Assembly: GCA_964602975.1 (NCBI GenBank)
Contig: CAZRTH010000001.1
Span: forward strand, 70,303 to 134,302
Reading direction: 5' to 3'
DNA: 64,000 nucleotides
Source of the DNA: an uncultured Candidatus Saccharibacteria bacterium
GTDB lineage: Bacteria > Patescibacteriota > Minisyncoccia > Phycocordibacterales > JBBTRF01
In this document: positions 1 through 64,000 of the stretch, in pieces
Layout: the number at the start of each line of letters is the position of its first letter
Position numbering within the stretch: position 1 is the stretch's first letter
Translations under genes and position numbers: made by a program
Notes under the pieces: generated by a model
The model's input: the letters and a program-made list of their open reading frames with translations, nothing else
Databases searched by the model: none
Told to the model about the DNA's origin: nothing

Positions 1-279
1 AAGGCGGCGGCGCAAAAGAGTAACCTACGGAAGATGACCTCCTGTTCACAAGGAAGGTCCTAACAACTATCTTTTGTCAAACAACTGCCGGTCTGGTGGA
101 CGCGGGCTACTGAGCCCTGCAGACCACCTTCGCCGTAATTACTTACAAGAGTATCATAGCATACCTACAGGTTTTGTCAAGCAGATGGCGATTTTATGGG
201 ACAAGGCAACAAAAAACGCCTATTTAAAGGCGTTTTTTGTCATTTATCTCACATTCCGACTACCTCTACACTGCCCTAT

Positions 280-1623
280 CTACTGACTCAACAAATTATC
301 AATGCGATTCATATCGCGTGGGAAAGTGGTCGCCTCTTTGACGTTTGGAAGCTCGAGCATGCGAGCGGTAAAGCGCTCGAGGCCAGTGGAAGAACCGCCG
401 TGGGGTGGCATGCCGTACTTGAAGGCTTGGAGATAGAATGAAAACTTCTCCGGATTGAGGCCACGTTCCTTCATGCGAGCGACGAGGGCTTCGTAATTGT
501 GGATGCGTTGCGCCCCGCTGTTGATCTCGAGTCCGCGGAAGAGCAAGTCGAAGCCGCGAGAGAGTGGCGCTTCGCTTGGCTCCTCGTACGTATAGAAGGC
601 ACGCTTCTTTGTCGGGAATCGGGTGATGAATACAAAGTCTGAACCGAGGTGCTTCTTCGCGTACTCGCAGATCTGTCGCTCGTCCTCCGGCCCCATATCA
701 TTGGTGTCCTCAATTGCGCGGTTATACTCCTTGGCGACAAGGTCCTGCGCCTCTTTCAAGGTGAACACAGGGATCTTTGCCGGAATCAATGGCGCAGTGG
801 TGCCAAAACGAGCAAATATATCGGCATGGTCGGCGCTGACTGCCTTCACGGTGTCGCGGATCGTAGTTTCGAGCACGCGCATCGGCTCTCGTTCATCGCG
901 AATGAAGCCCATCTCAAAGTCGAGGCAGGTCGCTTCGCTCAAATGCCGAGTAGTCGCGCTCTTCTCTGCGCGGAAGATCTTTGCCACGGTAAACGCCTTT
1001 TCGAAAGGACCTACCATGATCTGCTTGTAGAACTGCGGGCTGGTCGCCAGGTATGCAGTCTTGTCTTTGAAGTATTCAACTTTGAATGCTGCCGCACCAC
1101 CTTCTGCGTCGCCGCCCACAAGTGCCGGAGAAATGAATTCAGTGAAGCCCTGAGACGCGAGTGAGTCACGATACGCGCGAAGGATCGACGCCTGCATGGT
1201 GAAAATGTCACGCGACCGCTGGGTACGGAGAGTGAATGGGAGGTGGTCAAGATGAGTGTCGAGATTGGTCTCGGCCCCCAAAGCAAAAGGCACCTCCTTG
1301 GCCTCGGAGAGTACGGTGATGTTCAAAATCTCCAGCTCGATGTCGCCGTTCTGCTTGTCCTTCTGCACATTCTTCTCCGGACGAGGATTGACCTTGCCGG
1401 TGACCTCCACCACCCATTCAGGTCGAAGGGTGCTGCCGACAGCATGTGCGTCTTTGGCGCCGGGGAGAATGACGCCTTGCACTTTGCCGCTCACATCACG
1501 GAAATCAAAGAAAATGAGCTTGCCCTGATCGCGGCGGATATCCACCCAGCCGGAAATACTCACCTCCTGCCCCTTTTTGCCCGCGAGGTCGCGGATATAC
1601 GTTCGTTCCATAGGCGAAATCAT
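280..1623 (-). CDS. aspS: class IIb aminoacyl-tRNA synthetase, short archaeal/eukaryotic-type aspartate--tRNA ligase (Asn specificity not excluded)
   Basis: 447 aa; N-terminal OB anticodon-binding region, motif 2 KIFRAEKSATTRHLSE..DFEM, motif 3 GMPPHGGSSTGLERF; no bacterial GAD insertion. Confidence 0.75.
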   Translation of the reverse strand: MISPMERTYIRDLAGKKGQEVSISGWVDIRRDQGKLIFFDFRDVSGKVQGVILPGAKDAHAVGSTLRPEWVVEVTGKVNPRPEKNVQKDKQNGDIELEILNITVLSEAKEVPFALGAETNLDTHLDHLPFTLRTQRSRDIFTMQASILRAYRDSLASQGFTEFISPALVGGDAEGGAAAFKVEYFKDKTAYLATSPQFYKQIMVGPFEKAFTVAKIFRAEKSATTRHLSEATCLDFEMGFIRDEREPMRVLETTIRDTVKAVSADHADIFARFGTTAPLIPAKIPVFTLKEAQDLVAKEYNRAIEDTNDMGPEDERQICEYAKKHLGSDFVFITRFPTKKRAFYTYEEPSEAPLSRGFDLLFRGLEINSGAQRIHNYEALVARMKERGLNPEKFSFYLQAFKYGMPPHGGSSTGLERFTARMLELPNVKEATTFPRDMNRIDNLLSQ

Positions 1624-1797
1624 AGCATAAACAGGCGATATCGAAGATATTGACCGACTCTCGAAAAGATGATAATTTCAGCACAAACAACAGAAGGGTT
1701 CTTTGACACAGTAGTCGCAAAAGAGTGTTTTCGCCATTCGGAAACAGCTCGTGTCTGAGACCTCGCCTCCACCTGACAGCACAAACCTACTCGTTTT

Positions 1798-2499
1798 ATG
1801 ACATCCTCACCCTCTGCCCCGGCCAGTAGTCACACCCTCACCACCAGCATTACCCCAGATGTGTTGATGGGCGCCTTCGCCCAAATCCTGCTGATTCAGC
1901 CTGGCCACAGCGCGCCCGGCGGGAACAGAATCAGTAATTGCGGTCGCGAGCAAGCCCAGTGGATCGGAGAAAACGCACTCATTGATGCGAATCTCATCTT
2001 CGTCTCGAACGACCAGATCGCGCATCAGACGGTCGGCGAGATCATGATTACCACTCAACACGAGGAATGTGCGCAGTGCTATGTCGGCGAATTGGAAGCC
2101 TTGGTGACGCCGAAACACCCTCTGCATGCCACGTTGGGCTGTCTTGAGAGGGTGCCTCTCGTGAACCCCACTCGTCCCAGTCGTGGCCTTTTCAGCTATG
2201 CAGAAGCGCCGATCTTGAAGCGCTGGGCTTTGGACACCCTCGAGGCGATGATGCGGAAGAGTGGTGATCAGTATGACATCTGGGCCATCGTCGCAACAAG
2301 TCACTTTGTCAGTGTCCAAATGTTGGCCTGGATGATCAACGAGATCCTCGGTGACCGCAACCCCAATTATGCCGAGAACAAATCTCTCGTCGAGCTGATT
2401 ATCCTCAAGCACGGCGAATGCTTCCGGCTGGAATTCCTTGCTGACGCTGAACCGTATAGCATGAGGATTGTTCTGCTGACGCCGCCTGGTGCACGGTAA
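1798..2499 (+). CDS. hypothetical protein (233 aa)
   Basis: Longest ORF in gap; this frame has GC-rich third codon positions whereas overlapping minus ORF 1807-2412 does not; TTGACC-17-TAATTT promoter-like hexamers ~1650-1678 upstream; hairpin+T-run terminator ~2538-2580 downstream. Confidence 0.4.
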   Translation: MTSSPSAPASSHTLTTSITPDVLMGAFAQILLIQPGHSAPGGNRISNCGREQAQWIGENALIDANLIFVSNDQIAHQTVGEIMITTQHEECAQCYVGELEALVTPKHPLHATLGCLERVPLVNPTRPSRGLFSYAEAPILKRWALDTLEAMMRKSGDQYDIWAIVATSHFVSVQMLAWMINEILGDRNPNYAENKSLVELIILKHGECFRLEFLADAEPYSMRIVLLTPPGAR

Positions 2500-2537
2500 C
2501 TTGGTTGCTCAACCATACGCCTCACAGCGCCCCTACC

Positions 2538-2580
2538 CTCGACCCGCGTTCATTCGCAGGTCGAGCGGTTTTTTATTTTA
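2538..2580 (+). terminator. rho-independent terminator candidate (CTCGACC..14 nt..GGTCGAG then TTTTTTATTTT)
   Basis: 7-bp GC-rich stem followed by T-run, immediately after stop of 1798-2499 ORF. Confidence 0.5.
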
Positions 2581-2598
2581 GAACTTTTTGTTTTGTCG

Positions 2599-4350
2599 CT
2601 ACGCCACGATCATCTGCCCCTCCTTTTCGACGAGGTTTTTGTATTGCTCGCAGGTGGCGAGGAGTACGGCATGACTGCCGATGCCGGCCACTCGGCCCTT
2701 CTCCATCACGATGATCTTGTCGGCGTGGCGGATGGTCGAAAGTCGATGAGCAATGATGATGCCAGTGCGGCCCTTCATCGCATCGCGCATTGCCTGCTGG
2801 ATGTAGGCGTCGTTGATGGTGTCGAGACTGTTGGTCGCTTCGTCCAAAATGAGCAGCCGCGGATCCTTGAGCAACGCTCGCGCGATTGCCACACGCTGAC
2901 GCTCGCCGCCGGAGAGCTTCACGCCGTTTTCGCCGATCTTGGTGTCGAAGCCGTCGGGCAAGCGGTCGAAGAATGAGCTGATCTTTGAAAGCTCGGCGAT
3001 CTCCTTCAGACGCTCCTCAGTGACCTTGCTTTGGTCCTTGATGCCGAACAGAAGATTGTATCGCAAGGTGTCATCCCAAAGACGCACCTGCTGCTCGACA
3101 TAGCCGATGGAAGAGCGGAAGGATTGCAGGTCCACCTGCTTCAGATCGGTACCGTCCACGGTGATCTCGCCCGACACAGGGTCGAAGCCACGAAGCAACA
3201 AGCTGACAATGGTCGACTTCCCTGCTCCGGAATGGCCCACGATGGCCACCACTTCGCCAGAGTTGATCGAGAAAGAAACGTCATGCAGAGCATTCACCTC
3301 TGTCTTTGCTTCCGGATATGAGAAAGAAACATTCTTGAACTCCACATCACCCTTCATCGGATGAAATGTCACGCCGTTTGCGGGCGATACAATGCTTGGC
3401 TTGAGGTCGATGATCTTGAAATAGCGAAACACGTCTACGGATTGCACGATCATACGACGAAATATCCTAGCCATCTGATCCGACTGACCAAATACCATCC
3501 GTGCCCACGCAATGGTTGCCATAAGTGCGCCGGCGGTGAGCGAGCCTTGTAGCACCAAGTACGCGCCAGCCGAGATCACTGCCAAGTTGCCGAGTCGACT
3601 TATGGTATCTCTTGAGAGTCCAATGCTCATGTGATACTTTAACCACATCTTTTCGCCAAATGTGGTAACTTTTTGATATTCCGTATTCAATCTCGAAATG
3701 GTTTCCTCTTCGTGTCCCGAGAGCATCACTAGGGGCAGTGAGCGCAATACTTCAGAGTATTGTTGGCCTACAATATCATCAATCTTCCGCCATTCTCGGA
3801 TGCGTGAGGCCATGCGAATGTTTGCAGGTATCGAGATCGATAGGGAGAGGGCAACGGTGCCTAATACTATGAAGCCTAGCGTGTGGTTGCTAGTAAAGAG
3901 GAAGCCGAAGGCAAAAACGATTGTCGTGAGACCGGGTAAAATATCATACATTGATGCCTGCGCGACGTTGGATACCGCATTCGCTCCCTGAGTCGCTACT
4001 TTTTGACGGAACCCAGAGTTTTGTCCGGTGATTTGCCCGAGGGAGAGTGATGCTGCTTTTTTCACCGTATTCATATCGATAACCTGACTAATGCGGAAGA
4101 TGAATCTCTGATTTTCAACATTGGTGTGGATGTAGTCGAGTATCAAGTCACCAAGCATGGTGAAGCCTAGGATCATCACCAGATGCCAGACATTTTCTGC
4201 CACAGGATGAAAGAAAGCGTCCACCAGTTTTCCCCAATAGTAGGGCTGGACGAGCTCAAAGGCCTTTCTCGCGAAGACAAGAAAAATGAGGATACCGAAG
4301 GTACCCCAGAATGGACGCAGTAGCGTCAATATTTTTTTGAACATCTCCAC
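2599..4350 (-). CDS. ABC transporter ATP-binding/permease fusion protein (MsbA-like exporter)
   Basis: 583 aa; N-terminal 6-TM region, Walker A GHSGAGKST, signature LSGGERQRVAIARAL, Walker B LLILDEAT. Confidence 0.9.
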   Translation of the reverse strand: MEMFKKILTLLRPFWGTFGILIFLVFARKAFELVQPYYWGKLVDAFFHPVAENVWHLVMILGFTMLGDLILDYIHTNVENQRFIFRISQVIDMNTVKKAASLSLGQITGQNSGFRQKVATQGANAVSNVAQASMYDILPGLTTIVFAFGFLFTSNHTLGFIVLGTVALSLSISIPANIRMASRIREWRKIDDIVGQQYSEVLRSLPLVMLSGHEEETISRLNTEYQKVTTFGEKMWLKYHMSIGLSRDTISRLGNLAVISAGAYLVLQGSLTAGALMATIAWARMVFGQSDQMARIFRRMIVQSVDVFRYFKIIDLKPSIVSPANGVTFHPMKGDVEFKNVSFSYPEAKTEVNALHDVSFSINSGEVVAIVGHSGAGKSTIVSLLLRGFDPVSGEITVDGTDLKQVDLQSFRSSIGYVEQQVRLWDDTLRYNLLFGIKDQSKVTEERLKEIAELSKISSFFDRLPDGFDTKIGENGVKLSGGERQRVAIARALLKDPRLLILDEATNSLDTINDAYIQQAMRDAMKGRTGIIIAHRLSTIRHADKIIVMEKGRVAGIGSHAVLLATCEQYKNLVEKEGQMIVA

Positions 4351-4395
4351 ATAGTATCAGAGACGAAAGATACTTGTCTACAATGTCTGCATATT

Positions 4396-5370
4396 TTAGA
4401 ACACCAACCCTGTTTTCTTCCGCACCTCTTCCATCTTGGCCTCAGCGCGTACACGAGCCTTTTTGCCGCCTTCGGCGAGGATCTTGAGGACACGGCTGCG
4501 ATCTTTCGCCAGTTCGGCTCGGCGTTCACGAAGAGGTGTCACGAAGGCGATGAGGTCCGCCAACAAAGCTTCTTTGAGATCTTTGTACTTCCCTGCCTTC
4601 TCGGTGTAGAGGGCGTCGAGATACGCCTTGTCGCGGAATAGCTCGTGGATAGCGCGGACATTCACCGGCACACCGCCTGAAGAGTCGGTGACGATAGACA
4701 TCACCAGCTTGCGGAGCTCTTCATCGGTCGAAAAGAGCGGGATGTGGTTGCTGTAGCTTTTGCTCATCTTTTGACCGTCGATACCAGGCACGGTTTTGAC
4801 GTCTTCTAGAATAAGCGGCTCGGGTAATTTGAATGTCTCGCCAAAGATGCGGTTGAATTTCTCCGCAGTATCGCGGGCATATTCGACGTGTTGCTTCTGG
4901 TCCTGCCCCACCGGCACCACAGCGGCGTTGGCGATGAGAATATCCGCCGCCATCAGGATCGGGTAGTCAAAAAGACCGACATTGATCTCCTTGTTCTTGG
5001 CCTCCGCGTCCTTGAAAGCATGTGCACGCATCAGATACGGCATGGTGGTGAGGCAGTTGAAGATCCAGCCAAGCTCAGTGACCTGAGGAGTGTCGGACTG
5101 TTTGAAGAGCGTCACCTTTTTTGGATCGATGCCGATGGCCAAATAGTCGAGCACGAGATCGTATGTCGCTTGGGAAAGCTCCGCCGCATTTTGCACAGTG
5201 GTGAGGGCGTGCAGGTCGGCAATGAAAATATGCGCGTCGTGCGTTTCTTGCAGATCGACATACTGCTTCATGGCGCCGAAATAGTTTCCAATATGCGGTC
5301 GGCCGGTGGGCTTCACGCCGGACAATAAAATAGGCCGATCGGCCGGAAGCGATTTCTTGAAGATACTCAT
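4396..5370 (-). CDS. trpS: tryptophan--tRNA ligase
   Basis: 324 aa; class I HIGH motif GRPHIGNYFG near N-terminus, KMSKS present. Confidence 0.9.
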   Translation of the reverse strand: MSIFKKSLPADRPILLSGVKPTGRPHIGNYFGAMKQYVDLQETHDAHIFIADLHALTTVQNAAELSQATYDLVLDYLAIGIDPKKVTLFKQSDTPQVTELGWIFNCLTTMPYLMRAHAFKDAEAKNKEINVGLFDYPILMAADILIANAAVVPVGQDQKQHVEYARDTAEKFNRIFGETFKLPEPLILEDVKTVPGIDGQKMSKSYSNHIPLFSTDEELRKLVMSIVTDSSGGVPVNVRAIHELFRDKAYLDALYTEKAGKYKDLKEALLADLIAFVTPLRERRAELAKDRSRVLKILAEGGKKARVRAEAKMEEVRKKTGLVF

Positions 5371-5376
5371 GTGTCG

Positions 5377-5405
5377 ATTATAGCAAAAAGGCCGACAGAC
5401 CGGAA
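5377..5405 (-). promoter_or_regulatory. sigma70-type promoter with extended -10 abutting trpS start codon (leaderless arrangement)
   Basis: minus strand reads TTCCGG-17-TGcTATAAT-cgacac-ATG; -10 ends 6 nt before ATG, no SD. Confidence 0.45.
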
Positions 5406-5425
5406 ATCGAAACTGCAGCGCCCCC

Positions 5426-7081
5426 TTACTTCCCCTGCGCCGCCTCTAGCTGAATATGGAAGGTCGAACCCTTACCTTCGCCAGGTGATTCCACCCAGAC
5501 CCTGCCTCCCTGATGCCCTTCCACCATCTGCTTCACGACATACAAGCCGAGACCGGTACCGGAAACGTTGGTCGAGATGCCATTCTTGGCACGGCTAAAT
5601 TTTGCGAACAACTTCTCGATGTTTTCCGCGGAGATACCGACGCCAGTGTCTTTCACGGAAATATCGATACAGTTGCTAGAGTTTCCCTGTCCACTCGCGC
5701 CTATTGGTGTCACTCGTGTTCCTCGCGTTACCTTCACGGACACTGAACCCTTCGGTGTGTACTTGATCGAATTATCGACAATATTGGTGATCGCCTGCTT
5801 TATCTTCCCCAGGTCGATCCGCGTCATGAATTTTTCAGTGCGATCGAAATCCGCGGTCAAAGTGATGCCTCGCTTCTCCGCGTTTGGCTTCAATTCATCG
5901 CAGACTTGCGAGACGATCGCCCCGACATCGGAGACGACAAAGTCGTACTTCATTTGACCCTGCTCGATACGGGAGATGTTGAGGAAGTCGTCCACCATGA
6001 TCGCCATGCTGCTGCTGGATTGCAGGATGATGTCGACAACCTCTCGGAGCTCTTTCGAAAGCGGGCCGAAATTGCCTTCCATTATCAGAGAGGAGTATCC
6101 TTTGATCGCGGTGATAGGCGCGCGGATCTGATGCGACGCGATAGACAAGAACTCGGACTTCAGCTGGTCGAGCTCTTTGAGGCGATCGTTTGCTTTGGCG
6201 AGGTCTTTGGCAAGCGATTCGATGCGCTCGCGGGTGGAGACTTCTTTAATAACGCTACGAATTAGCAGTGTTCCGAAGACAACTACAACAAGTAGGACGA
6301 AGATGTTGATAATCTGGTCGAGGTTATTGGTAGAAAGAAATACTTTTACCAATAGTACTATCCATAGCGAGAAAGTGATGATTTGAGTCGCAACAACCTT
6401 CATATCAAAAAGATGGTGACGTGTTATAGCGTAACCGATAGAGAAAACCATAATGACGGTGAACACTGGCCCTAACCAGATGTATTGGTAATTACCAACA
6501 AATGGGAGGAATAGATTAAATACCATTCCTAAAAGAAAGGCGAGGGATGTTCCACCGATAATAAAATTGAGTTGCAGACGTTCCTCATAAGACTTAAATA
6601 ACCTGTATTTCTTAAAGAAGATGTAATATGAAATTGACACATACATCAAAAAATACATTGAGTATGCGAAATAATGGTTGTAATCGAGTAATGCATTCTT
6701 TCCCCACTCGGCCTGCTCGATAGCTACTACGAGAAAATGACTATCGTACAGGAAAACTCCGACAAGCAAGAAAATTGGCAACAAGATCAGGAGATTCCTA
6801 AAACTAAACCTAAAATTATTTTCTAAAAATGCGATTGCGAAGTAGAGAAAAAAGGCTGGAATCGCTGCAGCAGCAATGTAGTACACATTAGCTGTAAACA
6901 GGGATCTGGAGAGGTTATGGTCTAGGATAAAAACGGCTAGGCCGAGTGCCCATACGGCTACCGAGAAGACAAACGCAGAATAAATGACGTTTGTAGCTGT
7001 CTTCTTTCCAAAGAAAACGAAAAGGGAGAGAATTGTGTTAATACCGGCCGTAATAAACAGAAGCGATGATTGAAAACCCAT
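5426..7081 (-). CDS. sensor histidine kinase with multi-pass (approx 8 TM) N-terminal membrane domain
   Basis: 551 aa; long hydrophobic N-terminal half, coiled coil, H-box SIASHQIRAPITAIKGY, HATPase_c G-boxes (GTGLGLYVVKQMVEGHQGGRVWVES). Confidence 0.85.
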   Translation of the reverse strand: MGFQSSLLFITAGINTILSLFVFFGKKTATNVIYSAFVFSVAVWALGLAVFILDHNLSRSLFTANVYYIAAAAIPAFFLYFAIAFLENNFRFSFRNLLILLPIFLLVGVFLYDSHFLVVAIEQAEWGKNALLDYNHYFAYSMYFLMYVSISYYIFFKKYRLFKSYEERLQLNFIIGGTSLAFLLGMVFNLFLPFVGNYQYIWLGPVFTVIMVFSIGYAITRHHLFDMKVVATQIITFSLWIVLLVKVFLSTNNLDQIINIFVLLVVVVFGTLLIRSVIKEVSTRERIESLAKDLAKANDRLKELDQLKSEFLSIASHQIRAPITAIKGYSSLIMEGNFGPLSKELREVVDIILQSSSSMAIMVDDFLNISRIEQGQMKYDFVVSDVGAIVSQVCDELKPNAEKRGITLTADFDRTEKFMTRIDLGKIKQAITNIVDNSIKYTPKGSVSVKVTRGTRVTPIGASGQGNSSNCIDISVKDTGVGISAENIEKLFAKFSRAKNGISTNVSGTGLGLYVVKQMVEGHQGGRVWVESPGEGKGSTFHIQLEAAQGK

Positions 7082-7092
7082 TTGTCGTGTTA

Positions 7093-7995
7093 TTATTTTT
7101 CCGCCACAATCACCGTATGTACCTTGAGTGGTTCGTATAATACTAACATTTTTTCCTTTTGAAATCCTGCCTTATGTAGAAGCTCAGCGAGCTCTTCGGC
7201 TCTACGATAAATCATTGGCCAACCGATAGCGTTGGTGACAAACTTCATTTCTTTGTTGTGCACGATATTCGCCGTAATGAGCGAGCCATTAGGTTTGAGA
7301 GATTCGTGAATTGAACGAAGTGTTTCAATTGTTTTTTCGTCATCAAAATAATCTAGTAGACCGACCATCTCTACTACGTTATATTCCTCTTTTGGCGACA
7401 CGGTTTTGAAAAAATTACCGACGGTATCGTTTAGCCATCGAAACTTCTGGTCATTACCGAAAAATTCCTTAACCATCGCCTGACTATACCTCAGGGCCTC
7501 AGGATTTTTATCTAAAAAAACGGCCAACACTGGAACGGTTCCGACTGCACCAGCATCTTTAAGAGATTCAATTACTGCTCGGGCCGATCCGGAAGCAATG
7601 CTGAGTATCGAAATTTCCTCCTTTTTGACAACTAACTCCAAAAACACCTCCTTGAGCTCGCGTTTAACCAAGCGAAGGCGATTTCTAACCCCACGGGAAT
7701 TATTGCTATGAAACCAGATATGATGGGACACTTTCTGGAATAGATTTTTTGACTTGTGTGGGTGACCATTCTGATAGAGAACTTCAAGTGCCTGATGAGT
7801 AGTCGCATTCTTAATTACCTCATCGGCTGCTTCATGACTTTTCTTTATAGCATTACGAAATTTGGGTGGAATGTTATTAAGCGCAGGAATAAGAAAGAGA
7901 TTCGCGAAGGACTTGAAGAGACTATTTTTCTCGTAACCTAAGGTGTTGTCTCGGTCGGTTTTTGTTGAGGTGATTCGGTGGTTATTTTGATTCAT
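7093..7995 (-). CDS. class I SAM-dependent methyltransferase
   Basis: 300 aa; Rossmann motif I ILSIASGSARAV, acidic motif II LLDYFDD, motif LKPNGSLI; 11 nt downstream of histidine kinase on same strand. Confidence 0.7.
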   Translation of the reverse strand: MNQNNHRITSTKTDRDNTLGYEKNSLFKSFANLFLIPALNNIPPKFRNAIKKSHEAADEVIKNATTHQALEVLYQNGHPHKSKNLFQKVSHHIWFHSNNSRGVRNRLRLVKRELKEVFLELVVKKEEISILSIASGSARAVIESLKDAGAVGTVPVLAVFLDKNPEALRYSQAMVKEFFGNDQKFRWLNDTVGNFFKTVSPKEEYNVVEMVGLLDYFDDEKTIETLRSIHESLKPNGSLITANIVHNKEMKFVTNAIGWPMIYRRAEELAELLHKAGFQKEKMLVLYEPLKVHTVIVAEK

Positions 7996-8115
7996 TGCGA
8001 TGTCTAGTATAACAAAATTAAGCCCAAATTACCTGCTCTACAAGGACCTCGGGTTACGTCCATTGTTTTTGTATCAACAGCAGCACTTTTTGCCTGCAGC
8101 ATTGAAGATCCGAGC

Positions 8116-8304
8116 TTGATACGAATGGCTCGCGCGTTGTTCGACGCGGTGGTACACGGCGGAAAAGTTCAGAAGATCGCCTTGAAGACGTTTGAACAGG
8201 GTACAAAGCAGGCGAAGCAGATGGAATCTGGCAAGAAAAATGAGAAGGCAGTCACCGAAAAGGTACTCGCCGATGTGCACAAGCGTTTTTGGGACGTGGA
8301 GTAG
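8116..8304 (+). CDS. small hypothetical protein (62 aa, K/E-rich)
   Basis: ORF with GC-rich third positions in gap between methyltransferase and acyltransferase genes; no SD; weak call. Confidence 0.25.
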   Translation: MIRMARALFDAVVHGGKVQKIALKTFEQGTKQAKQMESGKKNEKAVTEKVLADVHKRFWDVE

Positions 8305-8325
8305 AGACTTGCTCCGTCTAGCCGC

Positions 8326-9057
8326 CTATCCAAGCAACTCCTTCACTCGCACCATCACCTTCCCTGCTCCGTTATGAAAATCGTCCACCGACGGCTGAGG
8401 TGCCAGTTGTCCTGCTCCGATGATTTCTTTTACTCGCATAGGAGTTCCGAAATGAATCGTCACTTTTCGACGTCGCAGGAAAAAATCTCGAGCGGTGAGG
8501 AGCGTCAAACCCTTTATCGCCACCGGAACCACCGGCGTCTGGGTGGCATGCGCAAGAAAAGCCACTCCTCCATGAGCGGTTCCTAACGCGCCGCTCGTCG
8601 TACGTCTTCCCTCAGGAAAAATACAGACGCAGCGGCCTTTTTGCAAGAGCGCGGTGAAATTTTGCAACGCATAGGCGTAGTCGTGATGGCCGGAATACAC
8701 CGGGTAGGCGCCGACCAAGTTGAATATGCGGCCGCCATAGATGTGCTTGCGCCAGCCGGAGGAGTCGTAAAAGTCTTTTTTCTGAGAGACAAAGTACATC
8801 GGAGACCAACGCCACCAAAATGGCAGGCCGACGCGCACTAGGGGGCCGTCCCATTCGCTCGAGTGGTTTGGAGCAAAGATCAGGGCCGAGGTCTCTCCTC
8901 GTGCCTTCTGAGCCTTTTGGAAGGCCACCAATTCCTCCACTCCCTCGTATTTGAGACTACAGAACAGCTTGAATACCGACAGAGCGAACAGGAAGATCAG
9001 GGATTGCAGGAGGATTGGAATGACGGAAAAGAATCGTTTTTTCACGGTGCTTGGCAT
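8326..9057 (-). CDS. plsC: lysophospholipid (1-acyl-sn-glycerol-3-phosphate) acyltransferase family protein
   Basis: 243 aa; N-terminal TM, acyltransferase motif I NHSSEWD (HX4D) and motif III FPEGRRT. Confidence 0.8.
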   Translation of the reverse strand: MPSTVKKRFFSVIPILLQSLIFLFALSVFKLFCSLKYEGVEELVAFQKAQKARGETSALIFAPNHSSEWDGPLVRVGLPFWWRWSPMYFVSQKKDFYDSSGWRKHIYGGRIFNLVGAYPVYSGHHDYAYALQNFTALLQKGRCVCIFPEGRRTTSGALGTAHGGVAFLAHATQTPVVPVAIKGLTLLTARDFFLRRRKVTIHFGTPMRVKEIIGAGQLAPQPSVDDFHNGAGKVMVRVKELLG

Positions 9058-9082
9058 TATACCACCTCTTGGGAGAGCCTGT

Positions 9083-12000
9083 TTAGAACTCGTCTAGGTC
9101 GGGATTGGTTCGGACGGTCACGGTGATCTCTGATACAGCCTTTGGCGTGCCTGTCGCTCGGCTCACACCCTTTGAGAAGACCTTGAGAGCATATCGGTAG
9201 GTGCCCTCAGTGTTGAATGGGCCAACTTTGATCGTGTTGCCGCTGATCGCCGTGCTGTATAGTTGCTGGGAGAGTACGTCGCTCGTTCCGCCGGTGCCGG
9301 ACTGACTAATGAAGTAGAAGTCATCAGCATTACCGCCGGAAATGCTGTATCGTAGTGCCGCGGCTCTGCCTTTTTGGGTGGTGATCGATGATTTATACAC
9401 GCTTGGGCTGGAAGGTGCCGCAGCCGAAGTGTTTGCGATGGAGACAGCGCCGAATTCTAGGTCGGAAGCGACCATCTCTGACGGTACCGCAGGACAGCTA
9501 ATGAGCTGCGAGCTATTCACCGCCACCGAGGAGTCCGCTACCGACACTGTTGGGAATTGACCGACCATCGCGCCGTCTATTTTGAATGAATCGGTTGGGG
9601 TCGAGACACCGGTATGGGTGACTGTGCTAGCGCCGCTTGGTGTCCAGTTGAATCGGAACGGCTGGTTGCCCTTGAAACTCCCTGTGATGTCTGCCGTCCA
9701 TGTCCAGCCATCGGGACTTGTCGATTTGGTTGGTGGATTGCAAGTGAGGCCGAGGATGCTCGAGGTCTCGCATACGCCGATACAGGAGGCGCCACCGCCC
9801 GGAGGAGGCGTATAAGTGGTTCCGCCACCGCCACCAACTGGCAGAATAGTGACAGTCGCACTCATCGTCTTCTGCTGCGCTCCGGAAGTGACAGTCATCG
9901 TACCGGTCTTGGTGCCGGCGCTTGCATAAGAAGTTGTGGTTCGATCGGCCGTGCCGGAGACGTCGCTTGACCAAGAGTAGGCATAGGTACCGGTACCGCC
10001 CGAAACAGTGACCGTCCACGTGATGGCATCGTTCACATATGCTGTTGCTGGGCTGCCAGTGACCGCCGCTTGGAGCTCTGGCGGTGGCGGAGCGGTGACG
10101 GTGGCGTTTGGACAAGTGACCGAGAGTGTCTGGTTGCCTGAATAAATGGTCACGCTCGCAGTCTTGGTGCCTGGAGTGCTGTATACGATCGGTGCGGTTC
10201 TGCTTCCGCCATTCAGGCCGTCGCTTCCGGTCCATGAATAGGTGTAAGTGCCATCGCCGCCGGAAGGATTCGTGCTCCAAGTAGCGATCTCATCGACTTG
10301 CGCGCCGACCGGTGCCGTACAGCTTGCGGTGATCGCTGGAACAGGTGGCGGAGGTGTAGGTGGCGTGAGGATATTGGCCGTGGATGAGACAGTAATAGTC
10401 TGGCCCGCAGAGACCACCTGTACACTTGCGCTCTTTTGGCCGGCGGATGAATATGCAACCGTCGCGCTCTGAGTGAAGCCTGCGAGGCTCTGACTACCGC
10501 TCCATGAATAAGAGTAGGTACCATCGCCACCCTGAGGCACTGCTGCCCAAGTGATCGGCTCGCCAACATATGCGGTAGATGGATTTGCCACGATATCTAC
10601 ATTCAAAGCTGGCGGGGTGACCGGCGCTGGGGCGACGGAAATATCTGGACATGTCTTGACGAGGGACTGCTCGCCGGAGAATATCGTAACAGTGGCTCCC
10701 TTGGTACCCGCCGTAGGATAATTGATAGAAGTTTCGGTGCCTCCGCCATTCAAACCGTCTGTGCCGGTCCATGAATAGGTGTAGGTGCTGTCGCCGCCTG
10801 AAGCCGACACGGACCATGTCGATATTTGCAAAGCAATAGGGTTTGTCGGAACCGTACAAGTAGCGGTGATCGGTGCTGGGGGCTCTGGCGGAGGAGGCGG
10901 TACAATTGCAGGCTGGATCACCGCCTGAGCACTGACCGTTTTGAGTAATCCGCCGGAAATAACCTCCACAGTAGCGGTCATTGTTCCGGCTGTTTGGTAT
11001 GAAATTGTCGCGCTCGGGGTGAAGCCGGCAAGACTCTGGCTGCCGCTCCAAGAGTATTCATATGAGCCATCTCCTCCTTCAGGCACAGCGGACCAAGTGA
11101 TCGGCTCTCCCACGCGGGCAGATGGCGGACTCGCGACAACGACCACTTCAAGAGGTGGCAAAGGCGGCGTGCCGACACTGATGTTTGTACAAGGCACGAC
11201 AAGCGTCCTGCCGCCCGACGATATCGCGACGCTGGCAAACTTGATACCCGCAACGCTGTACACTTTCGGTGCCGATGTTCCGCTACTTGCGAGAGAGTCC
11301 GATCCAGACCAGGAATACGTAAAGGTACCTGTTCCTCCGGAAGCCGTAGCACTCCATGTGGCGACTTGGCCTGTGATGGCACCCGTCGGAGAGATACACG
11401 AGCCGGCAATATCAGGAAGTTCAGGATCAGGATTCGAAGGGACTGGCACGTCAAACTGGACCCAGCCAAGCACGTCTGAACCCCAGGCATATCCGGCATA
11501 TCGGCTGTCGCTGTTCAGCTGCACGCCGTAGTTGCCGCTTGCTGTAATACCGCTCAGGCTGACCCATCCGCCCCAGCCACCTCGTGGGTCAGGGTTGGTT
11601 GCAGTATAGGTTGTTCCTGCGGCGTCGGAACATGTCGAAGGGCTCGAGGCTGCTCCACAAGCACGTACCCAGCCGGAAAGTCGGCCGGTGGAAGCATCGA
11701 CTCGGGCGTTCTGGCGCACCGTTCCGGGCGCCACTGTACTCGATGGCATTGAGTCGGTCGCGAGACCGCCGAATTTGATCCAACCGATATTCGCAGCCCA
11801 AACATAGCCGGTGAGATTTCCGTAAATATCTCGGTTCACGCCGTATTCGCCGCTAGGAGCCGCTTCGTTGTTGCTGCTAAAGCTGAGCCAGCCGACAGTC
11901 GATGACCAAGCCCAGCCTGCCAGTGCTGTGGGGATAGCGAAGGTCGAGCCAGGAGTGCTGTAGCCGTTGGTATCAACAGGAGTTGGATTAACTTCTTCAG

Positions 12001-15000
12001 AAGTCGGAGCTGGTGAAGCCGTGGCCTCGACGGGTGTTTGGGTGGTCTGAGCTGCCGGATCGGTCACCGAGAAGCTGAAGGTTACGGATGTCAGAGGAGT
12101 GCCTGCATCGTACATGAGTACGGTTAACCCCGCGTTATTGAAAAGTGGCGTGGCGCTAGTGGTGTCGATACGGAGAGTGGCAGTACAAGACGGGCTCGGA
12201 GTACAAGGTGCGTTCATGAACGAATACGTCGTGCCCGCAGGCATCGTGCTCCCCATCGTAAAGGTGACCGGCTTCCCCGCTCCGGTGCTCGTTTTTTGCA
12301 CAGCGATTGAAACATATGCAGGAGAACCTCTTGGTACGGTTACCGGACTGTTGGTGGTAGCTGAAATGGTGAATGATTCCGCTCCGTTGGCCGGAGCAGA
12401 GGCGACATGGAAATTGAAGAGAAGATCGGTGCTATTGGCGTTGCCTGCAGTATCGCTACAACGAACATAGTAGCTACGGTAGCTGCCGTTTGTCAGGCCG
12501 GTGAGCGTCGCAGAATGAGTTTTGCCGCCATTGCTCGCAGTGAGGGTCGAGGTCATAGCCGAGTATGGCGTACCGGATGGATTGGTGTAGGTTGTAGCGT
12601 ACTTGCAAGTAGCCGATTCATCAGTATCCAAAGAGATGAAGGTACTCGTTGTGCCGGCAGGAAGCTCGGTGAAGCTCGATGGTGGTAGCGGCGGCGTCAC
12701 TCGGGTGCGTACTGGCGGCATTCTGTCTACGCCAGCCAGAACCGTCACTTTCGCCACTTCGTACGCAAGAGTGGTTGGCCCCGTTCCCGCAGGCAGGTTT
12801 GTTAGATTGGTGAGAGAAAAACGATCTGGACCGTCATAAAAACCAGTCATCAGACGGTACTCTCCTGGCGGCAGAGTGTTGGTAGGAGTTTTAAAGGTAA
12901 ATGTTTCGGATCGATCACCGCCGGACCACGTTGAAGGATATTGTGAGAACGTCAGGTTCGGATAGCCCATGTCGTTGGACCCAATGACGAGAGAGTTGTC
13001 GGCATTGACGAGAAAACTGAACTGGTTCCAATTCTTCTCGGTCGGACCGCCACGATAATGGTAGGTGACAGTGAATATTTCCCCCTGTCTTGTAGTGATA
13101 GTAGCGGGTGTTGCCGGCAAAATGCTCACAGCCGTGACTTGGCGAGTCGGGCCCGAAGTCGGGCAAGCACCGAGTGCGCAGCCGCCGCTTGCAGGAGGAA
13201 CAACGGCTACCGTCACGTTTCCGCCGGTATTCGTGAGGTTCGCTTTTGCCAGAGCACCCTGGCTGGCATTGTAGTAGCTACCGCTACCGCTCGATTGCAG
13301 CCTCACCGCTCGGACCATGTAGCGTGAAAGTCCCGAAGAGACAGAAGGGTCAGTGAAGGTTGTCGCAGTGATCGGACTAGTCGTGAGACGAGCGAAAGCG
13401 CCATTTCCTAGAGCCCGATACACGTGATATCCGACAATACCGACATCAGGAGAAGCTGTCCAGCTTACATTGACTGAATTTACGCCGCCAGAGCTGAGCA
13501 CGATGCTTGTCGGAGGCAGAACAGTATGGAGGTGGAGCGTCGGATCACCCATGAGCGCTGCTGCCGACGCACGTTTGGTTCCACTGGCAGTCCATTTATA
13601 GAGAGGCGCATACGACTGTGCGGGATCGATGTTTTGTGACAATCGAGTGCTGTCTCCAAGCGTTTCACCGAGGCCCATGCGATAAAACTTCCAATTATAA
13701 AAACCTACCCAAGCGCTGCTCAAACCGTATGCCTGGTCGGCAATAAAAGAGCGCATGAGGTTATCGGAAAAATCCCAATCTCCAAAATAGCTGCCGAACA
13801 TCTGATTGAAAATGCCGGGGCTTTTGCCACTTGCTACGATATCATTGGTAGCGATTCCATTGTAAATACCAGCAGGATAGCCAGGGCCAGCGAAGCGAGT
13901 CCACAGGTTTCCATTTCCATCACCAAGAGAAGAACTAGAGAAGAAGCCGTTCTGTCCGAAAAAGGCGACGAAGTCCTTCCATGTGTCCTGCTCGTGCAAG
14001 AAAGCGAACAGATCGGAAGTGTAGCCAACACCTACTGTCGACATGCCTCCGACCCTAAAGAGATGGTCTTTGTTCAAATATTGGCGCAGAAGATCTTTCT
14101 CGTTCTTTGGCAAGAAAGCGGTCATGTTCGCGAAGTCGACTCGGCCAACTGCCAGCTCCACCTTTGAAGGAATCGTGTTCTGGTCGAATTTCCCGTCTCC
14201 CGGAAAATTGGCGGTTCTGGTGGGGATCGTCGGACAGACAAGTTCGACTGGGCATCGTGACGCACTAGATTGCGTATCGGTCCATGTTCCGTCTATGTCT
14301 CCATAGAAAACATCTGCCGGCCAAGCGCCATTATGATCATCGTGCCCGTCCGACGCCGCGAATCCTGAGTATGGCACCGGTACGTGGCCGAACAGGAACA
14401 CATGCGATGTTACTGCCGGATCCTCGAGATATTTTTGAGCAATGAGATTTCGTACAAGCGAAGGCGTGTCCGCCCTAGATACATCAAGCCGCACGACCGT
14501 CCAACCATCGCCCTCGAGGTCATCCTTCAGACGGTCCAACTCGAAAGAAAGGTCCGACGCGTATGTATTGTCCACTACCAAGACCACTCGGCCGCGACTA
14601 TCCACCAAAGGCGCTTTGTTGCCGGCCAGCACATAGGCTTCGTCGGTTCCCCCGCCATTGATCGTTTTGACCACGCGATACTCAAATACCGAACCGGGAC
14701 CGGCTGATGTGTCCAGATAGGTCAGGGGCGTTGGTCCAGAAATAGTACCGATGATCGAACCCCACGAGTCTGCGTTCTTTGCCTTTCGATATATATCGTA
14801 TTTTTGCGCGTTTGGATCGGCACTCCACTGCAGGAGGATGCCGGACGGACTTTCGTTCGCAGAAGCGCTCAACAGAACAGTGCTTGGCAGCACAGCATCA
14901 CCTGCGTTTGCCGTAGACGGTATGAAATATCCAGAGAGAAGCAGAAGACCGGCCACCACGACAGAACCAAAGAATGCCTTTGTTCTTTGAGCGGTTGGTA

Positions 15001-15004
15001 TCAT
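9083..15004 (-). CDS. giant secreted/cell-surface protein (1973 aa) with FN3-like modules, about seven alternating PKD-like repeats, Trp-rich GW..GW[IL].F repeats
   Basis: Signal peptide MIPTAQRTKAFFGSVVVAGLLLLSGYFIPSTANA; FN3-like segments; repeated ...TWS..ASGGDGTYTYSWTGTDGL... (PKD-like YxYxWxxxDG) alternating with ...PITWAAVPQGGDGTYSYSWSGSQSLAGFT...; GWAWSSTVGWLSF / GYVWAANIGWIKF / GYAWGSDVLGWVQF motifs. Confidence 0.85.
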   Translation of the reverse strand: MIPTAQRTKAFFGSVVVAGLLLLSGYFIPSTANAGDAVLPSTVLLSASANESPSGILLQWSADPNAQKYDIYRKAKNADSWGSIIGTISGPTPLTYLDTSAGPGSVFEYRVVKTINGGGTDEAYVLAGNKAPLVDSRGRVVLVVDNTYASDLSFELDRLKDDLEGDGWTVVRLDVSRADTPSLVRNLIAQKYLEDPAVTSHVFLFGHVPVPYSGFAASDGHDDHNGAWPADVFYGDIDGTWTDTQSSASRCPVELVCPTIPTRTANFPGDGKFDQNTIPSKVELAVGRVDFANMTAFLPKNEKDLLRQYLNKDHLFRVGGMSTVGVGYTSDLFAFLHEQDTWKDFVAFFGQNGFFSSSSLGDGNGNLWTRFAGPGYPAGIYNGIATNDIVASGKSPGIFNQMFGSYFGDWDFSDNLMRSFIADQAYGLSSAWVGFYNWKFYRMGLGETLGDSTRLSQNIDPAQSYAPLYKWTASGTKRASAAALMGDPTLHLHTVLPPTSIVLSSGGVNSVNVSWTASPDVGIVGYHVYRALGNGAFARLTTSPITATTFTDPSVSSGLSRYMVRAVRLQSSGSGSYYNASQGALAKANLTNTGGNVTVAVVPPASGGCALGACPTSGPTRQVTAVSILPATPATITTRQGEIFTVTYHYRGGPTEKNWNQFSFLVNADNSLVIGSNDMGYPNLTFSQYPSTWSGGDRSETFTFKTPTNTLPPGEYRLMTGFYDGPDRFSLTNLTNLPAGTGPTTLAYEVAKVTVLAGVDRMPPVRTRVTPPLPPSSFTELPAGTTSTFISLDTDESATCKYATTYTNPSGTPYSAMTSTLTASNGGKTHSATLTGLTNGSYRSYYVRCSDTAGNANSTDLLFNFHVASAPANGAESFTISATTNSPVTVPRGSPAYVSIAVQKTSTGAGKPVTFTMGSTMPAGTTYSFMNAPCTPSPSCTATLRIDTTSATPLFNNAGLTVLMYDAGTPLTSVTFSFSVTDPAAQTTQTPVEATASPAPTSEEVNPTPVDTNGYSTPGSTFAIPTALAGWAWSSTVGWLSFSSNNEAAPSGEYGVNRDIYGNLTGYVWAANIGWIKFGGLATDSMPSSTVAPGTVRQNARVDASTGRLSGWVRACGAASSPSTCSDAAGTTYTATNPDPRGGWGGWVSLSGITASGNYGVQLNSDSRYAGYAWGSDVLGWVQFDVPVPSNPDPELPDIAGSCISPTGAITGQVATWSATASGGTGTFTYSWSGSDSLASSGTSAPKVYSVAGIKFASVAISSGGRTLVVPCTNISVGTPPLPPLEVVVVASPPSARVGEPITWSAVPEGGDGSYEYSWSGSQSLAGFTPSATISYQTAGTMTATVEVISGGLLKTVSAQAVIQPAIVPPPPPEPPAPITATCTVPTNPIALQISTWSVSASGGDSTYTYSWTGTDGLNGGGTETSINYPTAGTKGATVTIFSGEQSLVKTCPDISVAPAPVTPPALNVDIVANPSTAYVGEPITWAAVPQGGDGTYSYSWSGSQSLAGFTQSATVAYSSAGQKSASVQVVSAGQTITVSSTANILTPPTPPPPVPAITASCTAPVGAQVDEIATWSTNPSGGDGTYTYSWTGSDGLNGGSRTAPIVYSTPGTKTASVTIYSGNQTLSVTCPNATVTAPPPPELQAAVTGSPATAYVNDAITWTVTVSGGTGTYAYSWSSDVSGTADRTTTSYASAGTKTGTMTVTSGAQQKTMSATVTILPVGGGGGTTYTPPPGGGASCIGVCETSSILGLTCNPPTKSTSPDGWTWTADITGSFKGNQPFRFNWTPSGASTVTHTGVSTPTDSFKIDGAMVGQFPTVSVADSSVAVNSSQLISCPAVPSEMVASDLEFGAVSIANTSAAAPSSPSVYKSSITTQKGRAAALRYSISGGNADDFYFISQSGTGGTSDVLSQQLYSTAISGNTIKVGPFNTEGTYRYALKVFSKGVSRATGTPKAVSEITVTVRTNPDLDEF
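9790..11650 (-). repeat. in-frame tandem DNA repeats (~267-bp period) encoding the PKD-like modules of the giant protein
   Basis: recurring blocks such as ccatgaatag gtgtaagtgccatcgccgcc at ~10236, ~10503, ~10770, ~11050; two alternating repeat subtypes. Confidence 0.8.
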
Positions 15005-15122
15005 TGCGTGTGAATTACGAGTAACATGTGAGGCGCGCCAAAATCCTCTTAAGAATACCTCACTCGACGCACTCTGACAACGAAAAACCGCTGTTGATAA
15101 CCTCTTGGTACTATAAGCGATA

Positions 15123-16301
15123 CTACAACCCCTCTTTTTTCAACTCTTCGATCGCCTTTTTGGCGGCGCGAGAAAGGTGCTTCGGCATGTCGACGGAAAT
15201 TTTCACAAAAAGATCTCCTCGGCGATTTTTGCTGCTGCCAACTTGCACGCCGCGACCCTTCACTCGCAACTGTTCACCGTGGTGAATGCCAGCAGGGATA
15301 CTGAGCTGGATCGTGCCGTCCAAAGTGGCAAGCGGTAGCTCACAACCAAGCAACGCATCGGAAAGTTTGATGGACAAAGTGGTATGCAAATCGTCTCCGT
15401 CGCGCTGGAAAAGCGGATGAGGAACGATGTGGATCTTCACATACAGGTCGCCAGCTGAGCCTGCGCCCGAGCCGCTCGAGGCGCCCGAGACAGCCTCGCC
15501 CTTCCCCGCCATTCGGAGCATTTCGCCGTCATTGATACCGGCAGGAATAGTAACCTCCAGCGTTTCTTGCTTTTCGTGCACGCCTGCACCGCGGCACACT
15601 CGACATTTTTCCTTCGGGATCGTGCCCTTTCCGACACAGGTCGGGCAGGTTTGGACCGTGTTGATGTTGCCAAGGAAGGATCGACGAGTCTCCTGCACTT
15701 TTCCTCGACCGTTACAAGTCGAGCACGTGTCGAGCTTGGTTCCCGGTTCGCCTCCGCTCCCTTTGCAATGATCACACTGGGCCGTTCGACTAAAACGGAG
15801 CTCTCGTTTAGTACCGAAAATGGCATCCTTGAATGGAATCTCGATGTCGATGGACATATCACGGCCTTTCTGCTTTCGTCCACGTGATCCGGCGCTGGAG
15901 CCACCTGAACCTCCTGAACCGCCACCAAAAATGTCTCCAAATAGATCGCTGATATCAAATTCTACATTTTGGCCACCGGTTCCACCGCCGCGAGCGAAGC
16001 CGCCAAAGCCTTGTCCACCGAAGCCCTGAGTGAACTGCGAAAAATCGAAGCCGTCAAAGCCGCCAGCTCCGCCGCCATTACCAGAGAAGCCCGGCTCAGC
16101 CGAGCCAAATCGGTCATACTGCGCGCGCTTCGTGTCGTCCGACAACACTGAATACGCCTCGTTCGCCTCTTTGAAACGTGCTTCGTTGCCACCTTTCTTG
16201 TCAGGATGATGCTCGTGCGCGAGCTTTCGGAACGCCTGTTTGATCTCGTCTTTCGTGGCGTTCTTCTCGACCCCGAGTGTTTTGTAGTAGTCTTTACTCA
16301 T
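15123..16301 (-). CDS. dnaJ: molecular chaperone DnaJ
   Basis: J-domain MSKDYYKTLGV...HPDK, G/F-rich linker, four CxxCxGxG zinc-finger repeats; start set at MSKDYY (ORF track extends 16 codons upstream to 16349). Confidence 0.95.
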   Translation of the reverse strand: MSKDYYKTLGVEKNATKDEIKQAFRKLAHEHHPDKKGGNEARFKEANEAYSVLSDDTKRAQYDRFGSAEPGFSGNGGGAGGFDGFDFSQFTQGFGGQGFGGFARGGGTGGQNVEFDISDLFGDIFGGGSGGSGGSSAGSRGRKQKGRDMSIDIEIPFKDAIFGTKRELRFSRTAQCDHCKGSGGEPGTKLDTCSTCNGRGKVQETRRSFLGNINTVQTCPTCVGKGTIPKEKCRVCRGAGVHEKQETLEVTIPAGINDGEMLRMAGKGEAVSGASSGSGAGSAGDLYVKIHIVPHPLFQRDGDDLHTTLSIKLSDALLGCELPLATLDGTIQLSIPAGIHHGEQLRVKGRGVQVGSSKNRRGDLFVKISVDMPKHLSRAAKKAIEELKKEGL

Positions 16302-16402
16302 TTTGTTTTGAAGGTTTTGTTTTTGGAATTTTATCCTCTTTTCCTCCATTCTCCCCGCGACGACTTTCGTAAATTACGCAAGTAGGTCACGGGGAATAGG
16401 AG

Positions 16403-16485
16403 GAGGGGTGTCTGGAGGACTTTTTCGACTACCCGCGGATTTTGCATACTTTTTTCATACTTTCGTATGACAAATCCGATGGTAC
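16403..16485. promoter_or_regulatory. copy 1 of a conserved ~85-bp palindromic element (dnaK-dnaJ intergenic)
   Basis: gaggggtgt..gacttttt..TACCCGCGGATTTTGCATAC-15 nt-GTATGACAAATCCGatGGTAC; near-identical copy at 62453-62537. Confidence 0.6.
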
Positions 16486-16532
16486 TCGATTTCACTGCGC
16501 CACCCCCGCTGGTCACAGAGTACAGAGTGTGG

Positions 16533-18473
16533 TTATTTCTTCTGACCACCCTGGCCATTCTGACCGTCCTTCCCGCCTTCCTTGAACTCTGCATCACGTA
16601 CCGGGCCGTCACCTTTTGGAGCTTCGCCGTTTGCTCCGGCACCCGCTGCGCCGCCCGCACCCGCGCCTGTATTGGCCTTGCTCATCGCCTCGCCGACTTT
16701 CGAGAGCTCGGTTGAGAGAGCTTCGGTCGCGCTCTTGATCTTTGCGAGATCAGTGCCGTCCTTCACCTGCTTGAGGTCAGCGATCTTGTCCTCGACGCCC
16801 TTGCGGACATCAGCGGGTACTTTGTCGCCAGCATCTTTCAATGCCTTCTCGCTGGTGTAGATCATTTGCTCAGCGATATTCTTGGCCTCGACAGCTTCGC
16901 GCTTTTTCTGGTCTTCAGCGGTGTGCATTTCTGCGTCCTTCTGCATCTTCGCCACCTCTTCTTTCGAAAGACCTGAGCTTGCGGTGATCTTGATCGAATT
17001 ACTCTTGCCGGTGGTCTTGTCCTTGGCGGTCACGTTCAAGATACCGTTCGCATCAATGTCAAAAGAAACTTCCACTTGCGGCATGCCGCGAGGTGCTGGT
17101 GGAATACCATCGAGGATGAATCGGCCAAGAGACTTGTTGTCCGTCGCCATGGCTCGCTCACCCTGCACGATGTGGATCTCCACCGAAGTTTGATTATCTG
17201 CTGCGGTCGAGAATACTTGCGACTTCTGTGTCGGGATGGTAGTGTTCTTCTCGATGAGCTTGGTTGCCACACCGCCCATGGTCTCGATACCAAATGAAAG
17301 CGGAATCACATCGAGCAAGAGCACGTCCTTCACATCTCCAGCGAGAATACCTCCTTGGATCGCGGCGCCAATCGCTACCACTTCGTCTGGATTCACACCC
17401 ATATGAAGCTCCTTGCCAAAGAATGCCTTCACCGCCGCCTGCATTGCAGGCATTCGGGTCTGACCTCCCACCATCACCACTTCGTTGATGTCGGCCACCT
17501 TAAATGGTGACGCTTCCATCGCGCGCTTGGTGATCGCCATTGCGCGGTCGATGAATTCTCGTGTTAGGTCTTCGAGGGTCGAACGGGTCATGGTCTTCAC
17601 GAGATGTTTCGGACCGTCGCTGCCGGATGAGATGAACGGAATGTTGATCTCAGTCTGCACTGCGGTCGAGAGCTCGATCTTGGCCTTTTCTGCGGCCTCG
17701 TCGAGGCGTTGCACGGCAAGAGGATCCTTCATGAGGTCGATGCCGTTCTCCTTTTTGAAATCGTCCGCAAGCCATTTGATGATCTTCTGGTCGATATCTT
17801 TTCCTCCAAGATGTGCGTCACCGTCGGTAGACTTCACTTCCACAAGGTCGGCGCCCACTTCGAGCACAGAGATGTCAAAAGTACCGCCTCCGAAGTCGAA
17901 GACGACGATCTTTTCATCCTTCTTTTTGTTGAAGCCGTATGCGAGTGCGGCCGCGGTCGGCTCGTTGATGATGCGCATCACTTCGAGACCGGCAATCTTG
18001 CCGGCATCCTTGGTTGCCTGTCGCTGTGCGTCGTTGAAATATGCGGGGACAGTGATGACAGCTTGAGTGACCTTCTCGCCGAGGCGCGCTTCCGCGTCGG
18101 TCTTGAGCTTGGTGAGGATCATGGCTGAGATCTCCTCCGGTCGGAGCCATTTGTCGGCCATTTTCACCTCGACGCCGCCATTTGCAGACTTCTGCACCTC
18201 GAAAGGCACAGAGGCTTTGTCTTTCTGCACCGCATCTTCATCGAAGGTGTGTCCGATGAAGCGCTTGATCTGGAATACGGTGTTCTTTGGGTTGGTCACG
18301 GCCTGTCGTCGCGCGAGGAGGCCGACGAGTCGGTCACCGGTCTTTGATTGAGCGACGATGGATGGCGTGGTGCGCGCACCTTCTGCGTTTTCAAGAATTT
18401 TTGGCGAGCCCGCTTCCATCACCGCGACTGCTGAGTTGGTTGTACCTAGGTCAATTCCAATTATTTTGGACAT
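16533..18473 (-). CDS. dnaK: molecular chaperone DnaK (Hsp70)
   Basis: 646 aa; N-terminus [18 protein letters not shown], full Hsp70 ATPase and substrate-binding domains, G/A-rich C-terminal tail. Confidence 0.97.
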
Positions 18474-18501
18474 GTGTAATGTGCGTTAAAAACTTAGTAA
18501 A

Positions 18502-18519
18502 GGATTTTTCAAAAAATCC
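18502..18519. promoter_or_regulatory. perfect palindrome GGATTTTT-ca-AAAAATCC between upstream gene stop and dnaK start
   Basis: 8-bp inverted repeat arms 29-46 nt upstream of dnaK ATG; candidate operator or weak AU-rich terminator hairpin. Confidence 0.3.
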
Positions 18520-18525
18520 GAAAGT

Positions 18526-18888
18526 TTACAACGCAAAAGATGGTGCTCGGGTTGGTTGACTCTTGAGAATGGCTTTGGTGGCGAGATGCGGATAGACGAC
18601 AGACTCGAGCTGGATGGATTGGATAAATTCAAAAACGGCTCGGGTAATTGGTGCTGGGAGAGCCTGGATGGTAGCGGCACTTACCACCTCGGAGGCAAAG
18701 GCTTCAGCGGCCCCGATCGGAGTAGCTGAGAGGAGTTTAACGCGAATCTGCCCTTGGTACTCAGCGACCAAGAAACGAGCACGAACATAGCCTCCAGCCC
18801 TTGTTTTAAGGACTTTTTCAACGATATTTTGCTGTGGAGCGAGGGTCAGCATTGGAATGTTATTATAGCAGAAATACGGAGGAGTCAA
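18526..18888 (-). CDS. hypothetical protein (120 aa) immediately upstream of dnaK
   Basis: ORF abutting dnaK; no recognised motifs. Confidence 0.45.
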   Translation of the reverse strand: MTPPYFCYNNIPMLTLAPQQNIVEKVLKTRAGGYVRARFLVAEYQGQIRVKLLSATPIGAAEAFASEVVSAATIQALPAPITRAVFEFIQSIQLESVVYPHLATKAILKSQPTRAPSFAL

Positions 18889-18904
18889 GGTTTTTTAATT
18901 GCGT

Positions 18905-18933
18905 TTGACAGCTAATACTATTAATGCTATAAT
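18905..18933 (+). promoter_or_regulatory. consensus sigma70 promoter TTGACA-17-TATAAT
   Basis: exact consensus hexamers with 17-nt spacer ~50 nt upstream of 18986 ORF; followed by 7-bp inverted repeat ACAAGCG..CGCTTGT (18949-18973) in the leader. Confidence 0.6.
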
Positions 18934-18985
18934 TTAACTCGATTTTGAACAAGCGTCTCAAACAACCGCTTGTCTGAAAGGCACC

Positions 18986-19552
18986 TTGAGTATAGAGAAC
19001 TTGCTGGTCGTCGCCAGCATCCTGACCGCTTTCGTCACCTACGTGTTCCTGATTAAAGGTCTGCTTGGGCAGGGTGTCGAGCAAAGTTTCGCCACCTGGT
19101 TTTTGTGGGCGATGCTCGACCTTATCGCCGCTCTGAGCATGATGTTCAAGGGCGGCAACTACCAGCTCGCCCTTTTCTACACATTCTTCGGGACGTTCAT
19201 CTCCGGCCTTCTGCTCTACAAGAAGCAATTCAGCTGGACACGGCTGGAAACGACAGTGACCGGCTTGGTGATAGCCTGCATCGTGATCTGGGCCACAAGT
19301 GGCGACCGTGCCGCAACCATTGCAAGCACTACTGCCATGGCCATTGCCACAGCACCACAGCTCGTCGCTGCTTGGAAAAAGCCGATGACCGCCGGAAGTC
19401 CCTTCATCTGGGGAGGCTATACCGTCGCCAACATCTTCTCGTTCTTCGGAGGCAAAGCCTGGACAGTGGAAGAACGCTTCTATCCGGGAGTCTGCGTTGT
19501 CCTCTGTGTGTGGCTAACCGTCCTCACTAGATCCCAGCTTCGGCGGGCATGA
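18986..19552 (+). CDS. hypothetical polytopic membrane protein (188 aa, 5-6 TM, TTG start)
   Basis: hydrophobic helices throughout; consensus promoter upstream. Confidence 0.6.
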   Translation: MSIENLLVVASILTAFVTYVFLIKGLLGQGVEQSFATWFLWAMLDLIAALSMMFKGGNYQLALFYTFFGTFISGLLLYKKQFSWTRLETTVTGLVIACIVIWATSGDRAATIASTTAMAIATAPQLVAAWKKPMTAGSPFIWGGYTVANIFSFFGGKAWTVEERFYPGVCVVLCVWLTVLTRSQLRRA

Positions 19553-19621
19553 CGCCAAACACAACTCGCAAACCGCGCCCTTCACTGGACGCGGTCTTCT
19601 TTTTTAAAAAACTACTGCGCC

Positions 19622-20239
19622 TTATTTCTTCACCTCCCCTACCTTCACCTTTGGCGGGCGGACGACGCGATCGCCGAGTTTGTAGCCTTTGTTGATGACT
19701 GCGACGATTTTTCCATCCAACGACTTGCCGTCAGGGCCATTCGCGGCAGCACCGGAAAGCTCCACCATCTCAATAGCCTCCTGCTCGAGTGGGCTGTAGT
19801 CGGCGCCGAGTGGATTAAGCTCAACAAGACCGTTCTTTTGCAAAATACCGAGGATCTGCGACTGAATATGCTCAACGCCCATGCGCCAATTCTTGTCCAC
19901 CTTCTCCCAGGCTCCTTTGTTGGATCGTGCCATGTCGAAACTGTCGAGCACAGGCAGCAAGTCGAGGATGAGATCCTCGTTCGCGTATTTCACCAGCTCC
20001 TTCTGTCGTTCCTCGTCGCGCTTCCGGGCGTTCACCATATCTGCCTTTGTACGCTGCCAGCCGGTGAGATAGTCGAGCTTCTCGGCCTCGCACTTCTTCA
20101 GTTTGTCGCGAAGATCTTTAAGCTTGGCTTGGGCGCCTTTCTCGATCCCCTCTTCATTGGTGTCGACAATATCGTCAGTATTTTTGTCATTCATTGCGCT
20201 GGTCATTATACTTTTCAACCACGCACTTTGCAACGCCAT
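19622..20239 (-). CDS. grpE: nucleotide exchange factor GrpE
   Basis: GrpE signature ...DYLTGWQRTKADMVNARKR...LLPVLDSFDMA...; true start possibly Met16 (20194) because TTGCAA-17-TATAAT lies at 20233-20205 inside the first 15 codons. Confidence 0.9.
   Translation of the reverse strand: MALQSAWLKSIMTSAMNDKNTDDIVDTNEEGIEKGAQAKLKDLRDKLKKCEAEKLDYLTGWQRTKADMVNARKRDEERQKELVKYANEDLILDLLPVLDSFDMARSNKGAWEKVDKNWRMGVEHIQSQILGILQKNGLVELNPLGADYSPLEQEAIEMVELSGAAANGPDGKSLDGKIVAVINKGYKLGDRVVRPPKVKVGEVKK
20205..20233 (-). promoter_or_regulatory. sigma70-type promoter TTGCAA-17-TATAAT, 10 nt upstream of an in-frame ATG of grpE
   Basis: near-consensus hexamers on minus strand; would give a (near) leaderless grpE transcript. 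Confidence 0.45.
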
Positions 20240-20288
20240 ATGAAGTGCTACAATATACAGGCACGTCGGTTTTCGAGATTTAAAGGAT

Positions 20289-20939
20289 ATGAAACCCTAT
20301 CATTTAAGCACTCGATTCTATATTATCTTCACCCTGGTGATGCTCGTGCCTGCAGTACTCGTGGCTGAGTATCTTCAGGAGGTCATCTTGGCGCCATTGT
20401 TCGACGTGCTGTTCACCAATCTGATCTTCGACTGGCGACTCATCGAAGCTCCGGTCGCGGCGAGCGTCATCGCCCTTTCTTTTTGGGTGTATGAAGTGTT
20501 TCTGTGGAGATTTCCGCCATTCAAACAACTCCATCCGTGCCCAGACGTAAACGGTCGGTATGAGGGAATTTATATAAGAAACAAGGATCAGGACCCAAAA
20601 AAAGAAAATGACATTGTCTTTGAGATCGAGCACACATTGAGGCACATTTCCGTGGTTTGTTACAGCGAGAAGCGAACCTCACACAGCCTGGTGGCGACCA
20701 TCGGCCAAAATGGGTTCGGTCACTGGTGGGTGTTGATGATCTATCAAAATATGGCGAATGAACACTTTGTCCATCACGGGACGCCGCACACTCATGGCGA
20801 ACGAGGCGTCGCTTTTATCGAGATCAGCAAAAAAGGCAAGGCATTGCACGGCACCTACTTCACCAACCCACAAGACACCGGCGTATATGGAACTTTCCAA
20901 GTGAAATTCAAGGGCGACAAGAAATTCTACGCGCTTTGA
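20289..20939 (+). CDS. hypothetical membrane protein: two N-terminal TM helices plus ~130-aa beta-rich, His-rich C-terminal domain
   Basis: 216 aa; TM1 ~res 10-30 (FYIIFTLVMLVPAVLVAEYL), TM2 ~res 55-76; C-terminal GHWWVLMIYQN...FVHHGTPHTHGERGVAFIEI...GTFQVKFKG. Confidence 0.55.
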   Translation: MKPYHLSTRFYIIFTLVMLVPAVLVAEYLQEVILAPLFDVLFTNLIFDWRLIEAPVAASVIALSFWVYEVFLWRFPPFKQLHPCPDVNGRYEGIYIRNKDQDPKKENDIVFEIEHTLRHISVVCYSEKRTSHSLVATIGQNGFGHWWVLMIYQNMANEHFVHHGTPHTHGERGVAFIEISKKGKALHGTYFTNPQDTGVYGTFQVKFKGDKKFYAL

Positions 20940-21057
20940 TCGGAAGTTTTAGCTAAAGGATATCCACAGGGCAAGAACGCTTTTTGTTGACGGCGCCTTT
21001 CAACGGCGTACCATTATATGTAGCAGTCCTCTGAAACAATCAACCAGCTTCAGAACT

Positions 21058-21981
21058 ATGTATATTCCCGACTACTTCCTTCCGATCAACAAGAGCGGCG
21101 CCATTCGGCTGCTCCTGCTTGGCCAGCGAGACAGGACGCCCGCAGTCATCCGTGCGTTCAATGAACGATACGTTTGGAGAGATCTGCCGGACGACGTGCA
21201 ACGAATGCATTTGGCCTGCAGCCGCTGGCACACCGCACAAACAGTATGCGTCGGCGAGTCGGCTACAGTGCTCCGCTTCCTCTGGTGGCACATGAACGAT
21301 ACCGGCATCCACAAAGGCTTGGAACGAGCCGGCACTTTGGTAAGCAGACGGGTGACCTTGAAACCGGAGATGCTGGGATGGCCGCTCGAGCAACTGATCG
21401 ACCCGGCTCACGTGCCTGAGCGCACCAGCCAGCTCGCAAGCGCCGCGATCCTGCATCACCCTGACCGACACCCTCGGCTGAAAGGAGTGCGTTTCCATAT
21501 CGACGCCACCTACGAAGCGCTCGATGATTGGAATGGCGGATACACTGATCCGGCAAAAGTTCCCGCGGTCGGGATCGACCCAACGATCAAACGACAAGCC
21601 GAAACCTTCTTGGCAATGCTACGAGGCGAGGCATCGTCCTATGAGCCCCAGCAGGTGGAAGACTTCCCGTTCTCATTCCTCGTCCGCGGGACGCCGACGA
21701 TCGCCGAAGCCGCCGAACGCTGGCCGAATTTGGCCGACCATGAGAGCAATCGCCTGAAAGCAGTCACGAATGCCTGCGAAGAATGGCGGGTGTCCAGAAC
21801 GATCAGTAGTTACGACCATCGGATCGTTCAGGCTACCGCCATGTATGCCATGATCCAGGGCTATTCGCCCCAAAGGCTCAAAGAATCCGTCGAGCACCCT
21901 GAAGTGGTTGCCAAGAGCTGGCCCCAGTTCTGGCGCTTTCTCCAGTTCGCCCACGGCCAAGTAGCCCAACGGCAGAGCTGA
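21058..21981 (+). CDS. hypothetical protein (307 aa) in locally GC-elevated segment
   Basis: longest ORF; antisense ORFs look spurious; no recognised motif; hairpin GCAGGC-tcac-GCCTGC at ~22013-22028 downstream. Confidence 0.45.
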   Translation: MYIPDYFLPINKSGAIRLLLLGQRDRTPAVIRAFNERYVWRDLPDDVQRMHLACSRWHTAQTVCVGESATVLRFLWWHMNDTGIHKGLERAGTLVSRRVTLKPEMLGWPLEQLIDPAHVPERTSQLASAAILHHPDRHPRLKGVRFHIDATYEALDDWNGGYTDPAKVPAVGIDPTIKRQAETFLAMLRGEASSYEPQQVEDFPFSFLVRGTPTIAEAAERWPNLADHESNRLKAVTNACEEWRVSRTISSYDHRIVQATAMYAMIQGYSPQRLKESVEHPEVVAKSWPQFWRFLQFAHGQVAQRQS

Positions 21982-22051
21982 GACACTCAAGTTGCACATC
22001 ATCAACACATCGCCGCAGGCTCACGCCTGCGGCTTTCTTACCTCGTTTTTT

Positions 22052-22321
22052 CTATCCCATCGACTTTTTTCCCGCTCCCGCACCTATCAACAACAACTTT
22101 TCTCTTCGGGACATTTTCTTGATCTCCCATTCCCTTTTCAATCCGCGACTCAACGTCCGAAGCTTTTCCGAATACACTAGACTCACCGGCCTGCGCGATT
22201 TTGTATATCTCGCGCCCGTCTTTAGATCATTGTGCACCCGCACTCGCCTCTCTACATCATTCGTCGAGCCGGTGTACAAGGTCCCATCGCGACATTTCAA
22301 TATATACACATAATACACCAA
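22052..22321 (-). CDS. GIY-YIG nuclease family protein (short, ~89 aa)
   Basis: VYYVYILKCRDGTLYTGSTNDVERRVRVHN... GIY-YIG core; start likely TTG/GTG at ~22321-22316 just after TATACT -10 (22336-22331); ORF track extends to 22402. Confidence 0.7.
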   Translation of the reverse strand: MVYYVYILKCRDGTLYTGSTNDVERRVRVHNDLKTGARYTKSRRPVSLVYSEKLRTLSRGLKREWEIKKMSRREKLLLIGAGAGKKSMG

Positions 22322-22567
22322 GGTAGTCACAGTATAGCAAAATAAAAAAAGCGCCAAGGGCGGAAACCGTCCCCCCTTGGCACCTGAGACACAATCTCTC
22401 ATTGATAGGCAGGCATCTCTACCGCGCTACCAACCAGCTGTCCTTAAAAGAGCTCACCTTGGCGCTGGCTGCGCCACATTGCTCGGGCCCAACTGGCCAA
22501 AATCATCCTAACAAACCTGAAGCGCACGCACAAGCCATCCAGCTTGGAGCCTGCAGCGAAATGTGCA

Positions 22568-22677
22568 GGAAAGACGAAACAGCATTCTGAGGGAACTGCG
22601 GAGGCCGACGGGCCGAGCCGGAGCAAAATTTCAGCAGAAATTTATGCGTATCCCGAAGAATGCTGTTTCGTCTTTCC
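22568..22677. repeat. perfect 21-bp inverted repeat (GGAAAGACGAAACAGCATTCT ... AGAATGCTGTTTCGTCTTTCC) with 68-nt loop, 10 nt downstream of rpsI stop
   Basis: arms 22568-22588 and 22657-22677 are exact reverse complements. Confidence 0.8.
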
Positions 22678-22686
22678 CTACTTATT

Positions 22687-23097
22687 TTATCGCTTGCTCC
22701 ACGCTGGAGACTTTCGTGCCTTCTTCAAACCGAACTTCCTTCGCTCCTTTGCTCGAGGATCTCGCTTCAAAAAGCCTTCCTTCTTTAGGGACTTTCGGAG
22801 CTCGATGTCGTGTACGATCAACGCTCGGGCGATGCCATGTCGAAGCGCCTCGGCCTGAGAGTGGATGCCGCCACCGGAGAGCATCGCAGTCACCTTGAAC
22901 TTCTCCGCGGTCTTCGCTAGAGCATCCATAGCGATCTGCTGCAATTCAGCTGTCGGGAAATAGGTATTCAAATCCTTCTCATTCAATGTGAACGAGGTCT
23001 TGCTCGCAGGAGTGATGCGGACGCTCGCGATGGAGGTCTTGCGTCGGCCAATGCCCTGGGTGTACTTTTTGTCTGATGCGGTAGTGTTTGATGTCAT
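22687..23097 (-). CDS. rpsI: 30S ribosomal protein S9
   Basis: 136 aa; C-terminus ...KARKSPAWSKR typical of S9. Confidence 0.93.
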   Translation of the reverse strand: MTSNTTASDKKYTQGIGRRKTSIASVRITPASKTSFTLNEKDLNTYFPTAELQQIAMDALAKTAEKFKVTAMLSGGGIHSQAEALRHGIARALIVHDIELRKSLKKEGFLKRDPRAKERRKFGLKKARKSPAWSKR

Positions 23098-23118
23098 GGG
23101 AGGTTATACAATATCGGA

Positions 23119-23466
23119 TTACTCGCTGATGGTCAAACGCTTCATCATTCCTGGACGGAGGCGGTTGTTTGGGATCATGCCATGGATCGCAAGGCGGAAC
23201 AGCTCGCTGTATCCCTTCTTTGCCACAATATCCACCATGTTTGGAGTCTTCAAACCGCCTGGAAAGCCGCTATATCGAGCGTAGGTGGTCTGCTTCATCT
23301 TGTTGGTACCGATAGAGGCCTTTGAGGCGTTTACGATCTCTACAGAGACATCGGTCGGTGCGGCATTGCGAACAAAAGAAGTGAGATTTTTGCCCATGAG
23401 GAGAGATGCGGCTTTTGTGGCCACTCGTCCCAGCTTCTGGTCTTTTGCATCGATCGTGTGTTTCAT
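23119..23466 (-). CDS. rplM: 50S ribosomal protein L13
   Basis: 115 aa; MKHTIDAKDQKLGRVATKAASLLMGK L13 N-terminus. Confidence 0.93.
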   Translation of the reverse strand: MKHTIDAKDQKLGRVATKAASLLMGKNLTSFVRNAAPTDVSVEIVNASKASIGTNKMKQTTYARYSGFPGGLKTPNMVDIVAKKGYSELFRLAIHGMIPNNRLRPGMMKRLTISE

Positions 23467-23487
23467 GGAAGTGTGATAAAGGGTTGA

Positions 23488-23841
23488 TTATTTTACAAAC
23501 TGGATGACCGCCATTCGAGCAGAGTCGCTCTTTCGTGCCGGGAGCTTGATCACTCGGGTGTATCCGCCGTTTCGAGTCTTGAACGAAGGGCCGATCTCGG
23601 TGAAGAGCTTCTTCACTGCAGATGCAGAGCCGATTCGAGCCATCACCAATCGTCGGTTGAACACGGTGTCGGTCTTTGCACGTGTCACCATCGGCTCGAT
23701 GAATGGTCGGATCTCCTTTGCCTTCGCCTCTGTGGTCATGATCTGGCCATGATTCACCAACGCGAGAGCAAGCGACTTGAGCAAGGCGCTGCGCTGCCCT
23801 GTTTCTCGTCCGAATACTCGATTTTTATTATGGTGTCTCAT
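23488..23841 (-). CDS. rplQ: 50S ribosomal protein L17
   Basis: 117 aa; MRHHNKNRVFGRETGQRSALLKSLA. Confidence 0.93.
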   Translation of the reverse strand: MRHHNKNRVFGRETGQRSALLKSLALALVNHGQIMTTEAKAKEIRPFIEPMVTRAKTDTVFNRRLVMARIGSASAVKKLFTEIGPSFKTRNGGYTRVIKLPARKSDSARMAVIQFVK

Positions 23842-23850
23842 GGGCGAAGA

Positions 23851-24831
23851 TTATTTTAATGAAATGCCGTATTTATTCAAGAACTTCTTGATCTCCTGCA
23901 CGCCCTTGCTGCCAAGTCCGTCGATATCAAGAATATCCTCCTCCTTCTTTCGGACCAATCCTCCGAGGGTTCGGATGTTGGCGCTCGTGAGAGCATTGAG
24001 CGTTCGAGGTGACAGATCGAGAGTCTCGATTCGAGTCTTCAAAAGCTCTGGATCGATCTCTTTCTTTGAGGCCTTGTCGGAAGCTTCGTCTGCCTCGGCT
24101 GCCTTCATTGCCTTTTCCTCGGCTGGGACGATCTCCTCTTCCTTGAAGCCAACGATCGCCTTGAGCTGCTCGATCATGGTGACGATCGACTGCTCGAGAG
24201 CGGCGTGAGGAGTGATGGTGCCGTCAGTCTCAATGAAAAGCTTGATTCGGTTGAAGTCAGTACGATTGCCGACTCGCATGTTCTCTACTTCGTAGTTTGC
24301 GCGCTTGATCGGGGTGAAAATAGCGTCGAGAGCGATAGCGCCAATATCAACGCGCTCTTTCTGGATGATCTCCTTTGGCACGTAGCCAAGACCCTTCTGC
24401 GCGGTGAGCTCGATCTCCAAAGTGGTGTTCTTGTCGGTGACTGAAGCAATATGCTGATCCTTGTTGATGATGACAACCTGACCCGGAGCGTCGATATCGG
24501 CGCCGGTGGCATTCTTCACGCCCTTCACTCGGAGGTTAAGAGTCTGAGGCTCGTCGGTGAGGAGCTGGATGCGGAGCTTCTTGAGATTCAAAAGGATAGT
24601 GATCACGTCCTCCTTGACGCCTTCGATGGTTGAGAATTCATGTGACACGCCGGTGATCTTCACCGATGTCACCGCTGCGCCAGGGAGAGACGACAAAATG
24701 ATGCGTCGAAGAGAGTTGCCGAGAGTGTGGCCGTATCCTGGATAGAGTCCGTCGATCTCGTAGATGCCAACAGAACCATCTTCTTTGATGATGCGAGGCT
24801 TTGATGGGAGCACGATATTCTGATCAGTCAT
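23851..24831 (-). CDS. rpoA: DNA-directed RNA polymerase subunit alpha
   Basis: N-terminal domain (IEIDGLYPGYGHTLGNSLRRIILSSLPG) and C-terminal domain (LDLSPRTLNALTSANIRTLGGL); start set at MTDQNIV (ORF track runs 54 codons further upstream into rpsD). Confidence 0.93.
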   Translation of the reverse strand: MTDQNIVLPSKPRIIKEDGSVGIYEIDGLYPGYGHTLGNSLRRIILSSLPGAAVTSVKITGVSHEFSTIEGVKEDVITILLNLKKLRIQLLTDEPQTLNLRVKGVKNATGADIDAPGQVVIINKDQHIASVTDKNTTLEIELTAQKGLGYVPKEIIQKERVDIGAIALDAIFTPIKRANYEVENMRVGNRTDFNRIKLFIETDGTITPHAALEQSIVTMIEQLKAIVGFKEEEIVPAEEKAMKAAEADEASDKASKKEIDPELLKTRIETLDLSPRTLNALTSANIRTLGGLVRKKEEDILDIDGLGSKGVQEIKKFLNKYGISLK

Positions 24832-24862
24832 GTGATTGTTGTTATATAAAAATGATTGATAA

Positions 24863-25477
24863 TTATCGCTTGTAGAACTCCAGGATCGCGCCAATATCGA
24901 AAGGCGTCTCACCGGCAACAAACTTCGGCATTCCAACGATCTCGGCTCGTTTCTTCTCCGACTCGCTCTTGATCCAATTGACCGAGGGCGCATTCTTCAT
25001 CTTTTCGCTCGCCTGCTCGAACAGTTTTTTCTTCTGGCTGCCGTCGCGGAGAGTGAGCGCATCCTTCTCGGATACGGTGTATGAAGGAATGGTGCACTTC
25101 ACGCCGTTCACGAGGATGTGGCCGTGAGAGACCATCTGTCGAGCGAGGAGACGAGAGTTGGCCAAGCCAAGACGATACACGACGTTGTCGAGACGAGTTT
25201 CGAGAGCACGGAAGAGCGCCTCGTCTGGGTGGAGCTTGGTCTGAGCGATGGCCTTTCGGACATAGTTTCGAAACTGCTTCTCCATGACGCCGTAAGTGAA
25301 ACGCGCGCGCTGTTTCTCGATGAGCTGAGCGCCGAACTCGCTCTTTGGGCGAGGCTTTTTGCCATCCTTGCCGCCATTTCGGCGAGCTACAGACGCGGCA
25401 AACTTTGGCGTCTGTGTCTTATCGAAAACAGAAGCTCCTAGTCGTCGTGCAATCTTGTACTTTGGACCAATTTTCAT
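24863..25477 (-). CDS. rpsD: 30S ribosomal protein S4
   Basis: 204 aa; MKIGPKYKIARRLGASVF... S4 N-terminus, S4 RNA-binding domain. Confidence 0.93.
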   Translation of the reverse strand: MKIGPKYKIARRLGASVFDKTQTPKFAASVARRNGGKDGKKPRPKSEFGAQLIEKQRARFTYGVMEKQFRNYVRKAIAQTKLHPDEALFRALETRLDNVVYRLGLANSRLLARQMVSHGHILVNGVKCTIPSYTVSEKDALTLRDGSQKKKLFEQASEKMKNAPSVNWIKSESEKKRAEIVGMPKFVAGETPFDIGAILEFYKR

Positions 25478-25498
25478 GTGAGTACGATGATTATATTA

Positions 25499-25963
25499 TT
25501 AAACGCGTCGTGGTTTCTTTGGCTTCGGACCGTTGTGAGGCACCGGAGTCACGTCTTTAATAGAGGTGATGGTGAAGCCTTTTGATACAAATCCTCGAAC
25601 GGCTGATTCACGACCTGAACCGACGCCCTTCACGATCACTGCGATCTCCTTGAGGCCGAGAGGTGCTGCCTTTGCGGCCAAGGTCTCTCCCACTTTTGCC
25701 GCAGCAAAAGGAGTGCCCTTCTTTGCACCCTTGAAACCGAGAGCTCCGGCTGATGACCAAAATACCGCATTTCCCTTTGGATCAGCAAAAACCACCTTAG
25801 TGTTGTTGTAGGTGGACTGCACGTACAAGATACCGCTGTCGAGCTTGAGCTTCGAGGCCTTCGAAGGCGCAGCGACTACCGCCTTCTCCGCTGGAGCGGC
25901 GGCTTTGCCTCCTTTCGGGGACAAGTCGGTCTTTTTTACTTCGGTGTTCTTTGGGGTTGCCAT
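25499..25963 (-). CDS. rpsK: 30S ribosomal protein S11 (with ~45-aa basic N-terminal extension)
   Basis: C-terminal ...KGVGSGRESAVRGFVSKGFTITSIKDVTPVPHNGPKPKKPRRV. Confidence 0.93.
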   Translation of the reverse strand: MATPKNTEVKKTDLSPKGGKAAAPAEKAVVAAPSKASKLKLDSGILYVQSTYNNTKVVFADPKGNAVFWSSAGALGFKGAKKGTPFAAAKVGETLAAKAAPLGLKEIAVIVKGVGSGRESAVRGFVSKGFTITSIKDVTPVPHNGPKPKKPRRV

Positions 25964-25984
25964 AAAATGTATAAATGATTGGGA

Positions 25985-26365
25985 TTACTTCTTCTCAACT
26001 GCCTTTCGTCCGGAACCCATGGTCTTTCGGACATTGCCTCGGACAGTTCGAGAGTTGGTCTTGGTGCGCTGACCGTGCACTGGGAGGCGGCGGAGGTGTC
26101 GGATGCCTCGGTATGCCTTGATATCCTTCAATCGCTTCACGTTGCCTGCCACTTCTCGCTTGAGATCTCCTTCGATCTTGTAATCCTCGATCATTTTTCG
26201 GATCTCATTCTCTTCGTCGACGGTCAGATCCTTTGCCTTCTTGCCAAAATTTACATTGGCTCGGGTCAGGATAGTCTGAGCAAGCGGACGGCCGATTCCG
26301 TAGACCGCTGTGAGGGCGATCTCGATCCGCTTCTCGTCTGGAATGGTGATACCTGAAATACGCAT
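25985..26365 (-). CDS. rpsM: 30S ribosomal protein S13
   Basis: 126 aa; MRISGITIPDEKRIEIALTAVYGIG. Confidence 0.93.
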   Translation of the reverse strand: MRISGITIPDEKRIEIALTAVYGIGRPLAQTILTRANVNFGKKAKDLTVDEENEIRKMIEDYKIEGDLKREVAGNVKRLKDIKAYRGIRHLRRLPVHGQRTKTNSRTVRGNVRKTMGSGRKAVEKK

Positions 26366-26392
26366 GGGATACAGTATGGTTTAAATAAATAA

Positions 26393-26509
26393 TTAGCCTT
26401 GGCGCTGCTTGTGGCGCGGGTTGGATGCACACACCACATACACATAGCCCTTTCGTCGGACGGTCTTGCACTGAGCGCACACTTTTTTTACGGATGCTTT
26501 TACTCTCAT
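26393..26509 (-). CDS. rpmJ: 50S ribosomal protein L36 (38 aa; below the ORF-track length cutoff)
   Basis: hand translation [38 protein letters not shown] with C-x2-C-x12-C-x4-H zinc ribbon; lies between infA and rpsM as expected. Confidence 0.9.
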
Positions 26510-26515
26510 TGGTGT

Positions 26516-26731
26516 TTACAATCGTTTAGTAATACGCCCTTTGCCGCCATACGGGTCGATTTCTACTTTCACCTTATCGCCAATCAATACTCGGATATGA
26601 TTCATCCGCATTTTGCCTGCAAGGTACGCCATTATTTCTGTTTCCTGGCCTTCGAGCCTGACCTTAAACAAGGTGTTAGGAAGCGCCTCCGTGACGACTC
26701 CTAAAACGCCTGTATCTGGTTTCTTCTCCAT
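26516..26731 (-). CDS. infA: translation initiation factor IF-1
   Basis: 71 aa; ...[46 protein letters not shown]. Confidence 0.93.
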
Positions 26732-26805
26732 ATATAAATCCTGTAAAAACAGTGAATAGCATCATAACAAAAATAGGCCATAAAAGTCAAGCACCAGCCT
26801 GTGGA

Positions 26806-28050
26806 CTAGCCTTTTTGTTCGATGATCTGGATGCGGTCGACGTCATCTGGGAAGGTAGTTCGCCAAAAAGGACGGACCACTGCCTTGATCGGGGTGACTT
26901 CGCTAAAACCCGCCATGATCCCCTTGAATGAATCGGTTTTTTGGGATACCAGCGCCTCTTTGATCTTTGCAGTGTCGTAGAGCCAAACGAGACTAGCGGT
27001 ACCAGAGACACTGAGCTTGATCGGATCGCGATCAAAGACGCCCACCGACATGTTCTGCGGAACGACTTCGAGACCTTCGACCGTTTTGAGGTCCACTGGT
27101 TTTTCGTCGTATCCATTGAGCGATTTTGTGGCGATCGCTTTGGCAAGCATCTTTCGATCCAACATGAGACCGGTGAGGATCACCTTTTGGGTCAGCACCA
27201 CTGTATCAGTGTCTTTGTTTTGATTCGGCAACTGCTCCACACTAAACAATGTTGCTCTATCGAAAAATGCATACCCCTCGGGTGTCTGCGCTCGAGCGGA
27301 GGCGATGAGGCGTGTTTTGAGGTCAGCGATCATTGTGTCGCGTGCAGTCTTTTCATCAGCCACCTTCACCACTCGTACCACACCTTTGCTGCCGCCGGTC
27401 ATCGCGATTTTCGAGCGTGCATAGATATTTTTGTACTTTTCCGGAGTTGATTTGAAACCTGGGATAGTGAAGTCGGTGAGGCCTATGTTGTATTCCGGAC
27501 CAGCGACGTCAGCGTAAACTGTCACTTCGATACTGCCCGGTACGGTTCCCTTCTTTCCTGGAATAGTGACTGGCTCAGAAATTCGATAGATGAGACCTTC
27601 AGGAGTCTGAAATCGGGTGTTGCGGATGAGTCGCTGGGTGGCGGTGGTGTCGTTGTTGTAGATGACGATCTGTCCGGAGGCCTTCTTTTCCTCCATTCGG
27701 GTGCCTTGAGCAATGACTTCTTTTTGGGATTGGTCGGACAAGGTCACGAGCTGGTATGTAATATCCGTGCCCTTGGCTGTTTTACCGGCGAGCAGCGTAA
27801 TATTGACAGGCGTCTTCTGAGTGAGCGGATCAAGAGTGATCGTGGCTCCGGTAAAGAGCGAGGACACAACGAAAAATAGGACGGCGAGGCAGGCGACTAC
27901 CAGCGTCCAAAGGATACTGCGGCGAATCTTCAGCTGAGGGTCGCTGCCGGCATCACCAGAGCGATCTGATCGACCGCGCATTGAAGCCGGAATGATCCGT
28001 ATACTACGGCGCTCCGAAGGGCGCACATCATTGATAATAGGCCTCGACAT
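26806..28050 (-). CDS. hypothetical bitopic membrane protein (414 aa; Arg-rich cytoplasmic N-terminus, one TM, large extracytoplasmic domain)
   Basis: TM ~res 46-66 (ILWTLVVACLAVLFFVVSSLF); no recognised motifs. Confidence 0.6.
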   Translation of the reverse strand: MSRPIINDVRPSERRSIRIIPASMRGRSDRSGDAGSDPQLKIRRSILWTLVVACLAVLFFVVSSLFTGATITLDPLTQKTPVNITLLAGKTAKGTDITYQLVTLSDQSQKEVIAQGTRMEEKKASGQIVIYNNDTTATQRLIRNTRFQTPEGLIYRISEPVTIPGKKGTVPGSIEVTVYADVAGPEYNIGLTDFTIPGFKSTPEKYKNIYARSKIAMTGGSKGVVRVVKVADEKTARDTMIADLKTRLIASARAQTPEGYAFFDRATLFSVEQLPNQNKDTDTVVLTQKVILTGLMLDRKMLAKAIATKSLNGYDEKPVDLKTVEGLEVVPQNMSVGVFDRDPIKLSVSGTASLVWLYDTAKIKEALVSQKTDSFKGIMAGFSEVTPIKAVVRPFWRTTFPDDVDRIQIIEQKG

Positions 28051-28079
28051 GCCGGTAGTATATCAAAGATTTCGCAATA

Positions 28080-29372
28080 CTATTGCTTTAGCTTGTTGAT
28101 AAACAGGACGGTGAGTAGCAAATTTACGGAGTGTACCTCAGGTGCATTCATTTGGTAGTGGGTGTTGAGGAAATTGCAATCGAGTGCCAACACCGAAAAA
28201 GGCGTGCCGTCAGAAGCTCCGTGTCCGAGCGAGTGATCGGAGATGAGTGTCGCAAAAAATGGCTGAAGGCGATCTTCAGCCGCCACCATCACAGTGCCAG
28301 GCACGAAGCATTCTTCAGAAAGGAGGGCGATCGAACCGGACACGGATGCTTGCCAATCTTTTGAAGCTTTTTTGAGTACTGGCTCAACTCGTTTTTTAGT
28401 CTCATCGGAAAGTGAATCAAGGCCGTGCATGCCAAGGACCGAGAGAGCTGTCTCTGGCGAGATCCCGGCTTCTTTTTCTAGCGCCCGTACAAAATGCTGG
28501 CTGCCCATCGGCACCGTGATCGTCTGCATCGCCACACCCTTCTTCACAATAGTGAAATCCGACACCTCGCCGTCCACGTCCACCAGCAAAAAATGCCGTG
28601 GAACCGACGCCACATCTCGAACTACGGAAAAAGTGACCATCGGGAAGGTGTGAAAATTGATAGTGGATCGACGGAAAATAGGCTGAACCACCTCTCGGAT
28701 CTGTGCGAGCAATTCCGAACCGACCACGCTGAAGTAGAGAGCGACTTCGAGCTCCTTCATTTTTTTGCCCTTTGGCCGCGAGGTTTCGTAGCCGTTCAGA
28801 GACAAAGAGACGACGTGACTTTCCACCAATTCCAGCTGCTCATGAAAACGCTCGCCGTATTCGCTGGCAGCAAAAGCATCGGCAAAAGCATTCGCTTCCT
28901 TTTTCACCAATTCATCAAGCGCCTTTTCAGAAAATAGTTCCGGAGTGTCCTTCACCTCACGGACGATCTTTGTCTGCGACAAAAACCACGGCGAAGCGAG
29001 CGTACAGTGGATCTCCCCGACCGCATCACTGCGCAATCCTCCCAGCGGAGTGAAGGTGAGATGTTGCAAACCTTCTTTTTCGAGGCGATCAACCACTTTT
29101 TTCAGCACTGTGATCGCAGCCGCTGCCATGTCCTTCCCAGGCTTGGCAGTACGATGTAGGGGAAATGTTTCTTCGCAAGAAAAGAGGATTTTCGGAACGC
29201 GGCATGTCGCGCCGGCTGTTGCCGTATTAGCCAATGTCCCCAATGCGTCGGACGCAGGCTTGGTCTCAGAACAATCGCGAATAGCGAGACCGCCAGACAC
29301 TCGCTCACCTTCAATGTGAAGAAGGATGACGGGTACTTTATCTGAATGCATGCCAAACGAGAGCCGGCTCAT
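28080..29372 (-). CDS. actin-fold (ASKHA) ATPase-like protein, FtsA/PilM-like (tentative)
   Basis: 430 aa; phosphate-1-like VILLHIEGERVSGGLAI near N-terminus and phosphate-2-like LLVDVDGEVSDFTIVKKG mid-protein; hydrophobic/basic C-terminal tail LLLTVLFINKLKQ. Confidence 0.5.
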   Translation of the reverse strand: MSRLSFGMHSDKVPVILLHIEGERVSGGLAIRDCSETKPASDALGTLANTATAGATCRVPKILFSCEETFPLHRTAKPGKDMAAAAITVLKKVVDRLEKEGLQHLTFTPLGGLRSDAVGEIHCTLASPWFLSQTKIVREVKDTPELFSEKALDELVKKEANAFADAFAASEYGERFHEQLELVESHVVSLSLNGYETSRPKGKKMKELEVALYFSVVGSELLAQIREVVQPIFRRSTINFHTFPMVTFSVVRDVASVPRHFLLVDVDGEVSDFTIVKKGVAMQTITVPMGSQHFVRALEKEAGISPETALSVLGMHGLDSLSDETKKRVEPVLKKASKDWQASVSGSIALLSEECFVPGTVMVAAEDRLQPFFATLISDHSLGHGASDGTPFSVLALDCNFLNTHYQMNAPEVHSVNLLLTVLFINKLKQ

Positions 29373-29411
29373 GGGAATATTGTATCACGAATCAGAGGCG
29401 AGCTAGCAAGA

Positions 29412-30080
29412 TCAGATCGTCCAGTTGTCCTTTGCAATCGCGCGGAGCAAAAATACTCCGTCGACCTCATCGAAGACGAGATACATCGTGGTCCAATCCA
29501 TTCCCTCGTACTGCGGGTTAAAGCCGGAATAGTGGAAAGCAACCAATTCCCGAGAACCCTTGTCAGTAAGAAGGCTGTTCTGGCTATTCCCGCTGCCCAA
29601 GGTCTTGTTCACTGCAGTGTCCGGAGCTGCCAGATAGTCGGCAGTGTTGATATATTTTTTCAAATAGTCGGCAACGGTCATATTGATCTCGTCACCCTTC
29701 CCATCAGTGTAACCGAAAAAGTGGAGCGTTTTGTCTGTGGTAATTTCCGAAACATTTTCTTTGGAGAGCGTGCTGCTCGCTAGGTTTAGATTCGGCACAT
29801 GGCGCAGAGAGAGACCATCGGGACTCACAAGCGTTTCAAGTTTGGCAAAGTCGGAAGAAGCGAGCGCTTCCAGCACCTTCTTCGACGCCGCAAAGAGACG
29901 AGCCTCTTTTTGTAGCTGCGCCTGCTGCTGCCGCTCGAGGGTCTGGCCAATTTGTTGGCCCTGATTTTGGCCGTTATTAGTAGAACCTTTTCGGCTCTGG
30001 ACAAACAGGTATCCGCTGAGCGCGATCGACGCGAAGAGAATGACGGCCACAAAGATACGAACGGCATATGAAGTCTTCAT
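29412..30080 (-). CDS. hypothetical bitopic membrane protein (~222 aa from MKTSYAV; ORF track extends to 30203)
   Basis: N-terminal TM (VRIFVAVILFASIALSGYLFV), Q-rich linker, globular C-terminal domain; TATAAT at 30092-30087 six nt before this ATG. Confidence 0.55.
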   Translation of the reverse strand: MKTSYAVRIFVAVILFASIALSGYLFVQSRKGSTNNGQNQGQQIGQTLERQQQAQLQKEARLFAASKKVLEALASSDFAKLETLVSPDGLSLRHVPNLNLASSTLSKENVSEITTDKTLHFFGYTDGKGDEINMTVADYLKKYINTADYLAAPDTAVNKTLGSGNSQNSLLTDKGSRELVAFHYSGFNPQYEGMDWTTMYLVFDEVDGVFLLRAIAKDNWTI

Positions 30081-30177
30081 GGAGTAATTATATACTTTTC
30101 TAGACAAAATAAGGAGAAGACGTATACTAAAAATGGATCCGTAATAAAACAACCGCTCACCAACGTAGATCAGAACT

Positions 30178-30624
30178 ATGAAAACTTGTTCCAAAAACGT
30201 CATCGACGAGCAACTCGAAGGACTGCTCGGTCATACAAATCCGACCTTTCTCTCGCAGCACGAATCAACCGTGGTCTCGTTCGAGAAATTGGTCTTACCC
30301 AAGCAGATCGAGGTCATGCAACTCATGGCCGAGCATATTCAGGCTCCCAATAGCGAGGTGACGCCGGAGTTGCTCGACAGGCTGATCCAAAAGTTAAATG
30401 TCGGTCGAGTAGAAGTCGCGGCAGTGCTTCCATTACTTCGACCGTTGCCGCACGAGACAAAACAGGCCGTAGCTGCAACCAACGCTGTCATCGCCATCGT
30501 CATTGAATCTGACTGTGAACTTCGTGCCATCCGCGAGTTTCAAAGGCAACAAGAGGAGCATCAGTATGCTCAACCAACGCCGGCCAGATCTCGTTACGAT
30601 CCGAAAATGCGCCGACTGCCGTAA
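30178..30624 (+). CDS. hypothetical protein (148 aa)
   Basis: ORF with coding-like codon bias; terminator hairpin downstream. Confidence 0.4.
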   Translation: MKTCSKNVIDEQLEGLLGHTNPTFLSQHESTVVSFEKLVLPKQIEVMQLMAEHIQAPNSEVTPELLDRLIQKLNVGRVEVAAVLPLLRPLPHETKQAVAATNAVIAIVIESDCELRAIREFQRQQEEHQYAQPTPARSRYDPKMRRLP

Positions 30625-30665
30625 CTCCTAGCACCTTATAAAAAATATCTTCGGAACAGATCGAG

Positions 30666-30690
30666 CCACCCTAACCCGGTGGTCTTTTTA
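30666..30690 (+). terminator. rho-independent terminator candidate CCACC-ctaaccc-GGTGG-TCTTTTTATT between convergent genes
   Basis: 5-bp GC stem plus T-run after stop of 30178-30624; alaS ends 27 nt away on other strand. Confidence 0.45.
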
Positions 30691-30716
30691 TTATAAAAAT
30701 TTAGCGAAAAAGAATG

Positions 30717-32600
30717 CTAGCCCAGCACCGCCTTGATGCGTCGCACGCCGGCAGATACCGCCTCTTCTTTGGTGATCTTGAATTTCCAAACTCCGGCCGG
30801 ACCGGCGAGCTCCTTGGTGTTCTTCACGTGAGGGCCACCACAGAATTCTTTTGAGTAGGCGGTGCGCACAGCGTCGGCGACAGAAGCCGCACCGGTACCG
30901 TCTGCCTCACCACCAATATAATAGACGGTCACCTTGTCGCCGTATTTGTCGCCAAAGAAATGCAGCGCACCCAGTTTTTCCGCTTCAGCCTTCGGGAGTT
31001 CAGCGACCTGCATCGGCAGCGCTGCCGCGATCTTTTCATTCACGATCGCCTCCACGCGCTTTTTCTCATCATCGGTCATCTTGGCACCGTGAGCAAAGTC
31101 AAAGCGAAGACGTTCAGCGGTGATGTTGCTTCCCTTCTGCTGCACCTGCGTGCCGAGCACATCTCGCAACGCCTGATGGAGCAGGTGCGTGGCGGTGTGA
31201 TATTTCACTGACATCTCATCGGTGTCGGCGAGACCACCCTTGAACTTCTGCGCTGCGCCAGCACGAGAAAGCTCTTGATGGGCTTTCATTTTTGCTTCAA
31301 ATTCTGCGATATCTACTTTTTTGCCAGATTCCTTGGCCAACTCAACCGTCAATTCTAGAGGAAAACCGTATGATGAAAAAAGTGTGAAGGCATCGGTACC
31401 CTTTTCAAATTCCTTCAGACCGTTTTTGAGCGTCTCGCGAAACTTACTTTCCTCTTTGTCGATCTCTTTCTTGATATGTTCCGCTTTCTCGAGAAGATTT
31501 CCGTACACTGGACCAAACTTTTCGATCACCGCACCGGCGATCCAGAAAAGCGAGCCAGGCTTCATGCCGAGCAAGTCGGCAAAGCGCACTACTCGCCTGA
31601 GCAAGCGGCGCAGAATATATCCTTGATCAGTGTTCGAAGGCAGAACACCATCGCTGATGAGAAATACTGCTGTGCGAAGGTGATCCGCGACAATTCTTTT
31701 TGCTCGCATATTATCTGCCGTCGAGAATTCATCGATCTTCCCCATGATCGTATCAAAGAGATCCGTATCAAAAACACTCTGCACTTTCGGGTTCTCCAAT
31801 CGCTGCAGCACCATACAGAGGCGCTCGAGGCCGGCGCCGGTATCAACATTCTTCTGCGCGAGCTTGCCGACGATCTTGCCCTCGCGTTTCTCAAACTCCA
31901 TGAACACATCGTTCCAGATCTCCACCACCTGTTGCTTCTCATCGGCCTCGTTGTATTGCTCGATGGTCAGATCGCCGAGACCTTTTTCGGTCACGTCATA
32001 GAACATCTCAGAGCACGGGCCGGTCGGGCCGGTCCAGCCGTCGCGCGTCTCGCCGCTCGCGGTCTTCTTCACTGCGGGCCACCAGTTGGAATCAGCGCCT
32101 TTGAAATAGATGCGATGCTCAGGCATGCCCACTTTCTTCCAGATCTCAAATGCCTCAGTGTCGCGCGGCACACCCGCCTTCTCATCGCCTTCAAACACGG
32201 TCACATAGAGACGGGCCGGATCGAGACCGAGTCCCTCTGTCTTGCTTGTGAGGAATTCGTAGCTCCACTTGATCGCGTCCTCCTTGAAATATCCGCCGAC
32301 TGACTCATCTCCGAGCGACCAGTTGCCGAGCATTTCAAAGAAGGTGCAGTGAGTGCTATCGCCGACCTCGTCGATGTCGATGGTGCGCACGCATTTCTGC
32401 GAGTCGGCTAGGCGCACACCGGATGGATGTTTGCCGCCCATTAGGTACGGCACAAGCGGCTGCATGCCCGCGGTGTTGAAGAGCGTTGTGTTGGTCGCAC
32501 TTGTCTCACTATTTGCGAGCAACGAATACGACGGGATGATGACATGACCCCTCTTCTCGAAGAATCTGAGGAATCGGCTACGAATGTCGTGAGATTTCAT
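30717..32600 (-). CDS. alaS: alanine--tRNA ligase, truncated form lacking C-Ala domain
   Basis: 627 aa; catalytic N-terminus ...FFEKRGH..., editing domain HTATHLLHQALR...CGGPHV; ends right after editing domain. Confidence 0.9.
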   Translation of the reverse strand: MKSHDIRSRFLRFFEKRGHVIIPSYSLLANSETSATNTTLFNTAGMQPLVPYLMGGKHPSGVRLADSQKCVRTIDIDEVGDSTHCTFFEMLGNWSLGDESVGGYFKEDAIKWSYEFLTSKTEGLGLDPARLYVTVFEGDEKAGVPRDTEAFEIWKKVGMPEHRIYFKGADSNWWPAVKKTASGETRDGWTGPTGPCSEMFYDVTEKGLGDLTIEQYNEADEKQQVVEIWNDVFMEFEKREGKIVGKLAQKNVDTGAGLERLCMVLQRLENPKVQSVFDTDLFDTIMGKIDEFSTADNMRAKRIVADHLRTAVFLISDGVLPSNTDQGYILRRLLRRVVRFADLLGMKPGSLFWIAGAVIEKFGPVYGNLLEKAEHIKKEIDKEESKFRETLKNGLKEFEKGTDAFTLFSSYGFPLELTVELAKESGKKVDIAEFEAKMKAHQELSRAGAAQKFKGGLADTDEMSVKYHTATHLLHQALRDVLGTQVQQKGSNITAERLRFDFAHGAKMTDDEKKRVEAIVNEKIAAALPMQVAELPKAEAEKLGALHFFGDKYGDKVTVYYIGGEADGTGAASVADAVRTAYSKEFCGGPHVKNTKELAGPAGVWKFKITKEEAVSAGVRRIKAVLG

Positions 32601-32702
32601 TGTTTTGCAGTTTTACGCGTTTTCTCGACAGGCGTATGCCCGCGAGCGTTCAGTCGCACCATAGTAGCAAAAAAGCCGAAAATCGGCCATTTTGGGAGGG
32701 TA

Positions 32703-32732
32703 TTGACACTGTGGCTATATTTGGTGTATAAT
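32703..32732 (+). promoter_or_regulatory. sigma70 promoter TTGACA-18-TATAAT
   Basis: consensus hexamers ~48 nt upstream of 32780 ORF. Confidence 0.55.
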
Positions 32733-32779
32733 ACTGGTTAGAAAGGCGGGCTGACAAACAACAGCTCGAACAGTTACAG

Positions 32780-33253
32780 ATGAATACTCCGACTCCAAAC
32801 CCGACCCAGCGCAAAAAAGGCATCTTTATCTCTCCGGCAGAGATAGTCCTCCTGTTGGCTGTGATCGGCCTCGTTTACCTGATCGGAAACGCCCTAGTGG
32901 GACAGCTCATGGATTCCGCGAAGCGGAACGTCTATGCCGAGCCCCTCTACCGCGACGGCATCACGCCAGCGGCGAACTCAGATGACGGCTTCACCGGCGA
33001 GATCATCAAGTTGGTAACGCCGACGAAAAGCAAGGTCGTAATGCTCGGCATACGGCAGTCCGTGCAACCCGACAGTGAGACCAACATCAACGTCAGAAAT
33101 GCGGTTTTCTTCGCCATCGGCGACGATACGATGCAGGTCGGCGACAAGGTCCACGTCAAAAAGTATTGGCACGTGCCACACAACCAAGGCGCTCAGAGCT
33201 ACAGCCTCTGGATGGCCATGAGGATCGGCGGCGAAATCACAAACAAGCGTTGA
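32780..33253 (+). CDS. hypothetical small exported/anchored protein with pilin-like N-terminus
   Basis: 157 aa; QRKKG|IFISPAEIVLLLAVIGLVYLI resembles a divergent class III (prepilin-type) signal; own promoter and terminator. Confidence 0.5.
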   Translation: MNTPTPNPTQRKKGIFISPAEIVLLLAVIGLVYLIGNALVGQLMDSAKRNVYAEPLYRDGITPAANSDDGFTGEIIKLVTPTKSKVVMLGIRQSVQPDSETNINVRNAVFFAIGDDTMQVGDKVHVKKYWHVPHNQGAQSYSLWMAMRIGGEITNKR

Positions 33254-33323
33254 TGCTGTCACTACCGACACCAACATCAACCGGAGTTACGCTGACTACC
33301 TCCTCAAAAAATTGTCAGGCAAA

Positions 33324-33347
33324 CCGCAGAGAACCTGTGGTTTTTTT
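33324..33347 (+). terminator. rho-independent terminator CCGCAG-agaac-CTGTGG-TTTTTTT
   Basis: 6-bp stem (one G-U) plus 7 T after 32780-33253. Confidence 0.5.
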
Positions 33348-33434
33348 GTTATATTTCCAGCTTTCATCCGTCTCACTCATTTGCACAGGGCAGTGTAGAA
33401 TGATCCATATATATTATTTTTTAATATTACATTT

Positions 33435-33857
33435 ATGAAAAATTTAAACCCCTATCTACGATTCAATGACGGTAAGTGTCGCGAAGCGATGACCTTTTAC
33501 AAAGACTGTCTTGGAGGAGAGCTCACCTTCCAAACGATCGGCGAATCCCCCATGGCCAAGGAGATGCCTGCCGACAAGGGCGGACTCATCATGCACGCAG
33601 GACTCAAGAACGGCCCGATCGAGTTCTTTGCTTCCGATATGATGCGAGACAAAGCGACGGTCGGCGACAACATCGCCATGGCGATCAATGTCACGGACGA
33701 AAAAGAGGCGCGAAAGATCTTCGAAAATCTATCCCGAGGAGGCGAAGTGTTCATGCCGCTCGAGAAGGCATTCTGGGGAGCACTGTTCGGAGTCGTGACA
33801 GACAAATACGGGATCGAGTGGATGGTCAACTGCGGCCTTCCGATTGATCAGAAATAA
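33435..33857 (+). CDS. VOC-family (glyoxalase/bleomycin-resistance fold, PhnB-like) protein
   Basis: 140 aa; paired beta-alpha-beta-beta-beta modules typical of PhnB/YjdN-like proteins. Confidence 0.7.
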   Translation: MKNLNPYLRFNDGKCREAMTFYKDCLGGELTFQTIGESPMAKEMPADKGGLIMHAGLKNGPIEFFASDMMRDKATVGDNIAMAINVTDEKEARKIFENLSRGGEVFMPLEKAFWGALFGVVTDKYGIEWMVNCGLPIDQK

Positions 33858-33881
33858 ATAAGACCCAGCGTTCGCTCGCGA

Positions 33882-35693
33882 TTACTTTATCATCCCCGCA
33901 CCTTTCGCGAGCTTCTCGAGGCGTACGATGTCTTCCTCGATGGCGCGAATGCCGTCGGCAAAGAATTCCGGCTTAGTGACATCGATGCCGATATCCTTGA
34001 AAATATCCTCCGGTGACTTGCTGCCACCGGCACTCAAAAACTGCTCGATCTTCTTCAGGTAGCTCTTGTCCGCCTTGTATCGCTGATACAGTGCGCGCGA
34101 GATCAGGAACCCATAGGCATACGAATACACGTAGAAGAATCGGCGAATATGTCCCCAGGTGACAAAGAAGTAGCCGTCATTTTCCACGAGCTTCATCACC
34201 GGACCGAGGTAGGCTCCCATGTGGACGTTGAGCACCTCGGCGATCTCCTTGCGAGTGAGCGAACCTTTCTCGCGAATAGCGCCGTGCAATGCGAGTTCAA
34301 AGTTGAAACAAGCGATCTGTCGGAAGACCGTGGACATGGCATCATTGATGCGATCATGAAGTGCGAAGATCTTCTCCTTCTCGGACAATTTCTCGAAGAT
34401 CTCCTCGAAAACGAAGTTTTCAAACAACGTGCTTGCGGTCTCCGCGACAGAATAGGAATACCCCTGGTACAACACTGGCTGTGCATCACTGAGCTCGCTG
34501 TGAAATGCGTGCCCCATCTCGTGTCCGAAGGTCATCACCGAGTCGAGCGTGTCGGAGTGGTTGAGTAGCACGAAGGTCGGATTGTTCACCGATGAAGAGC
34601 AGAACGCCCCGCCCTCCTTCCCCTTTTTCGGAAACGCGTCGATCTGTCCGCTCTGCAAATACTTCTTCAGGATCTGCGGGTACTTGGCGTCGACTTTGCC
34701 AAAGGAGGTCATGAGGATGTCCACCGATTCGCCAAACGGCACCTTGCGAGAGATCTTGCCGAGATCGGCACCGCGATCGGCATACTCGAGCGTCTTGAGC
34801 TTGAGGAGTTTCGCCTTCAAAGCATAGAAGCGATGTGCCACCGGGAAATATCTCGTGACCGTGTTCACCAGATTCTCCACTGTCTGCGGATCATTCTGAT
34901 ATCCAAGCACTGTGCCGGCATACGGCTTGGCGAAACCGCGGAGCTCGTCGTTGATCTTCTTGTCGGTGTAGATGGCGTTGATCTCGGCTTCAGAAAAGTA
35001 GCTGATCTCTTTCAACTTGGCAGTGATGATACTCCAGAGCTTGCGGCGGAGTGTGACAGGCAGACTGGCCACCTTGTTGAGCGCCTCGGCAAGGGGCATC
35101 TCCTTTCCTTGGAATCGCACGGTCTGCACATTGAGCAACTTCTCCTGACCATCGGTCCAGAGCGAGTGTGCTGGCAATGACTTCAAGCTCATGATCTTCT
35201 CCTCGGCTTCGGAGAGATTGTACTTGGCGGTATCGAATATCTGCTTCAAGAAATAGCGGAAATGCGCGAGTTGCTTGCTCGCAAGAAATTCTTTCTGCTT
35301 TGCAGATTCGATCTTGGCCAGACGAAGACAGAAGAACAAGATAGTGTTCCCCGCTTTCGTGAGTCGGCTGATGAGTAGGTTGAGCTTGGCATCAGCCACT
35401 GCGTCCTCGCTGTTGAGATATTTGCTGTATGAAAAATACAAGCCCGGGCGATACGAGTCCGCTTGCTCGCTGAGCTTCTCCCAGTCGGTGAGCGCTTCGA
35501 AGAGTACCGCTTCGTTCGTGAGATAGTCGTTGCGAGCAGAATACTTTTTCGCGAAAACGGCATAGGCGGCCTCGAGAGCCTTGGTATCCGCCTCGATGCG
35601 TGGGTCCTCGTGAGACGAATAGAGGAGGCCGAGATTCCACTCAGTTTTGAATGCGGGCGACTCTTTCTTTGCGGGTTTCTTTGCGGATTTCAT
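33882..35693 (-). CDS. pepF: oligoendopeptidase F (M3B family)
   Basis: 603 aa; zinc motif HEMGHAFH and downstream E; overall M3 architecture. Confidence 0.9.
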   Translation of the reverse strand: MKSAKKPAKKESPAFKTEWNLGLLYSSHEDPRIEADTKALEAAYAVFAKKYSARNDYLTNEAVLFEALTDWEKLSEQADSYRPGLYFSYSKYLNSEDAVADAKLNLLISRLTKAGNTILFFCLRLAKIESAKQKEFLASKQLAHFRYFLKQIFDTAKYNLSEAEEKIMSLKSLPAHSLWTDGQEKLLNVQTVRFQGKEMPLAEALNKVASLPVTLRRKLWSIITAKLKEISYFSEAEINAIYTDKKINDELRGFAKPYAGTVLGYQNDPQTVENLVNTVTRYFPVAHRFYALKAKLLKLKTLEYADRGADLGKISRKVPFGESVDILMTSFGKVDAKYPQILKKYLQSGQIDAFPKKGKEGGAFCSSSVNNPTFVLLNHSDTLDSVMTFGHEMGHAFHSELSDAQPVLYQGYSYSVAETASTLFENFVFEEIFEKLSEKEKIFALHDRINDAMSTVFRQIACFNFELALHGAIREKGSLTRKEIAEVLNVHMGAYLGPVMKLVENDGYFFVTWGHIRRFFYVYSYAYGFLISRALYQRYKADKSYLKKIEQFLSAGGSKSPEDIFKDIGIDVTKPEFFADGIRAIEEDIVRLEKLAKGAGMIK

Positions 35694-35742
35694 GCCCTAC
35701 ACTATACGCCAAAGATGCCCAAAAACAAATTATTGAAGAAAG

Positions 35743-36579
35743 TTAGCACAACGTCGCCAACTCCTCCTTCACTTCGCTGATCTTGCCGGTCGAAAGTCCC
35801 ATTGAGCTCAATATGGAGGTGTCAGCACTGAGCGATTTACACAACACAATACCCCTCTTGAACAATTCCTGGCGATGACTGTCGGTGAGAGAGTTGATGC
35901 AGGTGAGCGGATGAAGACCGCTTTCTTCGATCCATTGTTCGAGATTGCCTTTTTCTGGGTAGTTCCAACCGATCATTTTCAGGCCGGCACAGCGACCGTA
36001 GTCGATGGCGGTTTGGGTGAATTTTGTGTTGGTGATCAAACAGCCCTCGCCGAAGGCGCGCTTCTTGCCGCCGTAGTTGAACAACTGCGAACGCAAGTCA
36101 TCGAAGCGCGCCTTCACGTACAAGGCCACTTTCAGATCGGTCTTGAAGCCCAGTTCATTGTGAAATTTCAGCTCACAAAGAACAAGCTGAGCATCGTTAT
36201 ATGCCACCACATCCACTTCATGCGGGACGCAGGCGCCCTGCACTGTTTGATCGGTGAGCGCTTGATACCCTTTGGCACGAAACACCTCGGCGATGAACTT
36301 CTCAAAAGGAAAGCCGGTGGGTCCGAGACCGATGAGGGCGCGGCGAAGAGAATACTTCGCCGCCACCGGCTTTTGATGTTCGCGGAGCAGATTGAAAGCG
36401 TGTCGATAGATATCGCTGGTCGTGATACCAGGCACTATTTCTCGCTCGACGTGCTCGACGATCCTCGCGATCACGGCATCGCTAGTACCGACTCGCTTGA
36501 GCGAATACGCCAATTTCTCGGGACGGAAAGACTCGCTGGTGCCATCCGCCTTCAGAATATTGATCTGCTGAGAAGACAT
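35743..36579 (-). CDS. ATP-cone domain fused to Mrr-like (PD-D/ExK) restriction-endonuclease domain
   Basis: 278 aa; N-terminal ATP-cone-like ~90 aa (ILKADGTSESFRPEKLAYSL...), C-terminal ...GFPFEKFIAEVFRAKGY...VDVVAY..LCELKFH. Confidence 0.6.
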   Translation of the reverse strand: MSSQQINILKADGTSESFRPEKLAYSLKRVGTSDAVIARIVEHVEREIVPGITTSDIYRHAFNLLREHQKPVAAKYSLRRALIGLGPTGFPFEKFIAEVFRAKGYQALTDQTVQGACVPHEVDVVAYNDAQLVLCELKFHNELGFKTDLKVALYVKARFDDLRSQLFNYGGKKRAFGEGCLITNTKFTQTAIDYGRCAGLKMIGWNYPEKGNLEQWIEESGLHPLTCINSLTDSHRQELFKRGIVLCKSLSADTSILSSMGLSTGKISEVKEELATLC

Positions 36580-36596
36580 TCTCCCTATTCCTCAGA

Positions 36597-37073
36597 CTAG
36601 CCCTTAATGTTGATATTGAAGCTGTTGAGATCCTGATTTGCCGGCACTTCAAACAAATTCAAGCGGAGCTTCTTGCCATTCAATGTTCCTGAAATAACGA
36701 TCTGAGGCATTGCTTCAAACGAGACCTTGAACGGCTTCGATGTCACGACTTGCGCACACATATCGGCAGTGGACACAGAGGTGAACACGAGCGTGTAGGC
36801 AGTGGTGCTGTTGGCATCTTTTGAGTAACCACTGGTCAAATTGTGACAAGGAGTTGGAAGATCGATCTCGCCAACGTAGACATGGCGGCCGTCTTTAAAT
36901 TGATGCTTGACGTTCACCATTTGCACGTAGTCATCCTGTGTTGTCGGAGGAGTGTTCGTATCTGTCGTCTTAGGCGCATTTGGAGTAGCAAGCCAATAAA
37001 TGCCGAGGGCGAGGAGAACGATAACAACGACGCCAACGATCCAGGCTGTCATTGAATTTTTATTTGATTCCAT
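36597..37073 (-). CDS. hypothetical small membrane-anchored/secreted protein (158 aa)
   Basis: N-terminal TM/signal AWIVGVVVIVLLALGIYWLA then T/P-rich linker. Confidence 0.5.
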   Translation of the reverse strand: MESNKNSMTAWIVGVVVIVLLALGIYWLATPNAPKTTDTNTPPTTQDDYVQMVNVKHQFKDGRHVYVGEIDLPTPCHNLTSGYSKDANSTTAYTLVFTSVSTADMCAQVVTSKPFKVSFEAMPQIVISGTLNGKKLRLNLFEVPANQDLNSFNINIKG

Positions 37074-37111
37074 ATGCGTTTGAAAATAGTGTTGAGTGGA
37101 TAATACCCCTA

Positions 37112-38239
37112 TTATACTGCCAATTCCACAATCCCGCCACCGAGACAGACGCCGTCGCGATAGAGCACCACCGACTGCCCTGCCGAAGCAGCAAATTGCG
37201 GATGTGAAAAATGGAGCTGATACAGGCCATCTTTCCTAGGCACTGAGGAAATAGTGCAGCGATCCAGCGGTTGGCGGTAGCGAATTCGAGCCTCACACTC
37301 AGCACCATTTTGCGGCACCTGTCCAGTCCAGCTGACTTGGCCGATAGTGATGACTGTTGCACTTAGTGCGGATGAATTATGCACAGATGAGCCGGTTTCT
37401 GCTTGCGGCCGCTCGGAAACAGTGATGGTATTTGCCTCAATATCCCTTGCAGACACATACAAAGGTGAGTTGGAGTCGGTCTTCGTCGTGAGAGTGAATC
37501 CGTGTCTTTGGCCGATCGTGAAGAAAGTAGCGCCATCGTGTGTTCCGATCACCGACCCAGCTTCACTCAACACTTTCCCTTCTCGCAGCGGAATATAATG
37601 CGCGAGAAAGTCTTTCATGTCGACCTTTCCAATAAAGCAAAGTCCTTGACTGTCTTTTTTCTCGGCGGTCGGTAGGCGAAACCGCTTGGCGAGCTTGCGC
37701 ACCATCGGCTTGGTGAGATGTCCGACGGGAAACAGAATTTTTGAAAGCTGTTCCTGCTTGAGTGTCCACAAAAAATAGGTTTGATCCTTTTCAACGTCCG
37801 CTGACTCGCGCAATTCATACAGACCACTGTTCGAACTACTGCCCGAATCGCTGGCAGGACCTAACATGTTTTGCGCATAGTGCCCGGTGGCGACACAATC
37901 GGCCCCCATCTCCAGAGCTTTTTTCAGAAAGGCGCCGAATTTGATCTGCTTGTTGCACATTACATCCGGATTTGGGGTGCGGCCGGAGCGATATTCGGCG
38001 ATCATATAGTCGACGACGCCTTGTTTGTACTCTTTTTCTAGATCGATAGTGATGAACGGAATATTGATCGCCGCGGCCGCACGCATCGCATCGAGCCGCT
38101 CCTCTTTCCAGTTGCACGGCAAAAAATCTGGCTGCCACACCTTCAAAAAAACTCCGGTCACCTGATGTCCCGCTTTCTTGAGCAACGCCGCGGAGACCGA
38201 GCTATCCACCCCGCCGGACATGCCGACAAAAACTTTCAT
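37112..38239 (-). CDS. mnmA: tRNA 2-thiouridine(34) synthase
   Basis: 375 aa; PP-loop GMSGGVDSSV, catalytic cysteines, MnmA architecture. Confidence 0.9.
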   Translation of the reverse strand: MKVFVGMSGGVDSSVSAALLKKAGHQVTGVFLKVWQPDFLPCNWKEERLDAMRAAAAINIPFITIDLEKEYKQGVVDYMIAEYRSGRTPNPDVMCNKQIKFGAFLKKALEMGADCVATGHYAQNMLGPASDSGSSSNSGLYELRESADVEKDQTYFLWTLKQEQLSKILFPVGHLTKPMVRKLAKRFRLPTAEKKDSQGLCFIGKVDMKDFLAHYIPLREGKVLSEAGSVIGTHDGATFFTIGQRHGFTLTTKTDSNSPLYVSARDIEANTITVSERPQAETGSSVHNSSALSATVITIGQVSWTGQVPQNGAECEARIRYRQPLDRCTISSVPRKDGLYQLHFSHPQFAASAGQSVVLYRDGVCLGGGIVELAV

Positions 38240-38264
38240 GAGATGAATGTAGCATTAAAATTCA

Positions 38265-39260
38265 TTATTGCAAAAACTGCGCCTTGTTCGACAGATGTTC
38301 CTCAAAAGTCCGGCCGTAGTGCATCACGCCCTTCTTGTCGGTGAGGAAGTAGAGATATGGCGTGGAGATCGGGCTGATAGTGGCGTTTATAGAGTCGAGA
38401 CCAGGATTGGTGATCGGCGTTGGCGGCAGGCCTTTGTACAAATAGCTGTTGTACGGCGAATCGATCTTCAAATCTTCCGATGTGAGGGTATCAGTCGTCT
38501 TGCCATTGATATATAAGAATGAGGAGTCAACTTGTAGAGGCATACCGAGAGAAATGCGTTTCCATAAGATACCCGCAATAGTGCGGCGAGTCACGGTGGT
38601 GCGGCCCTCCTCCTCGACGATCGATGCCATTTTCACTACGTCTGAGAGCGGCTTGCCGAACGAATCCAGTGCGGGCCGGATACTCGCGATCTTTTGATCA
38701 AAATTGACACGCATTACTTCCCGCATGTTTTCCGGAGTCACGTTCGGCAAGAAACGATACGTATCGGGAAACAGGTACCCCTCGGATGTAGACGCGATGG
38801 TCAGAAACCTTGCAACATCAAAATTCGGCAACTCCTTCTTGGCGATCACCCCGATCTGTTTTACGCTCGAACCTTCAGGGATCGTCAGCTGTTTATATTC
38901 AATGCCGAAAGCGCCTCTCGAAATGCGCGAAAGAAGTTCGAGCGACGAAAGCGGCGTCCTAAAAAAATACTGCCCTGCCAGCACGCTGCGTTGATTGCCA
39001 GAAATGTAGGCAGACAGAGTAAAGAAGGAAGCCGATCGGATGAAACGTGCGGATTCAAGCTGTTGCGAAAGCTGGCGCAGCGAAACGCCCTCCTCGACCG
39101 AGAAAAAAGAAGCAGCCGGAAAGCCTTCGGGCGGTCGGATGAACAGAGTCCAGAGAATGCTCCACGCGACAAGACAGACGCAGACCGTGATGCCGAAAGC
39201 GGTCGAGAGTGCCTGAAATGGCGATCGAATACTGTCCGGAGAAGCGTCTGAAGTATCCAT
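38265..39260 (-). CDS. mltG: endolytic murein transglycosylase MltG (YceG-like)
   Basis: 331 aa; N-terminal TM, YceG domain with ...LQVDSSFLY...SPYNSYLYKGLPPTPITNPGLDSI. Confidence 0.85.
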   Translation of the reverse strand: MDTSDASPDSIRSPFQALSTAFGITVCVCLVAWSILWTLFIRPPEGFPAASFFSVEEGVSLRQLSQQLESARFIRSASFFTLSAYISGNQRSVLAGQYFFRTPLSSLELLSRISRGAFGIEYKQLTIPEGSSVKQIGVIAKKELPNFDVARFLTIASTSEGYLFPDTYRFLPNVTPENMREVMRVNFDQKIASIRPALDSFGKPLSDVVKMASIVEEEGRTTVTRRTIAGILWKRISLGMPLQVDSSFLYINGKTTDTLTSEDLKIDSPYNSYLYKGLPPTPITNPGLDSINATISPISTPYLYFLTDKKGVMHYGRTFEEHLSNKAQFLQ

Positions 39261-39296
39261 GGGAAATAATGAAAATTGGCGGAATTAAAAACGCAA

Positions 39297-40577
39297 TTAA
39301 ATTGGAAGATTGCTTGGCGCTTCGGAACGTCGAGATTCGATACGATCCAAAGAAGGCGTGGTAGCGGTCGCTCCAGGAAGGTGGAAGATGGTGGCGAGCG
39401 ATTCGGCAGTCATGATAAAAGGCTTTGATTTCCAAAATCGGTATGGATAGGTGAAGAACGAGCGGTGCTTGTAGGCATCGAGAAACATTTTCTCGTAGTG
39501 AGTGCGACGCATTCGGGCGAAGTCCTGCCATGGGTAGTCGAAATCAGTAAAGAAACCGAGCCCAAGGTTGTTGATGTAATTGTAATTGCCGCCGTACTGA
39601 CGAAATGCGCCGATCAAACCCGGCACGCGCACCGGCAGCTTGTTCGCCTCTTTAGTGGCAATATAGAGACCGCGAATGCACGTATCAAACGGCAGCTGAT
39701 GCATATTTTTTTCGATGGCCGCAATGGCATCGGTCTGACCCTTAGTGTAATCCGGGAAACTCCTGGTCTTCTTGCCGTCTTTGTCCTTCACCTCCGGAGT
39801 CGCGGCGTCTTTAATATTTTTGATCTCACCTTCGCAGGCCTTGATCCAATCATCCTTCTTCTTCAAATGTCCTTCAGGTAAACCGAGCTTCTTGTGTGCC
39901 TGGATGAGGATCTGGAACCATGCCTGCTCCCCATTTTGAAGCGAGCCCATCCATTCAAGCAGCGAATTTATCGGATCTATCTTAAACTCCTCTTTTTCAG
40001 AAGCCTTGTCCAAGCCGAAATCCACATAACTCTTAATTTGATACATGTCTTGCGGCTTGCCCGTCTTCTTGTCCTTTCTCGAGTGCACGAAATATGTTCC
40101 CCACATCGGCATCTCTTCCGGATGAGTGAAGACCTGGTCGCTATAATCCGGAACCTCCTCGATCACGATGCCGGGATAATACGCGTACAGCTGTGCCTCG
40201 ATGAGATCCTTGTACTTCGTGTGCGTCCAGATATAGAAATGTACTTTGCCACCAATAGAGGCCATTTCCAACGAGAACCAATTTCGTATCTTGCCGTTGA
40301 CATAGGTGTCGATCCAACTTGCCGAGCCTTTTTGCCAAATAGATGCCAGAAAAATCTCCATCGCCAGCGGCGACTTGGTGACTTCCTTCGGCAATCGAAT
40401 CTCCAGTAGAGTGCCACCTTGTTTTTCCACAAATTCGCTACGGACGTAGTAGAACCAAGTGTGTGCGAATACGAATCCGCAAAAGAACGGCAGCCAGATC
40501 GGATAGAGGGAAAGAAAAGTAGAGACGCTTTGATAGATCAGGTTGCTAAAGTCGGCTGCGAGAACAGATTCCATCAC
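39297..40577 (-). CDS. hypothetical membrane protein (426 aa; 2 N-terminal TM helices, large soluble domain)
   Basis: no recognised motifs; 65 nt downstream of the sigma-r4/HARE-HTH gene on same strand. Confidence 0.55.
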   Translation of the reverse strand: MMESVLAADFSNLIYQSVSTFLSLYPIWLPFFCGFVFAHTWFYYVRSEFVEKQGGTLLEIRLPKEVTKSPLAMEIFLASIWQKGSASWIDTYVNGKIRNWFSLEMASIGGKVHFYIWTHTKYKDLIEAQLYAYYPGIVIEEVPDYSDQVFTHPEEMPMWGTYFVHSRKDKKTGKPQDMYQIKSYVDFGLDKASEKEEFKIDPINSLLEWMGSLQNGEQAWFQILIQAHKKLGLPEGHLKKKDDWIKACEGEIKNIKDAATPEVKDKDGKKTRSFPDYTKGQTDAIAAIEKNMHQLPFDTCIRGLYIATKEANKLPVRVPGLIGAFRQYGGNYNYINNLGLGFFTDFDYPWQDFARMRRTHYEKMFLDAYKHRSFFTYPYRFWKSKPFIMTAESLATIFHLPGATATTPSLDRIESRRSEAPSNLPI

Positions 40578-40642
40578 TCAATGATACAAAAAAAGACCGC
40601 CCCACTCAAGGGACAGTCTTTTTTGCTCGTTCAGAGTCTTGC

Positions 40643-41752
40643 TTACGCCTTCACTGCCGGAGAGAAGCTCACGACTACCGAATACTTCCCCTCCTTGTCT
40701 TTCTTGAAATGCTTCGGATTTTGAAGGTTGACCATGATAGTGTTCTCTTTCACATATCGCTCTTTGAGTACCTTCTCGACGATCTCGCTCTTGTTGAGCG
40801 GACCACTCTTTTCGATGATCTTTTTGATCACATCCTTCACAACGCCACTCATATAGCCCCATTCAGCGAGTGCGTAGAGACCGCGACCGACAAGCACGAA
40901 GCGTGAGTCCTTGATGAGCTCGTTGTGGCAAGTAGCGACATGAGCCTTGATGTTGAAGATCTTTTCGATGTTCTTTGCGACCTGAGTGAAGTGGATCGGC
41001 GAACCGTGCTTTCGGATAACGAGAAACGCGTAGTCTCGCATGCCCTTCGTCTTGATATTTGGAGAATCAGCCAAGCCCCACTCACCGAGCGGATTTTGCG
41101 CGATCTTCTTTGAAAGCTTAAGCCATCGGCGAACTACTTCTTCATTCTTGTATTTCTCAGACACATCCTTGAGATGCTCGAGGAACTTGTTGACCATCTC
41201 TGATTCAGAGAGCAGGTCGTCATTCGAGATATTCTTGTACAGCTTGTGGAGAGAGCCTTCTACCTGCTTTGCGAGCTCTTCATTTACATGCCATCGGTGA
41301 TTGAAATGTTCGTCTTCTTTCTGGCGCTTGAAGATGTCACCGAGAACAAGAAGAAAATTGAGATGGTTTTGGAGAGACGCGTCTTTTGAAATATGGGAAA
41401 GGAGGTCATCTTCTACCACAACCCCACCGAGAGAGTGGAGCACTTGCTCGAGGTCGGCAAAAGCGGTCTTTTCTTTTCCATACACATCAGACTTGCGGAT
41501 ATTGGCGATAGCGTAATTTTCGATCTGTCGGACTCGCTCTCGGGTGATGCCGTATTTCTTGCCGATCGCTTCGAGCGTAAGGCGCTTTGCTTCCTTGCCA
41601 AGACCATAACGAGCAACGATCACTTCCTGAGCGCGGTCAGGTAGCACGGCGATCAGCCGCTTGGTCACTTGTTTTGGTTTGAAGCTAATAGTGCTCATAT
41701 TTTTCTTTATTGGTGATTGAACCAAATTATCATTGATAGTCATAATAGTCAA
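40643..41752 (-). CDS. DNA-binding protein with N-terminal sigma-70 region-4-like HTH and C-terminal HARE-HTH-like domain
   Basis: 369 aa; res ~30-90 LIAVLPDRAQEVIVARYGLGKEAKRLTLEAIGKKYGITRERVRQIENYAIANIRK (sigma70 r4); res ~225-290 ...FLVIRKHGSPIHFTQVAKNIEK...SRFVLVGRGLYALAEWGY (HARE-HTH). Confidence 0.6.
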   Translation of the reverse strand: MTIMTINDNLVQSPIKKNMSTISFKPKQVTKRLIAVLPDRAQEVIVARYGLGKEAKRLTLEAIGKKYGITRERVRQIENYAIANIRKSDVYGKEKTAFADLEQVLHSLGGVVVEDDLLSHISKDASLQNHLNFLLVLGDIFKRQKEDEHFNHRWHVNEELAKQVEGSLHKLYKNISNDDLLSESEMVNKFLEHLKDVSEKYKNEEVVRRWLKLSKKIAQNPLGEWGLADSPNIKTKGMRDYAFLVIRKHGSPIHFTQVAKNIEKIFNIKAHVATCHNELIKDSRFVLVGRGLYALAEWGYMSGVVKDVIKKIIEKSGPLNKSEIVEKVLKERYVKENTIMVNLQNPKHFKKDKEGKYSVVVSFSPAVKA

Positions 41753-41794
41753 GCTTTGTCAAAAAGTCAAGCGGGAGGCGGGTTTTTGTGGTAT

Positions 41795-44764
41795 TTATCC
41801 CGCCACGACCACGCTCACCAACTTCCCTTTTACGACGATAACTTTCTTCACTGGCTTGCCTGCGATCCACTTCTGCACTTCCAGCAAGGCCAGGGCAAGC
41901 TTCTCCAAGTCAGCATCCGTCGCGTCGCTCGGCGCGGCAAATTCCGCTCGCACCTTGCCATTCACCTGCACGCCGATCTTACGGCTGGCTTCGCGGATTT
42001 TCGCCTCGTCGCAGACCGGCCAGGCGGATAGATGGATACTTGTTTTGTTGCCAAGCTGTGCCCAAAGTTCTTCTGACATATGAGGTGCAAAAGGTGCGAG
42101 CAGTTTCAAGAACGTTTCATATTGTTCCCGGGACACGCCGGCAGCTTGCTCGTCCAGCGCATTGAGCAAGATCATCATTGTGCTGATCGCGGTGTTGAAT
42201 TTCATTTCCGCGATGTCCGCCCCAACTTTTTTAACAGTCTTGTGTAGCAAGGACTCCAATTCACTAGTCGGGACAGCGACAGAAGTGGAAGCGGGGGCGG
42301 AAGTGGCGGTCACCTTCCCTGCCAGTTTCCACACGCGCTCCAAGAAGCGACGTGAGCCGATCATGCTGTTGGTGTTCCACGCGATCTGTTGATCGAACGG
42401 ACCCATGAACATTTCATATACACGCAAAGTGTCGGCACCATACGTAGCAATGATCTCGTCCGGATTCACGACATTCCCCCAACGCTTCGACATCTTTCTG
42501 CCATCTTCGGCCATGATGAGTCCGACATGCTGGAGCTTTTTAAATGGCTCGGTGGTTGAGACGACACGAATGTCGTAGAGGAATTTGTGCCAGAAGCGAG
42601 CGTAGATCAGGTGGCGTGTCGCGTGCTCTGCCCCACCGACATAGAGATCAACCGGTGCCCAATACTGCTCCGCTCGAGGATCGACAAGCGCCTTTTTGTT
42701 GCGCGCGTCCATGTATCGCAAGTAGTACCAGCTTGAACCCGCCCATTGCGGCATGGTGTTGGTCTCGCGACGAGACTTGCCACGACACTTCGGACACTTG
42801 GTGTTCACCCACTTTTCGATCGCAGCCAAAGGCGACTCACCAGTGCCAGTTGGCTCGTATGACTTCACCTTCGGGAGTTTCACTGGCAGGTCTTTTTCGG
42901 GAACAGGTACAACCCCGCACTTCTCGCAATGCACCACAGGGATCGGCTCGCCCCAATATCGCTGACGTGAGAACACCCAATCGCGGAGGCGGTAGGTTGT
43001 TTTCTTGGTGGCAAGATTCTTCGACTCGAGATAAGCAATGATCTCATTTCGCACGCCGCGCGCGTTTTTACCGGCAAATTCTTTCGGCTCGGACAGAATA
43101 CCTGTTTGAGCATCGGCAAAACATATTTCCTGTTTACGCACCTTTTCAGCAAGCGCTTCGTCCTTCGGATACAAAACTGTCTTGAGTGTGATCCCGTATT
43201 TCTTGGCGAAAGCAAAGTCGCGCGGGTCGTGCGCAGAACACTTCACGATACCGGTACCGTAGTCGGCCAAAGCAAAGCTCGCAACCCAGATCGGCAGATC
43301 GCCATTTCCAAGCGGATCGACGATGTAGCGGCCAGTAAAAATACCTTCAGATTCTTTTTCTTCAGCAAATCCCTGCTGCGCGCGCTTTGCAACCAAGCCA
43401 GCAGAGAAGTCGAGAACCTTCTGTTTGTCCTTTGTTCCCTCGAGCAAGGTTGACAGAAACGGATGATCCGGAGCGATGACGACAAATGTGTCGGCATAGC
43501 ACGCCTCGAAGTGTGCGGAGAATGTCTGGATGGTGAGGCTTGTATCTTTCACAGGTGCAGTGAAGATCATGCCGTCGCTCTTACCGATCCAATTCCGCTG
43601 AAGCTCTTTAATAGAGGTCGGCCAATCGAGCGCGGGCCGTCCAGCCTTCGCCTTGCCGATGAAAACATCCCAGAGATAATTCATGTCCGGACGATTCAAA
43701 AAACCGGCAACCTCCGCACGCGGCAGCCAGACCACTTCGTGAAGTGCCTTCTCCTTTTCATCAGCATCTTTCCACGCGTCATCCACGAGCTCGAGATACA
43801 CGCCGGTGAAATGCGCGAAGCGATTCACTTTTTTGATCGCCTGATAAAATTGGGAGTCGATCTGACCGAATTCGCGGACAAACCGGACATTCTGATAGCC
43901 AGTCTCCTCTTGCACTTCGCGCATCGCCGCCTCAGCGAGTTGTTCGCCTTTTTCTACGCCGCCAACTACAAGACCATGCCAATCATTACTCTTCCAACGC
44001 AGACACAAATACTTGTCTTCAGACCAATGCTTCACGACGCACACGACGGCATTTCGCTCCTCTAGCGGCAGGCCGGGGCGCACTGCGTCGGGGCCAGAAT
44101 CACGGATCATGAGGGGCTTTTCTGTCGCATCCAGATCAGCCAGCAGTCGCTCGGCATAATCAGTGATCTTCAAGACCCACTGACGGATGGGCTTTTTCTC
44201 CACGACGCTACCACAGCGTTCGCACTTGCCATCCTCGAGATCCTCGTTGGCAAGACCGGTCTTGCAGGAAGGACACCAGTTGATCGGCTCGTGCGATTGA
44301 TACGCTAGACCTTTCTCGAGCAATTTCAGGAAGATCCATTGCGTCCACTTGTAGTAGGCGGGGTCGGTGGTGTTGATCTCTCGCGACCTGTCATAGTCGA
44401 AGCCGAACATCTCGAGCTGCTCCTTGTAGCGCTGAACGTTCTTCTCCACAGCGATCGCCGGATTGGTCTTCATCTTGATCGCGTAGTTTTCTGCTGGAAG
44501 GCCGAAAGCGTCAAAACCCATCGGGTGCAGCACCGAATGACCTTGCATGCGCTTCATACGCGACACAACATCGGTAGCGATGTAGCCCTTCGGGTGACCG
44601 ACATGGAGACCTTCACCGGATGGATACGGGAACATGTCGAGGACGTAGAAGGCGTCTTTCTTCGCATCCTCCTTGGTCGCGTAGATCTTTTTCTTCGCCC
44701 ACTGCTTCTGCCACTTGTTCTCTATCTTCGAGTGATCGTATGCGGGCAGTTTCTGCGATTTCAT
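41795..44764 (-). CDS. leuS: leucine--tRNA ligase with an inserted Nudix hydrolase domain
   Basis: 989 aa; HIGH-type motif PYPSGEGLHVGHP, ZN-1 CPSCKTG..CERCG, CP1 editing domain, KMSKS region; Nudix box GGVEKGEQLAEAAMREVQEETGY at res ~268-290. Confidence 0.95.
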   Translation of the reverse strand: MKSQKLPAYDHSKIENKWQKQWAKKKIYATKEDAKKDAFYVLDMFPYPSGEGLHVGHPKGYIATDVVSRMKRMQGHSVLHPMGFDAFGLPAENYAIKMKTNPAIAVEKNVQRYKEQLEMFGFDYDRSREINTTDPAYYKWTQWIFLKLLEKGLAYQSHEPINWCPSCKTGLANEDLEDGKCERCGSVVEKKPIRQWVLKITDYAERLLADLDATEKPLMIRDSGPDAVRPGLPLEERNAVVCVVKHWSEDKYLCLRWKSNDWHGLVVGGVEKGEQLAEAAMREVQEETGYQNVRFVREFGQIDSQFYQAIKKVNRFAHFTGVYLELVDDAWKDADEKEKALHEVVWLPRAEVAGFLNRPDMNYLWDVFIGKAKAGRPALDWPTSIKELQRNWIGKSDGMIFTAPVKDTSLTIQTFSAHFEACYADTFVVIAPDHPFLSTLLEGTKDKQKVLDFSAGLVAKRAQQGFAEEKESEGIFTGRYIVDPLGNGDLPIWVASFALADYGTGIVKCSAHDPRDFAFAKKYGITLKTVLYPKDEALAEKVRKQEICFADAQTGILSEPKEFAGKNARGVRNEIIAYLESKNLATKKTTYRLRDWVFSRQRYWGEPIPVVHCEKCGVVPVPEKDLPVKLPKVKSYEPTGTGESPLAAIEKWVNTKCPKCRGKSRRETNTMPQWAGSSWYYLRYMDARNKKALVDPRAEQYWAPVDLYVGGAEHATRHLIYARFWHKFLYDIRVVSTTEPFKKLQHVGLIMAEDGRKMSKRWGNVVNPDEIIATYGADTLRVYEMFMGPFDQQIAWNTNSMIGSRRFLERVWKLAGKVTATSAPASTSVAVPTSELESLLHKTVKKVGADIAEMKFNTAISTMMILLNALDEQAAGVSREQYETFLKLLAPFAPHMSEELWAQLGNKTSIHLSAWPVCDEAKIREASRKIGVQVNGKVRAEFAAPSDATDADLEKLALALLEVQKWIAGKPVKKVIVVKGKLVSVVVAG

Positions 44765-44906
44765 AGTGCAGTAAACTATACAACAAAATGGCCAAATGAA
44801 AAAGTTGCTGCCTTCTCACAGATAAATTGACCACATTCTTTGATAGGTATACTCTTATCTGTAGCAACGAAACCCCGACAACCGCAACACTTCACCGAAT
44901 TGCACG

Positions 44907-45509
44907 ATGAAAATTTTCAGCGATCATCCGAACGCGCTCGAATTGGTTGAGTATTTCGAGCGGTGGCTCGCAGTCGTCCCTCCCCATTGGAGAGAGATCC
45001 TTGGAAAGGTCCACATCCACCTCACGTCAATGCGACTCGATGAAATGCCGGTGACACGCGAAGCTGCCACTGCAGAACAAGCTGCTCTTGCCGAGCAAAT
45101 GAAAAAGGCTGGCACGTGGAAGCCTGATATGGACGTCATGTGCTGCCGTGCGAGCAAGAGAGGAAGCGATGGACATCACGTGATCTATCAGATGATTCAG
45201 GAAGAAGATGTAAACGAAGATACGCTGAGCCATATCGCTACTGAAGTATTGACCTGCATCGGCAAAGTAGCGTTCTCCATCGTCAATACTCGAGCGAAAG
45301 TGCTTGTCGAGCAAGACCCTCAGGTCACTCGGTGGCACGGTTCTCTGAGTGAAACGGCTCGACGTGATCTCTTTGGAGTGTTCTTTATGCTCGTCTGTTT
45401 TCCGAAGCTACCAACCGGACGGCATCACCGAAAGAGAATGAGGTTGGTTCACCGTGTGGATCAAATCGTGCGCGAGACTGTTGAGTGCGAACTGTCCTTT
45501 GCGGAGTAA
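44907..45509 (+). CDS. hypothetical protein (200 aa)
   Basis: ORF with TTGACC-15-TATACT promoter-like hexamers ~44827-44853 upstream; no motifs. Confidence 0.45.
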   Translation: MKIFSDHPNALELVEYFERWLAVVPPHWREILGKVHIHLTSMRLDEMPVTREAATAEQAALAEQMKKAGTWKPDMDVMCCRASKRGSDGHHVIYQMIQEEDVNEDTLSHIATEVLTCIGKVAFSIVNTRAKVLVEQDPQVTRWHGSLSETARRDLFGVFFMLVCFPKLPTGRHHRKRMRLVHRVDQIVRETVECELSFAE

Positions 45510-45575
45510 TGCGGATTTTTCAGCAAACCGAAACCGTTTGACGGGAGTAGGTTTTTTTATCGCAAAAAAAGAAAA

Positions 45576-45600
45576 GCCGGCGCCATGGAATGGCGCCGGC
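45576..45600 (-). terminator. terminator hairpin GCCGGCGCCAT-gga-ATGGCGCCGGC with flanking A/T tracts
   Basis: 11-bp perfect stem; on minus strand followed by TTTTCTTTTTTT; lies between convergent genes. Confidence 0.55.
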
Positions 45601-45634
45601 TGAGGAAACGTTACGGCAATCCGACAAGCAGAGA

Positions 45635-46018
45635 TCAGTCGGCTTTTGGCTCATCTGGCTTGCGAACGCCAAGCTTCTGAAGCACGAAGTTCAAATGAGC
45701 CATATCAGCAGCTCTCGCCGCGAGGACTGGGCGAACAAAGAGTCGCCACCAGGTGATCGCCGTGACCAGAAAAACGGAAGCGAGAGCCGCGATCTGTCGC
45801 GCCGTTGAGTGGTCACCTGTCCCAAAACACGCGACACCGAGGGCGAGCAGGAGGGCCAGGAGAGCAAGGATGATGCTGAGCATGAAACGACAGAGCGCCT
45901 CAAACGGACCGGGCTGCCGCGGCTTGGATGGCAATTCAGGATTCATACGTGTGAAGAACAGGGGTTGACCGAAGATTACGTTAAAAACTGACCGACCAGC
46001 AGTATAACCCAGATGCAA
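45635..46018 (-). CDS. hypothetical small membrane protein (start possibly internal Met at ~45946)
   Basis: two hydrophobic helices (LSIILALLALLLALGVACF; IAALASVFLVTAITWW). Confidence 0.45.
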   Translation of the reverse strand: MHLGYTAGRSVFNVIFGQPLFFTRMNPELPSKPRQPGPFEALCRFMLSIILALLALLLALGVACFGTGDHSTARQIAALASVFLVTAITWWRLFVRPVLAARAADMAHLNFVLQKLGVRKPDEPKAD

Positions 46019-46047
46019 CCTTTTGTCGACCCCCTCAATCCACCTAA

Positions 46048-47157
46048 TTAACCAACCTTAAATTCCAAAACGTCACCATCCTGCACGATGTATTCCTTCC
46101 CTTCTGTACGGAGCAGGCCTTTCTCTCGAGCGGCAGCAAAAGATCCTGCTTCAAGCAATGTGTCCCAATGGATCACCTCGGCCTTCACGAATCGGTCTTT
46201 GAAGTCGTTGTGGATAGCGGTGCCAGCGATAGGCGCGGTCGAACCCTTGCGGATCGTCCAAGCCCGAGTCTCTTTTTCGCCAGTGGTGAAGTAGGTCATG
46301 AGACCAAGCAAGTCGTAGCTCGATCGGATGAGATTGTCGATGCCGTCATCTTTGCCGCCTAGCTCTTTGCGGAACATTTCCTTCTCTTCACCCTTCATAT
46401 CTTTGAGCTCGTGCTCCACGCCGGCATCTACGATCACGTACTGCGCTTTTTGTTCAGTGAGGTACGCAAGTAGCGCGGCAAAGCGAGGCTCCTTTCCGCC
46501 ATCGATCTCATCGAGATTTTTTCCGCCCGCTTTTTTATTCAAACAATAGAGGATCGGCTTCATGGTGAGCAGGTGCATTCCTTTGGCAAAAGGGAGTTCT
46601 TCGTCTTTGAACGCCAAAGAGTTCGCGAGCTTGCCCTGATCGAGCGTTGCTTTGATCCGCTCGAGCACCGCCGCTTCAGCTACCGCAGCCTTGTCGCCGC
46701 GCTTCACATCACGCACTAGGTTCACCAGACGCTTCTTCACGGTCTCCTGATCGGCCATGATGAGCTCGAGATTGATCGTCTCGATGTCGCCCTTCGGATC
46801 TACCTTGCCGTGCACGTGGATCACTTTGTCATCTTCGAAAATACGCACCACTTCGAGGATGGCATCGGTCTCGCGAATGTTGGTGAGAAACTTGTTGCCC
46901 AAGCCCTCACCCTCGGAGGCACCTTTCACAAGCCCCGCGATATCGACAAACTCCACGATCGCCGGAACAGTCTTCTGAGTCTTAGAAAAATCCGACAGCT
47001 TCCAGAGACGCTCGTCAGGAACGGCCACCACACCCACTGAAGGATCAATAGTGCAGAAAGGATAATTTTCAGCCGGTACCGACTTCAGTGTCAGCGCGTT
47101 GAACAACGTCGATTTGCCGACATTCGGGAGGCCTACGATGCCTATAGAAAGAGACAT
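46048..47157 (-). CDS. ychF: ribosome-binding ATPase YchF (Obg-family GTPase fold)
   Basis: 369 aa; [24 protein letters not shown]4 motif, C-terminal TGS domain ...[12 protein letters not shown]. Confidence 0.92.
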
Positions 47158-47163
47158 CGGCTA

Positions 47164-47192
47164 TTTATATCAGGATTTTGTCAAAATACCAA
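47164..47192 (-). promoter_or_regulatory. promoter TTGGTA-17-TATAAA ending 6 nt before ychF ATG (leaderless arrangement)
   Basis: minus strand: TTGGTAttttgacaaaatcctgaTATAAAtagccgATG. Confidence 0.4.
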
Positions 47193-47213
47193 GGAAACGT
47201 TCGCTTAATAATA

Positions 47214-47242
47214 TTGACATTTTCGCACAAACGGTGTATAGT
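47214..47242 (+). promoter_or_regulatory. sigma70 promoter TTGACA-17-TATAGT
   Basis: ~50 nt upstream of ATG 47292, which is preceded by GAAAGG. Confidence 0.55.
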
Positions 47243-47291
47243 AGTGTCTGATTTTCGCCGCTTGACAACACTTTATACGAAAGGCTTCCCC

Positions 47292-48521
47292 ATGCTCACA
47301 CTCGCACTTAGTCACACCTTGCAGCAGAGTCAGTCGCTCAGCATCGAACTCGGTTTGTCGCAGAGCCTCGCCCAAACAGTCGGCCTGACTCGCCCACCAG
47401 GCTCACCCGGAAATCCGGAAGAGATCCTCGCACGAATCCTAGCAAACATCGTTGCGTCGATCACAAATGCCCGCATACAAGAAGCGGTCAGCGGATTGAC
47501 GAGCGATCCAAGTTTCGTCAAAGGTCTGCTCTTGCACAAAGAGGAATTGGCTGTCTTGAGAGAGGGTCGGATCGAACAGTTCGCGGCAGATCATCTCTAC
47601 ACAAATAGCACGCGTGACGGAAAGTTCGTCCACGCTGTCGGATCTGATGGCAAACCCGTGCTCGACCCGCCCCAGACGACCGGCATCCTCTTCAGAAGAG
47701 CACTACTCGAACCGGAAAATTTCGGCCAAGAAGTGGAGCTTCTCGCTGAACGATTGCGACAGATCGCCTCTCGCGTTCATTCGGTGGCTGAACTCAAGGA
47801 AATGACGGCAGCGAAGAACATTGCTGCTCAGGTCCGGCCACTCTTCGAAAACTTCTGTGCGATCCTAGAGCTCGTCTTCGCCAAGAAGACTGAAGACATG
47901 ATGACCGTGGCTCAATTTCTACGAGATGCCGTCATCTTAGAGAAGCTTGACCTCATCATGTCTGAACGGCTCCTGAAACGCTTCCTCAAGCGCTTTCGAC
48001 GAGTCGGTCCGCGAGCGGTTGCCCGAGATTTCGAGGAATCAATGCTCAACACCGTGGCTGAGTATACACTCATCAGTATGGGTGTGATCTCTCCGGACAT
48101 CTTTGCCCTGCAAAGGAGTGACACTGACTCGGAAGCATACGACGGTGCGTGCACAGAGTTGAGCAAGGTCGGAATCGACCTAAGCCAGGTGCTCGCCCAC
48201 TACCAGATCCAACCTGCAGGTAGGATCTTCTGGCACCGCTACTCCACCACCAAGGTGAAGCCGAGTGATCGTTCCGAGCAAATCGTCCGCGATTTCATCA
48301 TTCGGACGGTCCGCCAAGACCGCCAGGCAGTCTTGGCGGCAGTCAACCACACCGAACTCTTCGCAGGCTTCAAGGCCGCGAAAGCCAAGTATGGGGTTGA
48401 CGAAGAATTCGATGACGAAATCATCGGACAACTCACCGATCAACTCGGCAGTGACAGTTTCCAGCTCCAATACCTCGCGTTGCTGAGAAGGTGGTATCCT
48501 CAGCTCGAGAAACTCCTGTGA
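47292..48521 (+). CDS. hypothetical protein (~410 aa from MLTLALSH; ORF track starts at TTG 47178)
   Basis: ATG with GAAAGG 7 nt upstream and strong promoter; no recognised motifs. Confidence 0.5.
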   Translation: MLTLALSHTLQQSQSLSIELGLSQSLAQTVGLTRPPGSPGNPEEILARILANIVASITNARIQEAVSGLTSDPSFVKGLLLHKEELAVLREGRIEQFAADHLYTNSTRDGKFVHAVGSDGKPVLDPPQTTGILFRRALLEPENFGQEVELLAERLRQIASRVHSVAELKEMTAAKNIAAQVRPLFENFCAILELVFAKKTEDMMTVAQFLRDAVILEKLDLIMSERLLKRFLKRFRRVGPRAVARDFEESMLNTVAEYTLISMGVISPDIFALQRSDTDSEAYDGACTELSKVGIDLSQVLAHYQIQPAGRIFWHRYSTTKVKPSDRSEQIVRDFIIRTVRQDRQAVLAAVNHTELFAGFKAAKAKYGVDEEFDDEIIGQLTDQLGSDSFQLQYLALLRRWYPQLEKLL

Positions 48522-48603
48522 CACCTGTCATACGGTCAAGAAAGACCGCGAGCCGCCCATGGCAACATGGGCGGCTCTTTTCATTTTCTTCCTTCTGTTT
48601 CTT

Positions 48604-48834
48604 CTACTGCCGCGACATCAACTTCTGGATCTCCGCTTGGTGCAGTCGCATGACTTCCATCGAGGCGAGCGTTTTGTCTTTTCCGGCCTTCACTTTTGCA
48701 TCCACTTCTTTGGCGATCTTTTCAAAAAAGGCAGGCTGCTTTGTAACAACCGCGATGATCTGCTCCCGCTGCTGTGCTGGCAAAGCCTTGAGCTGCTTCT
48801 CCAACATCTTCTTCATGAAAAATTCTTTGATCAT
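48604..48834 (-). CDS. small hypothetical protein (~76 aa)
   Basis: K/E-rich ORF immediately downstream of zwf; track ORF extends into zwf. Confidence 0.3.
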   Translation of the reverse strand: MIKEFFMKKMLEKQLKALPAQQREQIIAVVTKQPAFFEKIAKEVDAKVKAGKDKTLASMEVMRLHQAEIQKLMSRQ

Positions 48835-48878
48835 TTTGGTGGTGTTTGATGTGTTTGAAAATTCTGTGTTGACCCATT

Positions 48879-50261
48879 TTACTCCAACTTCTCGCCAAAG
48901 TGAAGCGGCTTTGAGCCTTTCGGATATGTCGCCAATGGAAGCGATTTCCACACCCTGCGGACCGCGTCGACATGCTTCCAGCTTGCCTCGATTTCACCTC
49001 TCTCCACGAAACCCGCTTGCTCGCCGTGCAAGGCATCGTGATAGACCTTTTCGTATCCATCTGGTGACGCATGAGTGTGACCAAGATGCTCCTGAATCTG
49101 TTTCCACGAGAGTGCATCGGTCTTGCCACCAATATGAAATACCACTCGAGGAGCTGGCTGGAGGCAAAATTCCATGCGGTCGTCATTTTTGAAATATACC
49201 ACCGCTTCAGTGACCGAGGCATCTAGCGCCTTGCCTGCTGAGAGGATAAAGCTCACCCCTTTCCAGCGTGCAAGCTTCACGTGCGCTTCATACGAGAAAA
49301 AAGTTTCTGTTTGCGAACCGGTTTCGATCCCCTCTTCAGCCTCATACCCCTCATACTGCCCTCGGATGAGGCGAGGAAGTTTTCGGGAAAGTTTCGGGAG
49401 TGCCAGCTTCGAAAGCACCCGCTGGCGCTCCTTTCGAAAGGCCTTGGCATCTGGAGTGGCCGGCTTTTCCATGGCGATGAGGGCGAGCATCTGCAACAAA
49501 TGATTCTGTCCAACATCGCGCAAAGCTCCGACGTGGTCATAGAAGGTGCCGCGACCTTGAATATCAATCTTCTCAAAGAGGTGGAGCTCGATGTGGTCGA
49601 TGAAGTTCCTGTTCCATACATCTCTCAGCTTCGGCTCGGTGAAGTGCATTGTGAGCAGATCCCAAAGCGGCATCTTCATGAGATAGTGGTCGACGCGAAA
49701 GATCTGCTCTTCCTTGAAGATACGCGCGAGGAGAGCATTGATCTTCTTGGCGCTTTTAGCATCGATACCGATCGGCTTTTCGAGCAACACACGAGTCTTC
49801 CCTGGCCCATCGACACAGGAGATTTGCAGGCCTGATCGATCCATATTCTCGAGTACTGATTGATAGAAAAAAGGAGAAAGCGAGAGATGGAACAGTTTGT
49901 GGCTGCAGCGACCGAAAGCCGCGTCGATCTTTTCTAATACCGGCAGAAGGCCTTGATACGCTGTCAATTCGTCGAAGTAGCCTTGGTGATATCGAATGTG
50001 CGAAAGAAATCGGCGCAGTTTTTCCTGCACCTCATCGTGGTTTACCTCGTTGCTAGCAATTGCGGCAACACACCATTTTTCCACCAAGTCGGCGAAGGCT
50101 TGATCAGTGAAGGTGCGGCGAGCGAAACCGACGATGCAAAATGAATCATCCCGCAAATATCCATGTAGAAAAAGCCGGAACAGTGACGGGAAGAGTTTCT
50201 TCTCGGCGAGGTCGCCAGTGGCGCCAAATATAATAATGGTGACGGGAGCGTTGTGTTCCAT
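48879..50261 (-). CDS. zwf: glucose-6-phosphate 1-dehydrogenase
   Basis: 460 aa; NADP-binding IIFGATGDLAEKKLFPSL, G6PD active-site region RVDHYLMK. Confidence 0.9.
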   Translation of the reverse strand: MEHNAPVTIIIFGATGDLAEKKLFPSLFRLFLHGYLRDDSFCIVGFARRTFTDQAFADLVEKWCVAAIASNEVNHDEVQEKLRRFLSHIRYHQGYFDELTAYQGLLPVLEKIDAAFGRCSHKLFHLSLSPFFYQSVLENMDRSGLQISCVDGPGKTRVLLEKPIGIDAKSAKKINALLARIFKEEQIFRVDHYLMKMPLWDLLTMHFTEPKLRDVWNRNFIDHIELHLFEKIDIQGRGTFYDHVGALRDVGQNHLLQMLALIAMEKPATPDAKAFRKERQRVLSKLALPKLSRKLPRLIRGQYEGYEAEEGIETGSQTETFFSYEAHVKLARWKGVSFILSAGKALDASVTEAVVYFKNDDRMEFCLQPAPRVVFHIGGKTDALSWKQIQEHLGHTHASPDGYEKVYHDALHGEQAGFVERGEIEASWKHVDAVRRVWKSLPLATYPKGSKPLHFGEKLE

Positions 50262-50267
50262 GTCGGT

Positions 50268-50762
50268 CTAAAAAGCGGAAAAGAAAATGACGATAGCGGC
50301 GAGAGCGAGCTGGCTGGCGACGCCGATGATATGTTTCCCTTCGAGCCGGCGCGAGGTGTGAATCCAACGATGAAATGCCTGCAAGTGAGCGACCGGTTCT
50401 TTTGGGTACTTACTATACACGAATTGAAGAAGGTCGGGAAGGATGGCGGAGAGGGCGCCGACAAGCCAGATCCAAGAGCTGAATTGAGTGAGATCACCGT
50501 GGAGGAAGAAGGTGGCGGCGACGGCCAGGCCGAGGAGGCCGTCGCCGCCGATTCGCAATAGATCGAGGAGAAATAGCCGGTCAAAAACCAATTTTGAGGG
50601 CGTGTCCGGATTCGCCGATGCGGACAGGATACGATAATCCCAATGTGGCAGCGCGTCTAGCAAAAAATGGCTGGCGAAGGCGGAAATACCACCCAAGATC
50701 GGGTGGTTCGGAAGCGCGGCCGCGACGGCCGCGCCGACAACAGTGTGAGTAGCGAGGGTCAT
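50268..50762 (-). CDS. membrane-bound metal-dependent hydrolase-like protein (YdjM/DUF457 family, tentative)
   Basis: 164 aa, 4 TM, His/Asp-rich short loops (HFLLDALPHWD). Confidence 0.5.
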   Translation of the reverse strand: MTLATHTVVGAAVAAALPNHPILGGISAFASHFLLDALPHWDYRILSASANPDTPSKLVFDRLFLLDLLRIGGDGLLGLAVAATFFLHGDLTQFSSWIWLVGALSAILPDLLQFVYSKYPKEPVAHLQAFHRWIHTSRRLEGKHIIGVASQLALAAIVIFFSAF

Positions 50763-51232
50763 TTAAGATCAGGGTCCGGATCAGGCGTAAGTTCGTTGCG
50801 ACGTTCCGCATAGCCGCGAACCGACTTCACACTGAAGTAGAAAGCGGCAAGAAAACAGAGCGCGATCAAATGATCGGTATAGAACAGGAAATGTCGAACG
50901 CCGTCCATCATGCCATATTTCGAGTAGCCCAAGATCGAGTGAAATCCAAAAATGATGAGTCCGAGCAGCGAAATAAGGCTATCAAATATCAGGATCCATC
51001 GAGAATGCGGATTGGTATAACCCGCAGCAAAAGTGACGGCTACGATCGCCAACACCGAATACGCTACCGGAACAGCGGTCTCCGCCTTGAAGAACGGCAG
51101 TGTCGCCAGCATCACGAACGCGATGATAAAGAAGAAACGACGAATCGTGTGTCCAAAATAGTGAGGAACGGCATCTCGGTGCGGAGTGCCGAGCGTCCAC
51201 TTTTTTTCATCGTATGTTTCGTATTCAACCAT
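50759..51232 (-). CDS. hypothetical polytopic membrane protein (157 aa)
   Basis: 4-nt overlap with downstream gene suggests operon with response regulator. Confidence 0.5.
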   Translation of the reverse strand: MVEYETYDEKKWTLGTPHRDAVPHYFGHTIRRFFFIIAFVMLATLPFFKAETAVPVAYSVLAIVAVTFAAGYTNPHSRWILIFDSLISLLGLIIFGFHSILGYSKYGMMDGVRHFLFYTDHLIALCFLAAFYFSVKSVRGYAERRNELTPDPDPDLK

Positions 51233-51253
51233 GGGATTGCAATGATATATCGA

Positions 51254-51643
51254 TCACACACCAAGCACCTTGCCCACCTCCTCCATGATCTCGTCCGGAG
51301 TCAATAGCGCCTTGACCAAAAATTTCTTCGCGCCAAGCTCGGCGCCTTTCTCGATATCGCTCTTTTGGTTGAGATTGGAGAGGAGAATGACGGGGATCGC
51401 CTTAGTATCCGGATTGGATTTCACCTGTTTGAGGATGTCGAAGCCGTTGAGGCCCGGCAATAAAACATCGAGTACGATCAGGTGCGGCTTTTCGGTCTGC
51501 AATAACGAAAAGACTTCCTCGCTATTTTTCGCATGTAAGAGCGTCGGTTCATATTTCACCAGCTTCTTGGCCATCAAGTCGCTCAAAAACAGATCATCCT
51601 CCACCCACAAGATCTTCTTCCCGACGAGCGCTTTTTCTTTCAT
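51254..51643 (-). CDS. single-domain response regulator (receiver only, CheY-like)
   Basis: 129 aa; KKILWVEDD..., phospho-acceptor in LIVLDVLLPGLNG, conserved K near C-terminus. Confidence 0.85.
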   Translation of the reverse strand: MKEKALVGKKILWVEDDLFLSDLMAKKLVKYEPTLLHAKNSEEVFSLLQTEKPHLIVLDVLLPGLNGFDILKQVKSNPDTKAIPVILLSNLNQKSDIEKGAELGAKKFLVKALLTPDEIMEEVGKVLGV

Positions 51644-51655
51644 ATAGCTATTGTA

Positions 51656-52909
51656 TTACTTCTTTAATGGTAATTCAACCGTAAAGGTCGTTCCCGCATT
51701 CTCGCGCGTGACAAAGGAGATCTTGCCGCCATGATCCTCGACAATGCGCTTCACAATAAAGAGGCCGAGGCCGGTGCCGCCATTTTCAGCCTTGATCGCA
51801 TTTCGCGCTCGGAAAAATCGATGGAACACCTGCCCGACCTGCTCTTCAGGAATGCCGATCCCTTGATCGGCAATATTCACTCGCAATATCTGCCCAGCGA
51901 TCTCCGTAGTGATCGCCACAGTGTTGCCGGCCCTGCTGTATTTGATCGAGTTGTCGATCAAGTTTTGCAAAGCGGAATGTAAACGCTCCGCATCGGCCTG
52001 TATTGGCGGAAGCTGATGATGGTCATAGGTCAACGTGATCTCCCTTTTCTTGGCAAAGGCGGCGAGTTCATCTATTGCGTCCTGAATAACCTCGTCGATC
52101 CGTACCGAACTGAACGAATAGTGCAACTGCCCTGCCTCAACGCTGTTTGCATCCAACAGATCCCCCACCAACTTGATCATGTGATCGTTGGTCTCCGCCG
52201 TCTTCTTTATATACTGCTTCTGCTCGTCGGTGAGCGGCCCAATATCACCGGAGAGTAACAGACTGAGGGTCCATTTGATCGCCGACAGCGGGGTACGAAG
52301 CTGATGAGCCACCACGGAAATGAAATCAGACTTTGCTTGATCGAGCCCTTTCAGCTCATTGTTCGCCTGCTGCAACGATTCGCCCTGTGCTTTCAAGACT
52401 CTCTCGGTCTTGACTTTCTCGTCGAGCAATTTCTGCAGACTTTCGGTTCTTTGCGCCACCCGAAACTCGAGTTCGTCATTCATTTTCTCAAGCTCCCAAG
52501 TTTGGTCTTTGACTCGACGAGCAAGGTCAGCTTTTGAGAGCAAGCGCAGACGTTCTTCTTCCAAATATCCATTCGGCAACAACGCCACCACGCTTGCCAT
52601 TCCCTGCCCGTCTGGATGCAATTTCTCGAGATCGGTGAAGATACGAAGCAGATGCTGGGTCACTTTTTTGCGGCCAATACTATCCTCGAGTTGGTCCACT
52701 AATGCACGGACAAAGATGCCAACATGTTGTTCGTGCGGTGCGCCGAGACCGCAGGTGACGCGACCCTTGCGATCCACCGAGAGATCGTCTTCAGTATAAA
52801 AACGAGAGAGCACTTCCGACACTCGGCGCGCCCCGATCTGGTTCGCGGCAAGAGCGACCACCGCATCGCCAAACTCGTGGGCTAGGCGAGGAGGAATGTC
52901 TGAGTTCAT
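51656..52909 (-). CDS. cytoplasmic sensor histidine kinase
   Basis: 417 aa; no TM; coiled-coil, H-box ISVVAHQLRTPLSAIKW, HATPase_c GGTGLGLFIVKRIVEDHGGKI. Confidence 0.85.
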   Translation of the reverse strand: MNSDIPPRLAHEFGDAVVALAANQIGARRVSEVLSRFYTEDDLSVDRKGRVTCGLGAPHEQHVGIFVRALVDQLEDSIGRKKVTQHLLRIFTDLEKLHPDGQGMASVVALLPNGYLEEERLRLLSKADLARRVKDQTWELEKMNDELEFRVAQRTESLQKLLDEKVKTERVLKAQGESLQQANNELKGLDQAKSDFISVVAHQLRTPLSAIKWTLSLLLSGDIGPLTDEQKQYIKKTAETNDHMIKLVGDLLDANSVEAGQLHYSFSSVRIDEVIQDAIDELAAFAKKREITLTYDHHQLPPIQADAERLHSALQNLIDNSIKYSRAGNTVAITTEIAGQILRVNIADQGIGIPEEQVGQVFHRFFRARNAIKAENGGTGLGLFIVKRIVEDHGGKISFVTRENAGTTFTVELPLKK

Positions 52910-52918
52910 AATTCAAAA

Positions 52919-53812
52919 TTATACCACAGCCGTTTTGGCGCACGCTAGGCAGAACGCATCGCCATTGGCCTCGGAACAGCCGGCGCAGATGATGAGATGG
53001 TCGTGGCATGCGAGATTTTTGCAATTCACATAGCGCTCCGAAGGCGCCTCGCATCGGCCGCAACGGCCGATCACTTTGTGCGCCTTCGGATCATCGAAAT
53101 GCATCACTATGCGTCCGTCGAAGACATAGAGAGCGCCTTCAAAATCTTTTCCCGGAAACTTTTCCATGTATGAAACAATGCCGCCATCGAGCTGATATAC
53201 ATCCTTGAAACCCTTTTTGAGCAAATATCCCGAGGCTTTTTCACAACGCACGCCACCAGTGCAGACAGTCAGTACTGGTTTCTCCTTGAGACTAGCGATC
53301 TCTTCAGCCACTTTTGGCAGATCTCGAAAATTGCTCATTTTTGGAATATGAGCGCCTTTGAAATGTCCGACAGAATGCTCGTAGTTGTTGCGCATGTCGA
53401 CGATGGAAAAATCCTTTCCTTGTTCAAACCACTGGCGCAATGTTTCCGGAGAAAGGTGCGGTGCGGTGAGCTCAACAGGGTTCACATCGCCGGTCTTTGG
53501 ATCGAGATCGTCCAAGTGCGCGCTCACTATCTCCTTTCGCGCCTTCACGGAGAGACGCGGAAAGGCAGTGCCGTCGGGAGTACCCGTGCTTCGCTTCCAA
53601 TGGATGTCAGCGAAGCGCGGATCCTTCTTCATTTCGGCCACATAGGCTTCAGCGTCCTCAACAAGGCCCTCCACGGTACCATTGATCCCCTCTTCAGCCA
53701 CGATGATCCGACCCTTCAGACCCAATTTCTCACAAAGCTCCCTCTGCGCCGTCATGAAGATCTTTGGCTCAGCAATATGAACGTATTTGTAATAGAGAAG
53801 AATAGCGTACAT
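52919..53812 (-). CDS. trhO: rhodanese-domain tRNA uridine(34) hydroxylase TrhO/YceA family
   Basis: ...KGRIIVAEEGINGT..., rhodanese active-site CTGGVRCE, C-terminal Cys cluster; start set at MYAILLYYKYV (ORF track extends 67 codons upstream). Confidence 0.8.
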   Translation of the reverse strand: MYAILLYYKYVHIAEPKIFMTAQRELCEKLGLKGRIIVAEEGINGTVEGLVEDAEAYVAEMKKDPRFADIHWKRSTGTPDGTAFPRLSVKARKEIVSAHLDDLDPKTGDVNPVELTAPHLSPETLRQWFEQGKDFSIVDMRNNYEHSVGHFKGAHIPKMSNFRDLPKVAEEIASLKEKPVLTVCTGGVRCEKASGYLLKKGFKDVYQLDGGIVSYMEKFPGKDFEGALYVFDGRIVMHFDDPKAHKVIGRCGRCEAPSERYVNCKNLACHDHLIICAGCSEANGDAFCLACAKTAVV

Positions 53813-53949
53813 GAAAAATGCAAAAATATCTCGAAAGTAACCTCTATTGTATATCACGCAGCGCACAAAAAGAAAACGCCCGTCGCATCGAAATGCGAAG
53901 AGCGCGTGAAATGACCGACGAATAACGACGGATGACGAAGGACAGACGC

Positions 53950-54669
53950 TCACCCAACAACAGCTCCAGTGCCGGCGGCGGCGGGGCGGACCTGCCATCT
54001 CGGCTGATGCCAAGGGCGTTTCTCGGCGGGAGTTGCGGCGAGCCGAGTGCGAAAATTGATCGCCCGCTGCAATGCCTGAAAGGTCGCAGCGAGGCGCTCG
54101 TCACCATCCACATCGTTGGAGATGGAAGCATCGCACTCATGGATGCACTTGAGCTCGGTCTCTGCCGTGGCCAGACGAGTCTCGAGTTCAGCAGGGTCGA
54201 TCGGCTTCCCTTTTGCGGCGGCGCGAGCGATAAGGCGTCGGCGAATGGTCGGCAGGCTGGCGTAAATGAACACCGACAGCAGAGCGTTTCGCACCAATTC
54301 TTCACGGTGGGCTTTGATCTGGCGCAGGCCCTGAATGTCGATCGCCAGGATCACGTTCTTGCCAGTGGCTAAACTACTGAGCACTGACTCCTTTGGTGTG
54401 CCGTAAAGATTGCCGTGCACAGTAGCGTGCTCGAGGAAGAAACCCTCCCTTTCTCGGCGAAGAAAAAGTTCGCGCGTGACGAAGAAGTAGTCGATTCCGT
54501 CTTTTTCACCCGGCCGCGGGTCGCGTGTGGTGAGGGTGACCTTACGTTGACCGTGTCCGGCCTGAACCATCATCTCAGCGAGCGTCGTCTTGCCGGCAGC
54601 AGTCGGAGCGACGAGGACTTTCAATTTTCCACTCTGGTGCAGATGTGAAGCGGTGCTGAAGCTTGCCAT
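53950..54669 (-). CDS. gmk: guanylate kinase
   Basis: 239 aa; P-loop APTAAGKTTL, ...RDPRPGEKDGIDYFFV... GMP-binding region. Confidence 0.9.
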   Translation of the reverse strand: MASFSTASHLHQSGKLKVLVAPTAAGKTTLAEMMVQAGHGQRKVTLTTRDPRPGEKDGIDYFFVTRELFLRREREGFFLEHATVHGNLYGTPKESVLSSLATGKNVILAIDIQGLRQIKAHREELVRNALLSVFIYASLPTIRRRLIARAAAKGKPIDPAELETRLATAETELKCIHECDASISNDVDGDERLAATFQALQRAINFRTRLAATPAEKRPWHQPRWQVRPAAAGTGAVVG

Positions 54670-54803
54670 AAGGAGACTTTCATTCCGTCAATTTGGATCT
54701 CAAAGAACCCGCCCCCGACATCCGGAGGTAAATGTTTTATACAGTAAAAAACGCGCCAGGGCAAGCGGTTGACGAAAGAGTGAAAGACACACAAAATGGA
54801 TAC

Positions 54804-55481
54804 ATGCATACGTTCGAAGTCGAAGTTAAGGCCCTTTTAGGAACAAATGAAGCAGCTGAGGAACTCATCAAAGGCATGCGCGCTTCAGATCCCGAGTTCA
54901 AAGAGCTTGGGAGACATCGCCAACTCAACCATTATTTTATCGGAAATGACCTCGCGTCACTTTCTCAAAAACTCAGTGGCCATGGAGAACCTTCAAAAAA
55001 CAGTTTGCTGAAAGATCTTGTTCCTCGTGCGCACAATTGTTCGGTGCGTACACGGCTGGCAGACAAGGACGCGATTTTGGTGATCAAAGCATCGGTTGAT
55101 GACACCAGTAGCGCGAACGGCACAGCCCGCATGGAAATTGAGGCTAAGACTCCAAACTTAAGCCTAGAGCAGCTCGATCAGTTGGTACTTGCGTCGGGGT
55201 TTGCCTATCAGGCCAAATGGTCTCGCGAGAGAAGAGAATTTTTGTACCGTGGACTGAATGTCAGTATTGATAAAAATGCCGGTTACGGTTTCCTCGCTGA
55301 ATTCGAGATGATAGTAAATGATCCCACAAAGATCGATTCAGCAAAAGACCTTCTGCGATCCACTCTGAAAGAACTAGCAATATCAGAGCTGCCGCAAGAT
55401 CGGCTCGAGCGAATGTTTGCCCACTACAACAAGAATTGGCAGACATATTACGGTACCGAGAAGACTTTTATTGTTGACTAG
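54804..55481 (+). CDS. CYTH-domain (triphosphate tunnel metalloenzyme/CyaB-like) protein
   Basis: starts MHTFEVEVKAL (ExExK), later ARMEIEAKT and GFLAEFEMIV acidic strands; ORF track begins 24 codons upstream. Confidence 0.6.
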   Translation: MHTFEVEVKALLGTNEAAEELIKGMRASDPEFKELGRHRQLNHYFIGNDLASLSQKLSGHGEPSKNSLLKDLVPRAHNCSVRTRLADKDAILVIKASVDDTSSANGTARMEIEAKTPNLSLEQLDQLVLASGFAYQAKWSRERREFLYRGLNVSIDKNAGYGFLAEFEMIVNDPTKIDSAKDLLRSTLKELAISELPQDRLERMFAHYNKNWQTYYGTEKTFIVD

Positions 55482-55491
55482 GAATCATCGA

Positions 55492-55974
55492 TTACAACTT
55501 TTTCACCTCCCTCAACTCCTGCTTCAAGATCTTCGCGGAATATTCGGCATTGGAGGGTCGGTCGAAAAGAAATTTGCCTCGGAACTTTTGTCCGGCGAGG
55601 AAAAACGGAAACCAGTGGATATCGTCAGACCACATTTGTTCAAAAGGGATATGGTCGACATGGAACCATTGCGGCTTCATTTCTTCGGTCTCGATCGGTT
55701 CGCCTCTGAATTCTGTGACGCGAAAAATATGGACCTCGAGTACGGCCGGATCGCTCTCAAACGAAAACTCGAGTATCCCCTGCTTCTCCATTTTCACCGC
55801 CTCAATTCCAACTTCCTCTTTTAGCTCGCGCGTCGCGGCTTGCTCAAGTGTCTCTCCCTTCTCAATTTTTCCACCAAAACCATTCCATCGTCCCACGCCA
55901 AAACGCCGCTTTTTCATGCCAAGAAGCACTTTTGGATGCTGATAGATCATGCAAAGCGTGAGCGGGATCTTCAT
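55492..55974 (-). CDS. Nudix hydrolase (MutT-like)
   Basis: 160 aa; Nudix box GGKIEKGETLEQAATRELKEEVG. Confidence 0.85.
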   Translation of the reverse strand: MKIPLTLCMIYQHPKVLLGMKKRRFGVGRWNGFGGKIEKGETLEQAATRELKEEVGIEAVKMEKQGILEFSFESDPAVLEVHIFRVTEFRGEPIETEEMKPQWFHVDHIPFEQMWSDDIHWFPFFLAGQKFRGKFLFDRPSNAEYSAKILKQELREVKKL

Positions 55975-55998
55975 GTCTTTTATTCTATCAGAGCGACG

Positions 55999-56021
55999 AA
56001 AAATCCGCTCGTGCGGATTTT
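55999..56021 (-). terminator. rho-independent terminator after tRNA-Ala (AAAATCCGC-acga-GCGGATTTTT)
   Basis: 9-bp stem then U-run on minus strand, directly 3' of the tRNA. Confidence 0.6.
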
Positions 56022-56025
56022 GTTG

Positions 56026-56098
56026 TGGACCCTACAGGACTCGAACCTGCCACCCCCTCATTGCAAATGAGGTGCTCTACCAGATGAGCTAAGGGCCC
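56026..56098 (-). tRNA. tRNA-Ala (anticodon UGC)
   Basis: hand-folded cloverleaf: GGGCCCT/AGGGTCC acceptor with G3:U70 Ala identity pair, D-loop ATCTGGTA, anticodon loop TTTGCAA, T-loop TTCGAGT, discriminator A; CCA not encoded. Confidence 0.88.
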
Positions 56099-56218
56099 GT
56101 CTTTCCGACCGTCGCATCATACCAAAAAGAACCTAAAAAAACAACGGGGTAGACACTAAAGTAATATTCACAGAAATCATGTACAAAAAGCTAATAAAGT
56201 TGTATGGTGGAGACATAA

Positions 56219-57187
56219 ATGAAATCAATTAATAAAGTTTTTTTCAGCATTATTAGTTTATCAATATTTGCACTTCTGCTTTCTCTTACAAACACGGCAG
56301 ACGCTTATGTCTCTGTTAAAGGTTATTATAAAAGTAACGGTACTTACGTTTCTCCACACGTTCGAAGTAACCCAAATGGACTAAAGTCTGATAACTACAG
56401 TTACACTCCGAGTCAAGGCGCATACAATAAGACATACGGAACAAGAGGTGCGGAATGGGATACCCCGACCTATATAACAGATCCAAGTTACTACCAAGGA
56501 AAGTCTTTATACGAGTCTGGAAATAGTAATTCTGGAACCTACTATCAATACCCGACGACTCCGACTTGCCCGATAAATTCGTACTACGATGGTGTATCTT
56601 CTTGTAAGTGTAATTATGGTTATATTGTAAGTGGAGGTAGTTGTGTTAATGCTAATAATTATTGCTCGAGTCAGCTTGGGGTAATGTCCCAATACAACAG
56701 TTTATCCAATAAGTGTGAGTGTATGAGTGGCTACGAGCAAAGTGGTTCAACTTGTGTTTATAAGATTCGAGACTACTCAAATTCCTCTGGATATTCGAGT
56801 ATGCCCTCTTACAACTGCCCATTAAATTCGCACACATCACCAACTGAGCCAACGAAGTGTGATTGTGATTCCGGATATCAAGTTAATTCAAGCAAGACGG
56901 CCTGCGTTCTCCTAAACAATAATGTGAATAATCAAGCTTGCATCAACTCATATGGCGCCCATAGTAATTGGGATGGTACAAAAACGCCTACAGGTTTAAT
57001 AAATTGCGTCTGTCAGGCAGGGTATACTTGGAATAATTCAAAGAGTGCCTGCGTTGCAATCATACCTCAACCACAATATCAAAATGACGAACTCATTGGA
57101 AAAAATTATTACTTAAATAATCGTACCTGTGTAGGTCTTTCTGATAATCAATACTCATACTGTATTAGCTACGCATACAACCACTAA
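56219..57187 (+). CDS. secreted cysteine-repeat protein (322 aa) encoded in AT-rich DNA
   Basis: signal peptide MKSINKVFFSIISLSIFALLLSLTNTADA; four C-x-C-x2-G-Y-x(4-7)-C-V modules; canonical SD GGTGGAG 6 nt upstream of ATG, unlike neighbouring genes; N/S/Y-rich. Confidence 0.6.
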   Translation: MKSINKVFFSIISLSIFALLLSLTNTADAYVSVKGYYKSNGTYVSPHVRSNPNGLKSDNYSYTPSQGAYNKTYGTRGAEWDTPTYITDPSYYQGKSLYESGNSNSGTYYQYPTTPTCPINSYYDGVSSCKCNYGYIVSGGSCVNANNYCSSQLGVMSQYNSLSNKCECMSGYEQSGSTCVYKIRDYSNSSGYSSMPSYNCPLNSHTSPTEPTKCDCDSGYQVNSSKTACVLLNNNVNNQACINSYGAHSNWDGTKTPTGLINCVCQAGYTWNNSKSACVAIIPQPQYQNDELIGKNYYLNNRTCVGLSDNQYSYCISYAYNH

Positions 57188-57191
57188 CCCA

Positions 57192-57223
57192 CTCCCCCTC
57201 GCCAATTCTACCAAACGTTCAAC
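57192..57223. repeat. 32-bp direct repeat copy A: fragment duplicating the 3' end of ddl
   Basis: CTCCCCCTCGCCAATTCTACCAAACGTTCAAC vs 58389-58420 CTCCCCCTCGCCAATTCCACCAAATGCTCAAC (29/32). Confidence 0.8.
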
Positions 57224-57491
57224 TGCAATAAAATCCGAAAGCGAATAATACTTCGTTCCAAGCGAACAATCTACCTTGCGTGCAATACTCTGGATCATTA
57301 TGATTTTAGCGGAGTAAAATTGCCTAGGAAAATCTCCTCCTTATCTTCTCTTCTGTCGCTTGAAAAACTCAACCTGCCTCAAACGCTTCACTGCAGCCTC
57401 CCGACTTTTATACGGTCCGCCTAGATTTTTTCCCGTCTTTGATAAAACAAGATACCCATTTTTGCGTTTTCTGATCATGTGCTTGATCTAT

Positions 57492-57896
57492 TTATTTTCT
57501 GCGTCGCGCTCCCTGCGCCTTGCGAATATTCCGCTTTCGAGCCCGCTTCTGAGCTCTCGTTGGCTTCTCGCTCTCGGGAACATTTCTCCGTGGCCTAGCT
57601 GCAAATACATCGCCCTTTCTGTGTACGATCGGACCTCGGACCTGTTTCAATACCGTCTTGGCCTTGGGATCATCGATCACCAATTTCCCCCGAGTATCAA
57701 CATGTGCTTTCTTTTTTTCCACGAGCCAAGTGACCGTATCCCAGCTACCGCTCCTACGCTTCCCCGCAATACGCTCGAGCCCGTCGCGCTCTCCGACATC
57801 TTGCGTCCTAAAAGTCACGAATTCGCTCTTCGGCCTGATCTCGATCCGATAGAATCGCCCTTTGCCACCGGTACCCGGTTTCTTTCTTGTTGCCAT
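57492..57896 (-). CDS. hypothetical small basic protein (134 aa), co-oriented 5 nt downstream of hsp20
   Basis: K/R-rich termini, central GSWDTVTWLVEKKKAHVDTRGKLVIDD; no known motif. Confidence 0.5.
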   Translation of the reverse strand: MATRKKPGTGGKGRFYRIEIRPKSEFVTFRTQDVGERDGLERIAGKRRSGSWDTVTWLVEKKKAHVDTRGKLVIDDPKAKTVLKQVRGPIVHRKGDVFAARPRRNVPESEKPTRAQKRARKRNIRKAQGARRRK

Positions 57897-57901
57897 AGGT
57901 A

Positions 57902-58306
57902 TTATTTTTTAGTTTTAACCTTACCTCTTTTCTCACCTTCGACCTTCGGGAGAGTGATAGTGAGCACGCCATCTTTGCAAGTCGCCTTCACCTGGTCTTC
58001 TTTGACACGATCCGGTAGTGTGAATTCCCGTCGAAATTCGCCGAAGAATCGCTCATATCGATACGGCCTCGTGCTTTTGTCGGTCTCCACTTCTCGCTCG
58101 GACTTGCCGCTGATCGTCATCCAATTGTCCTGAACATCAATATTGATATCTTCAGGGTTGATGCCCGGCACATTGGCTACAACTTTTACTTCCGTATCGG
58201 TTTCGCTCACGTCGACTCGCGGAACATCGTCTTCAAATTCATCCAAAAAGATCTCCCGCTCTGGTTTGACGATTGCTCTGATGCTTTTTTTCTTTTCTTT
58301 TTTCAT
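57902..58306 (-). CDS. Hsp20/alpha-crystallin family small heat-shock protein
   Basis: 134 aa; alpha-crystallin domain ...FRREFTLPDRVKEDQVKATCKDGVLTITLPK... Confidence 0.85.
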   Translation of the reverse strand: MKKEKKKSIRAIVKPEREIFLDEFEDDVPRVDVSETDTEVKVVANVPGINPEDINIDVQDNWMTISGKSEREVETDKSTRPYRYERFFGEFRREFTLPDRVKEDQVKATCKDGVLTITLPKVEGEKRGKVKTKK

Positions 58307-58329
58307 GTTGTTTTTTGATTAGTGAAATA

Positions 58330-58353
58330 TAAAAAATGAGGATACATATCCTC
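58330..58353 (-). terminator. rho-independent terminator after ddl (GAGGAT-atgt-ATCCTC then U-run)
   Basis: 16-bp palindrome GAGGATACATATCCTC followed on minus strand by ATTTTTTATATTT. Confidence 0.5.
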
Positions 58354-58384
58354 TGCTTTAGACGATTTGAATTGTAGATACTTA

Positions 58385-59416
58385 CTACCTCCCCCTCGCC
58401 AATTCCACCAAATGCTCAACAAGCTCGGTCAAACCGGAACCCACCGCCCGCATTGCCTTTGGGAACAGTGAATGTTCAGTGAGGCCAGGCAAAGTGTTCA
58501 CCTCCAAGAAATACACTCCGCGGCGCGGATGCACGATAAAATCCGATCGAGAATAGTGCTTCAATCCGAGCGAGCGATGCACCTCGCGCGCCATACGCTG
58601 GATCTCGGCGCTTTCAGTCGGGGTAAAATTACCTGGGCAAATTTCTTCACTCGCACCACCATATTTCGCTTCATAATCAAAAAGTGGCGAGCCGGCTTGT
58701 TTGCGGATCTCCACCGGTGGCAATGCGTAGTGTTTCTCCCCGCGAAAATGGTCAACCACTCCGCACGTCGCCTCTTTGCCTGCAATATATTCCTCGATCA
58801 GCACTGTATCGCCATGCTCGAAAGCCGAATGAATCGCCTTCTCCAATTCCTTCAGAGTACCGACGACAGAGACACCGATCGACGAACCGGCACTCGCCGG
58901 CTTCACCACTGCCGGATGAGGGAAACTCCTAAACACTTCGGCAGCTTTTTTTGCAACATTCTTCACCTCTTCTTTTCGCAAGACCAGATGCACCGCCGTC
59001 TTTATCTTCCCCGCGCCACTCGATCCACCACCTTGCGCTGCATGATGTGCCAAGTGCTTTTTAGTGAGCACTTTGTTCATCGCGACAGCCGAAGCCAGCG
59101 CGCCAGAGCCGGTGTACGCCGCTTTGTACGCATCCAAAAGAGTCTGGATCTTGCCATCCTCACCAAAACTGCCGTGAAGCGCGTTGAAGAGAACATCAAC
59201 ATGCTTCATGATCTGCTCCGGTTTTTTCTCCACGCCGTCAAAATGCCATTTGCCGTCACGCGTGATGAGAACATCGTGCACGCGATATTTAGAAGTCGGC
59301 AGATGTTTGATCACTGTGCCACCTGTTTGGAGCGAAACAGGATATTCAGAAGAAGTGCCGCCGCGCACCACGCCGACACGAATCTTTGAAGCCGTTTTGT
59401 GCGAGCCTGCCGTCAT
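58385..59416 (-). CDS. ddl: D-alanine--D-alanine ligase
   Basis: 343 aa; ATP-grasp fold, C-terminal ...SRSDFIVHPRRGVYFLEVNTLPGLTEHSLFP... Confidence 0.9.
   Translation of the reverse strand: MTAGSHKTASKIRVGVVRGGTSSEYPVSLQTGGTVIKHLPTSKYRVHDVLITRDGKWHFDGVEKKPEQIMKHVDVLFNALHGSFGEDGKIQTLLDAYKAAYTGSGALASAVAMNKVLTKKHLAHHAAQGGGSSGAGKIKTAVHLVLRKEEVKNVAKKAAEVFRSFPHPAVVKPASAGSSIGVSVVGTLKELEKAIHSAFEHGDTVLIEEYIAGKEATCGVVDHFRGEKHYALPPVEIRKQAGSPLFDYEAKYGGASEEICPGNFTPTESAEIQRMAREVHRSLGLKHYSRSDFIVHPRRGVYFLEVNTLPGLTEHSLFPKAMRAVGSGLTELVEHLVELARGR
58389..58420. repeat. 32-bp direct repeat copy B (authentic 3' end of ddl)
   Basis: see copy A at 57192-57223. Confidence 0.8.
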
Positions 59417-59452
59417 GTAAATAGTATATCACGGGCGTTTCGCGCCCGTCGC

Positions 59453-60763
59453 CTATCGCAATCGCCCGCGTAGCGTCCGATGATATTTGATCGCGAAACG
59501 GTGGGCCTCGCTATTGAGCAGCAGGATCTCTTTCCCAAATTTCCTTGCCAATACTTGATGCTGCGGTGCGGCCAAGATCCGTTCCGGTTTGTGCTTGTCA
59601 TTTTTCACCACCGCCACAACGGCAATATCGAAACCTGCCGCTTTCAATGTTTTTTCAGCAGCGCGTTTCTGTGCAGTCGAACCATCCACAACAATGAGAT
59701 TCGGAAAAGTCCATTCGGAATGCGTAAGTCTGCGCGACAGGATCTCTTGGAGCGAAGCGATGTCATTCACATCCGTCGAACGGCCGACCTCGGCACGCTT
59801 CACTTTGAACATACGATATTCGGACTTTCGGAGCTGCCGATCTTCGAGCACCGTCATCACGCCGACCGTATTTTTGCCGGACAGGTGCGCCACGTCGTAT
59901 GCCTCGATGCGAAACAACGCTTCGGGCGATTTCGGGCCACCATTCACAGTGACGCCCGTATCTTTTGCCATCGATACATCATCCTGTTCCTTTATCAGTC
60001 CAATATCCTGAATGTGATTGAGTGCAAAGATCGTCCTTTTCACTTCATTGGCCTCCTCAAAACGCCGCTCTTTGGCAAGCGCTCGCATGTCTTTTTCGAG
60101 CTCGCGAATGAGAATACCTTTTTTGCCTTCGAGAAACAGTTTCAATCGCGCGATCGTCTTTTTGTATTCGGTCGAGGATACTTCACCAGTGCACACTCCC
60201 GGACAGAGGCCGAGCTGTCGATTGAAACACGGCCGACAGGCTGAACCATCGCACGGTGTGCATCGATCGCGGAACGGAAAGATCTTCCGCACGATCTTCA
60301 ATCCGTCACGCAAGATGCTCCCATTCGAATACGGACCAAGCACGGCTTGGAAACGCGTCGTAGAACTTTCGACATCTTTGTTGCGCATAATGAGCACGCG
60401 CGGAAATGCCTCGTCGGTGATGACAATGCAATTGAAGCTTTTATCGGATTTTTCTTTCGTGTTGTACCGAGGTTGATGTTGCTTGATGAGATTGGCTTCC
60501 AAAATGATCGCTTCGAGTACGGAGTCGGTCTGGACGAAATCAACCTTCTCGGCGTGAAAGATCATGTCGACCACCAGCGGCCCTCGGGTGTGGATAATGT
60601 CATCGTTGAAATAGCTACGGACGCGGTCGGAGAGCGAAGTGGCACGGCCAATATAGAGGATTTCTTGGCCATTTTCCTTGTTTTTTGCTGTTTTTTGGCC
60701 AATGAAAAAATAGACGCCTGGGGCGTCGGGCAAGATCTTCCAGGGCTCTCCTTGACTCGTCAT
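59453..60763 (-). CDS. uvrC: excinuclease ABC subunit C, short form lacking C-terminal (HhH)2 domain
   Basis: 436 aa; GIY-YIG (GVYFFIGQ...ILYIGRATSLSDRVRSYF), Cys cluster, UVR domain, RNase H-like endonuclease domain (EAYDVAHL...). Confidence 0.85.
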   Translation of the reverse strand: MTSQGEPWKILPDAPGVYFFIGQKTAKNKENGQEILYIGRATSLSDRVRSYFNDDIIHTRGPLVVDMIFHAEKVDFVQTDSVLEAIILEANLIKQHQPRYNTKEKSDKSFNCIVITDEAFPRVLIMRNKDVESSTTRFQAVLGPYSNGSILRDGLKIVRKIFPFRDRCTPCDGSACRPCFNRQLGLCPGVCTGEVSSTEYKKTIARLKLFLEGKKGILIRELEKDMRALAKERRFEEANEVKRTIFALNHIQDIGLIKEQDDVSMAKDTGVTVNGGPKSPEALFRIEAYDVAHLSGKNTVGVMTVLEDRQLRKSEYRMFKVKRAEVGRSTDVNDIASLQEILSRRLTHSEWTFPNLIVVDGSTAQKRAAEKTLKAAGFDIAVVAVVKNDKHKPERILAAPQHQVLARKFGKEILLLNSEAHRFAIKYHRTLRGRLR

Positions 60764-60869
60764 CGCTTCTATAGTACTATATTATCCAGCTAAATCAACC
60801 GCTCGCGTAGCTTTTCCTTCATCGGACAAGCCGCGTAGCACAACCGCAACGTCCGCGCACATTACGAAT

Positions 60870-61118
60870 ATGAAAAACGCACTCTGGTTCAGTCTCTGGC
60901 TCGCCGTCGCCGTCTTCGCATACTTCGTCGGCCAACCGCTCGTCACCTTCGTGATCGCCATCCTGGCGGCAACCGAGATCTACGCGCAGTTCAAGCTGCG
61001 GCCGTCAGCTTCGACTGGCAACGCGAACAATGGCAGTAGCAGTGGCAGCAGCATCTCAAAGGCGCTCGCCTCAAACGGACACGGAAGCCGTCGCCATGAT
61101 TGGATGCTCCTGCTCTGA
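60870..61118 (+). CDS. hypothetical small membrane protein (82 aa)
   Basis: two hydrophobic helices then S/G/N-rich tail; GC-rich hairpin plus T-run terminator at ~61135-61170. Confidence 0.4.
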   Translation: MKNALWFSLWLAVAVFAYFVGQPLVTFVIAILAATEIYAQFKLRPSASTGNANNGSSSGSSISKALASNGHGSRRHDWMLLL

Positions 61119-61134
61119 GCCACCACTCTCCCCA

Positions 61135-61170
61135 CCCCGCACCTGCACAGGTCGCGGGGGTTCTTTTTTA
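61135..61170 (+). terminator. rho-independent terminator (CCCCGCACCTG..CAGGTcGCGGGG then TTCTTTTTTATTT)
   Basis: long GC-rich stem followed by T-run after 60870-61118. Confidence 0.5.
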
Positions 61171-61398
61171 TTTCGACAAGCGAGGATCGCATGAGAATGT
61201 TTCATTCTCATGACGTCCGAGCGCAGTCGTCACAAAGGGTACAAAACCCCTCGGCTTTGCCGAGGACCCTTTGGGTCCAGGGCTTGCCCTGGGGTTTAAT
61301 ACCCTTTATTTCAAAAATTGAAAACAGCAAAAAAGAAAACGCCTCCGGCCGAAACCGGAAGCGCTTGAACGAATACCAATCGAACACGTATCAGCCGC

Positions 61399-62379
61399 TC
61401 ACTCAGCGTCAGCTTCCAGCCGACGCTGCAACACACGATCTGGATCCGGAATCCCCTTTTGAACATCCCACGCGAGATCGCTCAGCTCCATCAGCTTGAT
61501 GAAGACGTAGCTCGCATCGAAGTAGGGGTGATCCAAGCCGTGCAGTGACGAATTCGGGAAGGCGTGATGATAGTTGTGCCAACCTTCGCCGAGCGCGAGG
61601 ATGCCGACCAACCAACTGTTCTGCGAACGGTCGCTCGTGCTCACCTCGTGACTCCCCCAGAGATGGCAATAGCTATTCACCATCGAGGTGACATGTTGGT
61701 GGATGAAGAGACGAATCGCGCCGCCCCAGAGGAAGCCGAGTAACGCCCCCTTCCACGTGCCTTCGTGCAAAAAGCCGAGGCCCGCGGGAATGAGGAGCCC
61801 GATCGTGATCCAGAGAGCGATATGTCGATCGACAAAGGACACGATCGGATCGACAGTGAGGCGCCTGAAAGCAGCGTTCTGCGGGATCGGGATTCCCTTC
61901 AGCATCCAGCCGAATTGGGCGTGCCAGAAACCCTTCCATAGATTGAGAAAGGACACTTTGGTGAACTTTCCATCGTCGTCGAGACAATACTTCCAGGGCG
62001 AATGCGGGTCGCCGGCTTCGTCGCTGTGAACATGATGATGTTGATGCAACGAGCACCAAGTGACGATCTGCCCTTGGGCAGCCATGGCGCCGGTGATGGC
62101 ACCAAAATACTTCATCACAGGCATCACTTCAAACGAAGCGTGGGTGAAGAATCGGTGATACCAGACGGTGGTGCCAAAACCGGCCACAATGTAGCAGCCA
62201 ATGAAGAGCCCGACGTAGAACCAGTCGAAGCTGCCGTGATAGACCTGAAAGGCGATCGCGCCCAGCAAGCCGAGGAACGGCAGCAGCCAGAAGACAATGA
62301 TCGTCGCCTTGTCGGCGCTGTTGTAAACGAGCGGAGCATGCGCGTGCGAAGACGCGCCAGGTGAGGGGTGAGTGTTCAT
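61399..62379 (-). CDS. membrane fatty-acid desaturase (acyl-lipid/acyl-CoA Delta9-type)
   Basis: 326 aa; His boxes HRFFTH, HHHVHSD(E), HNYHHAFP; 4 TM. Confidence 0.85.
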   Translation of the reverse strand: MNTHPSPGASSHAHAPLVYNSADKATIIVFWLLPFLGLLGAIAFQVYHGSFDWFYVGLFIGCYIVAGFGTTVWYHRFFTHASFEVMPVMKYFGAITGAMAAQGQIVTWCSLHQHHHVHSDEAGDPHSPWKYCLDDDGKFTKVSFLNLWKGFWHAQFGWMLKGIPIPQNAAFRRLTVDPIVSFVDRHIALWITIGLLIPAGLGFLHEGTWKGALLGFLWGGAIRLFIHQHVTSMVNSYCHLWGSHEVSTSDRSQNSWLVGILALGEGWHNYHHAFPNSSLHGLDHPYFDASYVFIKLMELSDLAWDVQKGIPDPDRVLQRRLEADAE

Positions 62380-62452
62380 AATAGGTTGGGAAAGGGCGAA
62401 ACCGGTGTCGATTATAACATGCGAAAGTGGATATTTTCACAACGCTCGAAAA

Positions 62453-62537
62453 AGAGGGGTGTGTCCGCCGACTTTTTTGAGTACCCGCGGATTTGTCATA
62501 CGAAAGTATGAGGAAAGTATGACAAATCCGCGGGTAC
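62453..62537. promoter_or_regulatory. copy 2 of conserved palindromic element; perfect 21-bp inverted repeat GTACCCGCGGATTTGTCATAC-15 nt-GTATGACAAATCCGCGGGTAC
   Basis: arms 62481-62501 and 62517-62537 exact reverse complements; left flank gaggggtgt..gacttttttgag matches copy 1; sits between divergent desaturase (start 62379) and promoter TTGACG-16-TAGCAT (62568-62595) of 62635 ORF. Confidence 0.65.
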
Positions 62538-62634
62538 GTAAAAATGCCCGCCAGTACCTCTAGACAGTTGACGAAAATCTCAAAAGTTGTAGCATTATCA
62601 ATAGTCAGTCAACCCTTTACCTGTGGAGGTCAGC

Positions 62635-62934
62635 ATGAAGTTCTTCAAATGGATTCTCTCGGCTATTCGCTACCTGTGGAGCGGCATCAAGGTCTTCGGA
62701 GGTGTCGGCATCTGGCTCGCGATTGTCGCAGTGGTGTGCATAATCTTTGGCTGCATCACGAGCGGAGTAACCGCCGTTCTCGCACTTCTCCTTCCCCACC
62801 TCGTGCCGCTCAGCGCAACGCTCCTCGTCGCCAAATGGACAGCCATCGTCGTTGCCGTTGCCTGCGCGCTCGTCACTGCGTATGCCGCGTGGGTCAATGA
62901 TGACTCGGAGGATCAGGCCGAGCCGCAAAGGTGA
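62635..62934 (+). CDS. hypothetical small membrane protein (~99 aa, 3 TM)
   Basis: ATG preceded by GGAGG (5-nt spacing) and TTGACG-16-TAGCAT promoter; track ORF starts at GTG 62623. Confidence 0.5.
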   Translation: MKFFKWILSAIRYLWSGIKVFGGVGIWLAIVAVVCIIFGCITSGVTAVLALLLPHLVPLSATLLVAKWTAIVVAVACALVTAYAAWVNDDSEDQAEPQR

Positions 62935-62974
62935 GTCGCAATCGCTCCCGCCAATGAAGTCACTCAGACAAACT

Positions 62975-63006
62975 AAAAACGGCACCCGCGCAGGGATGCC
63001 GTTTTT
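62975..63006. terminator. bidirectional rho-independent terminator AAAAACGGCA-12 nt loop-TGCCGTTTTT
   Basis: 6-bp stem with A-run upstream and T-run downstream between convergent 62635-62934 and uvrA. Confidence 0.55.
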
Positions 63007-63033
63007 CATTTGCTCGAATTTACCCCTTTGCAC

Positions 63034-64000
63034 CTATTTCTCCAACATCTTCTTCAAATACTTGCCGGTATATGACTTGGCATTGTTCGCGACCTCTTCG
63101 GGAGTGCCCTTGGCCACAAGCTTTCCGCCACCGGAACCGCCTTCAGGGCCAATGTCGATGACGTAGTCGGAAGATTTGATGATATCCAAATTGTGTTCGA
63201 TCACCATCACGGTATTCCCCTTTTGCACAAGTTTTTGGAGGATCTCGATGAGCTTCTTCACATCCTCATAATGGAGGCCGATCGATGGCTCGTCGAGCAA
63301 ATAGATCGTCTTCTGCATGTGCGGTCGGTACAACTCAGAAGAGATCTTCACACGTTGCGCTTCCCCGCCAGAAAGCGTGGTGGCTGATTGACCAAGTTGC
63401 AAGTAGCCGAGGCCTACTTCTTGCAACGTTTCAAGACGATCAGCGATGGATGGAATGTCGTGGAAAAATTCAAGTGCTTCGTCGATGGTCATGGTGAGTA
63501 CGTCGTAGATCGACTTCTTTTTGTATTTCACTTCGAGGGTTTCTTTCATGAAGCGCTTGCCGTTACAGACATCGCAAGGGACGTAGACGGTCGGAAGGAA
63601 GTGCATTTCCACGGCGATCTCGCCGTTGCCTTGGCAGACTTCGCAGCGGCCGCCTTTGACGTTGAAGGAAAAGCGGTTGGCCTTCCAGCCGCGAGCACGG
63701 GCTTCCGTGCTCGCGGCGAAAAGGTCGCGGATGAAAGTGAAAGCGCCGGTGTACGTCGCTGGATTCGAACGCGGAGTACGGCCTATCGGCGACTGGTCGA
63801 TCAAAATAGTGCGGCCGATATATTCAGTACCAGTGAACGACGAACAATTGTATGTTTCGTTGCTGCGGTATTTGCGCTCAAAACGCGCCTGCAGATTTTT
63901 GTGGATCACCTCGTACATGAGCGACGACTTTCCGGAGCCAGACACGCCGGTCACTGCCACGAGTCGGCTGAGCGGCACGTCGACATCCATCTGTTTGATA
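63034..64000 (-). CDS. uvrA: excinuclease ABC subunit A, C-terminal part (gene continues beyond window end)
   Basis: second ABC ATPase module: Walker A GVSGSGKSSL, signature LSGGEAQRVKISSEL, Walker B IYLLDEPSIGLH, C-terminal ...GGSGGGKLVAKGTPEEV. Confidence 0.9.
   Translation of the reverse strand, partial: IKQMDVDVPLSRLVAVTGVSGSGKSSLMYEVIHKNLQARFERKYRSNETYNCSSFTGTEYIGRTILIDQSPIGRTPRSNPATYTGAFTFIRDLFAASTEARARGWKANRFSFNVKGGRCEVCQGNGEIAVEMHFLPTVYVPCDVCNGKRFMKETLEVKYKKKSIYDVLTMTIDEALEFFHDIPSIADRLETLQEVGLGYLQLGQSATTLSGGEAQRVKISSELYRPHMQKTIYLLDEPSIGLHYEDVKKLIEILQKLVQKGNTVMVIEHNLDIIKSSDYVIDIGPEGGSGGGKLVAKGTPEEVANNAKSYTGKYLKKMLEK

Follow-up and report, generated by a model that had tools for sequence, protein, structure and literature searches.

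A putative solitary S-2TMβ (Cap15-like) effector gene between grpE and rpsI in a Patescibacteria genome

Results

Layout of the grpE–rpsI interval

The window analysed here is a 64-kb stretch of a 137-kb Patescibacteria contig, and all positions are numbered within it. Between grpE and rpsI lie three genes, encoding a 216-aa Cap15-like protein, a 307-aa protein and a short GIY-YIG protein (Table 1). The first-pass annotation had placed this block between the same flanking genes, and its coordinates agree with ours apart from the start of the GIY-YIG gene, whose longest reading frame spans 22052-22402 on the minus strand (116 aa). The Cap15-like gene lies within an otherwise co-directional run of rpsI, the GIY-YIG gene, grpE, dnaK and dnaJ, on the opposite strand to them. 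Gaps of 49 bp and 118 bp, neither of which contains a free ORF, separate it from the divergent grpE and the 307-aa gene, respectively.

Table 1. Features of the grpE–rpsI interval
Feature	Position	Strand	Basis or remark
grpE	19622-20239	-	left flank of block
Promoter-like site, Cap15-like gene	20227..20254	+	consensus scan, consensus match only
Cap15-like (S-2TMβ family) gene	20289-20939	+	216 aa; intact ORF
307-aa gene, unnamed ~300-aa family, predicted EPSP synthase-derived	21058..21981	+	profile, hhalign, AF2/Foldseek
GC-rich hairpin of 9 pairs, where the 307-aa and GIY-YIG genes converge	22012..22033		terminator-like
UPF0213-type stand-alone GIY-YIG gene, ~89 aa	22052..22321	-	TTG 22321 or GTG 22318 start
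Intrinsic-terminator-like hairpin, GCCAAGGG...CCCUUGGC, with U-run	22340..22383	-	read directly from sequence
Structured RNA-like element, ~110 nt, 27-bp outer stem and inner hairpins	22568..22677	-	fold, conservation
rpsI	22687-23097	-	right flank of block

A consensus scan found a promoter-like site ahead of the Cap15-like gene (TTTGCA and TACAAT separated by 16 nt, with TG preceding the -10 element), overlapping the divergent grpE ORF at its 5' end. A second such site is located at 20184-20212. The scan also returned a promoter-like site upstream of the 307-aa gene, and it showed no terminator separating this gene from the Cap15-like gene.

Two further elements were found on the rpsI side. 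The hairpin with a U-run, missed by the automatic scan because its loop is longer than 8 nt, probably ends the rpsI transcript. The RNA-like element begins 10 nt past the rpsI stop codon. A perfect 21-bp inverted repeat had been noted here before, and it proved to be the core of 27-nt arms (22568-22594 and 22651-22677) with 93% complementarity. The repeat is unique in the window, with 0.01 matches expected by chance, and the region folds with z = -4.1. The element is conserved in relatives L019 and L027, with compensatory double changes at 11 of its 47 pairs. No Rfam family matched it, and Rfam searches with the element of L015/L001 gave nothing meaningful.

A stand-alone GIY-YIG gene with a revised start

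The GIY-YIG domain was confirmed (Pfam PF01541, 56.7 bits; cut-off 22.6), with PDB matches to 1ZG2 (BH0048; 2.9e-16) and 1YWL (EF2693; 1e-14). The long start at 22402 is spurious: the terminator-like hairpin occupies the 5' part of this longer ORF and homology begins only at 22321/22318. The TATACT box reported ahead of the gene does exist: it occupies minus-strand positions 22336-22331, 9 nt ahead of the revised start, and is conserved in L009, L019 and L027. Uncalled orthologues were found at the same position in these three relatives (63, 72 and 73% identity, respectively), missed by gene callers because of their non-ATG start. All four close relatives with a readable grpE–rpsI site carry the gene there. 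PADLOC gave no defence-model match for its product.

The 216-aa protein belongs to the Cap15/S-2TMβ family

Two N-terminal hydrophobic segments and a beta-rich soluble domain, of the kind seen in Cap15-type effectors, had been proposed for the 216-aa protein, and both parts of this proposal were supported. Kyte-Doolittle 19-residue windows exceed 1.4 at approximately residues 5-47 and 45-74, and hydropathy places TM1 at approximately residues 8-30 and TM2 at approximately residues 52-74. The beta-barrel receptor domain corresponds to residues 84-205 (nt 20538-20903), where Pfam PF18153 (Cap15_CD_rec) scores 47.5 bits (cut-off 31.2), the alignment spanning positions 3-120 of the 122 in the profile. 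Fourteen PADLOC CBASS 2TM effector models match the protein, the best of them (PDLC00705, 7.3e-26) over the full length, aligned to residues 1-206. A profile search retrieved the Cap15 structure 7N34 at 7.7e-5 over the whole barrel (chain residues 1-125 of 131). The TM region gave no match to Pfam Cap15_TM (PF23471). An AF2 model built with four usable homologues reached a pLDDT of 43, too poor for fold search or pocket analysis. On these profile matches we assign the 216-aa protein to the Cap15/S-2TMβ effector family.

Orthologue comparison gave a pN of 0.11-0.14 against a saturated pS of 0.76-0.85, and a corrected dN/dS of 0.06-0.09 in the TM part; the 17 N-terminal amino acids are identical across all three orthologues. 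By these measures the gene is intact and under strong purifying selection. Its composition is ameliorated to that of the genome (GC z = -0.84, GC3 z = 0.03).

The Cap15-like gene is rare and patchily distributed

Among 5.8 billion proteins we found only three close homologues of the Cap15-like protein, plus one at 31% identity. A genome-contig search for further close loci returned the L007 contig only; of two metagenome scans the first gave no match and the second yielded one CBASS-type relative (28% identity); and no relative was found in viral contigs and phage genomes. At the grpE–rpsI site of four close relatives the gene is present in two and missing from the other two; the site lacks it in L019-L024 and L027, all of them close relatives. 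Assemblies GCA_040384205.1 and GCA_004298345.1 carry the gene, and GCA_964355935.1 and the genome of a 368-kb contig (ERZ4222710) are relatives that lack it. In L009 the order is grpE, Cap15-like gene, GIY-YIG gene, rpsI. The L007/L010 context is different, a 75% identical copy in a Patescibacteria genome with 42% GC, where a DUF6879 gene is followed by the Cap15-like gene. Judged by this variable presence among close relatives, the Cap15-like gene is accessory.

The content of the grpE–rpsI interval as a whole also varies between relatives. L009 has the Cap15-like and GIY-YIG genes but lacks the 307-aa gene; only the GIY-YIG gene is there in L019 and L027, and only a 307-aa homologue in L015, L014 and L001. 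Since each of the three genes is gained or lost irrespective of the others, they do not form one unit, and neither neighbour of the Cap15-like gene matches a defence model. The first-pass proposal of a three-gene accessory or defence islet is thus not upheld: on comparative grounds the interval contains one accessory gene, not a three-gene defence island.

No cyclic-nucleotide synthase is encoded nearby

We searched the other 44 window proteins with PADLOC and found no match to a cyclase model; as a positive control, the same models scored 1.4e-106 on a true CD-NTase in L013. Pfam searches of the 18 unassigned window proteins detected no SMODS, DAC, GGDEF or mCpol-like domain. These results bear out the earlier remark that no signal synthase is evident. 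On the short contigs inspected, CD-NTase was also absent beside the close orthologues in L009 and L007/L010, and in L007/L010 there was no cyclase within 10 kb upstream of the Cap15-like gene. As the search covered 64 kb of the 137-kb contig and short orthologue contigs, "no synthase" is to be read as "none nearby". Within this scope, the Cap15-like gene has no recognisable synthase beside it in three independent genomic contexts.

The L007 protein encoded upstream of the Cap15-like gene (148 aa, DUF6879, no PADLOC match) was considered as a partner and rejected, as neither supporting evidence nor literature was found. Five distant relatives (L011/L012, L013, L016 and L018; 27-32% identity) do have an adjacent nucleotidyltransferase. 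L017 adjoins a CBASS operon and has no annotated nucleotidyltransferase beside its Cap15-like gene. The nearest partnered relatives are of CBASS type, their gene order being Cap15, CD-NTase, E2.

PADLOC detected no other defence genes in the window. Matches to mad2, mad3, mad8 and PDC-M43B were discarded as generic ATPase, kinase and methyltransferase domains; they came from UvrA, an ABC transporter, histidine kinases and a methyltransferase. An immune role of the Cap15-like gene is thus without support from a surrounding defence island.

The 307-aa neighbour is a predicted EPSP synthase derivative

The 307-aa gene had been singled out for lying in GC-richer DNA, and its GC content (0.590 against a mean of 0.518, z = 1.94) is indeed the highest of 52 genes compared. 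Other compositional measures were unremarkable: GC3 (0.692, z = 1.13) does not stand out, and z for the 2-kb tetranucleotide profile stays between +0.02 and -0.97 from 18.5 to 24.5 kb. The GC excess, most of it outside third codon positions, recurs in four of five homologues when each is set against its own locus. We therefore rejected the raised GC as a signal of transfer and regard it as a family trait.

The family has 166 cluster representatives at E<1e-3, from Patescibacteria plus at least one archaeal contig. Its profile retrieved 37 PDB sequences at E<=1, of which 36 were EPSP synthases or the AROM polypeptide, which includes an EPSP synthase, the best at 7.8e-7. Alignment to E. coli AroA by hhalign equated HESNR with K340-E341-T-D-R344, DHR with D384-H385-R386 and K286 with K411, and across 70 family members the equivalents of E341, R344, D384, H385, R386 and K411 vary little or not at all. 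HMMER aligned the GNSGTAIR and SAQ segments only weakly, and the N-terminal K-S...R was matched by eye. In E. coli AroA the conserved PEP/S3P-binding residues are K22, S23, R27, R100, R124, S169-Q171, E341, R344, H385, R386 and K411.

The AF2 model of the 307-aa protein (pLDDT 95.9) is mostly helical, and its top two Foldseek matches are the EPSP synthases 3RMT and 1RF4 (TM 0.48-0.49). The protein falls under the AroA cut-offs of both PF00275 (15.3 vs 22.8 bits) and TIGR01356 (21.5 vs 287). As judged from the profile and model comparisons, it descends from EPSP synthase but is compact and mostly helical. Since the phosphoenolpyruvate- and substrate-binding motifs of AroA appear to be kept, its probable role is that of an enzyme or of a phospho-ligand binder. 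Organisms that carry the family generally lack aromatic amino-acid biosynthesis.

No nucleotidyltransferase motifs and no PADLOC defence-model match were found in the 307-aa protein, and we rejected it as a cyclase or defence protein on this absence together with its EPSP synthase-like profile and Foldseek matches. The homologues in distant relatives L015, L014 and L001 occupy the same grpE–rpsI site, and none of six other contexts of the family contains a Cap15-like gene. The alternative raised at first pass, that these are conserved core proteins, applies in part, to the 307-aa gene, which belongs to a widespread family and keeps its site in distant relatives. By its distribution, this gene is an ancestral resident of the interval, functionally unrelated to the Cap15-like gene.

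Discussion

A probable solitary effector and its possible ligand

Three forms of S-2TMβ effector system are known at present (CBASS, Panoptes and PanDA), and in all of them a synthase gene adjoins that of the effector. We consider it fairly probable that the 216-aa gene is a solitary, functional, accessory effector of this family (Cap15/OptE/PanE), maintained as a single cassette with its own promoter-like site. Its two transmembrane helices would anchor a cytoplasmic beta-barrel. By analogy with characterised members, in which the barrel binds a cyclic dinucleotide and controls an oligomerisation that collapses the inner membrane (PMC12657218, PMC12657230, bioRxiv 10.64898/2026.08.10.743972), the protein may still be a nucleotide-controlled, membrane-disrupting effector of abortive-infection type. 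Its ligand would be made by an enzyme encoded elsewhere in the genome, and could either activate it (Cap15 mode) or repress it (Panoptes/PanDA mode), as one S-2TMβ fold can be turned on or off by its ligand. A solitary copy under selection in a minimal genome implies either signalling in trans or the use of a non-dedicated nucleotide pool.

One rather unlikely version of such signalling is a guard without its own synthase, in which a housekeeping cyclic dinucleotide (e.g. c-di-AMP from an essential DAC) would hold the effector inactive, and the effector would fire when a phage sponge or nuclease depletes the pool. This would be the logic of Panoptes and PanDA with the dedicated decoy synthase dispensed with. 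Repression of S-2TMβ effectors by 2'3'- or 3'3'-c-di-AMP is established (PMC12657218, PMC12657230, bioRxiv 10.64898/2026.08.10.743972), and both the movement and persistence of the gene on its own in three contexts and the strong purifying selection on it would fit. The relation of such systems to non-immune DACs is left open by the authors of the PanDA study, but no case was found in which PanS and a non-immune DAC occur together (bioRxiv 10.64898/2026.08.10.743972), which suggests that such coupling is hazardous. The window also encodes no DAC, and the CBASS type of the nearest partnered relatives points away from a guard.

It is similarly doubtful that the protein has been domesticated to a non-immune function, as a nucleotide- or stress-responsive membrane protein (e.g. 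a gated channel) beside a heat-shock operon, or persists as a non-signalling Cap15 remnant. The lack of a defence neighbourhood and the fully ameliorated composition are consistent with this, as is the shared site in two genomes, which would agree with vertical inheritance. However, the gene is patchy among near relatives and has been lost from L019 and L027, as accessory or defence genes typically are, the barrel retains motifs common to 7N34, and purifying selection argues against a dead remnant.

A single defence islet made up of all three genes, in which the 307-aa protein would fill the synthase slot directly downstream of the effector, is largely refuted and in our estimation highly improbable. 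In its favour, the nearest CBASS relatives (L011, L013) do have the order effector, then ~350-aa synthase, and the scan showed no terminator between the first two genes. Against it, the Cap15-like gene occurs without the 307-aa gene in L009, and the 307-aa family occurs without a Cap15-like gene in all six other contexts. The 307-aa protein models as an EPSP-synthase derivative and has no nucleotidyltransferase motifs, and a promoter-like site precedes its gene. The GIY-YIG gene is encoded on the opposite strand and is retained in relatives that have neither of the others.

To return to the solitary effector, its most far-reaching form is one we regard as improbable when taken together with a claim on the neighbouring gene. 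It would describe a Cap15-family effector of ultra-small Patescibacteria uncoupled from a dedicated synthase and tapping another nucleotide pool as a phage tripwire, in effect the Panoptes/PanDA principle reduced to one gene, and the 307-aa family as a miniaturised, nearly all-helical enolpyruvyl-transferase-like enzyme, so far unrecognised, of Patescibacteria and at least some archaea. The pool could be c-di-AMP made for housekeeping or a signal produced at a distant locus, and the targets would be phages that sponge or degrade cyclic nucleotides. The PanDA preprint raises the question of how effectors of this kind and non-immune cyclic-dinucleotide signalling can coexist, and the locus bears on it. 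Few defence genes have been reported for Patescibacteria, so the Cap15-like gene adds a defence-family gene to this group. The EPSP synthase-derived family is a tractable candidate for an uncharacterised enzyme in hosts whose metabolism is poorly understood.

Comparison with known systems

The 216-aa protein shares with Cap15 of Yersinia aleksiciae (7N34) the barrel motifs PDxxGRY, S.S, Y.N and GxYFxNxQ...YGT. It differs from Cap15 of CBASS in being only approximately 25-30% identical, with a TM region outside Pfam Cap15_TM, and in its setting, a reduced Patescibacteria genome in which the gene lies outside a defence island with no CD-NTase in its operon or within tens of kilobases. A CBASS system has a CD-NTase (SMODS) gene in the operon of the effector, and none was seen in the window, L009 or L007/L010.

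In OptE of Panoptes (mCpol + 2TMβ), toxic oligomerisation is under cyclic dinucleotide control (PMC12657218, PMC12657230), and the 216-aa protein shares its family and architecture. Panoptes has an adjacent, co-oriented mCpol gene of ~110-150 aa; the ORF map around the 216-aa gene contains no such gene, and its flanks are instead the divergent grpE upstream and the EPSPS-like gene downstream. PanE of PanDA (minimal DAC + 2TMβ) is of the same family and is repressed by 3'3'-c-di-AMP; PanDA occurs mainly in Pseudomonadota, often beside CBASS (bioRxiv 10.64898/2026.08.10.743972). Its hallmark is an adjacent minimal DAC, and the ORF map has none beside the 216-aa gene, nor was a DAC domain found among the scanned window proteins.

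The GIY-YIG protein, a small protein of nuclease fold, has the same length class and GIY-YIG core as UPF0213/COG2827 members (BH0048, EF2693), with no notable difference. Compared with EPSP synthase (AroA, PF00275), a two-domain protein of ~430 aa with six beta-alpha-beta-alpha-beta-beta units, the 307-aa protein is ~120 residues shorter and lacks this architecture, its model being almost all helical with most beta-sheets lost. The proposed counterparts of the active-site motifs are nevertheless colinear: an N-terminal P-x-x-K-S-x-x-x-R, GES-T-xR for GN(A/S)GTAxR, TSQ for SSQ, HESNR for KETDR, a common DHR, and K-S-W-P for K-T-F-P.

A Cap15 family protein beside grpE

The genes studied lie between grpE and rpsI, with dnaK and dnaJ upstream of grpE and rplM, rplQ, rpoA, rpsD, rpsK and rpsM downstream of rpsI; our ORF map reproduced the ORF coordinates and placement of the first-pass annotation. 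In the 216-aa protein, hydrophobic segments lie at approximately residues 8-30 and 52-74, and Pfam Cap15_CD_rec (PF18153) matched residues 84-205 at 47.5 bits (cut-off 31.2 bits). Fourteen PADLOC CBASS "2TM" effector models also matched, the best (PDLC00705, 7.3e-26) over residues 1-206, i.e. membrane part and barrel. A profile built from the protein plus its homologues found the solved Cap15 barrel 7N34 at 7.7e-5 over the whole length; motifs in common include VP(D/N)xxGR(Y/W), S.S, Y.N and GxYFxNxQ...YGT. The AF2 model, made from four sequences, was too poor for use (pLDDT 43). Judged from its sequence, the 216-aa protein is a Cap15 family member; the earlier guess of two TM helices plus a Cap15-type beta-barrel was borne out by profiles, not by structure.

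Three orthologues gave pS of 0.76-0.85 (saturated) and pN of 0.11-0.14, with a corrected dN/dS of 0.06-0.09 in the TM part, where it was computable. Their first 17 N-terminal residues were identical (3/3), including an upstream stretch missed by the gene caller in contig L009. Composition was native (GC z = -0.84, GC3 z = 0.03; surrounding tetranucleotide z +0.02 to -0.97). The gene is intact, under selection, solitary in context and patchy in distribution, and we regard it as functional and accessory.

Search for a synthase partner

The start of the Cap15-like gene is 49 bp from that of divergent grpE, the following gene begins 118 bp downstream, and the ORF map showed no free ORF in either gap. 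No cyclase model was found among the PADLOC matches of 44 other window proteins (the same models reach 1.4e-106 on a true CD-NTase), and Pfam detected no SMODS, DAC or GGDEF domain in 18 unassigned window proteins. Within the window, the initial impression that no nucleotide-signal synthase is evident therefore held. The sole nucleotide-cyclase-like fold was a CYTH protein 34 kb away. Since the remaining PADLOC matches were UvrA, an ABC transporter, histidine kinases and a methyltransferase, the Cap15-like gene is not in a defence island.

Among 5.8 billion proteins we found three close homologues (75-100% identity), one at 31% and nothing more. The two informative close copies likewise have no synthase nearby. 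In L009 the order is grpE, Cap15-like, GIY-YIG, rpsI; in L007/L010, a Patescibacteria contig of 42% GC, the gene follows DUF6879, with no cyclase in the 10 kb upstream. Distant relatives (27-32% identity) have contexts that differ from those of the close copies: the Cap15 gene is followed by a CD-NTase in loci L011/L012 and L013 (an E2 gene is also present in L011) and preceded by a nucleotidyltransferase in L016 and L018. Beside the Bradyrhizobium copy (L017) no nucleotidyltransferase is annotated, and a CBASS operon adjoins.

Three independent gene histories

Ribosomal-operon DNA identity places the window genome outside a group formed by contigs L009, L026, L019 and L027 (84-85.5% group versus window, 87-90% within the group). 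Only distantly related are L001 and, at 67-70%, L014 and L015.

Gene order at the equivalent site, listed in rpsI direction
Locus	Order
Window	rpsI, hairpin, GIY-YIG, 307-aa (opposite strand), Cap15-like (opposite strand), grpE
L009	rpsI, GIY-YIG, Cap15-like (opposite strand), grpE
L019-L024 (six contigs, identical where compared)	rpsI, hairpin, GIY-YIG, grpE
L027	rpsI, hairpin, GIY-YIG, grpE
L015	rpsI, 307-aa homologue (opposite strand), grpE
L014	rpsI, four unknown genes, 307-aa homologue, grpE
L001	rpsI, 307-aa homologue, 143-aa gene, RmuC

Because of this presence/absence pattern we assign the genes three independent histories and no operon. Most parsimoniously, the 307-aa gene was ancestral at the site and dropped out of the sister group; the clade ancestor acquired GIY-YIG, which was then retained; and the Cap15-like gene arrived once beside grpE and disappeared from L019 and L027, a further copy having passed to or from the lineage of L007. 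The comparison of grpE-rpsI content proposed in the first-pass annotation thus revealed variation among relatives, and its islet survives as an accessory Cap15-type effector gene but not as a three-gene unit, the genes varying independently and occupying two strands. Ahead of the 307-aa gene lies a promoter-like site, and a terminator-like hairpin stands between that gene and convergent GIY-YIG.

A 188-aa multi-pass membrane protein without family assignment is encoded between a conserved 120-aa ORF and grpE, on the strand opposite to grpE. L019 and L015 lack its gene; L014, with ribosomal proteins just 55-60% identical to those of the window, has a 75% identical copy at another place, between the 307-aa homologue and rpsI. 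It is another small mobile gene near the grpE-rpsI site.

Features of the window and of related contigs
Feature	Location	Strand	Remarks
Methyltransferase	7093-7995		GC 0.41; adjoins 7TM histidine kinase; within outlier regions
1973-aa surface-type protein			within outlier regions
188-aa membrane protein	18986-19552	+	copy in L014 7335-7916 (-)
grpE	19622-20239	-	flank of block
216-aa ORF (Cap15-like)	20289-20939	+	ORF map
307-aa ORF	21058-21981	+	ORF map
GIY-YIG ORF (long form)	22052-22402	-	ORF map
Terminator-like hairpin and U-run	22340-22383
Structured element (~110 nt)	22568-22677	-	L019 6420-6535; L027 5420-5535
Inverted-repeat arms (27 nt)	22568-22594, 22651-22677
rpsI	22687-23097	-	other flank of block
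278-aa protein	35743-36579	-	ATP-cone and restriction-endonuclease-like Mrr_cat domain
CYTH-domain protein	54732-55481	+	Pfam; fold of class IV adenylate cyclases and triphosphatases
NUDIX-like gene	55492-55974	-	by eye only; adjoins CYTH gene
322-aa protein	56219-57187		GC 0.38; weak sub-threshold cEGF-like match; within outlier regions
Compositional outlier regions	6000-8500, 9000-13500, 55500-58000		tetranucleotide z ~1.9 up to 3.5
Uncalled UPF0213 GIY-YIG genes	L009 1408-1668; L019 6736-6972; L027 5587-5823
~140-nt sequence	L015 5940-6100; L001 6925-7085		also L002
307-family gene context (NUDIX)	L003 5522-6867		also L004

The GIY-YIG gene and RNA-like elements

The GIY-YIG protein matches the UPF0213 proteins BH0048 (1ZG2) and EF2693 (1YWL). 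The long ORF start was rejected, as its upstream part overlaps a strong terminator-like hairpin and U-run; the true start is TTG 22321 or GTG 22318. The TATACT box noticed earlier is present 9 nt ahead of it and kept in all four relatives, though the start it abuts is not 22402. Gene callers apparently missed the gene in L009, L019 and L027 owing to a GTG/TTG start few bases past the -10 box, and presence/absence taken from annotation only would have been wrong.

The perfect 21-bp inverted repeat reported near rpsI was recovered as the core of 27-nt arms, unique in the window. It bounds a structured element of ~110 nt directly downstream of the stop codon of rpsI; this element is kept in two close relatives with compensatory double changes at 11/47 predicted pairs; most of it is lost in L009. 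No Rfam family matched. A 3'UTR/stability element for the ribosomal-protein operon is one possible role, a small RNA another.

In L015, L001 and L002 the stretch from the rpsI terminator to the 307-aa homologue includes a ~140-nt sequence containing GAGAAGGGGGTCGGGGAAACTCCGGTTTC, unusually well conserved between L015 and L001 (judged by eye only) and absent from the window and L014. A candidate non-coding RNA, it gave nothing meaningful in Rfam. The table lists the regions that truly stand out in composition within the window.

The 307-aa protein

The raised GC of the 307-aa gene was confirmed (0.590 versus a mean of 0.518, z = 1.94, the highest of 52 genes compared). The homologues in 4/5 other genomes likewise exceed their own loci in GC, so the excess is a family trait. 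The family libraries scanned gave no name. At E<1e-3 the family comprises 166 cluster representatives, each ~300 aa long. Source-named contigs are Patescibacteria; contig L005 was judged archaeal from neighbouring L7Ae, S28e and L24e ribosomal protein genes. In a 70-sequence alignment ten residues were invariant (K12, D46, R97, D174, D202, E229, R232, D253, R255, K286), and those nearly so (>=90%) included S13, R17, G66-E67-S68, T70, R73, T123, Q125, E201, H228, H254, W288 and P289.

The family profile matched 37 PDB sequences at E<=1 (best 7.8e-7), 36 of them EPSP synthases or the EPSP-synthase-containing AROM polypeptide. Weak colinear matches pair GES-T-xR with GNSGTAIR and TSQ with SAQ. 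With hhalign, HESNR corresponds to K340-E341-T-D-R344 of E. coli K-12 AroA, DHR to D384-H385-R386 and K286 to K411, which in AroA are PEP-/substrate-binding or catalytic residues. The confident AF2 model (pLDDT 95.9, pTM 0.92) is almost all helical, and its two top PDB structure matches are AroA structures (TM 0.48-0.49). We conclude that the protein is a miniaturised EPSP-synthase derivative.

Elsewhere the family occurs in housekeeping settings, namely in a NUDIX/CobA operon, beside archaeal ribosomal protein genes and, once, fused to SHMT. In contigs L003/L004 the family gene comes after a CobA/BtuR-like gene and a NUDIX gene and overlaps the stop codon of the latter, and protein P0076 (708 aa) is an EPSPS-derived member fused to a serine hydroxymethyltransferase domain. 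The fusion and the NUDIX/CobA context may be clues to the substrate.

Signalling and comparison with known systems

In characterised S-2TMβ effectors a synthase gene adjoins each. In CBASS the partner is a CD-NTase, and the ligand switches the effector on. In the other two systems the ligand is a repressor: 2'3'-c-di-AMP in Panoptes, with mCpol as partner (PMC12657218, PMC12657230), and 3'3'-c-di-AMP in PanDA, with a minimal DAC (bioRxiv 10.64898/2026.08.10.743972). The 216-aa protein would be a cyclic-nucleotide-controlled, oligomerising membrane disruptor, encoded as a one-gene accessory module, with its ligand made elsewhere in the genome; we infer from the family that a ligand controls it, that it kills through the membrane and that it acts against phage. 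Activation by the ligand, as for Cap15, is favoured by the nearest partnered relatives, which are CBASS-type. Repression, as in Panoptes and PanDA, is attractive in that housekeeping c-di-AMP could hold a solitary toxin in check, and a non-immune role is the third option. Compared with CBASS, Panoptes and PanDA, a solitary Cap15-like gene in Patescibacteria fits none of the three: the family is known, the protein is a new member of it, and its solitary arrangement is unlike the described systems.

Follow-up and report, generated by a model that had tools for sequence, protein, structure and literature searches.

The closest described counterparts of the locus reported here are PilM-PilN, FtsA and MreB-RodZ. 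PilM, a cytoplasmic FtsA-like protein of the actin fold, has a 1C subdomain and lacks its own membrane anchor. Its gene lies just upstream of that of a bitopic partner, PilN, and the tether between the two is a short conserved peptide at the extreme N-terminus of PilN. GspL of type II secretion follows the same logic with the two parts fused. The 1C subdomain of FtsA binds the cytoplasmic N-terminal peptide of bitopic FtsN, 1C being the partner-binding surface of both PilM and FtsA. MreB-RodZ also couples an actin-fold protein to a bitopic protein and links cytoplasm to envelope, but RodZ binds via a helix-turn-helix domain and not a short peptide. Here we compare with these systems a pair of adjacent genes for an actin-like protein and a single-pass membrane partner.

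The window analysed is a stretch of 64,000 nucleotides from an uncultured Candidatus Saccharibacteria bacterium. An earlier note on this DNA had read three minus-strand ORFs (26806-28050, 28080-29372 and 29412-30203) as one module, an actin-fold ATPase flanked by two bitopic proteins, ahead of an infA-rpmJ-rpsM-rpsK-rpsD-rpoA-rplQ run. All of these ORFs are present in the window. The infA gene is at 26516-26731 and rpmJ at 26393-26509, followed by rpsM, rpsK, rpsD, rpoA, rplQ, rplM and rpsI, the names being taken from matches to Pfam-annotated relatives; alaS lies upstream of the block at 30717-32600. All three genes run in one direction and are separated by short gaps, 39 and 29 bp long. Between the last of them and infA, a 74-bp spacer contains a promoter-like site (TTGACT-18-TATGAT with TG, 26761-26790, minus strand), from which infA may have its own promoter; the site comes from a consensus scan in which the count of such sites was not above that in shuffled sequence.

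The conserved module is the pair formed by the actin-like gene (28080-29372, 430 aa) and the partner gene (26806-28050, 414 aa), and not the trio. Across a synteny sample of 80 species-level genomes, the two are adjacent in 72 of 72 testable loci, with a median stop-to-start gap of 47 bp (62 loci). They are followed by infA in 60/73 loci and preceded by alaS in 47/62. The partner is carried by at least 527 species-level genomes, and every one of its 1033 homologues is in a Patescibacteria-type record; a profile search with the actin-like protein returns a family of 3301 cluster representatives. The conservation of the two genes by infA is thus deep, extending through a large Patescibacteria lineage.

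The earlier note had also placed the genes in the position of secY-adk-map. Their absence is borne out: none of the large window ORFs scanned has a SecY, adenylate kinase or Met-aminopeptidase domain, and by synteny the remaining ORFs are dnaJ, dnaK, grpE, mnmA, yceG, DUF8128 and rpoD. A replacement is not what is seen, with alaS upstream and with secY kept in other Parcubacteria within a separate S10-spc cluster, away from infA. The position by infA is a conserved order of alaS, the pair and the alpha operon, and in the lineage of the pair the alpha operon stands apart from S10-spc. The genes are embedded in the translation genes to the extent of their conserved place next to infA and the alpha ribosomal operon, with no intact S10-spc-alpha cluster around them. 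As neighbours, alaS and infA give no functional clue to the pair.

The AlphaFold2 model (pLDDT 81, pTM 0.80) places the 430-aa protein among the actin-fold (ASKHA) proteins, in the FtsA/PilM class, as had been proposed from its sequence. The best Foldseek match in the PDB is T. maritima FtsA (E 2e-18, TMq 0.61), and FtsA structures fill the first 12 places (E 2e-18 to 3e-15, with alignments of about 445 columns). PilM is the second class at E 1e-14. Ppx/GppA, EutJ, ParM and MreB follow at 1e-8 or weaker, with MreB-type structures at about 1e-6, so that FtsA and PilM are ahead of every other actin-fold class by roughly 6 to 10 orders of magnitude in E-value. The subdomain topology of the model is that of FtsA: the inserted domain, at about residues 110-230, follows the first 1A helix and precedes the next 1A strand, giving a 1C subdomain inserted in 1A and not a 1B. 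Almost half of the family-invariant residues (SPW, QT, LNGY, P200, S215) are within the inserted 1C-like region at 120-230, and 1C is where PilM and FtsA bind their partners. When the family profile is searched against PDB sequences, PilM comes first at 1e-5 and FtsA second at 2e-3. By fold the protein is closest to FtsA, yet it passes neither the FtsA nor the PilM sequence threshold.

The two phosphate-motif strings quoted in the earlier note, VILLHIEGERVSGGLAI and LLVDVDGEVSDFTIVKKG, are both found in the window sequence, and the second motif has kept its character. Phosphate-2 reads VDVDGEVSD (28557-28583, minus strand; family D-[IV]-x-G-E-[VI]-[TS]-[DE]) and lines up with phosphate-2 of M. 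xanthus PilM when the family profile is compared with PDB sequences. Phosphate-1 is a degenerate HIEGERV (29298-29318, minus strand) against a family consensus of DIGSxSV. Among 82 family members, 76 have a residue in the key column, which is Asp in 62 of these 76 and His in 7; the complete HIEGERV string is seen in no member other than those of the window and of its closest relative. At the adenosine position the window has VMVAAEDR and the family FLTADxD, without the Gly-Gly in either, a further difference from FtsA. The window protein thus lacks the intact ASKHA set (phosphate-1 DxGxxx, phosphate-2 DxGGxxT, adenosine GG). Since His stands in place of the phosphate-1 Asp, the label of ATPase is doubtful in the window's clade, where the sequence suggests that the protein probably acts as a nucleotide-independent or non-hydrolysing scaffold. 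Because even the family consensus is without the adenosine-motif GG, nucleotide binding is uncertain throughout the family.

Given the structural matches, one reading is that this is the lineage's true FtsA, the membrane tether of the Z-ring, moved beside the alpha operon with an FtsN/FtsQ-type divisome protein as its partner. Weak FtsA HMM matches (PF14450, TIGR01174) do occur in 19-20 of 43 family members, with family-wide best E-values of 4.9e-7 and 1.3e-7, respectively, and some members weakly match MPN316, the FtsA-like protein encoded beside ftsZ in Mycoplasma. The window protein, however, scores 16.3 bits (E 0.013) against PF14450, below the cut-off of 31.8, and has no match in the TIGR01174 scan. 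It also differs from FtsA at its C-terminus, where a hydrophobic and basic tail had been likened to the membrane-targeting helix. The segment in question, VHSVNLLLTVLFINKLKQ (28083-28136, minus strand), is modelled as a helix at 416-429 that is continuous with the core (pLDDT 76-81), with no linker before it. Its hydrophobic moment is 0.12, and that of the family consensus, which has conserved Asp/Glu here, is 0.17, whereas the membrane-targeting helix of E. coli FtsA has a moment of about 0.57. Family members terminate at the same profile position as the window protein. The helix probably closes the core of subdomain 1A instead of targeting the membrane; at the level of sequence and model, the flexible linker and amphipathic C-terminal helix of FtsA are absent. 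The neighbours are alaS and partner/infA, not ftsZ or dcw genes, and the FtsZ signature GGGTG[ST]G is absent from every ORF of the window and of 87 related loci, searched with flanks up to about 10 kb. Canonical ftsA adjoins ftsZ in 15/17 published Parcubacteria genomes and pilM is present in 17/17, both at loci distinct from infA (PMC4508563 Table S1), a co-occurrence that comes from the literature on other Parcubacteria. No FtsQ, FtsN or other POTRA fold is among the top 50 Foldseek PDB matches of the partner model. We consider it unlikely that the protein is a relocated FtsA.

The 414-aa partner (AlphaFold2 model, pLDDT 84) is the one flanking protein with the architecture assigned to both in the earlier note: a cytoplasmic N-terminus, one transmembrane helix and a large outside domain. 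The helix, ILWTLVVACLAVLFFVVSSLF (27853-27915, minus strand; model helix 44-65), is preceded by an Arg/Lys-rich segment and, by the positive-inside rule, the N-terminus is therefore expected to be inside. Residues 1-41 are disordered in the monomer model (pLDDT < 50) and include a conserved peptide, NDVRPSERRSIRIIP (27988-28032, minus strand; family QD[IV]xPPx[RK]RSIR[ND]IP). Its S/T-[IVM]-[RK] core is seen in 65 of 73 full partner N-termini. The conservation of this peptide makes it a candidate docking site for the actin-like protein; a simple test for covariation of motif loss with conserved positions in the actin-like protein showed none. The ectodomain of about 348 aa (26809-27852, minus strand) had been compared to FtsQ/DivIB or PilN/PilO. 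Its model instead has a baseplate-J/GlxA-like beta-barrel plus further alpha/beta domains. No POTRA/FtsQ or PilN/PilO domain was matched by Pfam or NCBIfam in the flanking bitopic proteins. Baseplate J/wedge proteins and the GlxA barrel dominate the Foldseek matches of the partner (probability 1.0): in the PDB, phage baseplate wedge proteins at E 2e-7 and GlxA at 1e-6, and in BFVD, baseplate-J-like proteins, with a superposition of the barrel to 4-6 A across some 120-135 columns. Of 37 family members, 23 match the GlxA barrel PF21110 and only 2 match Baseplate_J (E ~0.006); the window partner has no match in a Baseplate_J (PF04865) scan. The likeness is at the level of fold only, since whole-chain TM-scores are about 0.2 and the barrel alone superposes well.

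The organization of the pair is closest to PilM-PilN: an FtsA-like protein with 1C and without its own anchor, encoded just upstream of a bitopic protein with a short conserved peptide at its extreme N-terminus. PilM is also the second structural class and the best sequence-profile match in the PDB. One might thus read the pair as an alignment subcomplex of PilM/PilN type, belonging to a type IV pilus or a competence pseudopilus and encoded apart from the other pilus genes. We find this improbable. Against TIGR01175 (pilM), the window protein scores 14.6 bits where the cut-off is 133, and only 3/43 family members match at E < 0.01. There is no pilus cluster (pilN/pilO/pilB/pilC) around the pair; the order alaS, pair, infA is seen in most of the 80 loci, and alaS and infA, not pilus genes, adjoin the pair in nearly all of them. 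No pilus domain is found in the window ORFs scanned, and the pilus operon of Parcubacteria already has its pilM in the 17/17 genomes above. The partner, at about 420 aa, is twice the length of PilN, and there is no PilO-like third gene. Its peptide is QDIxPPxRRSIRxIP, versus a PilN motif that we take to be INLLP, and its ectodomain is the J-like barrel, not the ferredoxin-like domain of PilN/PilO, with neither of these among its top 50 structural matches.

The barrel, which resembles baseplate J (the Mu gp47 / T4 gp6 class) and Streptomyces GlxA, might point to a remnant of a prophage or contractile injection system, and weak Ppx-GppA matches in 7/43 actin-like family members to an actin-fold enzyme, a Ppx/GppA-type phosphatase or kinase. 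Both are very improbable. The partner is membrane-anchored and extracytoplasmic, unlike baseplate J, and shows no likeness to phage proteins at the sequence level, where tblastn against 50,697 phage records yields nothing. PADLOC gives no match. The gene order is fixed in a housekeeping block over 72 species-level loci, with housekeeping neighbours in all loci and no tail, baseplate or contractile-cluster genes. Against the actin-like model, Ppx/GppA structures trail FtsA by 10 orders of magnitude.

This leaves the third ORF, which had been described as a 263-aa anchored protein. Its start is almost certainly the ATG at 30080, giving a 222-aa signal-anchored protein (MKTSYAV..., 29412-30080, minus strand), because the public protein collection holds exactly this form and a TATAAT-like box is just upstream. 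With this start, only six residues are ahead of the hydrophobic segment; hence, there is no cytoplasmic domain, and the bitopic description does not extend to this protein. The ORF is an insertion specific to the window and is outside the conserved module, having come with an opposite-strand ORF (30178-30624) as a piece of about 1.3 kb. None of the 87 related loci contains a homologue of it, and in the closest relative of the window (65-77% protein identity) alaS abuts the actin-like gene. The 33 homologues of the ORF adjoin ileS/recO, ABC-F/sigma or gyrB genes, and neither gene of the pair occurs near them. Apart from the short gaps and shared direction of the window genes, little speaks for the three as one lineage-specific module, two bitopic proteins around an actin homologue, and we regard this as scarcely credible, unless the first gene were a recent functional addition in this single genome. 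The earlier note had let its proposal depend on a conserved trio and on whether canonical ftsA or pilM occurs elsewhere. The trio is not conserved and both genes are published for Parcubacteria; the pair, which held the center of that proposal, is strongly conserved.

As the best explanation of the whole, we propose that the pair is a tethered membrane-spanning scaffold in the style of PilM/PilN with a role in the cell envelope, and our belief in it as a whole stands at about the midpoint between acceptance and doubt. The first gene would supply a cytoplasmic FtsA/PilM-class protein with a large inserted 1C-like subdomain and without its own membrane anchor. The second would supply a bitopic protein built from the N-terminal peptide, a basic linker, the transmembrane helix and a conserved barrel ectodomain of about 340 aa. 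The peptide would dock onto the actin-like protein, as PilN does on PilM and FtsN on FtsA, and would thereby tether it to the membrane. The actin-like protein, perhaps by oligomerizing, would then cluster or order the ectodomains in the envelope. The outcome would be a scaffold through the membrane, with growth, division or surface assembly as its housekeeping task. The pair itself is a two-gene housekeeping module with a wide distribution across Paceibacteria-type Patescibacteria (Parcubacteria/OD1). Beside the ribosomal-protein genes of hundreds of ultra-small Patescibacteria genomes stands an uncharacterized pair, and its actin-like protein and single-pass partner probably form a new membrane-spanning scaffold.

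On the minus strand, the block of interest begins with alaS (30717-32600), followed by an ORF at 29412-30203, a 430-aa actin-like protein (28080-29372) and a 414-aa bitopic membrane protein (26806-28050), here called the partner. After the partner come infA, rpmJ, rpsM, rpsK, rpsD, rpoA, rplQ, rplM and rpsI in order, with gene identities taken from relatives with Pfam-assigned genes and from phmmer matches. The sequence had originally been read as a substitution of these genes for secY, adk and map. No SecY, adenylate kinase or methionine aminopeptidase domain was found in the large ORFs scanned in the window, and the other ORFs are, by synteny, dnaJ, dnaK, grpE, mnmA, yceG, DUF8128 and rpoD. 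There is no replacement: alaS is the upstream neighbor instead, and secY in published Parcubacteria genomes lies in the S10-spc cluster, remote from infA (PMC4508563, Table S1). The tight embedding in the ribosomal operon that had been claimed is likewise not established at the transcript level, since the 74-bp spacer upstream of infA contains a promoter-like site and weak hairpins. Within the ribosomal genes, the mechanical rpoA ORF (23851-24993, minus strand, 380 aa) shares 131 bp with the end of rpsD, and rpoA of relatives is 320-325 aa, so the real start is probably an internal Met.

AlaRS is 627 aa long here and 621-644 aa in relatives; typical bacterial AlaRS is about 870 aa, and the shortness points to a lost C-terminal domain. 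The 989-aa leucyl-tRNA synthetase (41795-44764, minus strand) has a NUDIX hydrolase domain inserted at residues 240-352, within the synthetase body, and the 1231-aa IleRS of a related genome (locus L088, 2254-5949) carries a His_Phos_1 phosphatase insertion. Insertions of enzyme domains into class I synthetases may be recurrent across these genomes.

The conserved unit is the pair formed by the actin-like and partner genes, which is often, though not always, linked to the alpha operon. A scan taking one genome per species found the partner in at least 527 genomes, and the analysis covered 80 loci together with up to 10 kb of flanking sequence. The actin-like gene is directly upstream of the partner on the same strand in all 72 loci with enough sequence, with a median of 47 bp between its stop and the partner start (62 loci). 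The genes infA-rpmJ-rpsM-rpsK-rpsD follow the pair immediately in 60 of 73 loci, and alaS is at most 700 bp upstream in 47 of 62. One clade of nine loci (L019, L020, L034, L043, L046, L048, L055, L057 and L069) has the alaS-actin-like-partner block without infA downstream; these share instead a conserved protein of ~205 aa (MFTKEEL...), a ~192-aa protein and a tRNA-synthetase-like gene. Linkage to the alpha operon has therefore been lost at least once with the pair intact, and together with the adjacency counts this identifies the pair as the unit that is kept. The window comes from a member of the Patescibacteria (CPR) of the Parcubacteria/Paceibacteria type, and the nearest homologues are in MAGs labeled 'Patescibacteria group', Kaiserbacteria, Taylorbacteria, Zambryskibacteria and Campbellbacteria.

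The earlier note had proposed a three-gene module that included the ORF upstream of the actin-like gene. None of the related loci analyzed holds a homologue of that gene, and the closest relative has alaS immediately beside the actin-like gene, so the ORF drops out. It almost certainly starts at 30080 and encodes 222 aa rather than the 263 aa first given. It is a signal-anchored protein of a small family, some members of which are fused to additional domains; the 33 homologues adjoin ileS/recO, ABC-F/sigma or gyrB genes, and the pair is absent from their surroundings. The gene (29412-30080, minus strand) and the divergently oriented orf148 (30178-30624, plus strand; 148 aa, no matches) make up a window-specific insertion of ~1.3 kb between alaS and the actin-like gene, and a G+C-rich hairpin with T-runs on either side lies between alaS and orf148 (30665-30683). 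When the alaS/actin-like intervals that hold insertions were compared across loci, their contents were mutually unrelated, and no recurrent third gene was found. A PADLOC scan of the pair, the upstream gene and orf148 returned no defense-system match.

Along its whole length, a 216-aa protein (20289-20939, plus strand) resembles the 2TM/Cap15 effectors of CBASS (PADLOC E 7e-26), and Pfam finds a Cap15 receptor domain in it; the next gene encodes a 307-aa protein (21058-21981, plus strand) with no family match. This two-gene plus-strand cassette lies between grpE and the GIY-YIG/rpsI genes, is missing from a close relative and may be a minimal CBASS-type defense insertion with an unrecognized cyclase. 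A 1973-aa protein (9083-15004, minus strand) has SprB-repeat and fibronectin-III matches; giant surface or adhesin proteins such as this are reported for Parcubacteria. Two stretches, 6001-8000 and 56001-58000, have a G+C content of 0.42-0.43 versus ~0.52 in the remaining window. The first spans a 7TM histidine kinase and a methyltransferase, and the second adjoins tRNA-Ala (56025-56098) and has ORFs with a cEGF-like match or none. Both may be horizontally acquired islands.

The proposal that the 430-aa protein has an actin fold is borne out, and the class can be specified as FtsA/PilM. Sequence models recognize it poorly: Pfam FtsA (PF14450) scores E 0.013 and 16.3 bits, below its cut-off of 31.8, and TIGR01175 (pilM) scores 14.6 bits, below its cut-off of 133. 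The profile of the whole family does better against PDB sequences (PilM 1e-5, FtsA 2e-3), with the phosphate-1 and phosphate-2 regions aligning as expected. An AlphaFold2 model built with 14 homologues as input is confident (pLDDT 81, pTM 0.80), and its Foldseek matches in the PDB rank FtsA of T. maritima, S. aureus, Vibrio and E. coli first (E 2e-18 to 3e-13, TMq ~0.6), then PilM (E 1e-14 to 3e-11), with Ppx/GppA, EutJ, ParM and MreB at 1e-8 or weaker. In the modeled order of secondary structure, a big insert at about residues 110-230 sits between the first 1A helix and the following 1A strand, which is the position occupied by subdomain 1C in FtsA and PilM. The Foldseek ranking and this insert together place the protein in the FtsA/PilM class.

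Two further attributes first assigned to the protein fare less well. Both sequence strings cited for its nucleotide site are present in the window, and we compared the motifs over 82 family members. Phosphate-2 is conserved (VDVDGEVSD; family D-[IV]-x-G-E-[VI]-[TS]-[DE]). At phosphate-1, the family has DIGSxSV (Asp in 62, His in 7), and the window has HIEGERV, common only to it and its closest relative. The adenosine position reads VMVAAEDR in the window and FLTADxD in the family, without Gly-Gly. On these motifs, the label of ATPase is doubtful for the window's clade and uncertain for the family as a whole. The C-terminal segment had been likened to the membrane-targeting helix of FtsA; in the model, it is a closing helix of the core with no linker before it. 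Family members terminate at one common profile position, and the hydrophobic moment of the helix is 0.12 in the window and 0.17 in the family consensus, which has conserved Asp/Glu; the membrane helix of E. coli FtsA has a moment of ~0.57. From these properties of model and sequence, we conclude that the protein is predicted to have no membrane anchor of its own.

The partner is the more conserved member of the pair (35-40% identity versus 22-29% for the actin-like protein at comparable evolutionary distance), and 1033 homologues are detectable. At its extreme N-terminus is a conserved peptide, NDVRPSERRSIRIIP in the window and QD[IV]xPPx[RK]RSIR[ND]IP in the family, recognizable in 65 of 73 complete N-termini. 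Next come a variable linker rich in Arg and Lys, a single TM helix and an ectodomain of ~340 aa with numerous invariant residues. The flanking proteins had been compared to FtsQ/DivIB or PilN/PilO, but no FtsQ/POTRA or PilN/PilO match was seen for the partner in Pfam, in NCBIfam or among the top 50 Foldseek PDB matches. Pfam instead finds the GlxA beta-barrel domain in 23 of 37 members and Baseplate_J in 2 of 37, and UniProt names one member 'GlxA-like beta barrel domain-containing protein'. The model is confident apart from the first 41 residues (pLDDT 84); among PDB entries its Foldseek matches are GlxA and, at E 2e-7 and weaker, wedge/J proteins of phage baseplates, and in BFVD they are baseplate-J-like proteins. 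Good superposition is limited to the barrel (4-6 Å over ~120-135 columns, with whole-chain TM-scores of ~0.2); the barrel fold alone is held in common with baseplate J and GlxA. With the ectodomain as query, tblastn found no match among 50,697 phage records.

Could the pair simply be the canonical FtsA or PilM system of these cells? The actin-like protein fails the HMM thresholds and the genomic context of both, and differs from FtsA in having no membrane helix. Searches with the FtsZ signature and with a relaxed family profile found no ftsZ, ftsA or pilM in the flanking sequence, up to 10 kb, of any fetched locus. Among 17 published Parcubacteria genomes, canonical ftsA is next to ftsZ in 15, pilM is present in 17 and mreB in 16, all at loci separate from infA (PMC4508563, Table S1). 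That table has no entries for what precedes infA and alaS; by extrapolation from those genomes, the pair likely co-occurs with canonical ftsA and pilM in one genome. Neither protein has a dedicated family in Pfam or NCBIfam; databases call them 'hypothetical' or, for the partner, 'GlxA-like barrel domain-containing', and our search of the literature on FtsA/PilM-like or baseplate-J-like proteins in Patescibacteria found no paper treating the pair. We regard the pair as a further branch of the FtsA/PilM class, joined to a partner that is novel and found widely across one major lineage of the CPR.

The invariant residues of the actin-like protein concentrate in the 1C-like insert (SPW, QT, LNGY), and the sole conserved cytoplasmic element of the partner is its short N-terminal peptide. 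An anchor-less FtsA/PilM-class protein with invariant 1C-like residues beside a strictly adjacent, peptide-bearing bitopic partner matches the logic of PilM-PilN and FtsA-FtsN, and by that analogy we infer that the peptide may tether the actin-like protein to the membrane. The SIR motif of the partner is missing from 8 of 73 pairs, and a simple covariation test of this loss against conserved actin-like columns gave no signal, and so no support for tethering. The complex would couple the cytoplasm to the conserved ectodomain, which may be oligomeric like baseplate J, and would serve the cell envelope in a housekeeping role. The fullest version of this proposal is speculative, and we think it rather improbable as a whole: an unrecognized trans-envelope machine specific to Paceibacteria-type Patescibacteria, in which an extra FtsA/PilM-class scaffold beside MreB, FtsA and PilM is peptide-tethered to a partner whose ectodomain is descended from phage baseplate wedge protein J, or has an ancestor in common with it, and forms ordered envelope assemblies that these ultra-small episymbionts cannot do without in growth, division or attachment to a host.

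Patescibacteria make up a big fraction of bacterial diversity and are nearly all uncultured. Their genomes are tiny, and most of the genes they retain are presumed indispensable. Since the two genes are direct neighbors in at least 72 species-level genomes, with the partner in at least 527, within a housekeeping block and uncharacterized, the pair is a strong candidate for a core, lineage-specific function in the cell envelope. It is a good experimental target, but no conceptual surprise until a function is demonstrated. By analogy, this new branch of the FtsA/PilM class seems to retain the logic of an N-terminal peptide tether with an entirely different outside domain, and the pair offers a testable way into the envelope organization of Patescibacteria cells.

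Follow-up and report, generated by a model that had tools for sequence, protein, structure and literature searches.

The Patescibacteria account for much of bacterial diversity, and the majority of their conserved genes are without an assigned function. In conjugation, relaxosome accessory proteins such as TrwA, TraM and PcfF autoregulate their operons, and in the FtsK/SpoIIIE (gamma-KOPS) and Streptomyces TraB (clt) systems membrane-anchored hexameric motors are guided by the winged-helix reading of short repeats. In 2,918 Patescibacteria genomes, 5,713 VirD4-like coupling-protein homologues have been counted, about two per genome (2025; PMC12102498). Of these homologues 148 are near virB4, while relaxases are almost absent and TrsD-like proteins of monoderm type IV secretion systems (T4SS) abound; exaptation was suggested for the VirD4-like proteins and their role was left open (PMC12102498).

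The locus described here lies in a 64-kb stretch of Parcubacteria DNA (the window) and encodes SigHARE, in which a sigma region-4 domain precedes four HARE-type winged helices in tandem, and a downstream membrane protein assigned to the DUF8128 family (Table 1). The preliminary description, made from the letters of the minus-strand ORF 40643..41752, is confirmed as a whole, with corrections to the linker, the neighbour and the number of transmembrane (TM) helices: its domain calls, its view that the protein is not a sigma factor and its pairing of the two genes stand, and the neighbour devoid of homology and the plain helical linker do not. Its span, reaching to a TTG start at 41752, is almost certainly wrong, as homologs align from M19 'MSTISFKPKQ' (ATG 41698). 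The TTG at 41752 falls within a TTGAC promoter box.

Table 1. Features of the SigHARE-DUF8128 locus in the window (WH, winged helix).
Feature	Coordinates	Strand	Basis	Remarks
SigHARE CDS	40643..41698	minus	ORF list, homolog alignment, Pfam, AF2 (pLDDT 77.8)	351 aa; start ATG 41698
Sigma-70 region-4 HTH	41492..41653	minus	Pfam PF04545, phmmer, Foldseek	residues 16-69 of 351 aa
Winged-helix unit 1	41279..41473	minus	AF2, hhalign	residues 76-140; acidic, pI 5.4
Winged-helix unit 2	41063..41278	minus	hhalign; AF2 draws helices only	residues 141-212; degenerate
HARE-HTH unit 3	40859..41041	minus	Pfam PF05066	residues 220-280; basic, pI 9.8
C-terminal winged helix, unit 4 (WH4)	40664..40849	minus	hhalign, AF2	residues 284-345; basic, pI 9.8
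Promoter	41724..41770	minus	sequence, promoter scan	three direct TTGAC boxes (starts 41770, 41762, 41752)
DUF8128 protein	39297..40577	minus	PF26449 via homologs, AF2, Foldseek	426 aa
Intrinsic-terminator-like hairpin	40588..40623	minus	RNA fold	14-bp stem, U7

SigHARE represents a real, very widespread and not previously studied protein family of Parcubacteria. We found no published description of the SigHARE or DUF8128 family, and the HARE-HTH paper (Aravind & Iyer 2012) may mention the architecture. Region 4 is the sole sigma region in the protein, as would be seen in a disrupted rpoD surviving as a pseudogene, the possibility raised in the preliminary description; this origin, like a chance ORF, is practically excluded and is ruled out by the size and conservation of the family, because full-length orthologs, all of 340-355 aa, are conserved in no fewer than 598 Parcubacteria genomes at the species level, where they form about 604 clusters at 50% identity. 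Mean column identity is 80% across 42 close homologs, and within the window's clade identity is 63-92%, a conservation equal to or above that of YchF and LeuRS. Furthermore, the end of the LeuRS gene is 43 nt upstream from the distal promoter-like hexamer, and remnants of sigma region 2 or 3 are absent.

A 659-aa fusion to SecF (P0289) is most likely a gene-call read-through and not a real SigHARE architecture, because SecD-SecF is directly upstream of SigHARE in Portnoybacteria. An MzaA-like defence system was rejected, the sole PADLOC match being the sigma region-4 end of MzaA, with none for the downstream protein (DS426), as was a phage or plasmid origin, since tblastn with the winged-helix part of SigHARE had no match in plasmid or phage collections. 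In addition, DS426 had no match in plasmids, PHROGs gave sigma region-4 matches only, a BFVD fold search added nothing, and an Rfam scan had no match near the SigHARE locus.

The N-terminal domain matches the Sigma70_r4 model PF04545 in a Pfam hmmscan with 54.8 bits (E 6.5e-15, cut-off 24.1; ORF residues 34-87), and the HARE-HTH, the other domain called previously, is likewise above its Pfam threshold. By Foldseek, this domain superposes on the sigma-4 domains of 1ku3, 3n97 and 4g6d with an rmsd of 0.9-1.5 Å and 34-45% identity, and phmmer matches against the PDB are confined to region 4 of group-1 sigmas. The region 4.1-4.2 fold and the signature L..R...V...R[FY]GL...TLE.IG..[FY]G[IV]TRER[IV]RQIE are common to SigHARE and the primary sigma RpoD/SigA, and the recognition helix TRERVRQIE, which is of the same kind as in primary sigma region 4.2, does not vary among the 42 close homologs and hardly varies in 30-139 diverse ones. 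In contrast to RpoD/SigA, SigHARE has no regions 1.2, 2 and 3, its region 4 is N-terminal and fused to the winged helices, and the activator-contact residues past the recognition helix read YAIANIRK where sigma-70 has KALRKLRH. The absence of regions 2 and 3 had been noted before and agrees with Pfam, which matches region 4 only, and with NCBIfam, where just the last ~60 positions of the RpoD/RpoS models are matched; a regular expression for region 2 found nothing over the 64-kb window. With no match to a region 2 or 3 model, SigHARE is indeed not a sigma factor, and it is unable to direct -10 recognition or melting. It is a clear case of sigma region 4 being put to new use in another kind of protein, and the misleading database names 'RNA polymerase delta subunit' and 'sigma factor-like' can be corrected.

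The HARE-HTH matches PF05066 with 33.9 bits (E 4.2e-8, cut-off 25.9; ORF residues 238-298), and the same model matches all five diverse SigHARE homologs scanned, four of them above the cut-off. This unit, with the motif HNELIKDxRFVLVGRGxYALxEWGY, is the most conserved block over 139 diverse SigHARE representatives, and it is also where the AF2 model of SigHARE is weakest (pLDDT ~60). Unit 4 is a diverged duplicate of the HARE-HTH (hhalign probability 95.8%, E 7e-9, 61 columns), with the AF2 secondary structure H286-298/H303-313/H318-325/E331-333/E338-341. The middle of about 130 aa, previously taken as helical, holds a winged helix and a degenerate winged helix according to AF2 and hhalign: unit 1 is modelled as H77-89/E93-95/H96-103/H107-119/E124-126/E135-137 with a pLDDT of ~90 and aligns with unit 2 at 85% hhalign probability, and unit 2 in turn aligns with the C-terminal winged helix at 93.5% and with the HARE unit at 79%. 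The sigma-4, HARE and WH4 domains all have a pI of ~10.

The prototype bacterial HARE-HTH protein is the delta subunit (RpoE) of Firmicute RNA polymerase (RNAP), with which SigHARE has this domain in common. In delta the HARE-HTH is N-terminal and followed by an acidic disordered tail, and there is no sigma-4 domain, whereas SigHARE has a sigma-4 domain, its HARE-HTH is internal (residues 220-280) and duplicated, and its C-terminal 68 residues are a folded winged helix of pI 9.8. The delta-subunit model TIGR04567 gives 28.2 bits for SigHARE, below the cut-off of 42. JGI labels SigHARE homologs 'RNA polymerase delta subunit'.

Among the promoter boxes, the proximal TTGACT is followed after 17 nt by TG-n-TAATTT (41732-41724) and the distal box is followed at 17 nt by a TATTAT of its own; overlapping promoters in tandem are one possible reading of these boxes. 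The pattern TTGAC-N3-8-TTGAC has two matches in the 64-kb window, both in the SigHARE promoter. At least one TTGAC is present within 120 nt upstream of SigHARE in 87 of 92 loci, and tandem boxes precede the orthologous gene in 30 of 96 phylogenetically non-independent loci, 11 nt being their most frequent spacing. A second TTGAC box is found at 27 of 59 promoter-like sites at SigHARE versus 2 of 104 other intergenic ones, the loci being again phylogenetically non-independent. The extra TTGAC(A) boxes lie one helical turn upstream of the gene's own -35; if read by SigHARE they would give autoregulation, and they are a candidate autoregulatory site.

The gap of 65 nt between SigHARE and the 426-aa ORF (39297..40577) had been given correctly. 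It contains a terminator-like hairpin of -29 kcal/mol (z -4.36), equalled by 0 of 200 shuffles, and a comparable hairpin with a T-run is present in 31 of 76 orthologous spacers of at least 30 nt (~40%). In 16 of 92 loci the spacer is shorter than 30 nt or the genes overlap, sometimes by 4 nt.

The downstream protein, for which no detectable homology had been reported, has 1,994 homologs and is assigned through them to the Pfam family DUF8128 (PF26449), which is precomputed on 119 of its best 120 homologs (up to 84% identical); the neighbours of SigHARE in L161, L164, L167 and L168 are also labelled DUF8128. It consists of an N-terminal membrane anchor (~2-53) and an alpha/beta domain. Of the two TM helices that had been assigned to it, one is a clear hydropathy peak and the second is only suggested by the AF2 model (pLDDT 89.3, pTM 0.87). 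In Foldseek, the nine highest-ranking PDB matches of this model are all TrwK/VirB4 from R388 (the best with E 1.3e-4, a probability of 1.0 and TMq 0.35), and the modelled alpha/beta domain is predicted to have a VirB4-N-terminal-domain-like fold. The similarity is at the fold level only, and a DUF8128 profile has no match among PDB sequences. The proposed pairing is borne out by co-occurrence, with DUF8128 directly downstream of SigHARE on the same strand in 76 of 80 species-level loci and likewise in all 14 testable distant metagenome loci (24-72% identity). The pair persists when all other synteny is lost, and is kept in nine distant loci from which LeuRS, YceG and MnmA are gone.

In sister lineages, a VirD4/TrwB-like ATPase is encoded downstream of DUF8128 (L082, L089, L090, L093, L094, L161, L164/165, L167, L168), mostly directly after it, with a small ORF or a gap of ~0.5 kb between them in L161 and L082, and in L087 and L092 the two are fused. 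The next gene downstream usually encodes an LTD/PKD protein. The ATPase is a soluble member of the FtsK/HerA superfamily with a C-terminal CxxC-x17-CxxC zinc finger; it is above the Pfam cut-offs for TrwB_AAD_bind, T4SS-DNA_transf and TraG-D_C, and TrwB is its nearest solved relative among PDB sequences. Of the VirB4-type profiles (CagE_TrbE_VirB / AAA_10), there is a weak AAA_10 match below the cut-off, and the coupling-protein models score higher. Walker A is intact in 10 of 10 ATPases examined. The stand-alone ATPases start at the P-loop, with Walker A in the range of residues 35-75, and have no N-terminal transmembrane domain of their own; the gene arrangement suggests that DUF8128 provides their membrane anchor, either in trans or as a fusion partner. 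Relaxase and T4SS channel genes are absent from the annotated neighbourhoods of the module. No ATPase homolog is found in the 64-kb window, nor within 6 kb in 80 close relatives, and each of the best 120 ATPase homologs comes from another Parcubacteria lineage and none from the window's clade; in at least three lineages the ATPase is apart from the SigHARE-DUF8128 pair. The pair may therefore act alone.

Since SigHARE is always beside the membrane part of a conjugation-type ATPase, its probable part is to read DNA, or to deliver it, for that machine. Our preferred but tentative reading is that SigHARE could be autoregulated and serve a chromosomal, coupling-protein-like ATPase module devoid of a relaxase as its TTGACA-reading DNA-binding subunit or adaptor. 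In this module, which is conserved across Parcubacteria, the first gene encodes SigHARE, which would be a cytoplasmic, basic nucleic-acid-binding protein, the second encodes DUF8128, and in many lineages the third is the VirD4/TrwB-like ATPase, sometimes fused to DUF8128. The sigma-4 domain would read TTGACA-type hexamers, including the extra boxes of its own promoter, the basic winged helices would contribute contacts to DNA (or RNA), and the acidic middle units or another surface would dock SigHARE to the DUF8128/ATPase complex at the membrane. SigHARE would thereby serve as a substrate-recognition or adaptor subunit, similar to relaxosome accessory proteins or to the winged-helix gamma domain of FtsK. 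The DNA specificity, the autoregulation and the physical coupling to the ATPase are what we infer from sequence, the linkage between the proteins being genomic. Against the adaptor role stand the lack of an ATPase gene within 6 kb in the window and its 80 close relatives, the intrinsic terminator that splits SigHARE from DUF8128 here and in ~40% of spacers, and the extra TTGAC boxes, which are present in just about one third of the loci.

SigHARE might instead be an accessory factor of RNAP, with the sigma-4 domain on the beta-flap tip helix and the HARE-HTH on beta' as in Firmicute delta, and would be a competitor or a helper of sigma-A region 4 at the -35 elements of the whole genome. The near identity in structure of its first domain with primary sigma region 4 (~35-45% identical, superposing at ~1 Å), the sub-threshold TIGR04567 match, the JGI name and a clade-level conservation matching or exceeding YchF and LeuRS, as expected for the partner of a conserved machine, are in line with such a role. 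We nevertheless regard it as unlikely: the delta cut-off is missed, a basic C-terminus replaces the acidic tail, no transcription-related gene is in the neighbourhood, the invariant partner is a membrane protein of T4SS-ATPase ancestry, and the tandem TTGAC boxes are found at its own promoter only and are not general. An even more direct involvement in transcription, in which SigHARE gives region 4 in trans to a Parcubacteria primary sigma without a functional region 4, would account for the fully kept and invariant group-1 region 4.1/4.2 signature and recognition helix and for the near-universal presence of SigHARE in the class. This split sigma is highly improbable, as Patescibacteria genomes are routinely annotated with complete RpoD genes and there is no sign of a sigma-A devoid of region 4, the sole sigma-A-like gene seen (L039) ending at the locus edge before region 4; moreover, SigHARE is linked to a membrane ATPase module and not to transcription genes.

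By another explanation, SigHARE would be an ordinary, operon-specific transcription factor that binds TTGAC(A) operators at its own promoter and so sets the expression of DUF8128 and, where linked, of the ATPase, while taking no physical part in the membrane complex. Its gene opens the cluster and is preceded in nearly all loci by a sigma-70-type promoter of its own, the extra boxes are peculiar to that promoter, and its recognition helix matches the -35 reader of sigma. On the other hand, the extra boxes are missing from two thirds of the loci and a terminator often uncouples SigHARE from DUF8128; 351 aa and five domains are large for a simple repressor, the pair stays where the ATPase is unlinked, and the strong clade-level conservation is atypical of local regulators, so that we consider a purely regulatory function to have a rather low probability.

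If the adaptor reading is extended, SigHARE might belong to a minimal, chromosomal and relaxase-free machine for nucleic-acid translocation that has a core function in Parcubacteria, composed of a split VirB4/VirD4-like ATPase (DUF8128 and the soluble motor), an LTD/PKD surface protein and a sigma-4-derived reader of -35-like TTGACA boxes, which we consider a speculative and on the whole doubtful proposal. SigHARE would then select or load DNA, or keep RNAP or promoter DNA tethered to the motor in the membrane. If true, a sigma domain would have found a new use here, and thousands of orphan Patescibacteria coupling-protein homologues would be accounted for, with DNA uptake from or export to the host, or chromosome handling, as possible jobs. 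In any case, an orphan ATPase gains two fixed partners in Parcubacteria, the DUF8128 anchor and SigHARE, and usually a third, the LTD/PKD protein, and the vague notion of an exapted ATPase is turned into concrete hypotheses on binding sites, interactions and substrate.

Compared to known systems, DUF8128 has a predicted N-terminal membrane hairpin like that of VirB3-VirB4 and can also be fused to an ATPase, but it has no sequence-level similarity to VirB4 and is not near virB4. With FtsK/SpoIIIE and TraB, the module has in common a motor of the same superfamily, winged-helix units and direct hexamer repeats at SigHARE; in contrast to them, its recognition module would be a separate polypeptide and the repeats are seen at its own promoter only, and no link to division or segregation genes was seen. 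In comparison with conjugative coupling systems, the neighbourhood has neither a relaxase nor an oriT, a VirB4 channel or any further T4SS gene, the module is chromosomal and housekeeping, occurring in hundreds of species with no plasmid homologs, and a separate protein with a VirB4-NTD-like domain forms its membrane anchor. Furthermore, its DNA binder is built from sigma-4 and winged-helix domains in place of the ribbon-helix-helix of conjugation, and its ATPase carries a zinc finger. Nevertheless, it shares with TrwB/VirD4/TraD and their partners TrwA, TraM and PcfF the central arrangement in which a small DNA binder is encoded together with a membrane-anchored FtsK/HerA ATPase.

An open reading frame (ORF) is present at 40643..41752 on the minus strand, and its product, SigHARE, matches the Pfam models Sigma70_r4 (residues 34-87, 54.8 bits, E 6.5e-15, cut-off 24.1) and HARE-HTH (residues 238-298, 33.9 bits, E 4.2e-8, cut-off 25.9), which upholds both domain calls of the preliminary description. 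As had also been claimed, regions 2 and 3 are absent, in that no Pfam model of either matches the ORF, and only the last ~60 positions of the NCBIfam RpoD, RpoS and SigA models are matched. The ORF had been taken to begin at TTG 41752, but 41 homologs align from M19 (MSTISFKPKQ), so the start is placed at ATG 41698 and the protein has 351 aa; the annotated TTG start is not supported, and this TTG belongs to a TTGAC promoter box.

PDB sigma-4 structures match SigHARE at 0.9-1.5 A with 34-45% identity (Foldseek), and weak whole-chain matches fall on the tandem winged-helix (WH) proteins SelB (C-terminus), Pol III Rpc82 and UFL1. In profile-profile comparisons of sub-alignments built from 139 diverse members, the C-terminal winged helix (WH4) proves to be a diverged copy of the HARE-HTH (95.8%, E 7e-9), and WH2, formerly regarded as a plain helical linker, is related to both (93.5% and 79%, respectively), as is WH1 to this segment (85%). 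By this kinship, SigHARE consists of a sigma-4 domain and four tandem HARE-type winged helices. The sigma-4, HARE and WH4 units are basic (pI ~10), and WH1 and WH2 are acidic or neutral. The most conserved blocks of the family are TLExIGxxYGITRERVRQIE, HNELIKDxRFVLVGRGxYALxEWGY and NTILLNLQN, in which TRERVRQIE corresponds to the region-4.2 recognition helix of primary sigmas (TRERIRQIE in solved SigA/RpoD chains).

Features of the window and units of the SigHARE model (AlphaFold2, mean pLDDT 77.8)
Feature	Position	Strand	Details
7TM-receptor histidine kinase	5429-7171	-	at first low-GC patch
Giant ORF, 2,018 aa	9086-15139	-	sole Pfam signal, SprB repeat
DUF8128 gene	39297-40577	-	426 aa
Promoter-like site, weak	40609-40581	-	TTGAGT-17-TATCAT; overlaps spacer hairpin
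Intrinsic-terminator-like hairpin	40588-40623	-	14-bp stem, U7, -29 kcal/mol, z -4.4; in 65-nt spacer
LeuRS, 989 aa	41795-44764	-	NUDIX hydrolase insert, residues ~240-352, PF00293, 50.8 bits
Sigma-4 bundle	residues 1-75		
Winged helix WH1	residues 77-137		confident
Helical segment ("linker", WH2)	residues 140-201		
HARE-HTH	residues 215-276		pLDDT only ~60
C-terminal winged helix (WH4)	residues 286-341		

That the gene might be a fragment of a disrupted rpoD is ruled out by family size and full-length conservation. An exhaustive HMMER search of 1.84 billion cluster representatives returned 604 clusters at 50% identity (E<=1e-30), and among the 150 listed nearly all are full length (about 320-390 aa), with roughly a dozen shorter fragments and one 659-aa fusion. 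The best 120 database matches are 72-92% identical, have lengths of 318-370 aa (340-355 in nearly all) and, with a single exception, contain both Pfam domains. With each GTDB species represented by one genome, SigHARE was found in at least 598 species; named carriers are Taylor-, Niyogi-, Campbell-, Nomura-, Zambryski-, Taga- and Portnoybacteria of the Parcubacteria group of Patescibacteria. Within the window's clade it is 63-92% identical and no less conserved than YchF and LeuRS. No rpoD lies within the window. Sequence comparison thus describes a large, conserved family, named "sigma factor-like helix-turn-helix DNA-binding protein" at NCBI (Candidatus Taylorbacteria, Paceibacterota, Patescibacteria group) and "RNA polymerase delta subunit" at JGI. 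The 659-aa SecF-SigHARE entry (P0289) probably reflects read-through or faulty gene calling, because SecD-SecF lies immediately upstream of SigHARE in Portnoybacteria (L164/L165). In one Parcubacteria genome, SigHARE is preceded at ~5 kb by a sigma-A-like gene (L039 1-942, minus strand) whose region 2 is normal and whose readable part stops before region 4, at the end of the locus.

The pairing with the 426-aa protein, 65 nt downstream as stated originally, is widely conserved. A same-strand DUF8128 gene follows SigHARE in 76 of the 80 loci examined at species level (63-75% identical to the query), in the order YchF-LeuRS-SigHARE-DUF8128-YceG-MnmA, and in all 14 testable distant metagenomic relatives (24-72% identity), nine of which have lost LeuRS, YceG and MnmA; the pair is thus specifically maintained. 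At one extreme the two genes overlap by 4 nt, at the other they lie several hundred nt apart, and ~40% of orthologous spacers hold a terminator-like hairpin similar to that of the window. The window's hairpin is strong and, with the weak promoter-like site that it overlaps, points to attenuation or to DUF8128 being expressed separately. A NUDIX insert also occurs in LeuRS in roughly half of the 80 related Parcubacteria loci and in L168, with 2-3 copies in some (L015, L022).

The partner had been described as a 2-TM protein with no detectable homology; it has 1,994 homologs (E<=1e-3), for which the precomputed family is PF26449 (DUF8128), a model absent from the Pfam copy used, which is why the scan was empty. 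Hydropathy bears out one clear TM segment, and the second corresponds only to the N-terminal helical hairpin (2-53) that precedes an alpha/beta domain in the confident AlphaFold2 model (pLDDT 89.3, pTM 0.87). When this fold is compared with the PDB, the top nine matches all fall on TrwK/VirB4 from the R388 type IV secretion system (best E 1.3e-4, probability 1.0, TMq 0.35); no sequence-level PDB match was found.

In L087 and L092, DUF8128 forms the N-terminal half of 880-929-aa proteins whose C-terminal half matches TrwB_AAD_bind, DUF87/HerA, TraG-D_C and T4SS-DNA_transf. The same ATPase is encoded by a separate gene downstream of DUF8128 in L082, L089, L090, L093, L094, L161 (Niyogibacteria), L164/165 (Portnoybacteria), L167 (Tagabacteria) and L168 (with LeuRS-NUDIX upstream, as in the window), directly so in most; in L082 about 0.5 kb separates the two genes. 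In L161, a small GIY-YIG nuclease ORF (5734-5997) is located between the two. The ATPase belongs to a very large family and has TrwB as its nearest solved relative. Its Walker A motif is intact, and its C-terminus often forms a CxxC-x17-CxxC treble-clef finger; no such ATPase lies within reach of the pair in the window and 80 close relatives. Mean pairwise identity between deep lineages is 36% for SigHARE, 30% for DUF8128 and 52% for the ATPase. The next gene encodes a ~490-aa Lamin-tail (LTD)/PKD protein in 7/9 ATPase-centred loci (6/7 distinct arrangements: L161, L162/L163, L166, L167, L168, L169), with or without an adjacent pair and often followed by glycosyltransferases, and may represent a fourth, surface-exposed component. 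In three lineages (L162/L163, L166, L169), ATPase and LTD/PKD stand apart from the pair, after the glycoside-hydrolase-like gene DUF4015; in L166 a nucleotidyltransferase/HepT toxin-antitoxin pair intervenes between DUF4015 and the ATPase.

Elsewhere in the window, the giant ORF probably encodes a surface or adhesin-like protein. Two low-GC patches (6001-8000 and 56001-58000; 0.42-0.43 versus ~0.52) are present; the second, beside the window's sole tRNA (56026-56098), might represent an integrated element. ORFs of 200-460 aa at 26809-29384 (-), 47148-48518 (+) and 44907-45509 (+) have no Pfam match at E<=1e-4; uncharacterised gene content is typical of this lineage.

Upstream of SigHARE the window reads TTGACTttTTGACAaagcTTGACT, where the proximal TTGAC box is followed, after 17 nt, by TG-n-TAATTT. 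A distance of 43 nt separates the end of LeuRS from the distal promoter-like hexamer that comes after it. The only two TTGAC-N3-8-TTGAC matches of the 64-kb window are at this promoter. Two or three direct boxes precede SigHARE in 30/96 orthologous loci, most often spaced by 9-12 nt (mode 11); of these, the box lying farther upstream is usually a perfect TTGACA, and most tandem matches in the loci are at this spot. A second box accompanies 27/59 promoter-like sites upstream of SigHARE versus 2/104 of the other intergenic promoter-like sites in the same loci (Fisher p 2e-12), in mutually related loci where sites can be counted twice. These boxes could alternatively be overlapping tandem promoters, as the distal window box has TATTAT at 17 nt. 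The data fit a DNA-binding protein that would read TTGACA-type hexamers via its sigma-4 domain and likely autoregulates, and also fit its working with a membrane-anchored ATPase that would be a split relative of VirB4/VirD4. An RNAP-accessory role, which the preliminary description had offered beside a transcription regulator, is unlikely; genomic evidence in its favour was not found, and SigHARE also does not qualify as a delta subunit, scoring below the low-GC delta model cut-off (28.2 versus 42 bits). That description was sound on domains and pairing and right in part in its interpretation.

In a 2025 survey (PMC12102498), 2,918 Patescibacteria genomes yielded 5,713 homologues of VirD4-like coupling proteins, of which no more than 148 were near virB4, with relaxases almost absent and exaptation raised; it also reports abundant TrsD proteins resembling the VirB4 N-terminus and makes no mention of a sigma-like partner. 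Plasmid homologs were found neither for the winged-helix part of SigHARE nor for DUF8128, and phage homologs were not found for the former. SigHARE assembles known parts into a new and uncharacterised variant, has a three- or four-gene module as its context, and is of interest for Patescibacteria, type IV secretion ATPases and sigma-domain evolution. Functional analogies are provided by relaxosome accessory proteins with their coupling proteins (TrwA-TrwB, TraM-TraD), the FtsK gamma domain with KOPS, and Streptomyces TraB with clt repeats.
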